A DNA stretch of 36,229 nucleotides from the NCBI GenBank assembly GCA_030628445.1, contig DAOVQV010000001.1:1-36229 (forward strand). Reading direction: 5' to 3'. Below, in pieces: positions 1 to 36,229 of this stretch. Made by a program: the position numbers and the translations under genes. Numbering within the stretch: position 1 is the stretch's first letter; every line of letters starts with the position of its first letter. This stretch comes from Phycisphaerae bacterium. Lineage in GTDB: Bacteria; Planctomycetota; Phycisphaerae; SM23-33. The notes under the pieces were generated by a model. The model was not told where the DNA came from. It saw only the letters and a program-made list of their open reading frames with translations, and ran no database searches.

Positions 1-14
1 CCAGCAGTTCGGGC

Positions 15-473
15 ATGACCAGTGTGTGTGGGCCCTCGGCATTGCCCCGCGATATTAATGAAGCCGGAGACGTCGTGGGTGAGTATAATTTCGGATTCAA
101 CGCGTTCATCTGGACAGAGCAGGGCGGCACGGCGGACTTGGGCGACCTCGGCGGCCCTGCAACCATCGCCTATGGAATAAACAGCGCCCGGCAGGTAGTT
201 GGTTTCTCGTGCACGCCTGCGCTGCCTCACGCATTCCTCTGGACGCAGGGTGAAGCAATGCTCGACCTGAATGACTTGTTTGACGATCCATCAGACGCCG
301 CCGCATGGGTACTCGAAAGGGCCTGCGACATCAACAACAGCGGGCTAATCGTCGGCTGGGGTGAGCACAACGGTCAGACGCGTGCATTCTTGCTTACGCC
401 CATACCCGAGCCGGCGACGGTAGCGCTGCTCGGTTTCGGTTCGCTCCTGCTTATTCGCCGCCGGCGAAGATAG
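15..473 (+). CDS. HAF-family extracellular repeat protein with C-terminal PEP-CTERM sorting signal (probably 5'-truncated by the window edge)
   Basis: Three repeats of the type DINEAGDVVG / GINSARQVVGF / DINNSGLIVGW, separated by AF(I/L)W..G...DLxDL, fit the HAF repeat pattern. The C-terminus PIPEPATVALLGFGSLLLIRRRRR is a PEP motif, a hydrophobic helix and an Arg cluster. The frame stays open back to base 3, so the ATG at 15 may be internal. Confidence 0.8.
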   Translation: MTSVCGPSALPRDINEAGDVVGEYNFGFNAFIWTEQGGTADLGDLGGPATIAYGINSARQVVGFSCTPALPHAFLWTQGEAMLDLNDLFDDPSDAAAWVLERACDINNSGLIVGWGEHNGQTRAFLLTPIPEPATVALLGFGSLLLIRRRRR

Positions 474-547
474 ATTCAACTGCCCAACCGCGCAAGGTCC
501 CGGCCGCGGCGCGCCGCGCTTCCGCCATGCACCGCCCCTCAAAACCT

Positions 548-575
548 TTGACACCATGCGTCGGTTCGTTACCAT
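548..575 (+). promoter_or_regulatory. Candidate sigma70-type promoter upstream of pheT
   Basis: TTGACA (548-553), 16-nt spacer, TACCAT (570-575), about 70 nt upstream of the pheT ATG at 648. Confidence 0.35.
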
Positions 576-647
576 TTCCATTTCCCTTGCAGATAACGGT
601 TGTCCCCCACGAGCCCCAAGGCTCGGTGCGGATTGGTGAGATCGGCT

Positions 648-2660
648 ATGAAGGTATCCCTTAACTGGCTGACGGATTACGTGGACATCTCGATGTCGGC
701 GGATGAGCTGGGCGAGCTGTTTACGCGTATCGGGCTGGGCTGCGAGGGAATCGACCGCACGCCGACGGATATCATCTTCGATCTGGAGGTCACGTCGAAC
801 CGGCCGGACCTGCTGGGGCACATCGGCGTGGCCCGTGAGATCGCAGCTGCTACGGGCGCAGCTTTCAACCCGCCGACGCCGGATCCCGCCAAGGCCGGCA
901 AGACCGCCGCAAAGGTGGAAGACTTCACCAGCGTCGAAGTGCTCGACCCGGATTCATGTCCGCGTTACACCGCCCGCGTAGTCCGCAACGTCAAGGTGGG
1001 CCCCAGCCCGTCGTGGATGCTCGAGCGGCTCGAGGCGATGGGGCTGCGGAGCATCAACAACGTTGTCGATGTCACCAACTACGTCCTGTTTGAATACTCC
1101 CAGCCGCTGCACTGCTTCGATTACGACAAGCTTACCGCCAACCGCATCGTCGTGCGCCGCGCGAAAGACGGCGAGATACTAACCAGCATCGACGAGACCA
1201 AATGTCATCTGGACGATTCGATGCTGATTATAGCCGATGCGGAAAAGCCCGTGGCGATCGCCGGCGTGATGGGCGGACTGAACACCGAAGTGGGCCTGGA
1301 AACCACAGACGTGCTGATCGAGTCGGCCCAGTTCGACCCGCTGTCAGTCAGGCGGACCTCGCGCAAGCTGATGCTGATGAGCGAGAGCAACTACCGCTTC
1401 GAGCGGGGCGTAGACCCGGTGGGCGTAAATACCGCGTCTATGAGGGCGTGTGAGTTGATCCTGCAACTGGCCGGGGGCGAGCTGGCCGAGGGCGTCGTGG
1501 ACGTCTGGGCCGAACCATACGCCCCGCATACGGTGACGTTGAGGCCTAAGCGGACGAACCTGCTGCTGGGGATAGACGTACCGTCCAAGAAGCAGGTTGA
1601 GATCCTCGATAATCTCGCGCTGCGGCCCGACAGCTCCGGCGGGATCATCACGTGCACGATACCGTCCCACCGGGCGGACCTGACGCGCGAGGCGGATTTG
1701 ATTGAAGAGGTCGCCCGGGTCGTGGGGTACGACCGGATCCCCGTCGCCGATAAGGTCTTGCACAAGGTTCTACCCGAAGCCCCCAACGAACGGATCCGCC
1801 GGCAGGCGGCCCAGGTGCTGGCCGCGGGGGGGTTCGACGAGGCGATTACACCCACCTTCATCGATGCGAGCGAGGCGGCCCTGTTTGGGGTGAACCAGAC
1901 CGTCCGCGTCGATCCGCTCACCCGCAAGACCAACAACACCCTTCGTCCGACACTGTTGGCGTCCCTCCTGCGGGCGTGCAAGACGAACCAGGACGCCGGT
2001 AACACCGAGGTAAGCCTGTTTGAGCTGGCGAACGTCTTTAGTAGGCCCAGCGGCGGGCAACTTCCCACAGAGACCGCCGAGCTTGCGCTTGTAACGACGC
2101 GCCGGCTGCGCGACCTGCGCGGCACCGTCGAAGCGCTGGTTGGGACGATCGCACCGCAAACGCCGCTGGCGGCCCGCAAGAACAAGGTGGCGGGAATGGA
2201 CGAGACGACCGCGGCCCAGTTGCTGATGGACGGGCAGGACATCGGCGGAATCGGACTGATAAGCCCCGAAGCGCAGGACTACTACGCACTGCAGCAGAAC
2301 ATCGCCGCGGCAACGATCCGCTTCGATGCGCTTCTGGACCGCGGCGGTGCAAGACGGACCTACCGGCCGATCCCCAAGACACCCCCCGTGCGGCGCGACC
2401 TGTCGCTGATCGTCGACGAGGAGGTAACGTGGGAGCAGCTGTCTGGGGCCCTGGAGGCGGTGGAACAACCGCTGCGGGTGGGCCTGGAGTATGTCACCAC
2501 CTATCGCGGAGACCCGATCCCGCCGGACCGTAAGTCCGTCACCGTCACGCTGACCTACCGCCGGGAGGGCGAGACTCTGCGAGGCGAGCAGGTCGATGAG
2601 CAAATCCAGCAGGTGCTGGCGGCGATGAAAAGCGCCTTCGGCGCCGAGCTGCGCCAATAA
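648..2660 (+). CDS. pheT: Phenylalanine--tRNA ligase beta subunit
   Basis: The ORF 600..2660 has an in-frame ATG at 648 giving the typical PheT N-terminus MKVSLNWLTDYVDI. The length (~670 aa), the B3/B4-B5 core (RSINNVVDVTNYVLFEYSQPLHCFDYDKL; PVAIAGVMGG) and the C-terminal FDX-ACB-like end (RDLSLIVDEEV...SVTVTLTYR) all fit. No pheS lies directly upstream. Confidence 0.93.
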   Translation: MKVSLNWLTDYVDISMSADELGELFTRIGLGCEGIDRTPTDIIFDLEVTSNRPDLLGHIGVAREIAAATGAAFNPPTPDPAKAGKTAAKVEDFTSVEVLDPDSCPRYTARVVRNVKVGPSPSWMLERLEAMGLRSINNVVDVTNYVLFEYSQPLHCFDYDKLTANRIVVRRAKDGEILTSIDETKCHLDDSMLIIADAEKPVAIAGVMGGLNTEVGLETTDVLIESAQFDPLSVRRTSRKLMLMSESNYRFERGVDPVGVNTASMRACELILQLAGGELAEGVVDVWAEPYAPHTVTLRPKRTNLLLGIDVPSKKQVEILDNLALRPDSSGGIITCTIPSHRADLTREADLIEEVARVVGYDRIPVADKVLHKVLPEAPNERIRRQAAQVLAAGGFDEAITPTFIDASEAALFGVNQTVRVDPLTRKTNNTLRPTLLASLLRACKTNQDAGNTEVSLFELANVFSRPSGGQLPTETAELALVTTRRLRDLRGTVEALVGTIAPQTPLAARKNKVAGMDETTAAQLLMDGQDIGGIGLISPEAQDYYALQQNIAAATIRFDALLDRGGARRTYRPIPKTPPVRRDLSLIVDEEVTWEQLSGALEAVEQPLRVGLEYVTTYRGDPIPPDRKSVTVTLTYRREGETLRGEQVDEQIQQVLAAMKSAFGAELRQ

Positions 2661-2782
2661 TAGACCCGCCTGCTCGGGCGATCTGAGAAAATCTTTTGCG
2701 CTGCGATCCAGCTAAAATCCACCGGCGCAGGCGTTACCGGCTCGCCGCCGCCAGGACCCAAGTTCCCTCAAGTCCTATGTGC

Positions 2783-2810
2783 TTGGCGTCGATAGGAATG
2801 GTGGTATAAT
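2783..2810 (+). promoter_or_regulatory. Strong sigma70-type promoter with extended -10
   Basis: TTGGCG (2783-2788), 16-nt spacer ending in TGG, then a perfect TATAAT (2805-2810), i.e. TGnTATAAT. This is unusual in such GC-rich DNA. It sits in the lower-GC spacer between pheT and the next CDS. Confidence 0.45.
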
Positions 2811-2816
2811 TGTCTA

Positions 2817-2992
2817 CACGGAATCGCCTCTGCCGTGTTCGGCAGGCGGACCCATGTGAAAAGAACCGATACCCCATTGTTAGGGAAGCGACGTCCGAGA
2901 TGACGACGTGTCGGCATCTGGCGGCTGCCCACTTGAAATAATGGGTTCTTCTTCCTGGGACCCCACCGACACCGTGGTGGAGGCATTTTTTT
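2817..2992 (+). ncRNA. Candidate ~175-nt small RNA (unclassified) bounded by a promoter and an intrinsic terminator
   Basis: The start is inferred ~7 nt after the TATAAT. A 5' hairpin has arms CTGCCG/CGGCAG at ~2829-2846. A long imperfect rod follows: 2848-2854 pairs with 2956-2962, 2858-2867 with 2944-2953, 2875-2881 with 2937-2943, 2883-2889 with 2924-2930 and 2895-2902 with 2915-2921. A terminator hairpin plus T7 closes it. No convincing ORF is present. The family is not recognised. Confidence 0.3.
2963..2992 (+). terminator. Candidate intrinsic terminator
   Basis: CCACCG/TGGTGG stem (2963-2968 pairing with 2975-2980) followed by AGGCA and a run of seven T (2986-2992). Confidence 0.45.
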
Positions 2993-3246
2993 GCGCTGGT
3001 CCCTATCACGTCTCGAACACCCGCAAGCGAGGGCTCGCCGCGGTTTTGACTTGCAAGGACCTCCGTAAAATCCGGATAATGTCGCACCGGCCCGGATAAG
3101 AAATGAAATGTTGATTACAGGTTCACAGAACTTCCGAACGGCTTGGCGTTTATCATGACGGGTGGGCTGGCCCCGTCTCGGGCTCGAGGGCTGGCGTCAA
3201 AACGCAGGAGGGACGCGGCGGCGCCGGACGAATTGGAACACTGCGC

Positions 3247-6200
3247 ATGGGTTGTTATATCGGGATAGACATAGGCGCGATAAGCGCGACGGGTGCGGTA
3301 CTAACCGACAAAGACCTCGGCGAATCGATCGCGCAGAGCCAGCTGCGCCTGCTCAGCCAGGCCGCCACAGGCAAGCGTTGGATATATCTCAGCGAATACC
3401 GCCGCACGCGCGGCAGACCCGTCGCCGCGGCCGTGTCCCTCATCCGGCAGATCGCCGCAGCCTTGGGCACAGAACCCGTAAGCGGAATCTGCCTGACCGG
3501 CAGCGGCGCCAAGCTCGTCGCAGGTAAGCTCCCCGCGGGTCTGGTCAACGAATTCAAGGCCATCGCCGCCGGTGCCGCCGCGGCGGGCCTGGAGGTGCAA
3601 ACCATCTTCGAGATGGGCGGGGAGACGTCCAAGTTTCTGCGATTCACTCGCAACGACGACGGGACGTTCGGGATAGTCGATTACGCCACCAACGGCGACT
3701 GCGCCGCGGGGACGGGCGCTTTTATCGATCAACAGGCGGGCAGACTTAGATTCGCCGTCGAGGACGTCGGGCGGATTTGCCTTTCGGCCGAGCGGACCGC
3801 CCAGGTCGCCGGGCGACGCAGCGTCTTCGCCAAGTCCGACATGATCCACGCCCAGCAGAAGGGCTACAATCCTCCTGAGGTGCTGCGGGGGTTGTGCGAC
3901 GCGGTGGCCAGAAACTTCCGCACCGCCGTCGTGCGGTCACATGCGGTCGTCCCGCCGGTGGCTCTTATCGGCGGTGTGGCTAACAACGCCGCGGTCGTCC
4001 GGGCCCTGCGCGAGGCGTTCGGCCTGGACGATTCGTCACTGATCGTCCCGTCCGCCTTTGCCCACATCCCGGCGATCGGAGCTGCTGTCGCCGCCGCCAC
4101 CAGCGACCAGACGCCCGACCCATCACGCATCGAACAACTCATCGCCGCAGGACACGCAGACGCTCCCGCCGCACCCGGGGCGAAGTTCCCCGTCACAGCC
4201 CCGCTGAGCATGGAAAACGTCATCCTGCTGCGAGATAGGGAGCTGCCCTACGAAACGCCGTCCTGGTCCGGGAAGATCGACGCCTATCTCGGGATCGACG
4301 TCGGGAGCGTCTCGACGAACCTGGCGCTTATCGACACCGAAGGTAGCGTAATAACGGAGATCTACACGCGCACAGAAGGCAGGCCCATCGAAGTGGTCAG
4401 CGACGCCCTGCGTGAGATTCGGCGCCGCTGCGGGCGGGATGTCAACATCCGCGGTGTCGGGACTACCGGGTCCGGCCGGGAGCTTATCGGCCGGCTCGTC
4501 GGGGCCGATACGATCAACGACGAGATTACCGCCCACAAGACCGGCGCGACCTTCATCGGCCAAAAAATGCTCGCCGGACGCGTCCCCGACACGATCTTCG
4601 AGATCGGCGGGCAGGATTCCAAGTACATCTCGCTGCAAGACGACATCGTGGTGGACTTTACGATGAACGAAGCCTGCGCCGCCGGGACTGGAAGCTTCTT
4701 GGAAGAACGGGCCGACGAACTCGATATTGCCATCATCGGCCAGTTCGCCGAACTTGCCCTGTCCTCCGACGCCCCGATCCGCCTGGGCGAACGGTGCACC
4801 GTGTTCATGGAGCGCGACGTGAACAGCTACATGCATCGCGGCGCCAACAAAGCGGACATCGTCGCCGGGCTCGCCTACTCGGTGGTTTACAACTACATCA
4901 ATCGCGTGGTGCGCGGGCGGAAGATCGGCGATACGATTTTCTTCCAGGGGGGCACGGCGTACAACGACGCGGTGGCGGCGGCCTTCGCTGCGGTTTGCGG
5001 TAAGCAGATAATCGTCCCGCCGCACAACGGCGTGATCGGCGCGATCGGCGCGGCGCTGTTGGCGCAAGATAAGATGAACGCACCGGCGAGTGCTGTCGTT
5101 GAATCCGACCCGGCCGCCGGCGTGTACGTCTCCGACAAACCCGGCGCAGAGCCCACCTCTCGCCGCTGCAAGTTCCGCGGGTACGACCTGTCGGCGGTTG
5201 ATTACACGCTGGAGGAGTTCGTCTGCAAAGGCTGCTCTAACTCCTGTCAGATACAGGTGTTTACGGTCGAAGGCGAAAAGACTTACTGGGGCGACAAGTG
5301 CTCGGACCGGTATCGCAAGCGCGTCAAGGCCACCAATAAGCCCGTCATAGAGGACCTTATTTCGCTGCGGGAAGGGCTGCTGCTTGATGAGACTCATTTA
5401 CCGCCCGTCGGCGCCGACGCCCTTACGGTCGGGATTCCGCTGACGATGTTCGCCATCGAGCAGCTTCCATTCTGGCGAACGCTGCTGGGGGCGTGCGGGT
5501 TCGCAACGGTGCTGTCCGATCCGACCAACAGCAGGACCATCAAGGCGGGGCTCGATACCGTCGTAGCCGAGCCGTGCTTCCCCATCATCGTAGCCCACGG
5601 GCACGTCGCCGACCTTCTCGCCCGTGACGATGTCGATTACGTCCTGATACCCAACATCATCTCCATGGCGACTCCCTGGGTCAACAACGAGTCGCACCTG
5701 TGCCCCTGGCACCAGACGCTCCCCTACGTCTGCAGGCGCGCGCCGGCGTTTGAGCCTCACGCCCATAAGTTCCTGGCCCCGACGGTGCACTTCAGGGAAG
5801 GCCCCAGGTACGTCTGCAAGCAGCTGCAGCGGGCTTTTAAGGAACTGGGGATAAGCGCGGATACCACGGCCGCGGCCGTCAAAGCGGGCTTCGAGGCCCA
5901 GGCCAAATTCCGCGCCCGCATCCTCGCCGAAGGCCGAGCCGCACTGGACGCCCTAGCCAAATCCGGCGCGCCGGGCATCGTCCTTCTGGGAAGACCCTAT
6001 AACATCCACGACGCCGGCGTGAACCTTTCGGTCGGGCGGAAGCTGAGGGACTATTACGGCGTCAACTGCCTCCCGATGGACTTCCTGGAAACGGACCCCG
6101 TCGATATCCGCGACGTGAACACCAACATGTACTGGGACCTGGGCAGGCGGATCATCGCCGCTTCAAAGCTCGTCGGCGCCAATGCGAACCTGCACATCAT

Positions 6201-6402
6201 CTACATCACGAATTTCAAGTGCGGACCCGATTCGTTCATCAAGCATTTCATCCGCACCGCCTCGGGTAAGCCATATCTGTCGCTGCAGTTCGACGGGCAC
6301 AGCAACGACGCGGGGATAATGACCCGCTGCGAGGCGTACCTGGACTCAAAGGGAATCCTGCGGCCGTGGCGAAAAGAAAAGCTCGCCGCAACGACTGCAT
6401 AA
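3247..6402 (+). CDS. Tandem BcrAD/BadFG (HgdC-type) activase ATPase fused to an acyl-CoA dehydratase activase-related C-terminal domain; PlsA/Ger-like
   Basis: Two ATPase modules are visible: YIGIDIGAIS...NGDCAAGTGAF (aa 1-~290) and YLGIDVGSVSTN...NEACAAGTGSF...ERCTVFMERD (aa ~345-610). A Cys-rich linker (CKFRGY...CKGCSNSCQIQ...GDKC) follows. The last ~350 aa (EPCFPIIVAHGH...NFKCGPDSF...LQFDGHSNDAG) are of the kind found fused to such activases (DUF2229/COG3581-like). Confidence 0.85.
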   Translation: MGCYIGIDIGAISATGAVLTDKDLGESIAQSQLRLLSQAATGKRWIYLSEYRRTRGRPVAAAVSLIRQIAAALGTEPVSGICLTGSGAKLVAGKLPAGLVNEFKAIAAGAAAAGLEVQTIFEMGGETSKFLRFTRNDDGTFGIVDYATNGDCAAGTGAFIDQQAGRLRFAVEDVGRICLSAERTAQVAGRRSVFAKSDMIHAQQKGYNPPEVLRGLCDAVARNFRTAVVRSHAVVPPVALIGGVANNAAVVRALREAFGLDDSSLIVPSAFAHIPAIGAAVAAATSDQTPDPSRIEQLIAAGHADAPAAPGAKFPVTAPLSMENVILLRDRELPYETPSWSGKIDAYLGIDVGSVSTNLALIDTEGSVITEIYTRTEGRPIEVVSDALREIRRRCGRDVNIRGVGTTGSGRELIGRLVGADTINDEITAHKTGATFIGQKMLAGRVPDTIFEIGGQDSKYISLQDDIVVDFTMNEACAAGTGSFLEERADELDIAIIGQFAELALSSDAPIRLGERCTVFMERDVNSYMHRGANKADIVAGLAYSVVYNYINRVVRGRKIGDTIFFQGGTAYNDAVAAAFAAVCGKQIIVPPHNGVIGAIGAALLAQDKMNAPASAVVESDPAAGVYVSDKPGAEPTSRRCKFRGYDLSAVDYTLEEFVCKGCSNSCQIQVFTVEGEKTYWGDKCSDRYRKRVKATNKPVIEDLISLREGLLLDETHLPPVGADALTVGIPLTMFAIEQLPFWRTLLGACGFATVLSDPTNSRTIKAGLDTVVAEPCFPIIVAHGHVADLLARDDVDYVLIPNIISMATPWVNNESHLCPWHQTLPYVCRRAPAFEPHAHKFLAPTVHFREGPRYVCKQLQRAFKELGISADTTAAAVKAGFEAQAKFRARILAEGRAALDALAKSGAPGIVLLGRPYNIHDAGVNLSVGRKLRDYYGVNCLPMDFLETDPVDIRDVNTNMYWDLGRRIIAASKLVGANANLHIIYITNFKCGPDSFIKHFIRTASGKPYLSLQFDGHSNDAGIMTRCEAYLDSKGILRPWRKEKLAATTA

Positions 6403-6424
6403 TCCCGCCGGCCCGGCCGGGGAC

Positions 6425-6453
6425 TTGCTAACCGTCGCCGGCGCCCCTATATT
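6425..6453 (+). promoter_or_regulatory. Candidate sigma70-type promoter for the oxidoreductase gene
   Basis: TTGCTA (6425-6430), 17-nt spacer, TATATT (6448-6453). It lies ~48 nt upstream of the ATG at 6501, which is preceded by AAGGAG. Confidence 0.4.
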
Positions 6454-6500
6454 TGCACGACGCCGAGCAAGACCGTCCGAGCCGCCCCAAGGAGCAGACC

Positions 6501-7688
6501 ATGCCGAAACGCAAAACGCTTAACGTCGCATTGATCGGGCAGGGATTCATGGGCCGGACCCATTCCAACGCATGGGCCCAGGTCTCAAAGTTCTTCGACC
6601 CACCACTGAAGCCTGCGATGCACACGGTCTGTGGCCAGGTAGGTGAGTCGCCGGACTTTGCCGACAACTGGGGTTGGGCGAACTGGAGCACCAACTGGCG
6701 CAAGGTGATCAGAAGCGACGAGATCGACATCGTGGACATCGCTACGCCAAACTACTTGCACGCGCCGATGGCCCAGGCCGCCATCAAGGCCGCCAAGGTG
6801 GTCTGCTGCGAAAAGCCCCTCGCCGGGACGCTATCGGATGCGCGGAAGATGGCGGCTTCGGCGAAAAACACCGGCGTCAAGACGTTCGTGTGGTACAACT
6901 ACCGCCGCTGCCCAGCCGTCGCCTTCGCCCACAAGCTCGTGAGGCGTGGTAAGGTCGGGCGAATCCGCCACGTGAGGGCCTTCTACCTGCAGGACTGGGC
7001 GGATGAATCCGTCCCGCTCGCCTGGCGGTTCCAGAAGCGATGGGCGGGGTCGGGCGCCCACGGCGACCTGAATGCTCACATCGTCGACATGATGCGGTTC
7101 GTCACCGGCGAGCAGATCACCGAGATCTGCGGCGCGATCGCCGAGACGTTCATCAAGAGACGCAAACGAATGATCGGTGCTGCAGCAGGCGGGATCGCGG
7201 CGGGCCTGAAGTCCTCACGAAAAACCGGTAAGGTTACGGTGGACGACACTGTCCTGTTCTTGGCGCGATTCAGCGGCGGTGCGGTCGGAAGCTTCGAGGC
7301 AGCCCGCCAGGCGACCGGAAACCAGAACCGAAACGGCTTCGAGATCAACGGAACCAAGGGAGCGATCCGGTTCAACTTCGAGCGGATGAACGAGTTGGAA
7401 TATTACGACGCCACAACGGACAGGGCGGTGCAGGGCTGGACGACGATCATCTGCACGCACGCGCCCGACCATCCGTACGTCGACGCATGGTGGCCCGACG
7501 CGCACCCGATCGGATACGAGCACGGGTTTGTCAACATGGCCTACGACGTGTTGCGGTCGGTCGCCGGTAAGAAGCCCACCGTCGAAATCCCCGACTTCGC
7601 CGACGCCTACCAGACCCAGCGGGTCCTGGAGGCGGCGTTGATCTCGGGGACAAAGAGGCGGACAGTGAAGCTCTCTGCCGTTCGCTAG
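6501..7688 (+). CDS. Gfo/Idh/MocA family NAD(P)-dependent oxidoreductase
   Basis: The internal ATG at 6501 is preceded by AAGGAGCAGACC. The N-terminal Rossmann motif is LNVALIGQGFMGRTHSNAW. The EKP motif (VCCEKPLA) and a C-terminal alpha/beta domain typical of the family are present. Confidence 0.88.
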   Translation: MPKRKTLNVALIGQGFMGRTHSNAWAQVSKFFDPPLKPAMHTVCGQVGESPDFADNWGWANWSTNWRKVIRSDEIDIVDIATPNYLHAPMAQAAIKAAKVVCCEKPLAGTLSDARKMAASAKNTGVKTFVWYNYRRCPAVAFAHKLVRRGKVGRIRHVRAFYLQDWADESVPLAWRFQKRWAGSGAHGDLNAHIVDMMRFVTGEQITEICGAIAETFIKRRKRMIGAAAGGIAAGLKSSRKTGKVTVDDTVLFLARFSGGAVGSFEAARQATGNQNRNGFEINGTKGAIRFNFERMNELEYYDATTDRAVQGWTTIICTHAPDHPYVDAWWPDAHPIGYEHGFVNMAYDVLRSVAGKKPTVEIPDFADAYQTQRVLEAALISGTKRRTVKLSAVR

Positions 7689-7800
7689 AAAAGCCAAGAG
7701 AATCTCATTACGCTGGGAACCAGCGGACCTGCTGGGTCGTCTTAAGAGACATGGTGGCATTGCCGCTACCGGTTCCTACCTCAGGATAAGGAGACCTACC

Positions 7801-9624
7801 ATGCCTAAGCACCACGCCTATTGTATTGGGGTTTTCGTAGTTGTCTTCTGTTGCGGCATCGCGGCCGCCGCCGGGCCCGTCGAGGCCGAAAGCGCGATCG
7901 AGGCGGTGACGGTATACCGCGGGCAGGCACTTATCAGACGGGCTGTGCAGATCCCGCCCGATCTCGGCGAGCTGCAGATTATCGTCGACGACCTACCGGC
8001 CAAGGTCGTAGGGGCGAGTCTTACCGCCGGCGGGACCGAGGGAGTCGTGGTGCGCCTGGTGCGATACCGCTCTCGGGCGGCGAGCAAACCGCTGAACAAA
8101 GAGCTGGCCGAAATCGAATCGCAAATCAAACAGATAAAAAGGGAACTGCACGCCAACGCCAAGATGCACGAGGTCAAGCAACGCAATGCCCAATACATGC
8201 ACAATCTGGCGATGTTCATCACGTCCAAGGAAAGGGCCACAAGCTCCCAGGCCGAGTTGGACGCGGACGGAATCGCCAAGCTGACCGATTTGATCCTATC
8301 CAACGATCCCAAGACCTTCGCCGAGATGACGGAGCTGGAACATCAAAAAGCCGATCTGGAGGAGGAATTGCACGTGCTGGAGCGCAGGCGATCCGAGCTG
8401 TCGGGCAAGTCGGCAAAGGCGGTGCACGAAGCGATTATCTTCCTAACCAAGGCAAGGCTGGGCCCGGCGGAGGTGCGACTGAATTATCTTGTCAACGACG
8501 CTGGGTGGTCGCCGGCATACAACGTGCGGCTGGGCGCCGACGGGAAGGCGGCCAGGATGGAATACCTCGCCGACGTCCGCCAAAGAAGCGGCGAGGACTG
8601 GACCGGCGTATCGCTTACCCTCTCGACGGCTACGCCGCACACCAGTGCCGACAGCCCCCTGCTGGTTCCGCTGTGGGTCGGGGCGCGCAGTGCCGTACCG
8701 GTGAGCGGTAAGGTGAAGAGACTCATGGTGGCGGGTTCAAAAGCAGAATACCAGCGGCGCGCCGGGCGCTTGCGGGTCCAGCAGGCTTCACTGCCCCAGC
8801 AGATGGCGAAAGGCCGGCGGGCGGCGATGTGGAGTTCCAACCGGATCGCAGCAGAGGTCCAGGAGATGGAGCTTAACGTGGACCGTGACGTCCTGCGCAG
8901 TGGTATCCGCGAGCTGCGAAGGGCCGAGGAAGCCCTGACCGTCTCCTACGTGCTGGAAGGTAAGATGAGCCTAGCTTCCCGGCCGGATCGGCAGCTACTG
9001 CAAATCGCAAGCCTTCAGATCCCCGTCGAGACGTACCACCAGGCGATCCCGCTTCTGACCACCTACGTATATCGGATGGGGAGACTGAGCAATACCAGTC
9101 CGCTGTCCTTCCTCCCCGGGCCTTACAGCGCCTACGTCGGCGACGAATTCGTCGGTAAGGGCCGCCTCCCGCTCATCGCGCGCGGCCAGAACGTCGCTCT
9201 GGGTTTCGGCGTCGATACACAACTTCGCTGCCGGCGCGAGCTTGTGGATAAGTCCGACAAGACCGGGTGGGGGTCACGCGTGCAGAACTTCTCTTACAAG
9301 CTCCAACTGGAAAACTACAAAGATACACCAGTATCGGTGCGCCTGCTGGACCGCATCCCGGCGACGAAGTCCGAAGACCTCCAGATCAAGGTCGGCAAGA
9401 TGAGCGACGAGCTGTCGACGGACGCGCTGTACGTGCGGGAGATGAAGGGGCGCGGGATCCTGCGCTGGGATATCGACCTTCCCGCCGGCGCCAGCGGCCC
9501 GGACGCAAAGCAGGTGACCTACAGCTTCGAGCTTAAATTCGCCAAAGACAAGGATGTCTCCACACAAACGGTCAACCTCCTGGGGCAGATGGAGGCCGAA
9601 TACGAACGGATGCTGTCACAATAA
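7801..9624 (+). CDS. Secreted DUF4139/DUF4140-type protein (MuiA-like family) with a central coiled coil
   Basis: The gene has an AAGGAG RBS and an N-terminal signal-like segment. IEAVTVYRGQALIRRAV...LPAKVVGASL fits the DUF4140 N-terminal pattern. GWSPAYNVRL and the C-terminal beta-rich region fit DUF4139. The central part is rich in E/K/L heptads. Confidence 0.72.
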   Translation: MPKHHAYCIGVFVVVFCCGIAAAAGPVEAESAIEAVTVYRGQALIRRAVQIPPDLGELQIIVDDLPAKVVGASLTAGGTEGVVVRLVRYRSRAASKPLNKELAEIESQIKQIKRELHANAKMHEVKQRNAQYMHNLAMFITSKERATSSQAELDADGIAKLTDLILSNDPKTFAEMTELEHQKADLEEELHVLERRRSELSGKSAKAVHEAIIFLTKARLGPAEVRLNYLVNDAGWSPAYNVRLGADGKAARMEYLADVRQRSGEDWTGVSLTLSTATPHTSADSPLLVPLWVGARSAVPVSGKVKRLMVAGSKAEYQRRAGRLRVQQASLPQQMAKGRRAAMWSSNRIAAEVQEMELNVDRDVLRSGIRELRRAEEALTVSYVLEGKMSLASRPDRQLLQIASLQIPVETYHQAIPLLTTYVYRMGRLSNTSPLSFLPGPYSAYVGDEFVGKGRLPLIARGQNVALGFGVDTQLRCRRELVDKSDKTGWGSRVQNFSYKLQLENYKDTPVSVRLLDRIPATKSEDLQIKVGKMSDELSTDALYVREMKGRGILRWDIDLPAGASGPDAKQVTYSFELKFAKDKDVSTQTVNLLGQMEAEYERMLSQ

Positions 9625-9755
9625 GGTCCCCTGGAAGGTGCAGGGCAAACTTTCTTTGCGTGGCGAGGCGACATAGAATATACCCGTTCCCGACCGGCCG
9701 CCCGTCGGGGAATTGGCAAGTGGGCGGGCCGATATTTGCAAGAAAGGGACCGGTG

Positions 9756-11414
9756 ATGAAGCAATTTGTCGTGGTAGCCTTGCTGGGCCTCGCCGGCGTC
9801 GGGGTCTGTCTGGCGGGCGGGTCCGACGAGCGCAGCGCTACCCAACCCGCCACGCCCACAGCACCCGCCGAGGCGAAGTATCCCGACGCACCGCAAGGCG
9901 CAAGGATCAGGCCCGACGGGTGGTTCGCCCCGCTGACGCAGGTCAAAAAGCCCCCCCTACCGGAGCCGATCGAACGGGCGTTCGTCATCCCCATCGAAGA
10001 TGCGATTACCGGCACAATGTACGAGGCGATCCAACGTAAGATCATACGCTGCCGAGCCCGAGGCGCGCAGATAATCATCTTCAAGATGAAGACGCCCGGC
10101 GGGTCCGGCGCTGCGATGCGAAAGATCGTCCGGCTGATCATCGACGAGCTGCGCGACATATACACTGTCGCGTACGTGGCCCCGGAAGCCTTCAGCGCCG
10201 GTGCGGTCATCTCACTGGCGTGTGATGAAATCGTCGTTTCGCCCACAGCCGTCATCGGCGACGCCATGCCGATCATGATCGGGCCGGGCGGACAGCTTGT
10301 CCCGATTCCCGACAAGGAGCGGGGCAAGATCGAATCCGGCATCCGCTCGGAGATACGCGTCCTGGCCAAACGCAACGGATACAACGTCGAGCTGTGTGAA
10401 GCGATGATCACCATCACGATGGAGATCTGGCTGATAAGAAATACCGGAACCTGCGAGCTGCAGATCGTCGAGGCCAAAGAGTGGCGCCATCGCGTATCCG
10501 GCGGGCCGAAAAAGGACAAGGCCCCCGCGGTGAAGTCCGATACGTCCTGGCGGTACGTCCGCACCGTCGATGGGCCCGACGAGCTTGTGACGATGACCGC
10601 CGACGAAGCCGTCGAATACGGAATCGCCACACACACGTTCGGCGACATGGACGCACTCACCGAGCACTACCAGATCACACCGGCTCCTGCGGTCCTTCGG
10701 GACAATTGGTCGGAGAGGCTGGTCGCCTTTTTGACCTCGCCGACGGTGACGGGGATACTGCTGATGGGGGCGCTGTTCTTCGCCTACATCGAGATGCACA
10801 CACCCGGGTTCGGCGCCGCCGGGAGCATCGCCATCGCGTGCTTCGCCGTCCTGATCGGCAGCCGGTTCCTTGTCGGTATGGCCAACTGGTGGGAGATCGC
10901 GCTTCTGGCGATCGGGGTAGTTCTGATCATGGTGGAGGTATTCGTCACACCGGGCTTCGGTGTCCCCGGGATCGCCGGGATTCTGTGTATGGTGGTGGCC
11001 CTCCTGGCGATGATTGTCCCCAACGCACCTACCCAGCTGCCGATCCCCAAGACCGCACTGGACTGGGACCTGCTGAGGACAGGGGTTCTGGCGCTGGGGC
11101 TGGGGTTTGTCGCCGCGCTTATCGCCGCGGCGATCGCCTCCAAGTACCTCCCGAAGTTCCCCATCGCCTCCAAGCTTGTCCTGGCCGCAGCGAAGGCGTC
11201 GACGGCCCCGCCGGCCTCGCCCAAAGCACCAATTCAGCGAATCCAGATCGACGAGACCGGCACGGTGGAAGCGCCGTGCCGCCCGGTCGGAAAGGTACGA
11301 ATCGGCGACGACCTTATCGACGCGTCCAGCGAAGGTGAAATGATCGAAAAAGGCGCCCTCGTTCGCGTCCTGCGACGCGACGGAAACCGCCTCATCATAG
11401 AGAGAGTGACATGA
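9756..11414 (+). CDS. Membrane-bound ClpP-class serine protease, NfeD family (long form)
   Basis: The ATG at 9756 gives a signal/TM start MKQFVVVALLGLAG. The ClpP-like domain carries the nucleophile motif AFSAGAVISLACDEI. Several TM helices follow, then a C-terminal NfeD OB-fold (GKVRIGDDLIDASSEGEMIEKGALVRVL). Confidence 0.85.
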   Translation: MKQFVVVALLGLAGVGVCLAGGSDERSATQPATPTAPAEAKYPDAPQGARIRPDGWFAPLTQVKKPPLPEPIERAFVIPIEDAITGTMYEAIQRKIIRCRARGAQIIIFKMKTPGGSGAAMRKIVRLIIDELRDIYTVAYVAPEAFSAGAVISLACDEIVVSPTAVIGDAMPIMIGPGGQLVPIPDKERGKIESGIRSEIRVLAKRNGYNVELCEAMITITMEIWLIRNTGTCELQIVEAKEWRHRVSGGPKKDKAPAVKSDTSWRYVRTVDGPDELVTMTADEAVEYGIATHTFGDMDALTEHYQITPAPAVLRDNWSERLVAFLTSPTVTGILLMGALFFAYIEMHTPGFGAAGSIAIACFAVLIGSRFLVGMANWWEIALLAIGVVLIMVEVFVTPGFGVPGIAGILCMVVALLAMIVPNAPTQLPIPKTALDWDLLRTGVLALGLGFVAALIAAAIASKYLPKFPIASKLVLAAAKASTAPPASPKAPIQRIQIDETGTVEAPCRPVGKVRIGDDLIDASSEGEMIEKGALVRVLRRDGNRLIIERVT

Positions 11415-11908
11415 TTGGCAAAGTTGCACTGATGTTGGCGCTGATCGCGGCGGGAATGGTTCTGTTCTTGCTGGAGATCGTCACCCCGACGTTCGGGCTG
11501 CTGGCGGCGATAGGACTCGCCGCACTGGGTGCGGCGGTGTGGGCAGCCTTTACCATCTCCTCGCTGTTCGGGCTGATAATGGCCGTGGTGCTGATACTGA
11601 CCATCCCCGCCTACATCGTCTTTCTGGTCCGCCTGCTGCCCAAGACGCCCCTGGGCCGAAGGTTGTTCCTGAAAAGCTCCCCAGACGCCACCGGCGACGC
11701 CGCGCCGCAATCCCAGACCCACGAGGCCCTCGTCGGCAGGGAAGGCGTCGCCGAGTCCCTGCTTCGCCCGTCCGGGGCGATTCGCGTGGAGGGAAGGCGC
11801 ATCATCGCGGTGGCAGAGTCAGGTACAATAGAAAAGGGCGCGAAGGTATTGGTGATACGGGCCAGCGGATCGAACGTAACCGTTCGTGAAATAACCGAGC
11901 AACAGTAG
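11411..11908 (+). CDS. NfeD family protein (short form, membrane anchor plus OB-fold)
   Basis: The start overlaps the upstream stop (ATGA at 11411-11414). It has three hydrophobic helices, then GREGVAESLLRPSGAIRVEGRRIIAVAESGTIEKGAKVLVI, typical of the NfeD C-terminal domain. Confidence 0.8.
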   Translation: MIGKVALMLALIAAGMVLFLLEIVTPTFGLLAAIGLAALGAAVWAAFTISSLFGLIMAVVLILTIPAYIVFLVRLLPKTPLGRRLFLKSSPDATGDAAPQSQTHEALVGREGVAESLLRPSGAIRVEGRRIIAVAESGTIEKGAKVLVIRASGSNVTVREITEQQ

Positions 11909-11992
11909 CCATGGGTACAAAACCGACTCAAAACCTGCTATACAGGATTTCCGGAAAGCGAGAACAGAGGTATAGAATACATCTGAAAGGAT

Positions 11993-13048
11993 TTGAAGAT
12001 GGCGACGTTGATACTGGCAGAAGCGGGTAGGACGACTTGGGGTGCGTGGATCCTGTTGGGGTTGGCGGTACTGGCGGGGCTGGTGTTTTTAGGGCTGTTC
12101 GGCCCGCTGTTCGGGCTGTGGATCCAGGCCTTATCCGCCAAGGCCGGCGTGGGAATCCTTGAGCTGATCGGGATGCGCCTGCGAAGGGTCAATCCCAACC
12201 TGATCGTGCTTTCAAGGATCCAGGCCGTGCGGGCGGGGCTGCAACTGGGCACGAGCGACCTGGAAAGCCACTACCTCGCCGGCGGGCGGCCCATGAATGT
12301 CGTCAGGGCCCTGATCGCCGCGAACCGCGCCAACATCGATTTGGGCTGGAAGACAGCAACCGCCATCGACCTGGCCGGACGCGACATACTCGACGCGGTC
12401 CAGACCTCGGTTAACCCCAAGGTCATCGACTGCCCCAACCCCGCCTCGGGTAAGACGACCATCGACGCCGTCGCCAAGGACGGGATCCAGGTTAAGGCGC
12501 GCGCCCGCGTAACGGTCCGGGCAAACATCGACAGGCTGGTCGGCGGGGCAACCGAAGAGACGATCATCGCCCGCGTCGGCGAGGGCATCGTCACCACCAT
12601 AGGCTCGGCCGAAACGTACAAGGAAGTACTGGAGAACCCGGACAAAATCTCCAGCACCGTGCTGGAAAAGGGCCTGGACGCCGGGACCGCCTTTGAGATC
12701 CTGTCCATCGATATCGCGGACGTCGATGTCGGCGACAACATCGGCGCCAAGCTCCAGGCCGACCAGGCCGAAGCTGATAAGCGGCGCTTCCAAGCCGAGG
12801 CCGAAAAACGCCGCGCCATGGCGATGGCACGAGAGCAGGAAATGCGGGCTCTGACGCAGGAAAACCGAGCCAAGGTGGTCTTGGCGGAGGCCGAGATTCC
12901 CATGGCGATCGCCGAAAGCTTCCGTAAGGGCAACCTGGGGATCATGGATTACTACCGGCTGCGGAATATCCAGGCCGATACAAAGATGAGAGACACCATC
13001 GGCGGCGAATCGAACGATCGGGGAAGCACCAAGCCGCCGGCTAAATAA
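11993..13048 (+). CDS. floA: Flotillin-like protein FloA (UPF0365/YqfA family)
   Basis: The protein is nearly collinear with my memory of Bacillus subtilis FloA/YqfA. Shared segments include [94 protein letters not shown] and [10 protein letters not shown]. Confidence 0.92.
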
Positions 13049-13054
13049 TCGCCA

Positions 13055-13630
13055 ATGACGCACCTACTGACCATAGCGGCCAAGGGCTTCGACTTAGACG
13101 ACGTGATTCAGTTCGTCGTGATCCTGGGCTTTGTGCTGATCAGCATAATCGGCGGGATCATGCAGAAGCGCCTCGCCAACAAAGAACAAGAGCAGCGCGC
13201 CCGGGGCCAAGACGAGGCAAAAGGTCACCGGGGCGTCCAGGCCGCCAAGAGGCCGCCCTGGTTAGTCCGGGAGGAAGTCGAACCTCCCCCCGAGCCGCAA
13301 CCGGCCCAACCCGTCCGTATCGCAGCGCCTCCGCCGATTCCACGTGCTGACGATGCCATCCGATCCAGCCCGGAGCTTCAGCCGCACCGCGCCCGGGATC
13401 CCGTTCAACCACGACCGCAAATTCGCCGCCCTACCAAAAAAACGACGCTGGGATCATTGCAGACCGCCGCGCTGCAGACGAAACAACCTGCCCCACCTCG
13501 CCAGCTCGGACCTCGCCCCGCGATGGTGGATCTGGGCGGGGCGGATGAGGCCCGGCGGGCGATTATCTACCACGAGATCCTCTCGCCGCCCAAGGCCCTG
13601 CGCGAGGGGGGCGAGATGTGGGAGCTGTAG
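13055..13630 (+). CDS. Hypothetical small membrane protein, Pro/Arg-rich (last gene of the nfeD-floA operon)
   Basis: It starts 6 nt after floA. It has one TM helix (VIQFVVILGFVLISIIGGIM), a low-complexity Pro-rich middle and a conserved-looking tail RAIIYHEILSPPKALREGG. A strong terminator follows 40 nt downstream. Confidence 0.6.
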   Translation: MTHLLTIAAKGFDLDDVIQFVVILGFVLISIIGGIMQKRLANKEQEQRARGQDEAKGHRGVQAAKRPPWLVREEVEPPPEPQPAQPVRIAAPPPIPRADDAIRSSPELQPHRARDPVQPRPQIRRPTKKTTLGSLQTAALQTKQPAPPRQLGPRPAMVDLGGADEARRAIIYHEILSPPKALREGGEMWEL

Positions 13631-13670
13631 CGAACGGCCCAGCAGTAACGAACGGAATTTGGAATCATAC

Positions 13671-13701
13671 CGGCCCCCAGGGCATTGGGGGCCGAGTTTT
13701 T
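13671..13701 (+). terminator. Rho-independent terminator of the nfeD-floA operon
   Basis: A perfect 9-bp GC-rich stem CGGCCCCCA/TGGGGGCCG (13671-13694) with a 6-nt loop, followed by AG and TTTTT (13697-13701). Confidence 0.78.
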
Positions 13702-13730
13702 CAGCGCGGTGTGATACCTTGTGTCTATCG

Positions 13731-14759
13731 ATGATGCAACGCCTGAATCAATTCGACCGGCGCCTCCTGGGGATGCTGGAAGGCGGGCTCGCCCTTGTCC
13801 GCGAGCCCTACGCGCACATCGCCGCCCAGCTAGGCTGTCCGCAGCAGAAGGTGCTTGACCGCATACCATCCCTGCGCGGCGATGACGGTCTGATTCGCCG
13901 GATTACGGGGATATTCCACGCCGCGGGTCTCGGATACACCCAATCGCTCGTGGCGATGAAGATCGCACCGGATCAGCTCGACGCAGCCGGCGCCAAGGCG
14001 GCCGGGCATCCGGGCGTCTCGCACTGCTATGGGCGCGACGATCAGTTCAATCTCTGGTTCACCCTTGCGGTCTCGCCAAGAAGCGCCCTGGGCCTCGACA
14101 CAACCGTCGAGCTGCTGTGCGAGCTATGCAAGGGGCGGGCCACGATGACGCTCCCGGCGACCAGGCAGTACAAACTCAACGTCCGTTTCGCTGCGCCGAC
14201 CGGGCCGGCGGCGGCGCCACTCGCCCCCGCCCGGTCAAGTCCGGGTCGACCCGCTGAACCCACAGCACAGCAGATCATCGCAATCCACGCGCTTCAGGAG
14301 GACCTACCGGCACGGGGCGACCCCTTCGCGCCGCTGGCGGACAGTGTGGGTCTGGACCCCGACACGCTCCTGGTCCACGCAGCCGATTTTCTGACCGCAG
14401 GTTGGATGCGGCGATATGCAGCCATCCTCCACCACCGCGCCGCCGGCGCCAAAGCAAACGTGCTGGTCGCCTGGTGCGTGGACGAGCAGTCCGCCGACAG
14501 GGCTGGGCGGATATGCGCCGCGGACCCATCCGTCAGCCACTGCTACCTCCGCACGGCCGGGCAGGACTGGGCCTACAACCTTTACGCAATGATCCACGCC
14601 CCCGGCCGCGCCGAAGCCCAAAGAACGATCGGTCAACTTTCGGCAGCGCTAGGCGAGCCCGAACGGGCCCAACTGTGGACACTGAAAGAATACACCAAAC
14701 GCCGAATCCGCCTGTTTACCGACGCCGAATGCAAATGGGAAACGAGGCACGGGACGTAA
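13731..14759 (+). CDS. Fused AhbA/AhbB (NirD/L-type) siroheme decarboxylase-like protein
   Basis: The start is taken at ATGATG 13731 (MMQRLNQFDRRLL). There are two tandem Lrp/AsnC-like halves, each with the HTH-like N-part and the signature GVSHCYGRDD..NLWF / SVSHCYLRTA...NLYAM seen in AhbA/B and NirD/L/G/H proteins. Confidence 0.8.
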   Translation: MMQRLNQFDRRLLGMLEGGLALVREPYAHIAAQLGCPQQKVLDRIPSLRGDDGLIRRITGIFHAAGLGYTQSLVAMKIAPDQLDAAGAKAAGHPGVSHCYGRDDQFNLWFTLAVSPRSALGLDTTVELLCELCKGRATMTLPATRQYKLNVRFAAPTGPAAAPLAPARSSPGRPAEPTAQQIIAIHALQEDLPARGDPFAPLADSVGLDPDTLLVHAADFLTAGWMRRYAAILHHRAAGAKANVLVAWCVDEQSADRAGRICAADPSVSHCYLRTAGQDWAYNLYAMIHAPGRAEAQRTIGQLSAALGEPERAQLWTLKEYTKRRIRLFTDAECKWETRHGT

Positions 14760-14771
14760 AGAGCCGCGATC

Positions 14772-16469
14772 TTACCCCACACCGCGCCCAGTGCAGCTCA
14801 GCTCGAGCTGATCGGGAGTGCTCTGGGACTCCTGGACCGCCACGCCGTCCGCGACTAATTTATCCCAGTGTTTCTGGTTGAAGATGCATCCGGGATCGCC
14901 GGCGTGAAGTTGACCGAAGTATGCATCGGCCCTGGCCCGGCAACCCCCGCAGTAACACCGCAGGGCGCAGACCTCGCAGTGATGCAGGCGATCGTCCCGA
15001 TCGTTGAGGACCTCCCACAGATCGCTGTTGCGGAAGATATCAACCAGCGGCGCTTCTCGCACGTTACCCATCACGCGGTGCGGTAGGTACACGCATGGGG
15101 TAACGTCGCCGTTGGGCTCTATGCAGACGTAGGTCCGCCCGGCCCCGCACCCGCCGAGGTACTTCGCCACCACGCGGGCCTTGACCCCGCTGCCACTGCC
15201 GGCGTGAGAGCAGGCGACCCGTCCGACGCCCGCGGGGGCGCCGAGCAGACAGATCCGCCCCAACTGCGGGGCCGTCGAGATAATACCGATGCGCCCCTCC
15301 TGCATCTTCGCATTGAGCACCGCCAAAAGCTGCTCGCGCTGGGACGGCGTGATGTCGTCGTGGACCATCTTGGCGCCCCTCCCGACCGGAATGAAATTGA
15401 AATGCGCGAAGCAGCTCGCCCCGATCCGCTCGGCGAAGGCGATCATGTCGCCAAGCTCGTGGAAGTTCCCCCGGTGCACGCACATTGCGATCCCCAGCCG
15501 CAACCCCTCGGTCGCCACGACGGTCTTCGCCCCCCAAACCGCGCGGGCCCACATACCCGCAACGCCCCGAAACGCGTCATGGCGGTCCGGATCCACCGAA
15601 TCCAGCGAGATCTCCACGTATCGCAGCCCGGCCTCGACAAGCTTATTAGCCAAGGCCGGCGTCATGGTCGTCCCGTTAGTGGCGATCGTCGTGTGGATGT
15701 CGTAGCGCTGCGCGCGGCGCAGGACCGGCAGCAAGTCGCCGCTTAGAGTCGGCTCGCCCCCGGACAGAGCGAGCATCGGGACGTAAACGCGGCCCATCTG
15801 ATCGACAACCGACAGCTTCTCATCCAGCGCCAACTCATCCGCCGGAGGATTGGTGGTGCTGTCCTGGTAGCAGTGCTTGCAGGTGAGGTTGCAGCGATTC
15901 GTTAGGTTCCAGACGGCGAACAGCGGCGCCGTAAACCGCTGCGGGCAGGTTAACCCGAACTCGGCGATGCTGCGGGCGACAATCACAAGCCCGCGAACGG
16001 TCGGGGCGTGCCCGGCGAGGCGCCGGCGAAAAGTTGGTGCATCCACGTCACCCCGCATGTAATCGATGAAGCGATGAAACAGCCAATACTTGATGCGCTC
16101 GGCGCGGCGGGCGGAGGGATTTCGATAGCTGGCGATGATCCGCTCCAGCGAGGTCGGAGCATCGCCATCGTCTTGCGCCAATTTGCCCAGGACCCAGCGA
16201 ACCTCACTGCGGCCCAGCCAGTCCTCCAGCCAGTGGTGATAGTGAAGCCCCAACGAGCCCGCGGCTGCGCGGCCACCATTACGAACACCGCGTATATATT
16301 CGCCGCTGCTGAGCTCGCCGTCTTGGGTTCGATAGGGGCTCTTGTCGGAATTATCGAACCTTGGGTGGGACTGCTCGCGCCGGGCGGGCGAGGCGGCGCA
16401 AGAGTGCATAGCTGCGGTGACATAAGAGACGTCCGCGCGGTCCCATTTACTGGGGTCTGTCTGTCCCAT
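14772..16469 (-). CDS. Radical SAM/SPASM enzyme of the NirJ/AhbC/AhbD family with an N-terminal extension
   Basis: The CxxxCxxC motif lies in LFAVWNLTNRCNLTCKHCYQD (aa 193-200). Other family motifs are SGGEPTL, FNFIPVGRGAKM, STAPQLGRIC and GGCGAGRTYVCIEPNGDVTPCVY. The SPASM-type tail is HHCEVCALRCYCGGCRARADAY...DPGC. The start lies 6 nt after the upstream lipoprotein stop. Confidence 0.82.
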   Translation of the reverse strand: MGQTDPSKWDRADVSYVTAAMHSCAASPARREQSHPRFDNSDKSPYRTQDGELSSGEYIRGVRNGGRAAAGSLGLHYHHWLEDWLGRSEVRWVLGKLAQDDGDAPTSLERIIASYRNPSARRAERIKYWLFHRFIDYMRGDVDAPTFRRRLAGHAPTVRGLVIVARSIAEFGLTCPQRFTAPLFAVWNLTNRCNLTCKHCYQDSTTNPPADELALDEKLSVVDQMGRVYVPMLALSGGEPTLSGDLLPVLRRAQRYDIHTTIATNGTTMTPALANKLVEAGLRYVEISLDSVDPDRHDAFRGVAGMWARAVWGAKTVVATEGLRLGIAMCVHRGNFHELGDMIAFAERIGASCFAHFNFIPVGRGAKMVHDDITPSQREQLLAVLNAKMQEGRIGIISTAPQLGRICLLGAPAGVGRVACSHAGSGSGVKARVVAKYLGGCGAGRTYVCIEPNGDVTPCVYLPHRVMGNVREAPLVDIFRNSDLWEVLNDRDDRLHHCEVCALRCYCGGCRARADAYFGQLHAGDPGCIFNQKHWDKLVADGVAVQESQSTPDQLELSCTGRGVG

Positions 16470-16475
16470 CGGCCG

Positions 16476-16961
16476 CTATGGTATGCGACCCGTGATGGTT
16501 ATTTCAACGCCCGCCTCCGGGCCGGGCAGCCCGTTTATCACCCCGGCGACGCGAAGCCGCTCGCCTGTGGGCCAATTTGGCTCGACGGTCAGGTTCAACG
16601 GAAACCGTCTGGCCGCACCCGGCGCCAGCGTCCAGGTGCCAACGACCATCATTTCCGCCTTCGGATAATGCAGCAGTTCCTCCCAGCCTATCCCGTCGTG
16701 GCGGTATATCAGAACGTAGACCGGGCTGGCGGACCTGGCGGTGATGGTGATGGGGTCCTTGCCCTGGTTCTGGGCTGTAATGCGCACGGGGAACGTCTCG
16801 CCGACGGCGAATTGCCTCTTGGACACCTCTATACCGAGCACCAGCCCGCCCGATCGGACGATATCGAACTCGCCGCTGTACCAAAGCTCCTGAGCGGTCC
16901 GCCCCTTACACCCTGACAGACCGGCAGCCAGAAGAACCAACAAGGAGGTAAAGCACCTCAT
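16476..16961 (-). CDS. Small lipoprotein, predicted beta-sandwich (function unknown)
   Basis: The signal peptide has a lipobox: MRCFTSLLVLLAAGLSGC. The rest alternates hydrophobic and polar residues as beta strands do. The gene sits directly between the two radical SAM genes (0 and 6 nt gaps). Confidence 0.7.
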   Translation of the reverse strand: MRCFTSLLVLLAAGLSGCKGRTAQELWYSGEFDIVRSGGLVLGIEVSKRQFAVGETFPVRITAQNQGKDPITITARSASPVYVLIYRHDGIGWEELLHYPKAEMMVVGTWTLAPGAARRFPLNLTVEPNWPTGERLRVAGVINGLPGPEAGVEITITGRIP

Positions 16962-18914
16962 CTATTCACCCTCCGCCACGCCCTCCGCTTGCGTGATTCG
17001 TCCCTGCGACACATACCGACCGCTGCCGGTTAAGCTGCGCTCGACGAAGTCGCGATACCCCGGCCCGCAGTTATGGGTGCAGAACGGCAAGATCCCCAGC
17101 GGCGTCGAATACTGAATCACGCATCGTTTGGCGCGCTCGACGTCGAAATTGTAGCGGTCCTGAAAATGCATCCCCGCACACATCAGCGTCCTGTAGGTAT
17201 ACTGCTCGCCTGCCCCGCGGCCGATGTCCTTGTCCAGCAACCCCCAGAGCGATCGGATGAACCGCTTGACGGTAAGCCCCGCCGGAGCAGCCTTGGGGCG
17301 GAAGTGGCGTTTGAACATCCGCACGGTACGCCACTTATCCCCCCACGTCGCCCTGCCCCTGCGGCGAATGCGGGCGGCGATACGATTCATATCGGTAAAC
17401 ATCCCCTCGATGTTGACTACGGCCGGGAAGGGGTAAACCGCTCCGTCGGGCGAGACGAGCAAGTACGTCCCGAATGCACAATCCGGATGGGGGCTCGGGC
17501 GGACCTTGGGCTTACCGGTCAGGGCCTCGATTATCTGAGCAAGCGGTAAGACGACCGACAGCGGGAACATATCCCGCAGCGGACTGGCGCCGGTCGCTTC
17601 GGCGATATCGCCGGCCAGGTCGCCCAGCGTATAGCGTCGCGCGACCCGTTCGGCCTCATCGATCCGCCCGGAGAAGGAGACCGGCTGGAAGCTTATCGCG
17701 CTGATCACGTCAATGTTGGCGACCGCAAAGCGGATGATCTCGCCGACGCGATCGTCGTTTATGCCCTTTAGGATCGTGGGGACCAGACAGATCTTCATGC
17801 CGGTTCGACGAGCGTTCTCCAAGCAGGCGAGCTTGATTTTCCAAATGCCCGGAAAATTGCGCGTCCGGCGGTAGGCGGCCTCGCCGACGCCGTCAAACTG
17901 CAGATATAGCACGTGCACGCCGGCCTCGGCGCAGCGCCGGGCGTAGTGAGCGTCCGCAAGCTTCAGGCCGTTCGTGGCGACCTGAATGTGCGAGAAGCCC
18001 ATCCGCCGCGCTTGGGCGACTATCCGCAGGAAATCCGGATGGACCGTAGGTTCGCCGCCGGTGAACTGGACCGCCGTGCACGGAACAGGCCGCATGTCCC
18101 GCAGGACCTGCAACTGCCGGACGACCTCGTCGTAGTCGGGTTCGTAGACGTACCCCTTGACCCCGGAGTTGGCGAAGCAGATCGGGCAGCGCATGTTGCA
18201 GCGGTTGGTCAGGTCGATCTGGGCCAGGCAGGCGCCGGAAAGATGCTGGTCGCACAGCCCGCAGTCGGAAGGACAGTGCCTCCCGCCGCTGATTTGCGGT
18301 TCGAGCACACCCGGTTGCTCCTCGAACGTCCAGAACGCGGCCTTCGAATAGAGCAACACGTCGGTGTTGATGCAATCGCGGACGTAACCGTGGTCGGGGC
18401 AGGTCTTCTCGATATAGACGGCGGAGTTTTCGACGAAGTATCGCCCCAGGACGATGGCCCCGCAGACCGGGCAGAGCGTCTCGACGGTTCGCGGAAGGCG
18501 GCGCAGGACAGGGCGAATGCGCGAGCCCGCGAAAGTATGCCCGGGCGAGCCGGCGAAGTCGCTGCGCCGGACGGTCCAGATGTTGTCGTGATGAACTTCC
18601 CGCTTCGGCCCGCAGGCGGGGCACGAGAAAGTCAAGACGATCTGCTTCCCGAGCCGATCGAACACACCCCGGACAACCTCGCCGCAACCCGGGCAGGTCG
18701 CTTGCGTGTGAACCGGTAAGGTCCGATACTGATCGGCGAAACGGCGCATGGATTCCCTGAACTGCTGCAACTCACCCGGTACGTCCGACCCGACCGGCGG
18801 GGGCTCGTAGATGCCCCCGGGTGATGTGTGAGGGCCACTGCTGTTGTGCTGGACGCGCTCGATCATATCCCGATCAACTCCAACTCGGCCGGGTTCCTGA
18901 CCGCAAAAAATCAC
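16962..18914 (-). CDS. Radical SAM enzyme with duplicated N-terminal zinc-ribbon, Tes / GDGT-MAS (MJ0619-type) family-like
   Basis: Two zinc-ribbon units are present: ATCPGCGEVVRG...FSCPACGP and TLCPVCGAIVLGRYF...YIEKTCPDHGY. They are followed by HCPSDCGLCDQHLSGAC, the radical SAM site IDLTNRCNMRCPICFANSG, FTGGEPTVHPDF and the C-terminal MCAGMHFQDRYNFDVERAKRCVIQY...LPFCTHNCGP. The GTG start overlaps the upstream TGA (GTGA at 18911-18914). An alternative ATG lies at 18866. Confidence 0.7.
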   Translation of the reverse strand: MIFCGQEPGRVGVDRDMIERVQHNSSGPHTSPGGIYEPPPVGSDVPGELQQFRESMRRFADQYRTLPVHTQATCPGCGEVVRGVFDRLGKQIVLTFSCPACGPKREVHHDNIWTVRRSDFAGSPGHTFAGSRIRPVLRRLPRTVETLCPVCGAIVLGRYFVENSAVYIEKTCPDHGYVRDCINTDVLLYSKAAFWTFEEQPGVLEPQISGGRHCPSDCGLCDQHLSGACLAQIDLTNRCNMRCPICFANSGVKGYVYEPDYDEVVRQLQVLRDMRPVPCTAVQFTGGEPTVHPDFLRIVAQARRMGFSHIQVATNGLKLADAHYARRCAEAGVHVLYLQFDGVGEAAYRRTRNFPGIWKIKLACLENARRTGMKICLVPTILKGINDDRVGEIIRFAVANIDVISAISFQPVSFSGRIDEAERVARRYTLGDLAGDIAEATGASPLRDMFPLSVVLPLAQIIEALTGKPKVRPSPHPDCAFGTYLLVSPDGAVYPFPAVVNIEGMFTDMNRIAARIRRRGRATWGDKWRTVRMFKRHFRPKAAPAGLTVKRFIRSLWGLLDKDIGRGAGEQYTYRTLMCAGMHFQDRYNFDVERAKRCVIQYSTPLGILPFCTHNCGPGYRDFVERSLTGSGRYVSQGRITQAEGVAEGE

Positions 18915-20200
18915 TCATCAAAACACGCGGGGTAGCGCCGCTTTGTTTGCTTGCGCTTTCGATAGCTGCTCGCAAGCTCCATGAAGATATCCAGGTCTCG
19001 CTCCATGTTGGAGCTGGTCGCGTCGAAGTAGAAATTGCGGATCGGGATCTCATCATGATCTCGCCCGACGGCGTGGTAGAGGGCCTCGCAGACGATCCCA
19101 TTCATGCATGAGAAGGGACTTATGTCGATGATCCCGTCGGCGCCCTTGCGGTGCAGGTAGATAGTCTTCCCTATCGACAGGACCATTTCCCCCAGCGCCC
19201 CGTCGGCCGGGAGGTAGGGCCACCCCGGCTCGAGGACCTCCTTGTAGATATCGTGCGGTTCTTCGTATCCGAAGAAATCGGCCCCGAAAGGTTCAAGCAG
19301 CTTCTGTTCGTCCCGCTTCTGGACGGCGTTTTTGAGGACGGCCGCGAGCATCCCCAGCGACAGCGTCCTACCGTCGCGCTTCAGCAGCGACTTTTGCGAC
19401 CAGTTGGTGTACCAGACCCATTCGCAGACGTCCGACATCCAGGCCTCCCCGCCGTGGGCCTCGATCCGCCGAACCGCATCATAGTTGCTGAACGTGTTAA
19501 GCCTGCAGAAGATCTCCCCGACCACGCCTATCAACGGCCGGTCCTTACTGTATTCGGCGGGCACGGCCCTGAATAGGTCACGCGATTCTCTCAAGGCCCC
19601 CACGAGCTGACGGAAGCGCACGGGAAACTTCACCTCCGGCGCCTCCATGACCCGCTCGACAAGCTGCATGCTTTGCTCGAAGGCCTCATCGGCGGCACCT
19701 GAGATGGTCTCGTACGGGCGGGTCTTGAGCAGCAACTTCCGCAGGATGTCCGAGGCGACCAGGCCGGACCACAGAGCGCGAATTACCCGCGAGCCGTACT
19801 TGCCCAGCCCGTCGTAACTGTTCTTACTGGTCGGGCAGATTACCGGGATATCCCCGTAGCCCAGCTCGGCGAGGACCTGGCGAAGATACGGGGCGTACTG
19901 GCCGAAGCGGCACGGGCCCTCGGCCGTGGGCATGAAAAAGGCTGTGCGGTCCGGGTCGAACCCGTCAGAGTTAACGATCCGCAGGAAATCGCCCAGCGTG
20001 ACCTTCTCGGGGTAGCACTCTTCCCCGGAGCTATAGAGCCCGCCGAACTCCAACGTTTGCTCGTCCGACGGCGGGGTCACGCGCGCCTCAAGCCCCGCGG
20101 AACGAAAGACCGCGGCCATCATCCGCGCTCCGACGTAGGTCATCCGCGGGATCCACAACGTCCGTCCCGCCAAGCGATCCATCACCGAATGCGAAGTCAT
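18911..20200 (-). CDS. Acyl-CoA dehydratase activase-related protein (COG3580/3581-type), PlsR-like
   Basis: Motifs include TLWIPRMTYVGARMMAAVFRSAGLEA, LYSSGEECYPEKVTLGDFL, PTAEGPCRFGQY, IGVVGEIFCR and ISPFSCMNGIV. These fit the partner proteins that accompany HgdC-type activases and resemble the C-terminal third of the 3247..6402 product. Confidence 0.72.
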   Translation of the reverse strand: MTSHSVMDRLAGRTLWIPRMTYVGARMMAAVFRSAGLEARVTPPSDEQTLEFGGLYSSGEECYPEKVTLGDFLRIVNSDGFDPDRTAFFMPTAEGPCRFGQYAPYLRQVLAELGYGDIPVICPTSKNSYDGLGKYGSRVIRALWSGLVASDILRKLLLKTRPYETISGAADEAFEQSMQLVERVMEAPEVKFPVRFRQLVGALRESRDLFRAVPAEYSKDRPLIGVVGEIFCRLNTFSNYDAVRRIEAHGGEAWMSDVCEWVWYTNWSQKSLLKRDGRTLSLGMLAAVLKNAVQKRDEQKLLEPFGADFFGYEEPHDIYKEVLEPGWPYLPADGALGEMVLSIGKTIYLHRKGADGIIDISPFSCMNGIVCEALYHAVGRDHDEIPIRNFYFDATSSNMERDLDIFMELASSYRKRKQTKRRYPACFDE

Positions 20201-20294
20201 GTTGTTGGTCCCTCGGGCATAGCGAGTTCGTAAGATACCGCAAGCGATGGGCTTTGAAAAGTGCGTGTTTGCGAAGTTACCCGCCGTCCAAGAC

Positions 20295-20366
20295 AGCCAG
20301 CGGAGGGATTCGAACCCACAACCCCCGCTTTACAAAAGCGGTGCTCTACCGTTGAGCTACGCTGGC
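20295..20366 (-). tRNA. tRNA-Thr (anticodon UGU)
   Basis: The reverse complement is GCCAGCGTAGCTCAACGGTAGAGCACCGCTTTTGTAAAGCGGGGGTTGTGGGTTCGAATCCCTCCGCTGGCT. It folds into a 7-bp acceptor stem, a GCTC/GAGC D-stem, a CCGCT/AGCGG anticodon stem with loop TTTGTAA (anticodon TGT), and a TTCGAAT T-loop. The T-stem has one U-U mismatch. No CCA is encoded. Confidence 0.87.
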
Positions 20367-20415
20367 GTCTGTTTCCAATGTACCGAAGGGGCGTTGGGAA
20401 TTCTAGACGTCAATC

Positions 20416-20439
20416 AAAAGCGTTCGGCCCCAGGGCCGA
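20416..20439 (-). terminator. Candidate intrinsic terminator after the exosortase/EPS operon
   Basis: On the minus strand: stem TCGGCC/GGCCGA with a 4-nt loop (20424-20439), followed by ACGC TTTT GATT. It lies ~20 nt after the Wzc-like stop. Confidence 0.4.
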
Positions 20440-20459
20440 CGTTATGAGTGGGCGAGTTG

Positions 20460-22715
20460 CTACTGCTTGGTTGTCCGGGCCGACTTGGCGGGCGGTTGGG
20501 CGGGGGCGGCGGGGAGCTGCTCCTGCTCGTGGTACTCGTAGAACGTCTCGTAGCTCCGACGATAATATCCGCCTGCGGTGACGCGAACGCCGTTGACGAC
20601 AACGCCTACGATATGTGCGCCGACCCTCGTAAGCATATCCCGGGTCCGCTCGACGATCCCGTACGTATTCGCCCCCGCTCGAACGACAAGGATCACGCCG
20701 TCGACGAGGCTGCTCAAGACGGACGAATCGGAGACCACCAGTCCGGGCGCTCCGTCAAAGAAAACCTGTTCGAATTGGTCGGTCATCTCGGAAATGATGT
20801 TGCGCATCTGATCGGACCCGAGCAGCTCGGCGGGATTCGGCGGCAGGACGCCGGACGACATCAGGAACAAGTCCTTGTCGACCTCTTTTGCAAGATCGCG
20901 CCAGTTGGCCTGGCCGGATAGCACGCTGCTTAGCCCGGCTTCGGGGATCTCGGGGAAGAGCTTTCGGATAACAGGCTGGCGGAAATTGGTGTCCACAACC
21001 AGCACTTTCCTGCCGGCTTGCGCCACCGATCCGGCGAGGTTCAGCGTAACGGTGCTGCGGCCGTCTTCGGGCATCGGGCTGGTAACCAGCAAGCTCCGCC
21101 GCCCGGAAGGGGGCCCGCTGAACAGCAAGCACGTTCGGATTCGCCGGAACGACTCGCTGATCAGGGAGTTGGGATTCGTCATGAACGTCAGGCGCAGATC
21201 TTCGATTTCCTCATCCACATCATCCAAATGAGGCACCATACCAAGCGCAGCTAGGTCTATCCGCCTGGTGATGTCCCCGGGAGACTTAACGGAGGTATCG
21301 ATGACTTCCAGCAGAAATGCCAGTCCCACACCCACCACGATCCCCAAAAAGACCCCCAGCGGAACCATGACCTTCCACTTCGGCATGGAGGGCTTGCGGG
21401 GTTTTGCGGCTTGGCGTCGCAGGAATACCGGCCTTTCGCCGCGGTACAGCAACCTGTAGTCCAGCTCCTTTGTCTTGATCTTGTTTATCTGCTCCTCCAG
21501 GGCCTCCTCCTGGGCGGCAAGTTGCTTCAGTTGCGCCAGATTTGCCTGGGCGTCGTTCAGCCTGGCCATGAGGGCCTCATATCTATCCTCAACCTGCTTC
21601 CTTTGCGCCCCGAGAGTTTCAATATTGCCTTGGTGGAACTGCTTGACGCCCTCCGCGGCGTTCTTCGCCAGCTCATCCTCTTGTCTCTTCATCTGCTCCG
21701 CGACACTGTCCAGGCGGTTTTCCAGAGTCCTAACCCTCCTGTGCTGCGGGCCGAACTTGGCCAGAGCGTCGTCCAGTTCGGTGCGGAGATTCACCTGGGC
21801 ATGGCGCAGCGATGCGAACGTTGGATTGGCATCGACGGCCGCGCGTACCGGGGCCGAGCTGATCAGCGTACCGGCACGTTCCTGTTCCAAGATCTTGTCG
21901 TAAGCGGACTGCTCTTCGGCCAGACCAAGGTCCAATTCTGTGCGCGCAACCACGAGACCTTGCAATTGGACATTCAGGACGTTGCGCTGATCCTCGATGT
22001 TGGGGATGTCTTCCGGCCTCATCTCGGACATTGCTCTTCGAATCGCATCCAGGTCTGACTGGAGGGTACGTCGTTCGTCGCTCAGTCGGTCAAGCTGCTC
22101 AACGCGGTCATCCTTGACGCTCTTGGTGTTGTCTTCGACAAAGGCGTTGGCGACGGCATTGATGATGTCGGCGAGTTCGGCCCGTTCTTTGTTCGTGCTT
22201 GCCCTCTCGGTCATTGCGATGCGGACGAAGAAGGTATCCGGGACCGAGGCCACCTTAAGGGCATCGTACAATTCCTGAATGACGTCGCCGCTGGAATACC
22301 GGCGGTACCATTTCGTCCTGTTGAGCAGCGGGTCCTCCGTCGCCGCCGCAAGGACTGCGTCCGATTTGATCAGTTGTGCCTGCGACCGGGTCAGCCGGTC
22401 CATGATCTGCTTGCTGGGCAGTTGTGCCGTATCGACCATGGCACTTGGTTTGGGCGGGTTGATCTGCAGATAGGCCTCGGCGGTGTAAAACGGCGCGTAA
22501 AGCAGCCACAGGATCGTCGCGCCACATGCGATCCCGGCACCGATCAATATCGACAGTATGATCAACCATTTGTGCTTGAGGAAGATACGGACAACGTCTC
22601 GGCCGGTCATGCCGCCGGCTCCGACGGGCGCGCGGGCCATACGGCCCAGCCCCCCCGGCGCCTGTGCGGCACGGACGATCTGAGGAGTACGATCTTGCGT
22701 CGGTACAACGGTCAC
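20460..22715 (-). CDS. Polysaccharide co-polymerase / BY-kinase (Wzc/EpsG-like) with a degenerate Walker A
   Basis: The N-terminal Wzz-like domain has two TM helices flanking a long coiled-coil periplasmic region. The C-terminal P-loop domain has Walker A position SPMPEDGRST, Walker A' VLVVDTNFRQP and a Walker B-like FFDGAPG. The C-terminal Tyr cluster is GGYYRRSYETFYEYHEQ. Confidence 0.87.
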   Translation of the reverse strand: MTVVPTQDRTPQIVRAAQAPGGLGRMARAPVGAGGMTGRDVVRIFLKHKWLIILSILIGAGIACGATILWLLYAPFYTAEAYLQINPPKPSAMVDTAQLPSKQIMDRLTRSQAQLIKSDAVLAAATEDPLLNRTKWYRRYSSGDVIQELYDALKVASVPDTFFVRIAMTERASTNKERAELADIINAVANAFVEDNTKSVKDDRVEQLDRLSDERRTLQSDLDAIRRAMSEMRPEDIPNIEDQRNVLNVQLQGLVVARTELDLGLAEEQSAYDKILEQERAGTLISSAPVRAAVDANPTFASLRHAQVNLRTELDDALAKFGPQHRRVRTLENRLDSVAEQMKRQEDELAKNAAEGVKQFHQGNIETLGAQRKQVEDRYEALMARLNDAQANLAQLKQLAAQEEALEEQINKIKTKELDYRLLYRGERPVFLRRQAAKPRKPSMPKWKVMVPLGVFLGIVVGVGLAFLLEVIDTSVKSPGDITRRIDLAALGMVPHLDDVDEEIEDLRLTFMTNPNSLISESFRRIRTCLLFSGPPSGRRSLLVTSPMPEDGRSTVTLNLAGSVAQAGRKVLVVDTNFRQPVIRKLFPEIPEAGLSSVLSGQANWRDLAKEVDKDLFLMSSGVLPPNPAELLGSDQMRNIISEMTDQFEQVFFDGAPGLVVSDSSVLSSLVDGVILVVRAGANTYGIVERTRDMLTRVGAHIVGVVVNGVRVTAGGYYRRSYETFYEYHEQEQLPAAPAQPPAKSARTTKQ

Positions 22716-22719
22716 TTAC

Positions 22720-25700
22720 TCACTCCCGGCCGATATCCGCTCGAACGCGGCCAATCGCTTCGGTTATGCTCTTCTTGAGCGTATCTTCTTCGGGGCGGTC
22801 CGCAACAAGCTCCAAGGCAAGCTGGTACTGATGCAGCGCCTGGCCGTACTGCCTCGTCTGCTCGTAGACCCACCCAAGATGATATCGGTTATCCGGGATG
22901 GGTTGGCCTATCTGCAACGATCTCAGCAATTGTCTCTTGGCCTCGTCGTACTGCCCAAGCTTCGCCAGCGTCCATCCGTAGGTATCAATCACGTTTTGAT
23001 CGCCGGGGCGCAAATCCAAGGCGCGCTTCGCAAGAGGTTCCGCCTTTTGCGGCTCGTCTAATTCATCGACATATATGTATGCCAAGTTGTTTAACGCGGC
23101 CATTTCGTCGGGGCGGATTTCAAGCACCGCCAGATACACCTTCTCGGAGTCCTTCCACTGACGCATCTGGGCGTAGGTGATTCCAAGTTCGGAATTGATG
23201 GTGACCACCGCCTGAGGCTCATCGGTCAGTTCAAGCGCCTTGTGGTAGGCGATGATCGCCGCGGAGTAATTCGGTCTGCGCTTTTGGAGTTCAGCCTTTT
23301 TGCACATGGCGCCCAGCCGGAAATAGATATTCCAATCACCCCTGCGGTCGGCCCAGCGATTGATCTTCTGCGGCGCAAGGGCCAGCCCATAGGCCAGTTC
23401 CGCCTGAGCCAGGACGGGCCCTAGTTGGTTGGGGGTGGCAGTTTGCACGGCAGTTATGAATAGCTGTTCAGCTTCGGTGGATTTTCCCTTCTTCGCCAGA
23501 GCGGCGGCGCGGTGGGCCTTTATCACCGCCGCCCATTCGGGTTCGTCTTCATACCTCCCGGCGATGCGTATCACGTCATCATACTTTCCGGCCTCCAGTA
23601 AGGCCGTCATGTATCCAGTAACAACCGGTCGCGAGCGCGGCGCCATCTCCACGGCCTTGGCGTACGCACTCATTTGCCTGACCAAGTCATTACGCGCGCG
23701 CCACATCTGGGCCTCATGCAACACCAGCATGACGTTATCGGGGAAAAGCCTTCTACCCGACCGAAGTTGCGATTCCATCTGATCCCATTTGCCCTGCTGG
23801 AGGTACAACGAGACCAACTGTTCGCCCGCCCGTTCGTGGCGGGGGTTGTCCCTCAGGATATCGCGATAGACCTGTTCCGCCTGCGTCAACTCGCCAAGGG
23901 TCCGACACACAGCGGCCAAGTCCATTGACAACGCGACGGCATCCGACAGCTGCAGCGACTTCTGCAGATCTTCTTTGGCCCGGGCAAACTCCCCGCGCTC
24001 GACGCGCAGCTTCGTGCGATACCTCAGCGGCAACAGCGAATCCGGGTTCATTTCGATCGCACGGTCAAAGAGGCTTTCCGCCTTCGACAGTTGCCTCTGC
24101 TTCCAGGCGATGATGCCCTTCAGCGTCAGGCCATGTGCGTCGGTTGAGTCAGCGGACAGGATGGCGTCTATCCGCTTCGCCGCCTCGTCGGTCTTACCGG
24201 ATTCTATCAGGTACAGGATCAAGTCTTTCCGGGCGTTTTCGGGGTTAGGGGGATTCAGTTGCAGGTAGGTTTCCATAGCCCCCACCGCTTCGGCCCAACG
24301 TTGCTGCTTCGCCAGGTACTGCGCCTTGGCAAGATACCCATCGGGCAGGTTTGGATCGCTTTCGATGGCCTTGCCAAGAGCCGCCAAGGCCTGTTCGAGG
24401 CTGTAGAACTGCAGGGAAGTGCTCCAGGCGATCCATATCTTGGCCTTATCGGCGGGCGTTTGGGCTTTTGTCAGAAGCTCCGAGAAGATCTTGTCCACCA
24501 GGGAAGATTTTTGGGCTCTGATGTAGTACTCCGCCAGCAACTTTGCGGCCCCGATCTTGTCGGATGCGTTGTCGTAAATGTAGCGATACGTCTTCTCGGC
24601 CTGGCCAAATCGTTCCATTCGCTCGTACAAAACCGCCAGATGGTAACGATTGATCAAATCGTTCGGCTGGCGCTTTGCTATCCTTTCCCGCTTGGGGATT
24701 ATCTTCGCGGCGATGGTCTCGTCAGTGGCGTTCTTCTCCTCGTAATTGAGGTAGCTTTGGCTGACGTAAGGGTTTCGGCGGCTCAAGGGCAACTGATAAG
24801 CCCGGCGAATCCATCTCTCGTGCTCTTGCCATTTGTTCTGTCGCTCTGCCACGCGCGCCAGTCCGATTATGGCAGCGGCGAAGCCGGGGTCTCTTCGTTC
24901 GGCTTCGGCGTAGGATTCTCGGGCCCTCACAAATTGCTCGGTCGCCAGGTAGCACTGACCGATCGCAACCCAGGCTGTCTTAAGCTCAGGCCGCCTCGCC
25001 AAGAGCTCCTGCAGCGCTGCAATTGCCGATTCGTACTCGCCCTTGGCCTGGGCCAGCCGAATTCGCACACCGGCACCTTCCAGACCGTCGACATCGGCCT
25101 CGGCCGCCTTCTCGGCGTATTGCTCCGCCAGCGGCCAGTCCTTCTGACGGGTGGCGTAGGTGAACATCTGCTGAATCAGGACCGGTGAATCCGGATCGAG
25201 CCGTTCGGCTTCTCGCAGGTAAGTCAGCTCTCGCCGGGCATTGCCGACAATCGCGCACGCATTGGCTTTCGTCAGTGCAGCTGACAACAGATCGTCGGCG
25301 AACTTCTTGTCGACCCTCTCCAGAAGCATCTCGAAGCGCTTTTCGGGATCGGTCTCACCCAGCCTCGCCATCTCAAAGTCAATATCTTCGTTTTCCCCAA
25401 GGCGAGCCCTTGCTGCTGCAAGGAGCTTCACCGCCTCGTCCCGTCTGCCGTCGGATGCGTACATCCTGGCCAGCTGCACGACTACCGGGACATTTTCGGG
25501 CGCCTTTTCGTACAGTTCCACCAGAAGTCCTATCGCCTGATCGCGCTGTTCCTCGGCCCACAGCCTCTGCGCCCGGTCCAACAGGACCGCCATAGCTTGA
25601 CGGCCCACCTTTCCTTCCACCAACCCCTCCGGCGCAGCGGCGGAAGCTTCAAGGACGGCTTTGAGCTGAAGGGCCTCGGGATTGTTCGGATCGATCCTCA

Positions 25701-27213
25701 GCGCTTCTTTGATCCAGTTCAAAGCACTCTCATACCGCCGATACTCTATCTCGCGGCGGGCCTTCAGCAGCAGTGCAGGCGGATGCTTTCGCTGAGCGGG
25801 TGTCGCCAGGATCTGATCGACAATCCTGTCACCCTCCCCTGGATTCCCCTGCAGCTCGTAGAGTCGCAACAGCAATGTGGCGGCCTTCGGATCCACCACG
25901 CCGGTCTTGAGGAACGCGTCATGCGCCTGGCGCAGCAGGTCCACCGCCTCAGACAACCTGCCTTCCATGAATGCGATCCGCCCGACGATCTTGTTGCGCT
26001 GCCGGCTGCGCGGGGCGGTCTGTTCCACCTGCTGGAGGCAAGCTCTCACTTCCGTCATCAGCGTCTCGGTATCAACACCTTCCGACTCGACCATGTCCAA
26101 CAGCACGTTGGCCAGGAGGTAGTTCAGCTCCGCCCTAGCTGCTCCAAGGGGGCGCAGCTGCCGTTTGGCTTCCTCATCCTCGCGCCCGGCCAGCTCTTCG
26201 GCTTTCCGTTCGACGGCTGAAAGGCCCTCGCGCAGCACTGAGCTGGCTTCGTCGGGCTGCCTCTGGGAGATGCGGAGCTGCGCCTCCAAGACATAGACCT
26301 TTTCGTCGGTGCTGTCGACCTTCTTGGCCTCTTGAAGGGCTTCGAAGGCTTCGGCGACATTGTCGGCGGCGTAATGGAACTGCGACAACTCGATGTATCC
26401 GGCCGCACTTCCGGGTTCTCTGCGGATCGCCTCATCGATCTGTGCACGGGCGGCGTCCCGCTTTCCAGTACCGCGAAGATATCTGGCGTGAGCGATGCGC
26501 ATGTCGGCGCTGTCGGGGATAGTGGCAATTGCCTCGGCGAAGGTGGCCTCGGCCTCATCTCGCTTGTCCACCCGCAGAAGGAACCCAACCATCGCCCGCC
26601 AGTAGTCGACAACATCACCCTTGAGTTTGACGGCCTCTCGGAGATCCTCCAGCACGCTGTCTATCCATTCCCCTCCCATTGTCTCCGCCAACTCCATCTT
26701 GGCCCGTCCGCGTCTGAAGTACGTGGCATGATCATCCGGAACAAGCTCGAGCAGCTTGTCGGCCTGCTCGATGTACGGACGCCAGCGGCCGGCGCCACTG
26801 GCCTCCGACCACAACAGCTCGCACAAGTACCGTTGCGCCTCGGTGTACTTCGGATCCAGACGCAGCGCCACTTCCAAGGCTCCCCTGCCGCGACCGTACT
26901 GCTGAATCACGTCAGATCGAGTGAGCTCCGGATCTTTAAATGCCCAATCCACGCTGGTGCGAGCCAAGTCGTAGTAGTATTTCGGGGCGAGTTCATGGCC
27001 GGCCTTTTCCGCCTCTCCGGCGGCGGCGCCATAGTACTTCACGGCTTCACGGTAGTTCCCGGCCTGCAGCTCCTCCTCAGCCTTGGCCGCCAAGGCCGTC
27101 GGGTCTTTTGGCAAACGGGCGATAACAGCCGCCAGCACACCAACCGCCAAGATCCCGCCCATAACCGACAATAAAACCACCACACGCTTGTTAAGTTTCT
27201 TCCGCTTAGCCAT
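22720..27213 (-). CDS. Giant membrane-anchored TPR-repeat protein (possibly PrsT-like, exosortase-system associated)
   Basis: 1497 aa with an N-terminal K/R-rich segment and one TM helix. Dozens of TPR-like units (A..Y..AL..DP.. pattern) fill the rest. It lies between the EpsI-like and Wzc-like genes with 27- and 4-nt gaps. Confidence 0.85.
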   Translation of the reverse strand: MAKRKKLNKRVVVLLSVMGGILAVGVLAAVIARLPKDPTALAAKAEEELQAGNYREAVKYYGAAAGEAEKAGHELAPKYYYDLARTSVDWAFKDPELTRSDVIQQYGRGRGALEVALRLDPKYTEAQRYLCELLWSEASGAGRWRPYIEQADKLLELVPDDHATYFRRGRAKMELAETMGGEWIDSVLEDLREAVKLKGDVVDYWRAMVGFLLRVDKRDEAEATFAEAIATIPDSADMRIAHARYLRGTGKRDAARAQIDEAIRREPGSAAGYIELSQFHYAADNVAEAFEALQEAKKVDSTDEKVYVLEAQLRISQRQPDEASSVLREGLSAVERKAEELAGREDEEAKRQLRPLGAARAELNYLLANVLLDMVESEGVDTETLMTEVRACLQQVEQTAPRSRQRNKIVGRIAFMEGRLSEAVDLLRQAHDAFLKTGVVDPKAATLLLRLYELQGNPGEGDRIVDQILATPAQRKHPPALLLKARREIEYRRYESALNWIKEALRIDPNNPEALQLKAVLEASAAAPEGLVEGKVGRQAMAVLLDRAQRLWAEEQRDQAIGLLVELYEKAPENVPVVVQLARMYASDGRRDEAVKLLAAARARLGENEDIDFEMARLGETDPEKRFEMLLERVDKKFADDLLSAALTKANACAIVGNARRELTYLREAERLDPDSPVLIQQMFTYATRQKDWPLAEQYAEKAAEADVDGLEGAGVRIRLAQAKGEYESAIAALQELLARRPELKTAWVAIGQCYLATEQFVRARESYAEAERRDPGFAAAIIGLARVAERQNKWQEHERWIRRAYQLPLSRRNPYVSQSYLNYEEKNATDETIAAKIIPKRERIAKRQPNDLINRYHLAVLYERMERFGQAEKTYRYIYDNASDKIGAAKLLAEYYIRAQKSSLVDKIFSELLTKAQTPADKAKIWIAWSTSLQFYSLEQALAALGKAIESDPNLPDGYLAKAQYLAKQQRWAEAVGAMETYLQLNPPNPENARKDLILYLIESGKTDEAAKRIDAILSADSTDAHGLTLKGIIAWKQRQLSKAESLFDRAIEMNPDSLLPLRYRTKLRVERGEFARAKEDLQKSLQLSDAVALSMDLAAVCRTLGELTQAEQVYRDILRDNPRHERAGEQLVSLYLQQGKWDQMESQLRSGRRLFPDNVMLVLHEAQMWRARNDLVRQMSAYAKAVEMAPRSRPVVTGYMTALLEAGKYDDVIRIAGRYEDEPEWAAVIKAHRAAALAKKGKSTEAEQLFITAVQTATPNQLGPVLAQAELAYGLALAPQKINRWADRRGDWNIYFRLGAMCKKAELQKRRPNYSAAIIAYHKALELTDEPQAVVTINSELGITYAQMRQWKDSEKVYLAVLEIRPDEMAALNNLAYIYVDELDEPQKAEPLAKRALDLRPGDQNVIDTYGWTLAKLGQYDEAKRQLLRSLQIGQPIPDNRYHLGWVYEQTRQYGQALHQYQLALELVADRPEEDTLKKSITEAIGRVRADIGRE

Positions 27214-27240
27214 TTGTATCCTCAGGTTTTCACTAGTTCT

Positions 27241-28131
27241 TTAATCCGGCGCCCCAGGGCCTTCGGCGTCCAGTCTTTCAATTTCACTGTGGGTCGGCAG
27301 AACCCGCAGGACGGCTGGGAGGAAGACATTCATAAACTTCTCGGCCTCTAAATCGGCCTCGGCGGCGCTTCCGATCCCACCGGACCCGGAAGGAGCAAAC
27401 GGGGCGAACTGAATCTTCGCAAAAAAGCAATGACGGACCCACGGATACGACAAGGCCAGACGGACGCGCTCCCACCGCGTCTCGGGCACACCATTCAAGC
27501 TGAAGGTATAGTATTCCGCCCCGCCTTCGGCAGCAAGCCCGCCAACGCTTCTCCTGCGGAAATGGACCCGTCGGAATTTGACCGCATCGTCCCAGCCCGC
27601 CCGGGCAGCGGGAATGTTGAACGAGATATTCTTCCTGTCCAGCACCTCCACGCCGCCAGCGGTCAGACACCGCTCCGGGACGTGCGGAACGTTGTCACGC
27701 ATCCCAGTGTAGTAATAGACCTCAAGCCGCCAGTACCGATACGGGCTGTTCCGGTCGGACATCCGCGTATCTTCATAGACGCGGTTGACGTACCAGTTGC
27801 TGCGTCGAAGCGGATATCGATCCTTATCGTAACTGCTACCCAGGCCCAACGCCCGCATCATGTCCTCGTCGAAGATTATCTCCCCACCATCGATAAGCTT
27901 GAAGGGCCCGAGGCGTTGGGGAAACGTCAAGAGCCTGAAGTCGCGCGAGACGCCAGTACCCTCGGGCCAAGGGACGGGCTGCCTGTCGGCCCGCTGAAAG
28001 GCGTGAATCCCAGCGGCCACGCATAGGAGGAGAGCTGCGGCAATCAGAAAATGCGCGTTCGCCTCGCACCACCCCCCCACGCCGCGGCGGCGGATGCGCT
28101 TCTCAGTACTGTCCTTGCTTTGTCCCGTCAT
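27241..28131 (-). CDS. Exosortase-associated EpsI-family-like protein
   Basis: The start overlaps the exosortase stop (4-nt overlap). It has a single N-terminal TM helix followed by a soluble domain. The assignment rests mainly on its position immediately downstream of the exosortase, where EpsI-type partners are normally encoded or fused. Confidence 0.55.
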   Translation of the reverse strand: MTGQSKDSTEKRIRRRGVGGWCEANAHFLIAAALLLCVAAGIHAFQRADRQPVPWPEGTGVSRDFRLLTFPQRLGPFKLIDGGEIIFDEDMMRALGLGSSYDKDRYPLRRSNWYVNRVYEDTRMSDRNSPYRYWRLEVYYYTGMRDNVPHVPERCLTAGGVEVLDRKNISFNIPAARAGWDDAVKFRRVHFRRRSVGGLAAEGGAEYYTFSLNGVPETRWERVRLALSYPWVRHCFFAKIQFAPFAPSGSGGIGSAAEADLEAEKFMNVFLPAVLRVLPTHSEIERLDAEGPGAPD

Positions 28132-29153
28132 GTCGAAGACCCCTCCGCCGGCGCGTCGGGCCCCGGCGAGCCTTCCTCGTCCACCTCGCTGTACAGACTA
28201 TTCAGAATCCACCCAACCACCCAGAGCATCAGAAAGGCCGGAACCAACATCAACATGCCCGTAAACTCGTGCATGAAATCCTGCCCAAGCTCCGGTAAGT
28301 CCAGGTAGTACATCGAGCACGTAATCGTGACCCGAATCACGTTGCAGGCAATCGCCACGGGCACGCCCATTACCACCACGATTATTCTTTGCCAGATCGG
28401 CCTTTCAGCAAGATAGGCCATCGCCACGCTGAGGGCCAAAAACGCCATCAACAGTCGCACGCCGCTGCAGGCTTCTTCAACCATCAGCGGATACCACTGA
28501 CCGCTTGCGCTGCGGAGCGTCAGCTTGGACGCCTCCACTTCAATACTTACCCCGAAAAGCTGGATGATGTTCGCCGAGAATTTGGCGGCAAGGTTCTGCA
28601 GCGGCAGCGCGATGCGCCCGTAATATATCCCGGGGACCGGCATGGCGAACACCAGAAACAAAATAGGCAGCCACGTCAGGCGCAAGATCCCCCAACCACC
28701 CAGATACAGCACCAGTCCCATCGCCAGCAGGACCATGGTCACCTGGGAAGACCAGGGATTTCGAATCCAATAGGACAGCACCTGCCCGACGCCGGCAGCG
28801 ACGATCACCGCCAAGCCCCAAGGGCTGCTGCGGCGCCTCGCCAGAAGCAGCTCGGAGCGTCGGACGTATAAAAGATAAAGGCTGAACAAGGGAATAATGA
28901 ACCCGTGCGACCAGTTCGGATCGTCCAGCCACCCGCGCACAAGGATCGGAAACTGGCGGTAGTTCATCGCCACTACGACCCCGGCGAGTATGGCGATCTT
29001 GGCGACGGTGGTGATCGGGAGGCTTTGGCGAAGGGAGATCGCCTCCGGTTGGGCCACCATATCGGCCAAAGAGCCCGCAGCCTGTCCAGCCGCGGGCGCC
29101 TGCTTTTGAGGACTGTCCGTCATCTTACAAACAAGCATCCCACCCCGGCCCAT
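28128..29153 (-). CDS. Exosortase (EpsH/Xrt family transpeptidase)
   Basis: Polytopic membrane protein with the hallmark catalytic-Cys motif MVEEACSGVRLLMAF and the downstream conserved Arg motif IACNVIRVT. The start overlaps the Wza-like stop by 1 nt (TAATG). An alternative ATG lies at 29123. Confidence 0.88.
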   Translation of the reverse strand: MGRGGMLVCKMTDSPQKQAPAAGQAAGSLADMVAQPEAISLRQSLPITTVAKIAILAGVVVAMNYRQFPILVRGWLDDPNWSHGFIIPLFSLYLLYVRRSELLLARRRSSPWGLAVIVAAGVGQVLSYWIRNPWSSQVTMVLLAMGLVLYLGGWGILRLTWLPILFLVFAMPVPGIYYGRIALPLQNLAAKFSANIIQLFGVSIEVEASKLTLRSASGQWYPLMVEEACSGVRLLMAFLALSVAMAYLAERPIWQRIIVVVMGVPVAIACNVIRVTITCSMYYLDLPELGQDFMHEFTGMLMLVPAFLMLWVVGWILNSLYSEVDEEGSPGPDAPAEGSST

Positions 29154-31045
29154 TATAGCCGGGTAAAACGGTTGGACCTAGGCGTACCATAAAGCAGCGG
29201 CTCGGAGAAGTTCCGGTCGTAGATGAACCCGAACCCGTACGTCATCCTGAACGCGTTTCGCACCACCGCGTAGAAGATCGACCGCACGTCCGTGCCCACG
29301 CAGATCATGTCATCTGGTTTGAGGAATATATCGGGTTCCTCGCCCCGGAACATGGCTTCGATGTTAAGTGGGATCGTCTGCTCCTGGTAATGGCCCACGC
29401 GCCGGATGAGGATAGCATTCTCCGGCCAGGCGAGCAGATTCATGTTCCCGGCCGACGTGACCGCCTGCTTGACCGTGACCCTGCGCCCGCTAAGCCTAAA
29501 GACCCCGGGATGTGACACTTCTCCCATGACGTAGTACTCACCGACATCCAGCCACGGCACCTGGATTATGTCGTTATCGCGAATCACGATGTTCATTCTG
29601 GGATCGCCCATGTTCAACTGGCGCAGGTTGATGGCGATGATCCTCGCCAACCCGGTCTTGTCCATCGCCAGCCACCCGAACGGATCGTCCGCCTCCAGTG
29701 GCGCCGGTGCCGGCGGGGGTCCAGCGACCGGAGGCTCAGGTGCAACCGGCTCGGCGGGAGCAGTCTCAATAGCAGGCCTGGTCGGGACAACCGGCCGAGT
29801 CACCGGCTCGGTCGCCGCTGTTGGGGCGACGGGGGCTCTAATCCACCGCCCGTTGGTGTAGGTCCACTCGTAATCCGGAGCTTCGCCGTCTTCATCGCCC
29901 AGGCGGGCAGGACGTGGCGACGACCCACCGATAAGCTCGGCCATCTCGCTGAAGCAAAACAGCTCAGACAAGGGCGGAGGTTCGGTGTGAACCGGTTTGC
30001 TTACGCGTCCCGGGGACGGGACGAGCTGCTCCAGTTCCTGGATCGCCTCGTCGCGGGTTTGCGGTTGGGGCTTGGGCTCCTGCGGCTCGGGTGCGGGGAC
30101 GGCCTGTTTTGTTTCCGGCTCGGTTGGCTCGGGCGAGGAGGGGGCAGTCGGTTCGGCCTGAGGAACACTCGGCTCGGGCGCCGGGGCAAACAGTTCGTCC
30201 GGGGCCAGTGGAGTCATTGTCGGTTCGGGCGCGGGGGCAAACAGTTCGTCCGGGACCAGTGGAGTCGTTGTCGGCTCGGGCGCGCCCGGCAGTTCGGGTA
30301 GTTGGGGCAGTTGGGGTAGCTCGCCTGGTTCGAGCTCTATCTCGGGCGGTCGGGCGCCGGCGCGTCGAGCCCGCTCGGGGCGAATGATGTAGATATAACG
30401 AATATTCTGCTGCACCACGTCGCCCGCCAGTGCCAGCGCCTCCATCAGCCGCATGTCCGGGCGAATTATATTGTACGTGTTGGGTCTGTCCACCGCGCCG
30501 CGGATGGAGAATGTGCTCTGCCGCCGCGCGATAACCATGACCGAAACGGTCGGATCCAGCAGGATTTCCGGACTGTAAGAATCTTTGATCACCTGGATCA
30601 ACTTATCCTTGGTCCGGTCGGCGGCCTTTATCCTCTGCGGGACCAGGGGCAGATCGATGTACCCACTTTCGGTTACCTGACGCTGAACGGGCGTCTCAAG
30701 GCCTTCCTGGAAAAGATCGAGTATGCGCACCTCGAGGATATCCGAAGGTCCGATCACGTAGTCCTCGTCGGAGTACTCCAGGTCCTCCATTTGGGGGAAG
30801 GTCGCGTTCGGGACCAACTCGTCGACCTGGTCGACAACTCCTATGCTGGGTAAGATCGGGTTGATAGGCATCCCGTCGCCGGCGGGCTGCCTGACTACCT
30901 TCTCAGGTCCGAGCAGCCTGGTGCGGTCCGTCTTGAAGAAGTCTTGAGCCATCTGGCCAACCTGGGCGCATCCGCCCAGGCAGAGCGACACGGCCAGGAT
31001 CCAGATTGCTACAGGGTTATGTGCAGCGTTTGGTCCTATCACCAC
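29153..31045 (-). CDS. Outer-membrane polysaccharide export lipoprotein (Wza/EpsE-like, Poly_export + SLBB) with a large Pro-rich insertion
   Basis: GTG start. The lipobox is LCLGGCAQ. The Poly_export motif is DYVIGPSDILEVRILDL...SGYIDLPLV. SLBB-like segments include FSIRGAVDRPNTYNI...LMEALALAGDV and YYVMGEVSHPGVFRL. A ~240-aa P/E/A-rich insert spans aa ~224-466. Confidence 0.85.
   Translation of the reverse strand: MVIGPNAAHNPVAIWILAVSLCLGGCAQVGQMAQDFFKTDRTRLLGPEKVVRQPAGDGMPINPILPSIGVVDQVDELVPNATFPQMEDLEYSDEDYVIGPSDILEVRILDLFQEGLETPVQRQVTESGYIDLPLVPQRIKAADRTKDKLIQVIKDSYSPEILLDPTVSVMVIARRQSTFSIRGAVDRPNTYNIIRPDMRLMEALALAGDVVQQNIRYIYIIRPERARRAGARPPEIELEPGELPQLPQLPELPGAPEPTTTPLVPDELFAPAPEPTMTPLAPDELFAPAPEPSVPQAEPTAPSSPEPTEPETKQAVPAPEPQEPKPQPQTRDEAIQELEQLVPSPGRVSKPVHTEPPPLSELFCFSEMAELIGGSSPRPARLGDEDGEAPDYEWTYTNGRWIRAPVAPTAATEPVTRPVVPTRPAIETAPAEPVAPEPPVAGPPPAPAPLEADDPFGWLAMDKTGLARIIAINLRQLNMGDPRMNIVIRDNDIIQVPWLDVGEYYVMGEVSHPGVFRLSGRRVTVKQAVTSAGNMNLLAWPENAILIRRVGHYQEQTIPLNIEAMFRGEEPDIFLKPDDMICVGTDVRSIFYAVVRNAFRMTYGFGFIYDRNFSEPLLYGTPRSNRFTRL
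30169..30296. repeat. 51-bp tandem repeat (about 2.5 copies) inside the Wza-like CDS
   Basis: Units start at 30169, 30220 and 30271 (TCGG[C/T]TCGGGCGC[C/G]GGGGCAAACAGTTCGTCCGGG[G/A]CCAGTGGAGTC[A/G]TTG). They encode the 17-aa repeat T(T/M)TPL(V/A)PDELFAPAPEP on the minus strand. Confidence 0.85.
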
Positions 31046-31489
31046 AGATCTTCCCTACACTGATATCCCAATACGATTCGGAACTGCGCGTCCGGCGTGG
31101 CGGCGGTTAGGGTCTTCCCAAGACGTCAGTAGACGGAAGGTACCCAAACGCAGAGGCGCATTTGCCACAGACGACCATCCATGTCGCTTAAGAGGGTGCA
31201 TTCCTTTTGGCACTTTCACAACTCCTCCGACCTGCGCTGCGAAAAGGGGACGGGCGCAGGCGAAGGACATCTTTGAAGGATTATCGGCCATCCATTCCTC
31301 CATCTTTATAGAATGTAAGGGCTTGGCGACGTTGTCCCGTCGGCGGGGCCCTCCGGTTTTCTGGTCCCGGCCAGCGGCAGTTTATACGTCGCGACCCACC
31401 CGAAAGGTTCGCCGAACAGAGAAATTATCGACTTGCGGATTCGGCCCACAGGGGCGGGCGGGTGGTTCGTCAAACGCCCCGGGTACTGA

Positions 31490-34400
31490 TCAGACGCCGG
31501 TGACCCTTTCGACAAGTGCCCGCTTGAAGCCCATCAGGATCGGACTGGCGACGGCCACCGACGAGTAGGTCCCGAAAACGATCCCCGCTAGCAGCGCGAA
31601 ATTGAACGCGTGCATCCCGGGGCCGCCGGCGACGTACATGATCAGGACGACCAGGAACGTCGTGGCCGACGTAAGCAGCGTCCTGGGAAGTGTTTGGTTG
31701 ATCGCGGCGTTGATTACCTCTCCGGATATGGTGGCCAGCTTCCCGCGGTTCTCGCGGACCCGGTCGAACACGACGATGGTATCGTTGACCGAGTAACCGA
31801 TGACGGTCAGGATGGCAGCCACGATCGCCAGGTCGATCTTGAACGATCCTATCCCCAGCGCCTGACCAACGACCGTCTCGTGCATCCAGCCCGACGCCGC
31901 CAGCAGACCCACTACGATGATCACGTCGTGGATCAAGCAGACAACCGCAGCCAGGCCCCATTGGATCGAACCAAACCGCAGCCACAGGTACAGCACAATC
32001 GCCAGCCAACTGACGACGATCGCAAAGATCGCCCTTTGGACGGCCTCGCCGGCGATGGCGGCGTCGAAGTTCGTCGCTAGCATCGCTTCGCTGCGGTTAA
32101 GCGCTGCTCCCAGCAGCTGTGACTCGTTTTGGGCGAATTGGCGCCACGCATCGGGTGTTTCCGCCGCCGTCGCCTCGCCCGGGCGAACGAAGATCGCGAA
32201 GCTGGAGTATCCTTCCCTCCCGGCGCTGCTCAGACCGATCACCTCGGTCGGGTTCAGTTGCCCCCCGAAGTCAGGCTGGTATCGCATGTCGCGGATTCGC
32301 TGCCGCAGTTGCGCCTCGCTCAGCGCCGGGGTCACATCGCCGATCACCAAGAGAACCCCGTCCTTGAAATCTTCAAAGATGTCCCAATAGGGCGAGTCGG
32401 GCACCGGGGCGACGCGCGTCAGGCCGTCGTCGGCGACGGTCAGGCCAAGCTGGGCCACCTCGCCCCCCCCCTTGACGAGTGCGAAGTCGCATGCCGCAAT
32501 TTGCTGAAGCTGCTTCCCGAACGCCTTGCGGGCCGTCTCCCGAATCAGCGACAACGTCGTCTCGGTCGTGGAGACCTGATATGAATTCGACGGGAGCGTC
32601 TCGGCCAGATGGGCCGCCGTCAGCGCCCCGTCGCCTTCGGCGCCGAGCTTCGCGAAGAACTCTTCGTCGCGACCGCGGGCCAACCACTCCTCCAGCGTGA
32701 TCTTCCCATCCTGGTCCGTGTCGTGATCGCGCATGAACTCGACTGCGCGGTTGGGATCTATCTGCTTTTCAACGCGGGTGGTGTCGGCAAGCTTAGCGTA
32801 TCGGGGGTCCTGGACCCGAAGCTGGCGGGCCTGGGCGACGAATAGGTTGCTGACCAGCGCGTCGTTGGGCAGCTCGCCGCCGATCAGCGCGTCGTCCTTG
32901 AATTTGACGATCGCCTGCGTCCCGGCCGAAAACTCAATCCCCAGTATGTCCCCGCCCTGCCAGACCAGCGACGCCATCCCCATCACCACCAGCAGCGCCG
33001 ACAGGCCCCAAAAAAAATACCGCTTGGACAGCCAGTTGACGCGCGGAATTCCCATCAGGCTCAGCATGAACACCGGCCGCTTGAGCAGCTTGGTGTCCAG
33101 AAGGAGCTGGAAGACCCAGCGCGTCACCACAAGGGATGTAAACATGCTGAAGCCCACGCCCAACCCCAACGTGATACCGAACCCGCGGATTTCCTCCGTC
33201 CCGATCCAGGCGAGTATCAGACACGTAATGACGGTGGTGATGTTGGCGTCGAATATAGCACTGAACGCCCGCTCGTAGGCGTTCTTCAGGCACATGCGGA
33301 CGGATTGGCCCTTGAGTTGCTCCTCTCTGAGCCGCTCGAAGATCAGGACGTTGGCGTCGACGGCGATACCAATCGTCAGGATCACCCCGGCGATTCCCGG
33401 AAGCGTAAAGACGGCCGACAGCAAGCTCATGGCCCCCAGCACCAGGATGATGTTCAGCAGCAGCGCCACGTCGGCGATGAACCCGCTGAGGAGGTAATAA
33501 ATCAGCATGAACCCAGCCACGGCGATCAGGCCCCAATACGCCGCCCGGATTCCCATCCGCCTGTTGACCTCGCCGATCGACGGTCCGAAGGTGTTCTCGG
33601 AGACCGGATCGGGGTTCAACCTGGCGGGCAGCGACCCGGCCTCCAGCGTGCGGATCAGCTCGTCCACTTCTTCGCGGCTGAACCTCCCGCTAATCTGGCC
33701 GCGGTCGGATATGGTCGTCCTGACAACAGGCGCCGAATACACCTCATCGTCCAACAGGATCGCCATGTAGTTACCGACGTTCCCACCGGTAAGCTTCGCC
33801 ATCCGTTTTGCGCCCGGCTCGTTCAGCCTGAACCCAATCGCCAGCCGGCCGAACTCGTCGATGTCCTCATGCGCCTTGGTGAGCTTCCACCCGCCGGCCC
33901 TGCGGTCGGATAGCATTACCTTACCGCCCTGGTTGCACAAAAGGATATAGTCCTTGGTTCCATAGCTTCCCGTCACCAACCCGGAGAACTGGCGGGCGTC
34001 TTCCCGTATGGCAAACCACTGCATCGGCGCGTTGCGCCGGCGCGGGGCTTCGGGGCCTTCCGTCTGAAGGGCTTCGAGATACTCGTTGTACTCCTGTCCG
34101 GTGAGACGGTATCCGGCTTCGCCGCCGACCATCTCGGCCGGTAAGCCCGGCGCGACGCGGAACTCCAACACCCCGGCCTTGGCGATAAGCCTCTTGAGGT
34201 CGGCGGGGTCTTCCAGGCGCTGGCGTGCGTCGGCCCAGGCCTCGTACAGTTGCACCAACGTGTCGATCTCGTCCGCACGCGACGGATGGGTTTGGCGCAG
34301 CCTCGCCAGCTCGGCGGTGCGCGTCTCGCGACGGCGGTCGATTTCCGCCTGCCCGCCTTTTCGCTTGCTCAGCGCTTCGGCCTCCGAGGCGCTGACGTAG

Positions 34401-35242
34401 TTACCCAGGATCGTCTGCATCTTGGCAGGATCGATATTCCCATCCAGGACCGCTTTATGGGCCTCCTGGTACTGGCTTTTGGCGGAGACGAACTTATCCA
34501 CCGCTTCGGAAAGCTCGGGGGTCAGCTTATCGCCCTGCCCGCCGCCGGCGTCGGCGGCCTTGGCGGCGATTTTGTCTTTGGTCTGCTCGGCGGCGATCAT
34601 CCGGTCGTAGGCGCCGGCGACGCCGGCGAGACGTTCGGCCTGATCGGGCGCTTTGGCGACCAGGCGGGCCAGTTCGGTCGCTCTGCCCTCACCGCTGGAG
34701 CGGCACAGGCGAATGATGTCGCTGCGGCGGATGTTGCTTCTGCCCAGCTCGTCCATGGCGCGGCGGAAGGAGTCCTTGGCGTTTTGGGTCTTCTCGCCGG
34801 CAGCGGGCATGCGGACCTCGATGCGGCTTTCGCCCAGCGGGTGCCATTCCAGCGAACGCAGACCCTCCGGGTCGATCCGGTCCTTCAGTATCCGGATGAT
34901 CCGGTTGATCAGATCGCCGCGGGCCTTGCTTTCGCCCTTCAGCACCTCCAGCTGCTCGGCGTCGCGGTCGATAACCTCCCTAAGCTGCTCGACCTTATCC
35001 GTCTGCCCGGCCGCTTCGGCTGCTTGCAGCTCGTCTCGGCGGTCCTTTAACGACTTGGTGAGCCGGTCGATCTCAGGTCTGTTGGTGCGGACCTCAAAGA
35101 CCAAACTGTGACCGCCGCGCAGGTCAATTCCCTGCTTCAGCCCGCCTCCGAAGAACAGAGACCCAAGACACACTGCAACCAACAAGGCGACGAACGAAAA
35201 CTTCAGCGGAAGGTTTTTTGCATTCATGTTCAGATCCAACAT
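31490..35242 (-). CDS. secDF: Fused protein translocase subunits SecD and SecF with expanded periplasmic domains
   Basis: The SecD N-terminus is [14 protein letters not shown]. The SecD TM bundle is [28 protein letters not shown]. The SecF start is GIEFSAGT (aa ~768). The SecF TM bundle is [13 protein letters not shown]...[18 protein letters not shown]. Both periplasmic heads carry large charged or coiled insertions. Confidence 0.93.
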   Translation of the reverse strand: [1250 protein letters not shown]

Positions 35243-35345
35243 ACCCCCCGTCGCACAGCGGCGCGGGGCTCTACCATGTTATGAGTTAACTCGTCCCGTC
35301 GGCCCGCGTTAGGATAGCGCGGACGCGCCCAAATAAGAACAGGGC

Positions 35346-35374
35346 ATTGTCGACGAGCTTAGCAGATCGGTCAA
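35346..35374 (-). promoter_or_regulatory. Candidate sigma70-type promoter for secDF
   Basis: On the minus strand: TTGACC (35374-35369), 17-nt spacer, GACAAT (35351-35346). It lies ~100 nt upstream of the secDF start and downstream of the repeat array. Confidence 0.35.
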
Positions 35375-35425
35375 GCAAAAGATCAGCGGCGCAAGGTCCG
35401 CCAAAGCACGCGCTAGGTCCACCAC

Positions 35426-35560
35426 AAGCCCACGGTAGCTACGTAAAAGCCCACGGTAACTATAAAAAAGCCCACGGTAACTGCGTAAAAGCCCACGGCA
35501 GGCCTGCCGTGGGCTTAAACAAGCGCGCCGTGGGCTTGAACAAAGCGCGCCGTGGGCTTT
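35426..35560. repeat. Phased array of seven copies of AGCCCACGG / CCGTGGGCT (4 direct + 3 inverted, 21-22 bp spacing)
   Basis: AGCCCACGG occurs at 35427, 35448, 35469 and 35490. CCGTGGGCT occurs at 35507, 35528 and 35550. The central perfect palindrome AAGCCCACGGCAGG/CCTGCCGTGGGCTT spans 35489-35516. Confidence 0.9.
35485..35516 (-). terminator. Likely intrinsic terminator of purH (central palindrome of the repeat array)
   Basis: On the minus strand a perfect 14-bp-arm palindrome can form a ~12-bp stem after loop opening. It is followed directly by UUUU (35488-35485). It lies ~107 nt after the purH stop. Confidence 0.6.
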
Positions 35561-35622
35561 CCATAACGTCACGAAAACCGCTTCGCCCGTGCACTTGTGT
35601 CTCGGCACGGCGCGTGTACCGA

Positions 35623-36229
35623 TTAATGATTAAAGTGCCTCGCCCCCGTGAAGATCATCGCCAAGTTCAGTTCATCCGCCCGGGCGATAACGTCGTCGTC
35701 CTTCTTTGACCCGCCGGGCTCGATCACGGCCGTGGCGCCGATATCCACCGCCCAGTCCAGCGAATCGGGGAACGGGAAAAACGCGTCCGACGCCAGAACG
35801 CAACCGGCCGGGTCCACCTCGTGCCCGCCGCCGTAGCCCCGAGCGATCTGCCCGGCCAGGCGAGCGGAGTTGACACGGCTCATCTGGCCCGCGCCGGCCC
35901 CCAGCAGCGCCCGGTCCTTCGCCAGCACGATCGCGTTCGACTTGACGTGCTTGCAGACCAACCAGGCGAAACGCATGTCGCAAAGCTCGCCTTCCGACGG
36001 TGCGCGTTTGGTTACAACCTTCCAGTCGCCCTCGTTGCAGCCCAAAAGGTCGCGGTCCTGGACCAACATCCCGCCGACCACGTACTTGAGGGCCTTCTCG
36101 CTGTTGCGCTGGGACGTTAATTCGCCGACCTCAAGGATCCGCACATCCTTACCCCACCCGTCCCGAGCCTTGATGAGCTCTATGGCGCCCTCGTCAAACC
36201 CGGGTGCGATGACCATCTCCGCGTAGAAC
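35623..36229 (-). CDS. purH: Bifunctional AICAR transformylase / IMP cyclohydrolase, C-terminal part (5' end beyond the window)
   Basis: The C-terminus ...IEPGGSKKDDDVIARADELNLAMIFTGARHFNH and upstream KSNAIVLAKD...GAGQMSRV...ASDAFFPF match the conserved AICARFT domain end of PurH. The frame is open to the window edge. Confidence 0.93.
   Translation of the reverse strand, partial: FYAEMVIAPGFDEGAIELIKARDGWGKDVRILEVGELTSQRNSEKALKYVVGGMLVQDRDLLGCNEGDWKVVTKRAPSEGELCDMRFAWLVCKHVKSNAIVLAKDRALLGAGAGQMSRVNSARLAGQIARGYGGGHEVDPAGCVLASDAFFPFPDSLDWAVDIGATAVIEPGGSKKDDDVIARADELNLAMIFTGARHFNH

Follow-up and report, generated by a model that had tools for sequence, protein, structure and literature searches.

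Positions 16,962 to 20,200 of the window, which is the whole 36,229-nt stretch of Phycisphaerae DNA analysed here, form the front part of a conserved Phycisphaerae operon that runs on the minus strand from 20200 down to 14772 and carries plsR-like, tes-like, lipoprotein, and gms-like genes. The operon probably serves to remodel ester-linked fatty-acid glycerolipids into ether-linked, membrane-spanning, and possibly bridged lipids of the brGDGT or brGMGT kind. A sequence-only reading had proposed a PlsR subunit and a Tes-type enzyme in one operon, with a PlsA/Ger-like gene nearby, as a likely module for ether or membrane-spanning lipids. This core is supported by the family assignments, the cofactor motifs, the predicted fold, and a gene linkage conserved in several phyla. 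The core pair had been placed correctly, but the operon is larger than proposed and also includes the lipoprotein and Gms-like radical SAM genes. We infer, in addition, a PlsA-PlsR complex, its substrates, the order of the steps, and the product.

brGDGTs are among the most used continental proxies of palaeotemperature and pH, and their producers and enzymes are unsettled. The debate concerns two coupling enzymes (Mss and Tes homologues) and several ether routes (Ger/PlsAR and ElbD), with arguments drawn mostly from co-occurrence in the same genome. As guilt-by-association evidence, a conserved operon that joins a PlsAR-type subunit to a Tes homologue weighs far more than genome co-occurrence. 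Such an operon makes it more likely that bacterial Tes produces a fatty-acid-based tetraether derived from esters than an isoprenoid lipid of the archaeal type, and it points to anaerobic Phycisphaerae as lipid sources in sediments and euxinic waters. It also supplies a set of 4-5 genes, small enough for a direct heterologous test.

Gene layout and the start of the tes-like gene

Both open reading frames of the core pair were confirmed as real, 18911..20200 (minus strand, 429 aa) and 16962..18914 (minus strand, 650 aa). The genes and motifs discussed below are:

3247..6402, plus strand: plsA/Ger-like gene, 1051 aa; two HgdC-type activator ATPase domains and DUF2229 (first catalytic half)
6453..7688, plus strand: GFO/IDH/MocA-type oxidoreductase gene, directly after plsA
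14772..16469, minus strand: gms-like gene, last of the operon; 565-aa radical SAM/SPASM protein, AhbD-like, extended by ~185 aa at the N-terminus
16476..16961, minus strand: predicted lipoprotein gene, 161 aa, with signal peptide and lipobox LSGC; packed between tes and the gms-like gene
16962..18866, minus strand: tes-like gene (tetraether synthase / GDGT-MAS family), 634 aa from ATG; an alternative GTG at 18914 gives 650 aa
17067..17171, minus strand: C-terminal auxiliary-cluster region of the tes-like protein, MHFQDRYNFD...RC...PFCTHNC, aa 582-616
18177..18200, minus strand: radical SAM CX3CX2C motif of the tes-like protein, CNMRCPIC, aa 239-246
18243..18275, minus strand: CX3CX2CX2H motif of the tes-like protein, CPSDCGLCDQH, aa 214-224; corresponds to the N-terminal auxiliary [4Fe-4S] cluster ligands of GDGT-MAS
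18390..18473, minus strand: rubredoxin-type CX2CX20CX2H motif of the tes-like protein, aa 148-175; Pfam Zn_ribbon_HMPTM
18612..18695, minus strand: extra N-terminal CX2C...CX2C zinc-ribbon of the tes-like protein, aa 74-101
18911..20200, minus strand: plsR-like gene, 429 aa; predicted to form, as a separate protein, the second catalytic half (HAD beta-like) of an ATP-driven ester reductase for glycerolipids, PlsA/PlsR/Ger type
19106-19108, minus strand: conserved cysteine C365 of the plsR-like product
19910-19912, minus strand: conserved cysteine C97 of the plsR-like product
20015-20017, minus strand: conserved cysteine C62 of the plsR-like product

Co-translation of the pair had been proposed from a GTGA overlap at 18911-18914. 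The overlap is present: the sequence reads ...GAT GAG TGA, and the GTG at 18914-18912 overlaps the plsR TGA at 18913-18911. However, the NCBI gene call on this contig gives a tes product of 634 aa that starts with MIERVQ at the ATG at 18866, 44 nt after the plsR stop, and many tes orthologues begin with MIER... or MIE.... The GTG at 18914 is probably not the real start of tes, so translational coupling is unsupported. In related loci, the plsR stop and the first in-frame tes ATG are separated by a variable distance, in most cases 0 to about 130 nt by a crude estimate, and the overlap is therefore not a conserved feature. Promoter and terminator scans of the operon returned signals no better than those in shuffled sequence, so it is solely from spacing that we infer co-transcription of its genes.

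The PlsR-like and PlsA/Ger-like proteins

The 429-aa product is a predicted stand-alone PlsR-type module, likened by module layout to C. perfringens PlsR and T. maritima Ger. Its residues ~10-418 align with residues ~1000-1420 of ~1400-aa proteins that carry two BcrAD_BadFG domains and DUF2229 (E about 1e-73, 35-40% identity), and the homology covers its full length, matching the last ~400 residues of PlsA-PlsR/Ger-type single chains. More distant relatives, at 37-52% identity, are members of overlapping plsA-plsR pairs. Profile searches matched no curated Pfam or NCBIfam model to this product. Its AF2 model has a pLDDT of 90.2, and the top 11 PDB matches are all subunits of the double-cubane cluster protein (DCCP), 2-hydroxyisocaproyl-CoA dehydratase (HadB/C), or benzoyl-CoA reductase (BzdNO, MbdON), each with a probability of 1.0. 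The modelled fold is thus of the BCR/HAD catalytic-subunit type. Together, the full-length homology, the plsA-plsR operons of distant relatives, and this fold bear out the PlsR-type identity suggested by the sequence-only reading. Three cysteines, C62, C97, and C365, are invariant or near-invariant across 124 diverse sequences.

The same domain had been claimed to occur in the C-terminal third of the 3247..6402 product. Neither BLASTP (E 0.065) nor the Pfam and NCBIfam models (no match) support this claim, but it holds at the profile level: hhalign pairs the plsR-like product with the C-terminal part of the larger protein at 97% probability (E 8.5e-11, 309 columns), and the three cysteines match up in this alignment. 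The plsR-like product therefore appears at profile level as a paralogue of the C-terminal half of PlsA.

The PlsA/Ger-like gene expected in the neighbourhood is present at 3247..6402 on the plus strand, and its product is presumed to be the partner of the plsR-like protein. By module layout, the two resemble PlsA/PlsR of C. perfringens (CPE1194/1195; PlsR Q8XL48) and Ger of T. maritima (Tmari_0479), in which two HgdC-type ATPase domains and DUF2229 are likewise combined with a catalytic module of ~400 aa at the C-terminus. As in PlsA/PlsR, the modules are divided between a PlsA (~1030-1050 aa) and a PlsR (~400-430 aa). In contrast to both known systems, plsR here neither directly follows plsA nor is fused to it, but precedes tes; plsA is found on the opposite strand of the window, at a distance of 12.5 kb. 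PlsA/PlsR yields vinyl ethers and Ger alkyl ethers (PMC9702350, PMC13159169). Two activator domains are the pattern reported for alkyl-ether-forming Ger (PMC13159169, PMC13274423), and a vinyl or alkyl ether product is not predictable from sequence (PMC13274423). An orthologue of the GFO/IDH/MocA-type oxidoreductase encoded directly after plsA adjoins the gms-like gene in two related loci (L001 and L049); its place in the lipid module is uncertain.

The Tes-like and Gms-like radical SAM proteins

The product of 16962..18866 can be assigned to the Tes/GDGT-MAS family by its sequence and is predicted to couple lipid tails tail to tail. It scores 470.6 bits against NF045702, the NCBIfam model for Tes, where the curated equivalog cut-off is 450, and covers model positions 3-481 of 486. 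Residues 130-616 align with positions 11-494 of the GDGT-MAS crystal structure (PDB 7TOL_A, E 6e-107), and identity to the M. jannaschii enzyme is 38% over 482 aa. The four metal sites of GDGT-MAS are all present (aa 239-246, 148-175, 214-224, and 582-616), and their motifs are invariant in an alignment of five bacterial Tes homologues with MJ0619. Within the C-terminal region, MHF aligns with the labile Met439 of GDGT-MAS and IQY with Tyr459, and the RC and PFC cysteines are present. Every motif quoted for the 650-aa product by the sequence-only reading was recovered (two CxxC...CxxC/H ribbons, CPSDCGLCDQH, CNMRCPIC, and FQDRYNFD...RC...PFCTHNC); its Tes/GDGT-MAS assignment agrees with the model and structure matches and with the retention of every cofactor ligand.

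The protein is thus like Tes/GDGT-MAS (M. jannaschii MJ0619, PDB 7TOL/7TOM; NF045702) in its full-length homology, metal sites, labile Met, and conserved Tyr. It differs in its bacterial host, in a leader of ~130 aa, and in the extra N-terminal ribbon (aa 74-101), which is missing from M. jannaschii GDGT-MAS and from a Bryobacteraceae homologue. Its expected substrate also differs, as it would be a fatty-acid-derived lipid and not archaeol. A non-lipid function, either as a 7,8-dihydro-6-hydroxymethylpterin dimethyltransferase (the older annotation) or within the related TrsS selenoprotein family, is extremely improbable. Some homologues still bear the JGI name pterin methyltransferase, and TrsS is the second-best NCBIfam match; its 295.7 bits, however, fall well below the cut-off of 490, whereas the Tes equivalog cut-off is passed. 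In addition, structural and enzymological work on MJ0619 replaced the same old annotation with GDGT-MAS (PMC9433317), and the genes next to tes here are lipid-related.

The last gene of the operon encodes a protein with Radical_SAM and SPASM Pfam domains that appears from its scores to be AhbD-like, not a true AhbD. Its best NCBIfam matches are NirJ2 (223 bits, cut-off 500) and AhbD (216.5 bits, cut-off 500, model positions 3-338 of 339), and the AhbC cut-off of 650 is also unmet. The N-terminal extension of ~185 aa has no Pfam match; from aa ~79 onward, a homologue that adjoins an acidobacterial-type tes shares it, and it is conserved at 69% identity in the homologue from L001. Gms/Hbs, the GMGT bridge synthase, combines an AhbD-like core with an N-terminal extension of ~100 aa (COG4001 domain), and the present protein is likened to it by this described architecture. 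GrsA/GrsB, the GDGT ring synthase, was rejected as a candidate identity: Grs proteins are B12-binding radical SAM enzymes (PMC13459092), and this product has a SPASM domain and no B12-binding domain.

The 565-aa protein might instead be a haem-pathway enzyme (AhbD/AhbC/NirJ-like), which would make the operon a mixture of unrelated functions and weaken the lipid-module reading. Besides the NirJ2 and near-complete AhbD matches, a bona fide fused AhbA/AhbB siroheme decarboxylase gene, above curated cut-offs, lies 12 nt away in convergent orientation and recurs in 10 of 80 related loci. Such a role is nevertheless very unlikely, as the scores are far under all three cut-offs and the long, conserved extension is the feature that separates Gms/Hbs from AhbD. 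The gene also follows tes in 57 of 60 loci, compared with the 10 of 80 that contain AhbAB, and published trees place the tes-linked Planctomycetes homologues with Gms (PMC11214058).

Conserved linkage, proposed function, and published systems

Of 66 related Planctomycetota loci, 64 carry a plsR-like gene immediately upstream of tes. Downstream of tes, the AhbD-like radical SAM/SPASM gene with Gms-type architecture is found in 57/60 loci, usually after the small lipoprotein gene, itself present in 49/60. Orthologues of plsA persist in related loci at 55-65% identity; in 7 of 49 loci plsA is directly upstream of plsR, giving the order plsA-plsR-tes-lipoprotein-gms, and in most no plsA occurs within 10 kb. 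For three Tes homologues that are more distant (48-51% identity), plsR is absent from the upstream position, and one of these loci (L079) has neither plsR nor plsA in its 10-kb flanks. The association recurs independently in a different arrangement: in 7 of 37 metagenome loci, plsA and plsR come after tes on one strand, and there is also one divergent pair; named genomes of Gemmatimonadota, Vicinamibacterales, and Ca. Glassbacteria show tes-(DHH)-plsA-plsR. Most acidobacterial-type tes loci have no plsAR nearby. Absence of the pair from relatives, named by the sequence-only reading as a refuting condition, is not what these loci show, and the association recurs in another order in three further phyla. 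The plsR/plsA-tes association recurs in at least four bacterial phyla, and the operon linkage of plsR and tes is strong.

Two lipid functions could be joined by regulation only, with the PlsA/PlsR-like proteins making plasmalogens or monoalkyl ethers, the Tes-like protein making ester-bound spanning lipids of the diabolic-acid type, and one operon shared because both are oxygen-sensitive membrane-remodelling enzymes. This would fit the usual position of plsA outside the operon, the many tes loci that lack plsAR nearby, the binding of ester-linked phosphatidic acid by GDGT-MAS (PMC9433317), and the report, as summarised in PMC13023045, of Tes alone with iso-diabolic tetraesters (Chen et al. 2025). 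It is unlikely, given that plsR, useless without plsA, is the only one of the two retained beside tes in 64 of the 66 loci, and that complete clusters, plsA-plsR-tes or tes-plsA-plsR, occur in different phyla. It is highly improbable that the PlsR-like protein no longer works with PlsA and has been recruited to partner the Tes-like enzyme directly, in the role, for instance, of Fe-S electron relay or lipid-presenting subunit. In this clade plsR is apart from plsA and tightly tied to tes, and Tes-linked PlsR proteins from different phyla group together in a rough NJ tree without support values. On the other hand, every residue that is invariant across the family is retained, the three cysteines among them, plsA orthologues persist and are sometimes adjacent, and GDGT-MAS requires no such partner in vitro (PMC9433317).

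In the favoured lipid-remodelling scheme, the two fused HgdC-type ATPase domains of the PlsA-like protein would drive an electron of low potential, at the expense of ATP, into a catalytic pair. This pair would consist of the DUF2229 domain of PlsA and the separate PlsR-like protein, putative paralogous halves with three conserved cysteines each for an Fe-S cluster. Like PlsA/PlsR and Ger, it would turn glycerol acyl esters into alk(en)yl ethers by reduction, and the Gms-like enzyme may add a mid-chain bridge. A broader proposal, put forward tentatively, is that plsA/plsR-tes(-lipoprotein-gms) is a self-contained module for anaerobic synthesis of brGDGTs and bridged brGMGTs outside cultured Acidobacteria (in Phycisphaerae, Gemmatimonadota, Vicinamibacterales, and Ca. 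Glassbacteria), in which a Tes-linked PlsAR subfamily reduces esters on lipids that are or will become membrane-spanning. If so, 4-5 transferred genes would be enough to make palaeoclimate biomarkers in a suitable host.

Publications already cover bacterial Tes homologues, tes-gms clusters, and the hypothesis of a PlsAR-plus-Tes pathway. One put forward a route to brGDGTs by PlsAR and then Tes (PMC10087280), another reported clustering of gms and tes in Planctomycetes (Garcia et al. 2024, PMC11214058), and Tes and Ger homologues have been reported in Phycisphaerae (PMC11868695). The joint presence of Tes and Ger goes with brGDGT production, and Tes alone with tetraesters, according to the summary of Chen et al. 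2025 in PMC13023045. The combination is thus less new than the sequence-only reading supposed, but no earlier description of physical plsAR-tes linkage was found in the literature searched. The Mss and Ger route of Thermotoga and Bacillota (PMC13159169, PMC13274423) is alike in logic, with a radical SAM enzyme coupling the tails and a PlsA-type enzyme converting esters to ethers. By description, however, the coupling enzyme here is a Tes homologue and not Mss, and those two papers describe no shared Mss-Ger operon. The tes-gms (hbs) clusters of Planctomycetes and Acidobacteria (PMC11214058) also place an AhbD-like radical SAM/SPASM gene with an N-terminal extension after tes. The text of that paper and its preprint nowhere mention plsA, plsR, or ger; unlike the clusters as published, those described here also contain plsR, sometimes plsA, and a lipoprotein gene.

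Operon layout and the Tes-like enzyme

Four closely spaced minus-strand ORFs span 20200 to 14772, in DNA whose G+C content is about 62% across the whole window:

18911..20200, minus strand, plsR-like ORF, 429 aa
16962..18914, minus strand, tes-like ORF, 650 aa per the ORF finder
16476..16961, minus strand, predicted lipoprotein ORF, 161 aa
14772..16469, minus strand, gms-like ORF, 565 aa

The closest named relatives of the 429-aa and Tes-like proteins are MAGs of Phycisphaerae and other Planctomycetota. A sequence-only reading of this DNA had described the plsR-like and tes-like ORFs, the Tes motifs and a GTGA junction, each of which is found in the window sequence. The GTG at 18914 is nevertheless probably not the true start of tes, as judged from the NCBI product for this contig, which has 634 aa and begins MIERVQ at the ATG at 18866, and from orthologue starts: MIE opens the consensus of 11 Tes orthologues, and MIER... 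is the start at many orthologous loci. In the window, 44 nt most likely separate plsR from tes. Among 80 related loci the plsR stop and the first in-frame tes ATG lie a variable distance apart, mostly 0 to about 130 nt by a crude estimate, and a few of the loci have a TAGATG abutment or ATGA overlap. Because this distance differs among loci, the overlap, previously taken as a sign of co-translation, does not hold up as a conserved feature; the genes are always close, with varying spacing. Gene spacing makes co-transcription of the operon plausible, and promoter and terminator scans of 14400-20700, at or below shuffled expectation, were uninformative for or against it.

The Tes-like protein scores 470.6 bits against NF045702 ("tetraether lipid synthase Tes"), above the curated NCBIfam cut-off of 450, with TrsS as runner-up at 295.7 bits against a cut-off of 490. 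Residues 130-616 align to the crystallised GDGT-MAS of M. jannaschii (E 6e-107; 38% identity over 482 aa), and all cofactor sites described for that enzyme (PMC9433317) are retained, namely the rubredoxin-type CX2CX20CX2H, the CX3CX2C plus His of the N-terminal cluster and the radical SAM CX3CX2C. The C-terminal cluster region is also kept, including the residues aligned to GDGT-MAS Met439 and Tyr459. Unlike MJ0619 GDGT-MAS, the Tes-like protein starts with a leader of about 130 aa that contains an additional CX2C...CX2C ribbon; this ribbon is invariant in Phycisphaerae orthologues and absent from MJ0619 and the Bryobacteraceae homologue.

The PlsR-like protein and its putative PlsA-like partner

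Members of the PlsA/PlsR/Ger family rely on HgdC-type ATPases to feed a low-potential electron to their Fe-S catalytic pair. The 429-aa protein had no Pfam or NCBIfam match, even with the E cut-off relaxed up to 10, and no match in a PDB sequence search; an exhaustive phmmer search returned 2,343 relatives. Among these are proteins of about 1,400 aa, in which query residues ~10-418 align to residues ~1000-1420 (35-40% identity, E about 1e-73) and the matching region is preceded by two BcrAD_BadFG ATPase domains and DUF2229. Two BcrAD_BadFG domains, DUF2229 and a C-terminal module constitute the architecture of single-chain PlsA and Ger (PMC13159169, PMC12838417). Stand-alone relatives (52%, 49% and 37% identity) directly follow and overlap a gene for a BcrAD_BadFG plus DUF2229 protein of about 1,026-1,030 aa, the arrangement known from Clostridium perfringens, where plsA and plsR are two genes (PMC12838417).

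Residues C62, C97 and C365 are invariant or near-invariant among 124 diverse family members. An AlphaFold2 model built from a 32-sequence alignment has a mean pLDDT of 90.2, and its best eleven PDB structural matches are all ATP-dependent BCR/HAD/double-cubane catalytic subunits, each with probability 1.0. The sequence-only reading had assigned this protein the same kind of domain as the C-terminal third of the 3247..6402 product; BLASTP gave no significant match between the two (E 0.065), but the relationship is detectable by profile-profile comparison, and only in this way. The 429-aa family profile matches the PlsA-like C-terminal (DUF2229) third with 97% probability (E 8.5e-11, 309 columns), and the alignment pairs the three cysteines. 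On the strength of this match with aligned cysteines, the family-wide homology and the fold, PlsR is a second, paralogous catalytic half, related to the first as HgdB is to HgdA.

The 3247..6402 (+) product (1,051 aa) combines two activator ATPase domains, which match solved HgdC-type activators, with DUF2229. PlsA proteins from loci where plsA adjoins plsR-tes are 55-65% identical to it, about the same divergence as that of PlsR and Tes in those loci. By this equal divergence, the product is, at the sequence level, the orthologue of operon-adjacent PlsA and the putative partner of PlsR.

Conservation of the cluster within and beyond Planctomycetota

A Tes-alignment scan of one genome per GTDB species yielded 80 loci, almost all from Phycisphaerae or other Planctomycetota MAGs, and gene content was scored by tblastn with the window proteins.

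Gene content of loci related to the window cluster
plsR-like gene directly upstream of tes, same strand: 64/66 loci with at least 1.4 kb upstream of tes
Radical SAM/SPASM orthologue: 57/60 loci with at least 2.5 kb downstream of tes
Lipoprotein: 49/60 loci with at least 2.5 kb downstream of tes
plsA directly upstream of plsR (plsA-plsR-tes-lipoprotein-gms): 7/49 loci with at least 4.7 kb upstream of tes
plsA anywhere in the locus: 10/49 loci with at least 4.7 kb upstream of tes

With plsR upstream of tes in 64 of 66 loci, the pair on whose conservation the sequence-only reading had staked its proposal is clearly conserved in relatives. The loci without plsR carry the most divergent Tes homologues (48-51% identity), one from Bryobacteraceae and another amid unrelated genes. 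Within Planctomycetota, the most divergent homologues (51-53% identity), at loci L079 (9665-11866) and L078 (9743-11797), have longer N-terminal leaders. L078 retains plsA-plsR upstream of tes and has no lipoprotein or gms genes, and L079 has no plsA, plsR, lipoprotein or gms partner nearby. Two separate contigs of MAG SMAG_U14157 (L021 and L057) each carry a plsR-tes-lipoprotein cluster, so the MAG either has paralogous copies of the cluster or is a mixed bin.

With the Bryobacteraceae Tes as seed, a scan of metagenomes gave 80 loci, 37 of them with at least 4.5 kb downstream. In seven of these 37, plsA (51-52% identity to the window's) and then plsR (50-52%) come after tes on the same strand; at one further locus the tes and plsA-plsR units are divergent, and at two tes is followed by a gms-like gene. 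The arrangement recurs in named genomes.

Gene order at tes loci of other phyla
Gemmatimonadota GCA_042564305.1 (L168): tes-DHH-plsA-plsR
Vicinamibacterales, Acidobacteriota GCA_041890195.1 (L169): tes-plsA-plsR-radical SAM
Ca. Glassbacteria (L170): tes-DHH-plsA-plsR
Ca. Eiseniibacteriota (L171): tes then LolA-like gene, no plsAR

Nothing here speaks more strongly for a shared pathway than the way the same three families, plsA, plsR and tes, come together in two different gene orders across at least four phyla. In a rough neighbour-joining tree that carries no support values, one cluster unites the Tes-linked PlsR sequences from all of these phyla and is separate from the fused forms, a sequence grouping that is only suggestive. 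The gene between tes and plsA in L168 (8735-9727) and L170 (4749-5750) encodes a DHH-family phosphoesterase, the radical SAM gene after plsR in L169 (13252-14328) encodes 358 aa, and the LolA-like gene of L171 (8662-9372) overlaps the tes stop.

Downstream genes, proposed pathway and genomic surroundings

The 161-aa ORF (16476-16961, minus strand) encodes a signal peptide and an LSGC lipobox, present in nearly all orthologues. The predicted lipoprotein has no family match, and its single-sequence model is all-beta with a pLDDT of 56.8, too low for a fold search.

The gms-like gene is the last of the operon, beyond the part treated in the sequence-only reading. Its 565-aa product is a radical SAM/SPASM enzyme whose top curated matches, NirJ2 and AhbD, fall far under their cut-offs; a search of PDB sequences gave only generic radical SAM matches, with no Gms or AhbD structure found. 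GMGT synthase (Gms, formerly Hbs) is described as an AhbD homologue whose N-terminus is extended by a lipid-binding segment of about 100 aa. The 565-aa protein has an AhbD-like core and an N-terminal extension of about 185 aa without a Pfam match. The gms homologues of Planctomycetes and Acidobacteria reportedly cluster with tes (PMC11214058). Architecture, context and literature make this protein a candidate Gms-type enzyme. A role in the haem pathway is a minor rival, favoured by the fused AhbA/AhbB siroheme decarboxylase gene, which is convergent and 12 nt from the gms-like gene; the Gms-type assignment is preferred. The fused gene (13344-14759, plus strand) scores above both NCBIfam cut-offs, is shared by 10 of the 80 related loci and, by sequence, implies a siroheme-dependent haem pathway in this organism. 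Its annotated GTG start is probably too far upstream, because the AhbA match starts only at aa 138. Identity with the "GrsA homologue" reported for Phycisphaerae was rejected, Grs being a B12-binding radical SAM enzyme and the 565-aa protein a SPASM enzyme.

In the absence of oxygen, PlsA/PlsR turns the acyl ester at sn-1 of diacyl lipids into a vinyl ether (PMC9702350), and its homologue Ger makes saturated alkyl ethers (PMC13159169). GDGT-MAS joins two terminal sp3 carbons via a substrate-cluster intermediate and also binds ester lipids (PMC9433317). In the proposed pathway, ether bonds would be formed by PlsA (activator domains and first half) with PlsR (second half) and tails would be joined by Tes; the Gms-like enzyme may bridge the chains, and product handling in the envelope may fall to the lipoprotein. 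The linkage of tes to an ester reductase, not to prenyltransferases, argues that the Tes substrate at this locus derives from fatty acids. This in turn points to brGDGT-like rather than archaeal-type GDGT products, a choice left undecided for Phycisphaerae in PMC11868695.

Bacterial Tes homologues have been reported and brGDGT synthesis proposed for them (PMC8941075). Homologues of Tes, "GrsA", Gms, Mss and Ger are described in Planctomycetota including Phycisphaerae (PMC11868695), and a PlsAR–Tes–Grs pathway has been proposed for Solibacter usitatus (PMC10087280). Chen et al. 2025, as cited in PMC13023045, tie Tes and Ger co-occurrence to brGDGT production. In the accessible papers that were searched, no mention of plsA or plsR adjoining tes was found. 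The families and the pathway hypothesis are thus known; rather strong genomic-context support for PlsAR-Tes is new, and the retention of plsR with tes, split from plsA, is an unusual arrangement. To specialists this is not a great surprise, but a long-standing question can now be put to a direct test.

Several other genes surround the cluster. A GFO/IDH/MocA oxidoreductase gene (6453-7688, plus strand) follows plsA at a distance of 51 nt and best matches levoglucosan dehydrogenase (342 bits against a cut-off of 650); a 70%-identical orthologue is convergent with and directly after the gms-like gene at related loci L001 and L049, so in some genomes this gene moves together with the cluster. Between the plsA and tes units, a membrane-microdomain block (7801-13048, plus strand) encodes a DUF4140/DUF4139 protein, two NfeD proteins and the flotillin FloA. 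Immediately upstream of plsR lies an exopolysaccharide/exosortase block (20460-31045, minus strand), whose Wzc-like gene is present at 11 of the 80 related loci. The members of this block and two housekeeping genes are as follows:

20460-22715, minus strand, Wzc-like tyrosine autokinase, exopolysaccharide block
22720-27213, minus strand, PrsT-like TPR protein, 1,497 aa, exopolysaccharide block
28128-29153, minus strand, exosortase, exopolysaccharide block
29153-31045, minus strand, polysaccharide export protein, exopolysaccharide block
31490-35242, minus strand, fused SecD/SecF, 1,250 aa, housekeeping
600-2660, plus strand, phenylalanyl-tRNA synthetase beta chain, housekeeping

Follow-up and report, generated by a model that had tools for sequence, protein, structure and literature searches.

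A repeat array between purH and secDF in a Phycisphaerae bacterium: a probable purH terminator with tandemly amplified hairpin arms

INTRODUCTION

Between purH and secDF of a Phycisphaerae bacterium lie seven copies of a short sequence, four direct and three inverted, arranged about a perfect palindrome. Does this array end transcription of purH, does it bind a protein, is it the remnant of a mobile element, or has it no role at all? A first-pass annotation proposed that the RNA could form one canonical terminator, nested helices with symmetric internal loops, or alternative pairings, and that spacing by two helical turns would also suit an iteron-like array of cooperative protein-binding sites upstream of secDF; it judged the whole to be more elaborate than a simple terminator. 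Here we weigh these readings.

RESULTS AND DISCUSSION

Two arrays of hairpin arms meet at a perfect palindrome

The sequence analyzed here (the window, 36,229 nt) is an entire contig (C197) of a metagenome-assembled genome (MAG), G000, which comprises 1.94 Mb in 396 contigs, is 73% complete and has 61.7% G+C. On the + strand, the 9-mer AGCCCACGG starts at 35427, 35448, 35469 and 35490, in steps of 21, 21 and 21 bp; its complement starts at 35507, 35528 and 35550, in steps of 21 and 22 bp; and the innermost pair forms a perfect 28-bp palindrome, AAGCCCACGGCAGG/CCTGCCGTGGGCTT. All of this is exactly as first annotated. Ten nucleotides, AAGCCCACGG, are identical in 7/7 arms (four direct and three inverted, 21-22 bp apart), and the exact 9-mer occurs at one other site in the 36-kb window, 5592, within coding sequence. 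Along the minus strand, the order is three 5′ arms and then four 3′ arms, the latter followed in turn by U4, U6, U4 and U2, again in line with the original description. The A-run said to precede every copy is lacking at the leftmost + strand copy, where there is only AA (cacAAGCCC). A degenerate fifth 3′-type unit, absent from the annotation, occupies about 35389-35425; TRF calls it at 35389-35429, with a period of 21 and 1.9 copies. The coordinates of these elements and of the flanking genes are collected in Table 1.

Table 1. Features of the purH-secDF region of the window
Feature	Position	Strand	Basis or remark
purH, 3′ part (AICAR transformylase/IMP cyclohydrolase)	35623..36229	-	ORF list; Pfam PF01808 AICARFT_IMPCHas, 1.8e-37
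purH stop codon	35623-35625	-	
Outermost 5′ arm on the transcript, AAAGCCCACGG, then spacer CGCGCTTTGTTC	35550..35560	-	Also in conspecific L323
Second 5′ arm unit, AAGCCCACGG + CGCGCTTGTTT	35517..35537	-	21-bp unit missing from conspecific L323
Central palindrome, AAGCCCACGGCAGG/CCTGCCGTGGGCTT	35489..35516	.	12-bp stem, GGCC loop
U-run of the central hairpin, UUUU	35490-35487	-	Two U inside the palindrome
Second 3′ arm, CCGTGGGCTT, into UUUUUU	35464..35477	-	Partner of the second 5′ arm in the nested fold
Third 3′ arm into a four-U run, spacer TTTTATAGTTA	35445..35456	-	Without counterpart in L320, L324
Fourth 3′ arm, then UUGUGG	35426..35435	-	Unpaired in the nested fold
Degenerate 3′-type unit, 21-bp repeat GGCTTGTGGTGGACCTAGCGC / GTGCTTTGGCGGACCTTGCGC	35389..35425	-	Overlaps arm 4; orthologous to CCGCGTGCTGTGGCGG in L320
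secDF promoter-like block, TTTTGCTTGACC-N17-GACAAT	35346..35380	-	Consensus scan; downstream of the array
secDF fusion gene, 1245 aa	31490..35227	-	SecD_SecF_C, 3.7e-61; ATG at 35227

The spacers tell the two sides apart. Those on the left read TAGCTACGTAA, TAACTATAAAA and TAACTGCGTAA; those on the right, read as arms, are CGCGCTTGTTT and CGCGCTTTGTTC. The two sets are unrelated in sequence, which indicates that two separate tandem arrays meet at the palindrome and argues against a single inverted duplication. The left spacers vary in 5/11 columns, compared to none in the 7/7 perfect arms (hypergeometric p about 0.02, by our own count). A generic detector of a hairpin plus an extra arm gave 7 matches genome-wide and 0 in a Markov-shuffled control, and hence the structure of the array is far from what chance would produce.

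Position and predicted folding are those of a terminator

Pfam matches bear out the original gene calls, purH and secDF, both on the minus strand. The purH 3′ part is 66-80% identical at the amino acid level to its counterparts in same-family and same-order relatives. The window SecDF is listed at 1245 aa in the protein collection; an alternative ATG lies at 35242, homologues align from MNAKN, and the named homologues come from MAGs of Phycisphaerae and Planctomycetota. The spacer between the genes is 395 bp, and the 28-bp palindrome is extragenic.

A promoter-like block, TTTTGCTTGACC-N17-GA(C/G)AATGCC, is kept before secDF in eight relatives (L240, L241, L252 and L320-L324), down to 68% SecDF identity, the remaining spacer being unalignable or divergent. 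This conservation predicts that secDF has its own promoter downstream of the array. The first arm begins ~62 nt past the purH stop and the array ends 51 bp before the secDF -35/-10 block, so that the hairpin region, about 62-106 nt after the stop codon, falls where a terminator is expected, after a gene end and ahead of the next transcription unit. Two relatives (G016/L252 and L322) carry unrelated GC hairpins with T-runs at the same position in the spacer.

The central hairpin is a stable, GC-rich stem-loop (12-bp stem, 4-nt loop, -22.9 kcal/mol) with UUUU after the stem, and the next two 3′ arms lead into UUUUUU and UUUU. On the + strand, the inverted arms are followed by TTAAAC, TTGAAC and TTTCC; as these tails lack T-runs, the U-runs are specific to the transcribed (minus) strand. 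A 226-nt region is predicted to form a nested three-helix fold (-116.6 kcal/mol, z = -6.9 versus shuffles), and in transcripts ended in silico at successive U-runs, a GC helix abuts that U-run each time. The central hairpin was not called by a simple terminator scan, which needs at least 5 T in 8 where the tract here has 4 U, and in Rfam, searched with the spacer under a permissive E-value, the best match was sX11, at 26 bits versus a gathering score of 70.

Of the folds first proposed, the terminator and the nested helices are supported; the extra folds and U-runs are probably incidental. The nested three-helix fold, although real as a computed structure, is probably a consequence rather than the purpose of arm amplification, and the extra U-runs probably serve at most as back-up terminators.

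Arm number varies within the species

By way of SecDF homologues we reached a conspecific sequence from another metagenome (L323), which matches the window at 99.5% identity across 6,740 bases. The sole gap is one 21-bp arm unit, leaving L323 with two 5′ arms compared to three in the window, so that in these two short-read assemblies unit number differs between close strains, as in a VNTR. Two sequences from a sister species (L320 and L324) are 93.5-93.7% identical. Here, the central arms are perfect, the U-run is kept and the centre carries one substitution; the outer arms have 1-2 mismatches each, and there is one unit fewer per side than in the window. The outer 5′ arm has degenerated to GCTCGCGG in L320 and GCTCACGG in L324, and the 3′ outer arms to CCATGGGT (second 3′ arm) and CCGCGTGC. 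Presence in both species indicates that the array is older than their split. As judged from these alignments, it appears to be expanding and homogenized in the window lineage and decaying in the sister lineage, with the central hairpin constant.

Beyond these species, the array is lost from view. L321 and L322 (72% and 68% SecDF identity) keep the promoter block and show no trace of the motif, and a search of 60 relatives (36 of the same family) for the direct-pair pattern found no array. The GTDB relatives are distant (≤79-80% identity in the purH C-terminal region); the closest keep the purH-secDF order without the array, and in the closest of all (G023) the two genes are separated by only about 35 bp, with no terminator. 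The first-pass annotation had counted absence from the same spacer in close relatives, coupled with a lack of any transcript end or protein binding, as evidence against its reading. That absence is found in part: the array is variable or absent, and the central hairpin is kept in L320, L323 and L324.

The central palindrome belongs to a dispersed family

By its layout, the central palindrome can be assigned to a dispersed family with the consensus (g)aaaGCCCACGG-N8-CCGTGGGCttt(c), that is, arm-N8-arm, located at gene ends in several Planctomycetota. In G000, a 73%-complete MAG in 396 contigs, we counted four exact arm-N8-arm hairpins and two variant ones. Besides the array, exact copies lie on contigs C22, C85 and C277 and a variant on C69, with A-/T-run flanks. 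The G000 family hairpins sit within a roughly 100-bp dispersed module, and those on C85 and C69 follow a secreted dockerin-like paralogue. By the first-pass annotation, hundreds of occurrences at gene ends genome-wide would have marked the motif as a generic REP-type terminator element; copies in G000 are far fewer, but the motif does fall within a dispersed family of gene-end palindromes.

Other genomes hold more copies: 15 exact ones in G357 (centre GTTGCAAC), 30 in G359 (centre ACGGCCGT) and 37 in G360 (centres ACGATCGT and ATCATGAT, plus other subfamilies), against 0-1 copies of the reversed pattern used as a control. The genomes with 30 and 37 copies are both Gemmataceae MAGs. The centres are genome-specific, and the arm is common to distant Planctomycetota. 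Among 40 copies from two genomes, nearly all match the consensus with A3/T3 flanks and typically lie 5-40 nt past a stop codon; 6-7/40 (about 15%) have extra arms, with periods of 10, 15, 17, 19 or 21 bp. Extended palindromy of the flanks, as expected if the palindromes had inserted into pre-existing hairpin loops, was seen in only 4/40. The palindromy of the 8-nt centres extends to positions where a hairpin allows no pairing, which suggests a process at the level of DNA, or a dimeric protein, and not RNA folding alone. The family is patchily distributed (9/301 sampled genomes of the phylum), and full-text literature searches, with 8-mers and for Planctomycetota terminators or palindromes, returned no description of it.

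G000 contains other repeats of note. Immediately past a tRNA gene 3′ end (C113:802-832) comes a related hairpin, AAGCCCACGCC...GGCGTGGGCTT (AAGCCCACGCCAAGGTTGGCGTGGGCTTT); judging from its sequence, it is a terminator-type hairpin with an arm nearly the same as that of the array. A roughly 160-bp element at C85:2219-2378 (L004:948-1107) has 42 blastn matches, of which 24 are at least 120 bp and many have 88-95% identity; it may be a MITE, or else coding sequence for an N-terminal or leader segment that several genes share. A further repeat family consists of 10-bp-phased TCGCAG / GCCGGC arrays (TRF periods 20 and 30) beside a conserved block, ggtaaaaacgataac..ctcgcggccgtaa, with intergenic sites at L018:908-984 (C277), C4:6916, C75:2646, C123:12364, C224:2014, C263:508 and C303:49.

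Arm multiplication at other loci

We searched the JGI metagenomes and one genome per GTDB species for pairs of direct arms with a spacing of 19-23 bp. Together with the two sampled genomes, these sources yielded 36 non-redundant hairpin-plus-arm arrays. The loci share one architecture, in which a single hairpin with an 8-nt, usually palindromic centre is accompanied by one to four extra copies of one arm. In GTDB, such loci are almost confined to Planctomycetota (Gemmatales, Planctomycetales, Pirellulales and Phycisphaerae); arrays of 21-bp period in which all arms are direct and no hairpin is present come from other phyla and are probably coding repeats. Arm repetition is not a general property of hairpins, since the generic detector returned from G000 only the array and one unrelated 17-bp array. 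In G000, the 17-bp sequence GCGCGCTCCAAAATGGA is repeated perfectly in tandem at C295:4409-4474 (3.9 copies), and its unit contains the palindrome GAGCGCGCTC.

The periods of the related arrays are 10, 15, 17, 19, 20, 21, 22, 23, 38 and 41 bp, and in the two-sided arrays found elsewhere (L141 and L048) the periods are unequal. The spread from 10 to 23 bp argues against helical phasing. One of the two-sided arrays lies outside Planctomycetota, in a Gemmatimonadaceae MAG (L048:1643-1805), where five direct and five inverted GCCCACGG arms, spaced at multiples of 7, 14 and 21 bp, follow a stop codon. Among the arrays that could be classified by a crude GC3 gene call, extra arms showed no orientation bias (10 downstream versus 7 upstream of the hairpin). 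This lack of a downstream bias argues against a selected back-up-terminator role for extra arms in the family.

G000 itself contains a second arm array, at C85:2526-2780 (L004:1255-1509), made of about six 41-bp units that end in the palindrome GCCCACGGCCAGCTGGCCGTGGGC. Each unit consists of a GCCCACGG-type 3′ arm and a T-run, and the array lies 3′ of a gene for a 672-aa dockerin-like secreted paralogue. Units of this type are also found at two contig ends (L003:1-100 and L007:1-100), from which it follows that arm arrays probably break the assembly.

RAYT genes are associated with other repeats

At 28 bp, the array palindrome falls within the 20-40 bp of extragenic REP palindromes, and we looked for a mobilizing gene tied to the family in G000; none was found. 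GTAGCC(N)ACGG is not enriched in that genome (5 occurrences, versus 10 in the control). G000 has two RAYT-like Y1 transposase genes (PF01797, 32 and 35 bits), on C88 (L277:1360-1968) and C248 (L272:1432-1929), and neither is flanked by the array palindrome. The C88 gene is flanked by hairpin repeats, GTAGGCTGGGCC.../GTCCCGGCGCGCCGGGAC, and the C248 gene by GCGAGCGCTAAGCGAGCGG-type repeats; with repeats of their own, these REP/RAYT systems are distinct from the GCCCACGG family.

In a Planctomycetaceae MAG (G358), L271:1100-2010 encodes a 155-aa RAYT flanked by inverted GTAG-tagged hairpins, GTAGCCCACGGC-N4-GCCGTGGG (GTAG-CCCACGGC). This is a textbook REP/RAYT layout, and its stem has the CCCACGG core in common with the array. 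In G357 and G360, the RAYT-flanking REP is GTAG-CCACGGG, with about 100 pairs in G360, and is separate from the AAAGCCCACGG palindromes. In G360, a Fimbriiglobus MAG, the roughly 100 inverted GTAGCCACGG pairs have their members roughly 145 bp apart (e.g. C19:1765-1918 and C137:8133-8287) and form a large REPIN-like population separate from the 37 AAAGCCCACGG palindromes. Given that the RAYT genes of G000 have other flanks and that the RAYT-linked REPINs of G357 and G360 are another family, we do not claim that RAYTs mobilize the array family.

A purH terminator with amplified arms is the favored explanation

The reading that we consider probable is that the array is the intrinsic terminator of purH, drawn from a dispersed REP-like palindrome family, with arms that have been amplified in tandem in a VNTR-like manner. 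The core would be a Rho-independent terminator, formed by the 28-bp palindrome and its U-run between the purH stop codon and the secDF promoter; we infer from this layout that it ends purH transcription. Arms of family palindromes would be prone to tandem duplication, and the left and right arms would have been amplified independently, as their unrelated spacers indicate, giving three 5′ arms on one side and four perfect and one decayed 3′ arm on the other. Slippage during replication, or template switching, would add and remove units.

Arms that stay perfect beside variable spacers call for either conversion or selection, and what keeps them identical may be conversion of short tracts between arms or else selection for pairing. 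Perfect arms and palindromic centres are in keeping with template switching at the DNA level or with such conversion between arms; a dimeric protein with sequence specificity would account for them too. As a by-product of amplification, the RNA or single-stranded DNA could form the nested three-helix hairpin, with helices abutting U-runs and hence the potential for back-up termination. For the purH-secDF array itself such a back-up role of the extra arms is possible in the folding model, in which each of the three helices runs up to a U-run and the two sides have spacers of matched length.

Alternative explanations

The array may instead play no part in transcription and be a by-product, either selfish or mutational: a REP-like palindrome would have landed in the spacer, its arms would have expanded by slippage or template switching, and purH termination, if any, would be achieved otherwise, e.g. 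by Rho. Copy number that is polymorphic within the species, outer arms that decayed in the sister species, extra arms with no orientation bias relative to transcription, centres that are palindromic beyond the needs of folding, the patchy spread of the family across the phylum and the short, terminator-free purH-secDF gap of G023 are all what this account would lead one to expect. It does less well with the central hairpin and U-run, which have been kept between two species while adjacent spacer units changed, with U-runs confined to the transcribed strand, with family members consistently placed just past stop codons with A3/T3 flanks, and with the unrelated terminators at the same position in two relatives. 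On balance, we regard a pure by-product as unlikely, if the most serious competitor to the terminator reading.

A second possibility, which we put forward as distinctly speculative and rather improbable, is that AAGCCCACGG is the recognition word of a trans-acting factor conserved across Planctomycetota, which seeds the 30-bp gene-end palindromes and the half-palindrome arrays. Candidates for the factor would be an enzyme of the HUH/RAYT-like type, a different nuclease or recombinase, or a protein that binds DNA or RNA. If so, the arrays would be footprints of a new REP-type mode of amplification and would also work as tunable multi-stop terminators or insulators.

A related proposal is that the array serves, as double-stranded DNA, as a platform to which a protein binds cooperatively (iteron-like, or BIME-like for a nucleoid protein or gyrase), its seven 10-bp sites all facing the same side of the helix, upstream of the secDF promoter. 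Spacing of 21/21/21 and 21/22 bp, 10-mers that remain perfect while spacers diverge, and a central pair of sites forming a perfect palindrome, as expected for a dimer, speak for such a platform, and a conserved trans-acting factor would fit a 10-mer arm common to distant Planctomycetota in which the centres differ. Yet periods in related arrays vary (10-23, 38 and 41 bp), site number varies within the species, the outer sites have decayed in the sister species despite a conserved secDF promoter, and relatives with the same gene order have no sites. Conservation together with a regulated gene and a cognate binding-protein gene is not seen: the promoter is conserved and the array is not, and the neighbours are purH and secDF only, with no regulator or Rep-type gene adjacent. 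Moreover, the asymmetry of the A/T-runs tracks the transcribed strand and not the dyad symmetry. The iteron-like, two-helical-turn interpretation of the first-pass annotation is not supported by these comparisons, and a protein platform now seems to us decidedly improbable.

A transposon remnant or miniature with multiple transposase sites (4 + 3, as in Tn7-type ends), or a MITE, is a very remote prospect: four direct and three inverted sites do face each other, at a spacing close to the 22-bp length of TnsB-type sites, but the whole unit occurs only once in G000 and has neither cargo, nor terminal TGT/ACA, nor a target-site duplication, the left and right spacers are unrelated, and units are gained or lost singly. 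We rejected Tn7-like ends and MITEs for want of terminal motifs, target duplication and a second copy; oriC, parS, dif and CRISPR readings seem a poor fit to the sequence or its context.

Implications

At the level of the locus, a REP-like terminator with minisatellite arms is a cheaper account than a new regulatory array. For Planctomycetota genomes more broadly, the analysis describes a little-described 30-bp perfect gene-end palindrome, with a phylum-wide arm and a genome-specific centre, of which ~1/7 gain arms. Should the arms affect how efficiently transcription terminates, they would offer a simple way for read-through from one gene into its neighbour to vary heritably and reversibly; and should the palindromes be spread by a dedicated enzyme, that enzyme would be new. 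In practical terms, arm arrays could serve to tell strains apart, and MAG contigs are likely to break at them.

Comparison with known systems

Uptake sequences of Neisseria and Haemophilus are roughly 10-nt words that are often inverted after genes, where the inverted pairs act as terminators; they number thousands per genome and are tied to DNA uptake. The array family likewise has a conserved ~10-nt word and inverted pairs after genes, but only tens of copies.

With iterons and phased operators, the array shares identical short sites about two helical turns apart beside a promoter. It differs from them in that it is not conserved, varies in copy number, belongs with arrays of unfixed period, lacks a cognate binding-protein gene and has flanking A/T runs that follow the transcribed strand.

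REP, BIME and REPIN elements offer a closer parallel. Like them, the array family consists of short GC-rich extragenic palindromes at gene ends, of which some genomes carry dozens; copies are alike within a genome, their spread is patchy between genomes, and units with flanking DNA can form ordered tandem arrays. For REP and REPIN units, ordered tandem arrays have been described (Bertels & Rainey 2011, PMC3116915; Di Nocera et al. 2013, PMC3733652). However, the array family has no GTAG or CGTC tag, with AAAG, CAAG or TAAG in its place; its palindromes are perfect, where those of REPs are imperfect; and its copy number in G000 is low. What is repeated in the array is half a palindrome (arm and spacer), in contrast to whole REPs or REPIN doublets, and its orientation is four direct then three inverted, whereas BIMEs alternate.

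Bacterial VNTRs, or minisatellites, have in common with the array a 21-22 bp unit and a one-unit difference between near-identical strains; the array stands apart in that its unit is a hairpin arm and that two arrays of opposite orientation abut at a palindrome. Finally, intrinsic terminators share with it a GC-rich hairpin and an immediate U-run on the transcribed strand, located between a stop codon and the next promoter. Compared to single or tandem terminators, the array has repeated arms (3 and 4-5 copies), nested helices with roughly 11 x 11-nt internal loops, a stem that is perfectly palindromic through its centre, and a stem sequence common to other gene-end hairpins in G000 and other Planctomycetota. 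The traits of the array are those of known kinds of element, namely a terminator, a REP cluster and a VNTR, and not of a new kind.
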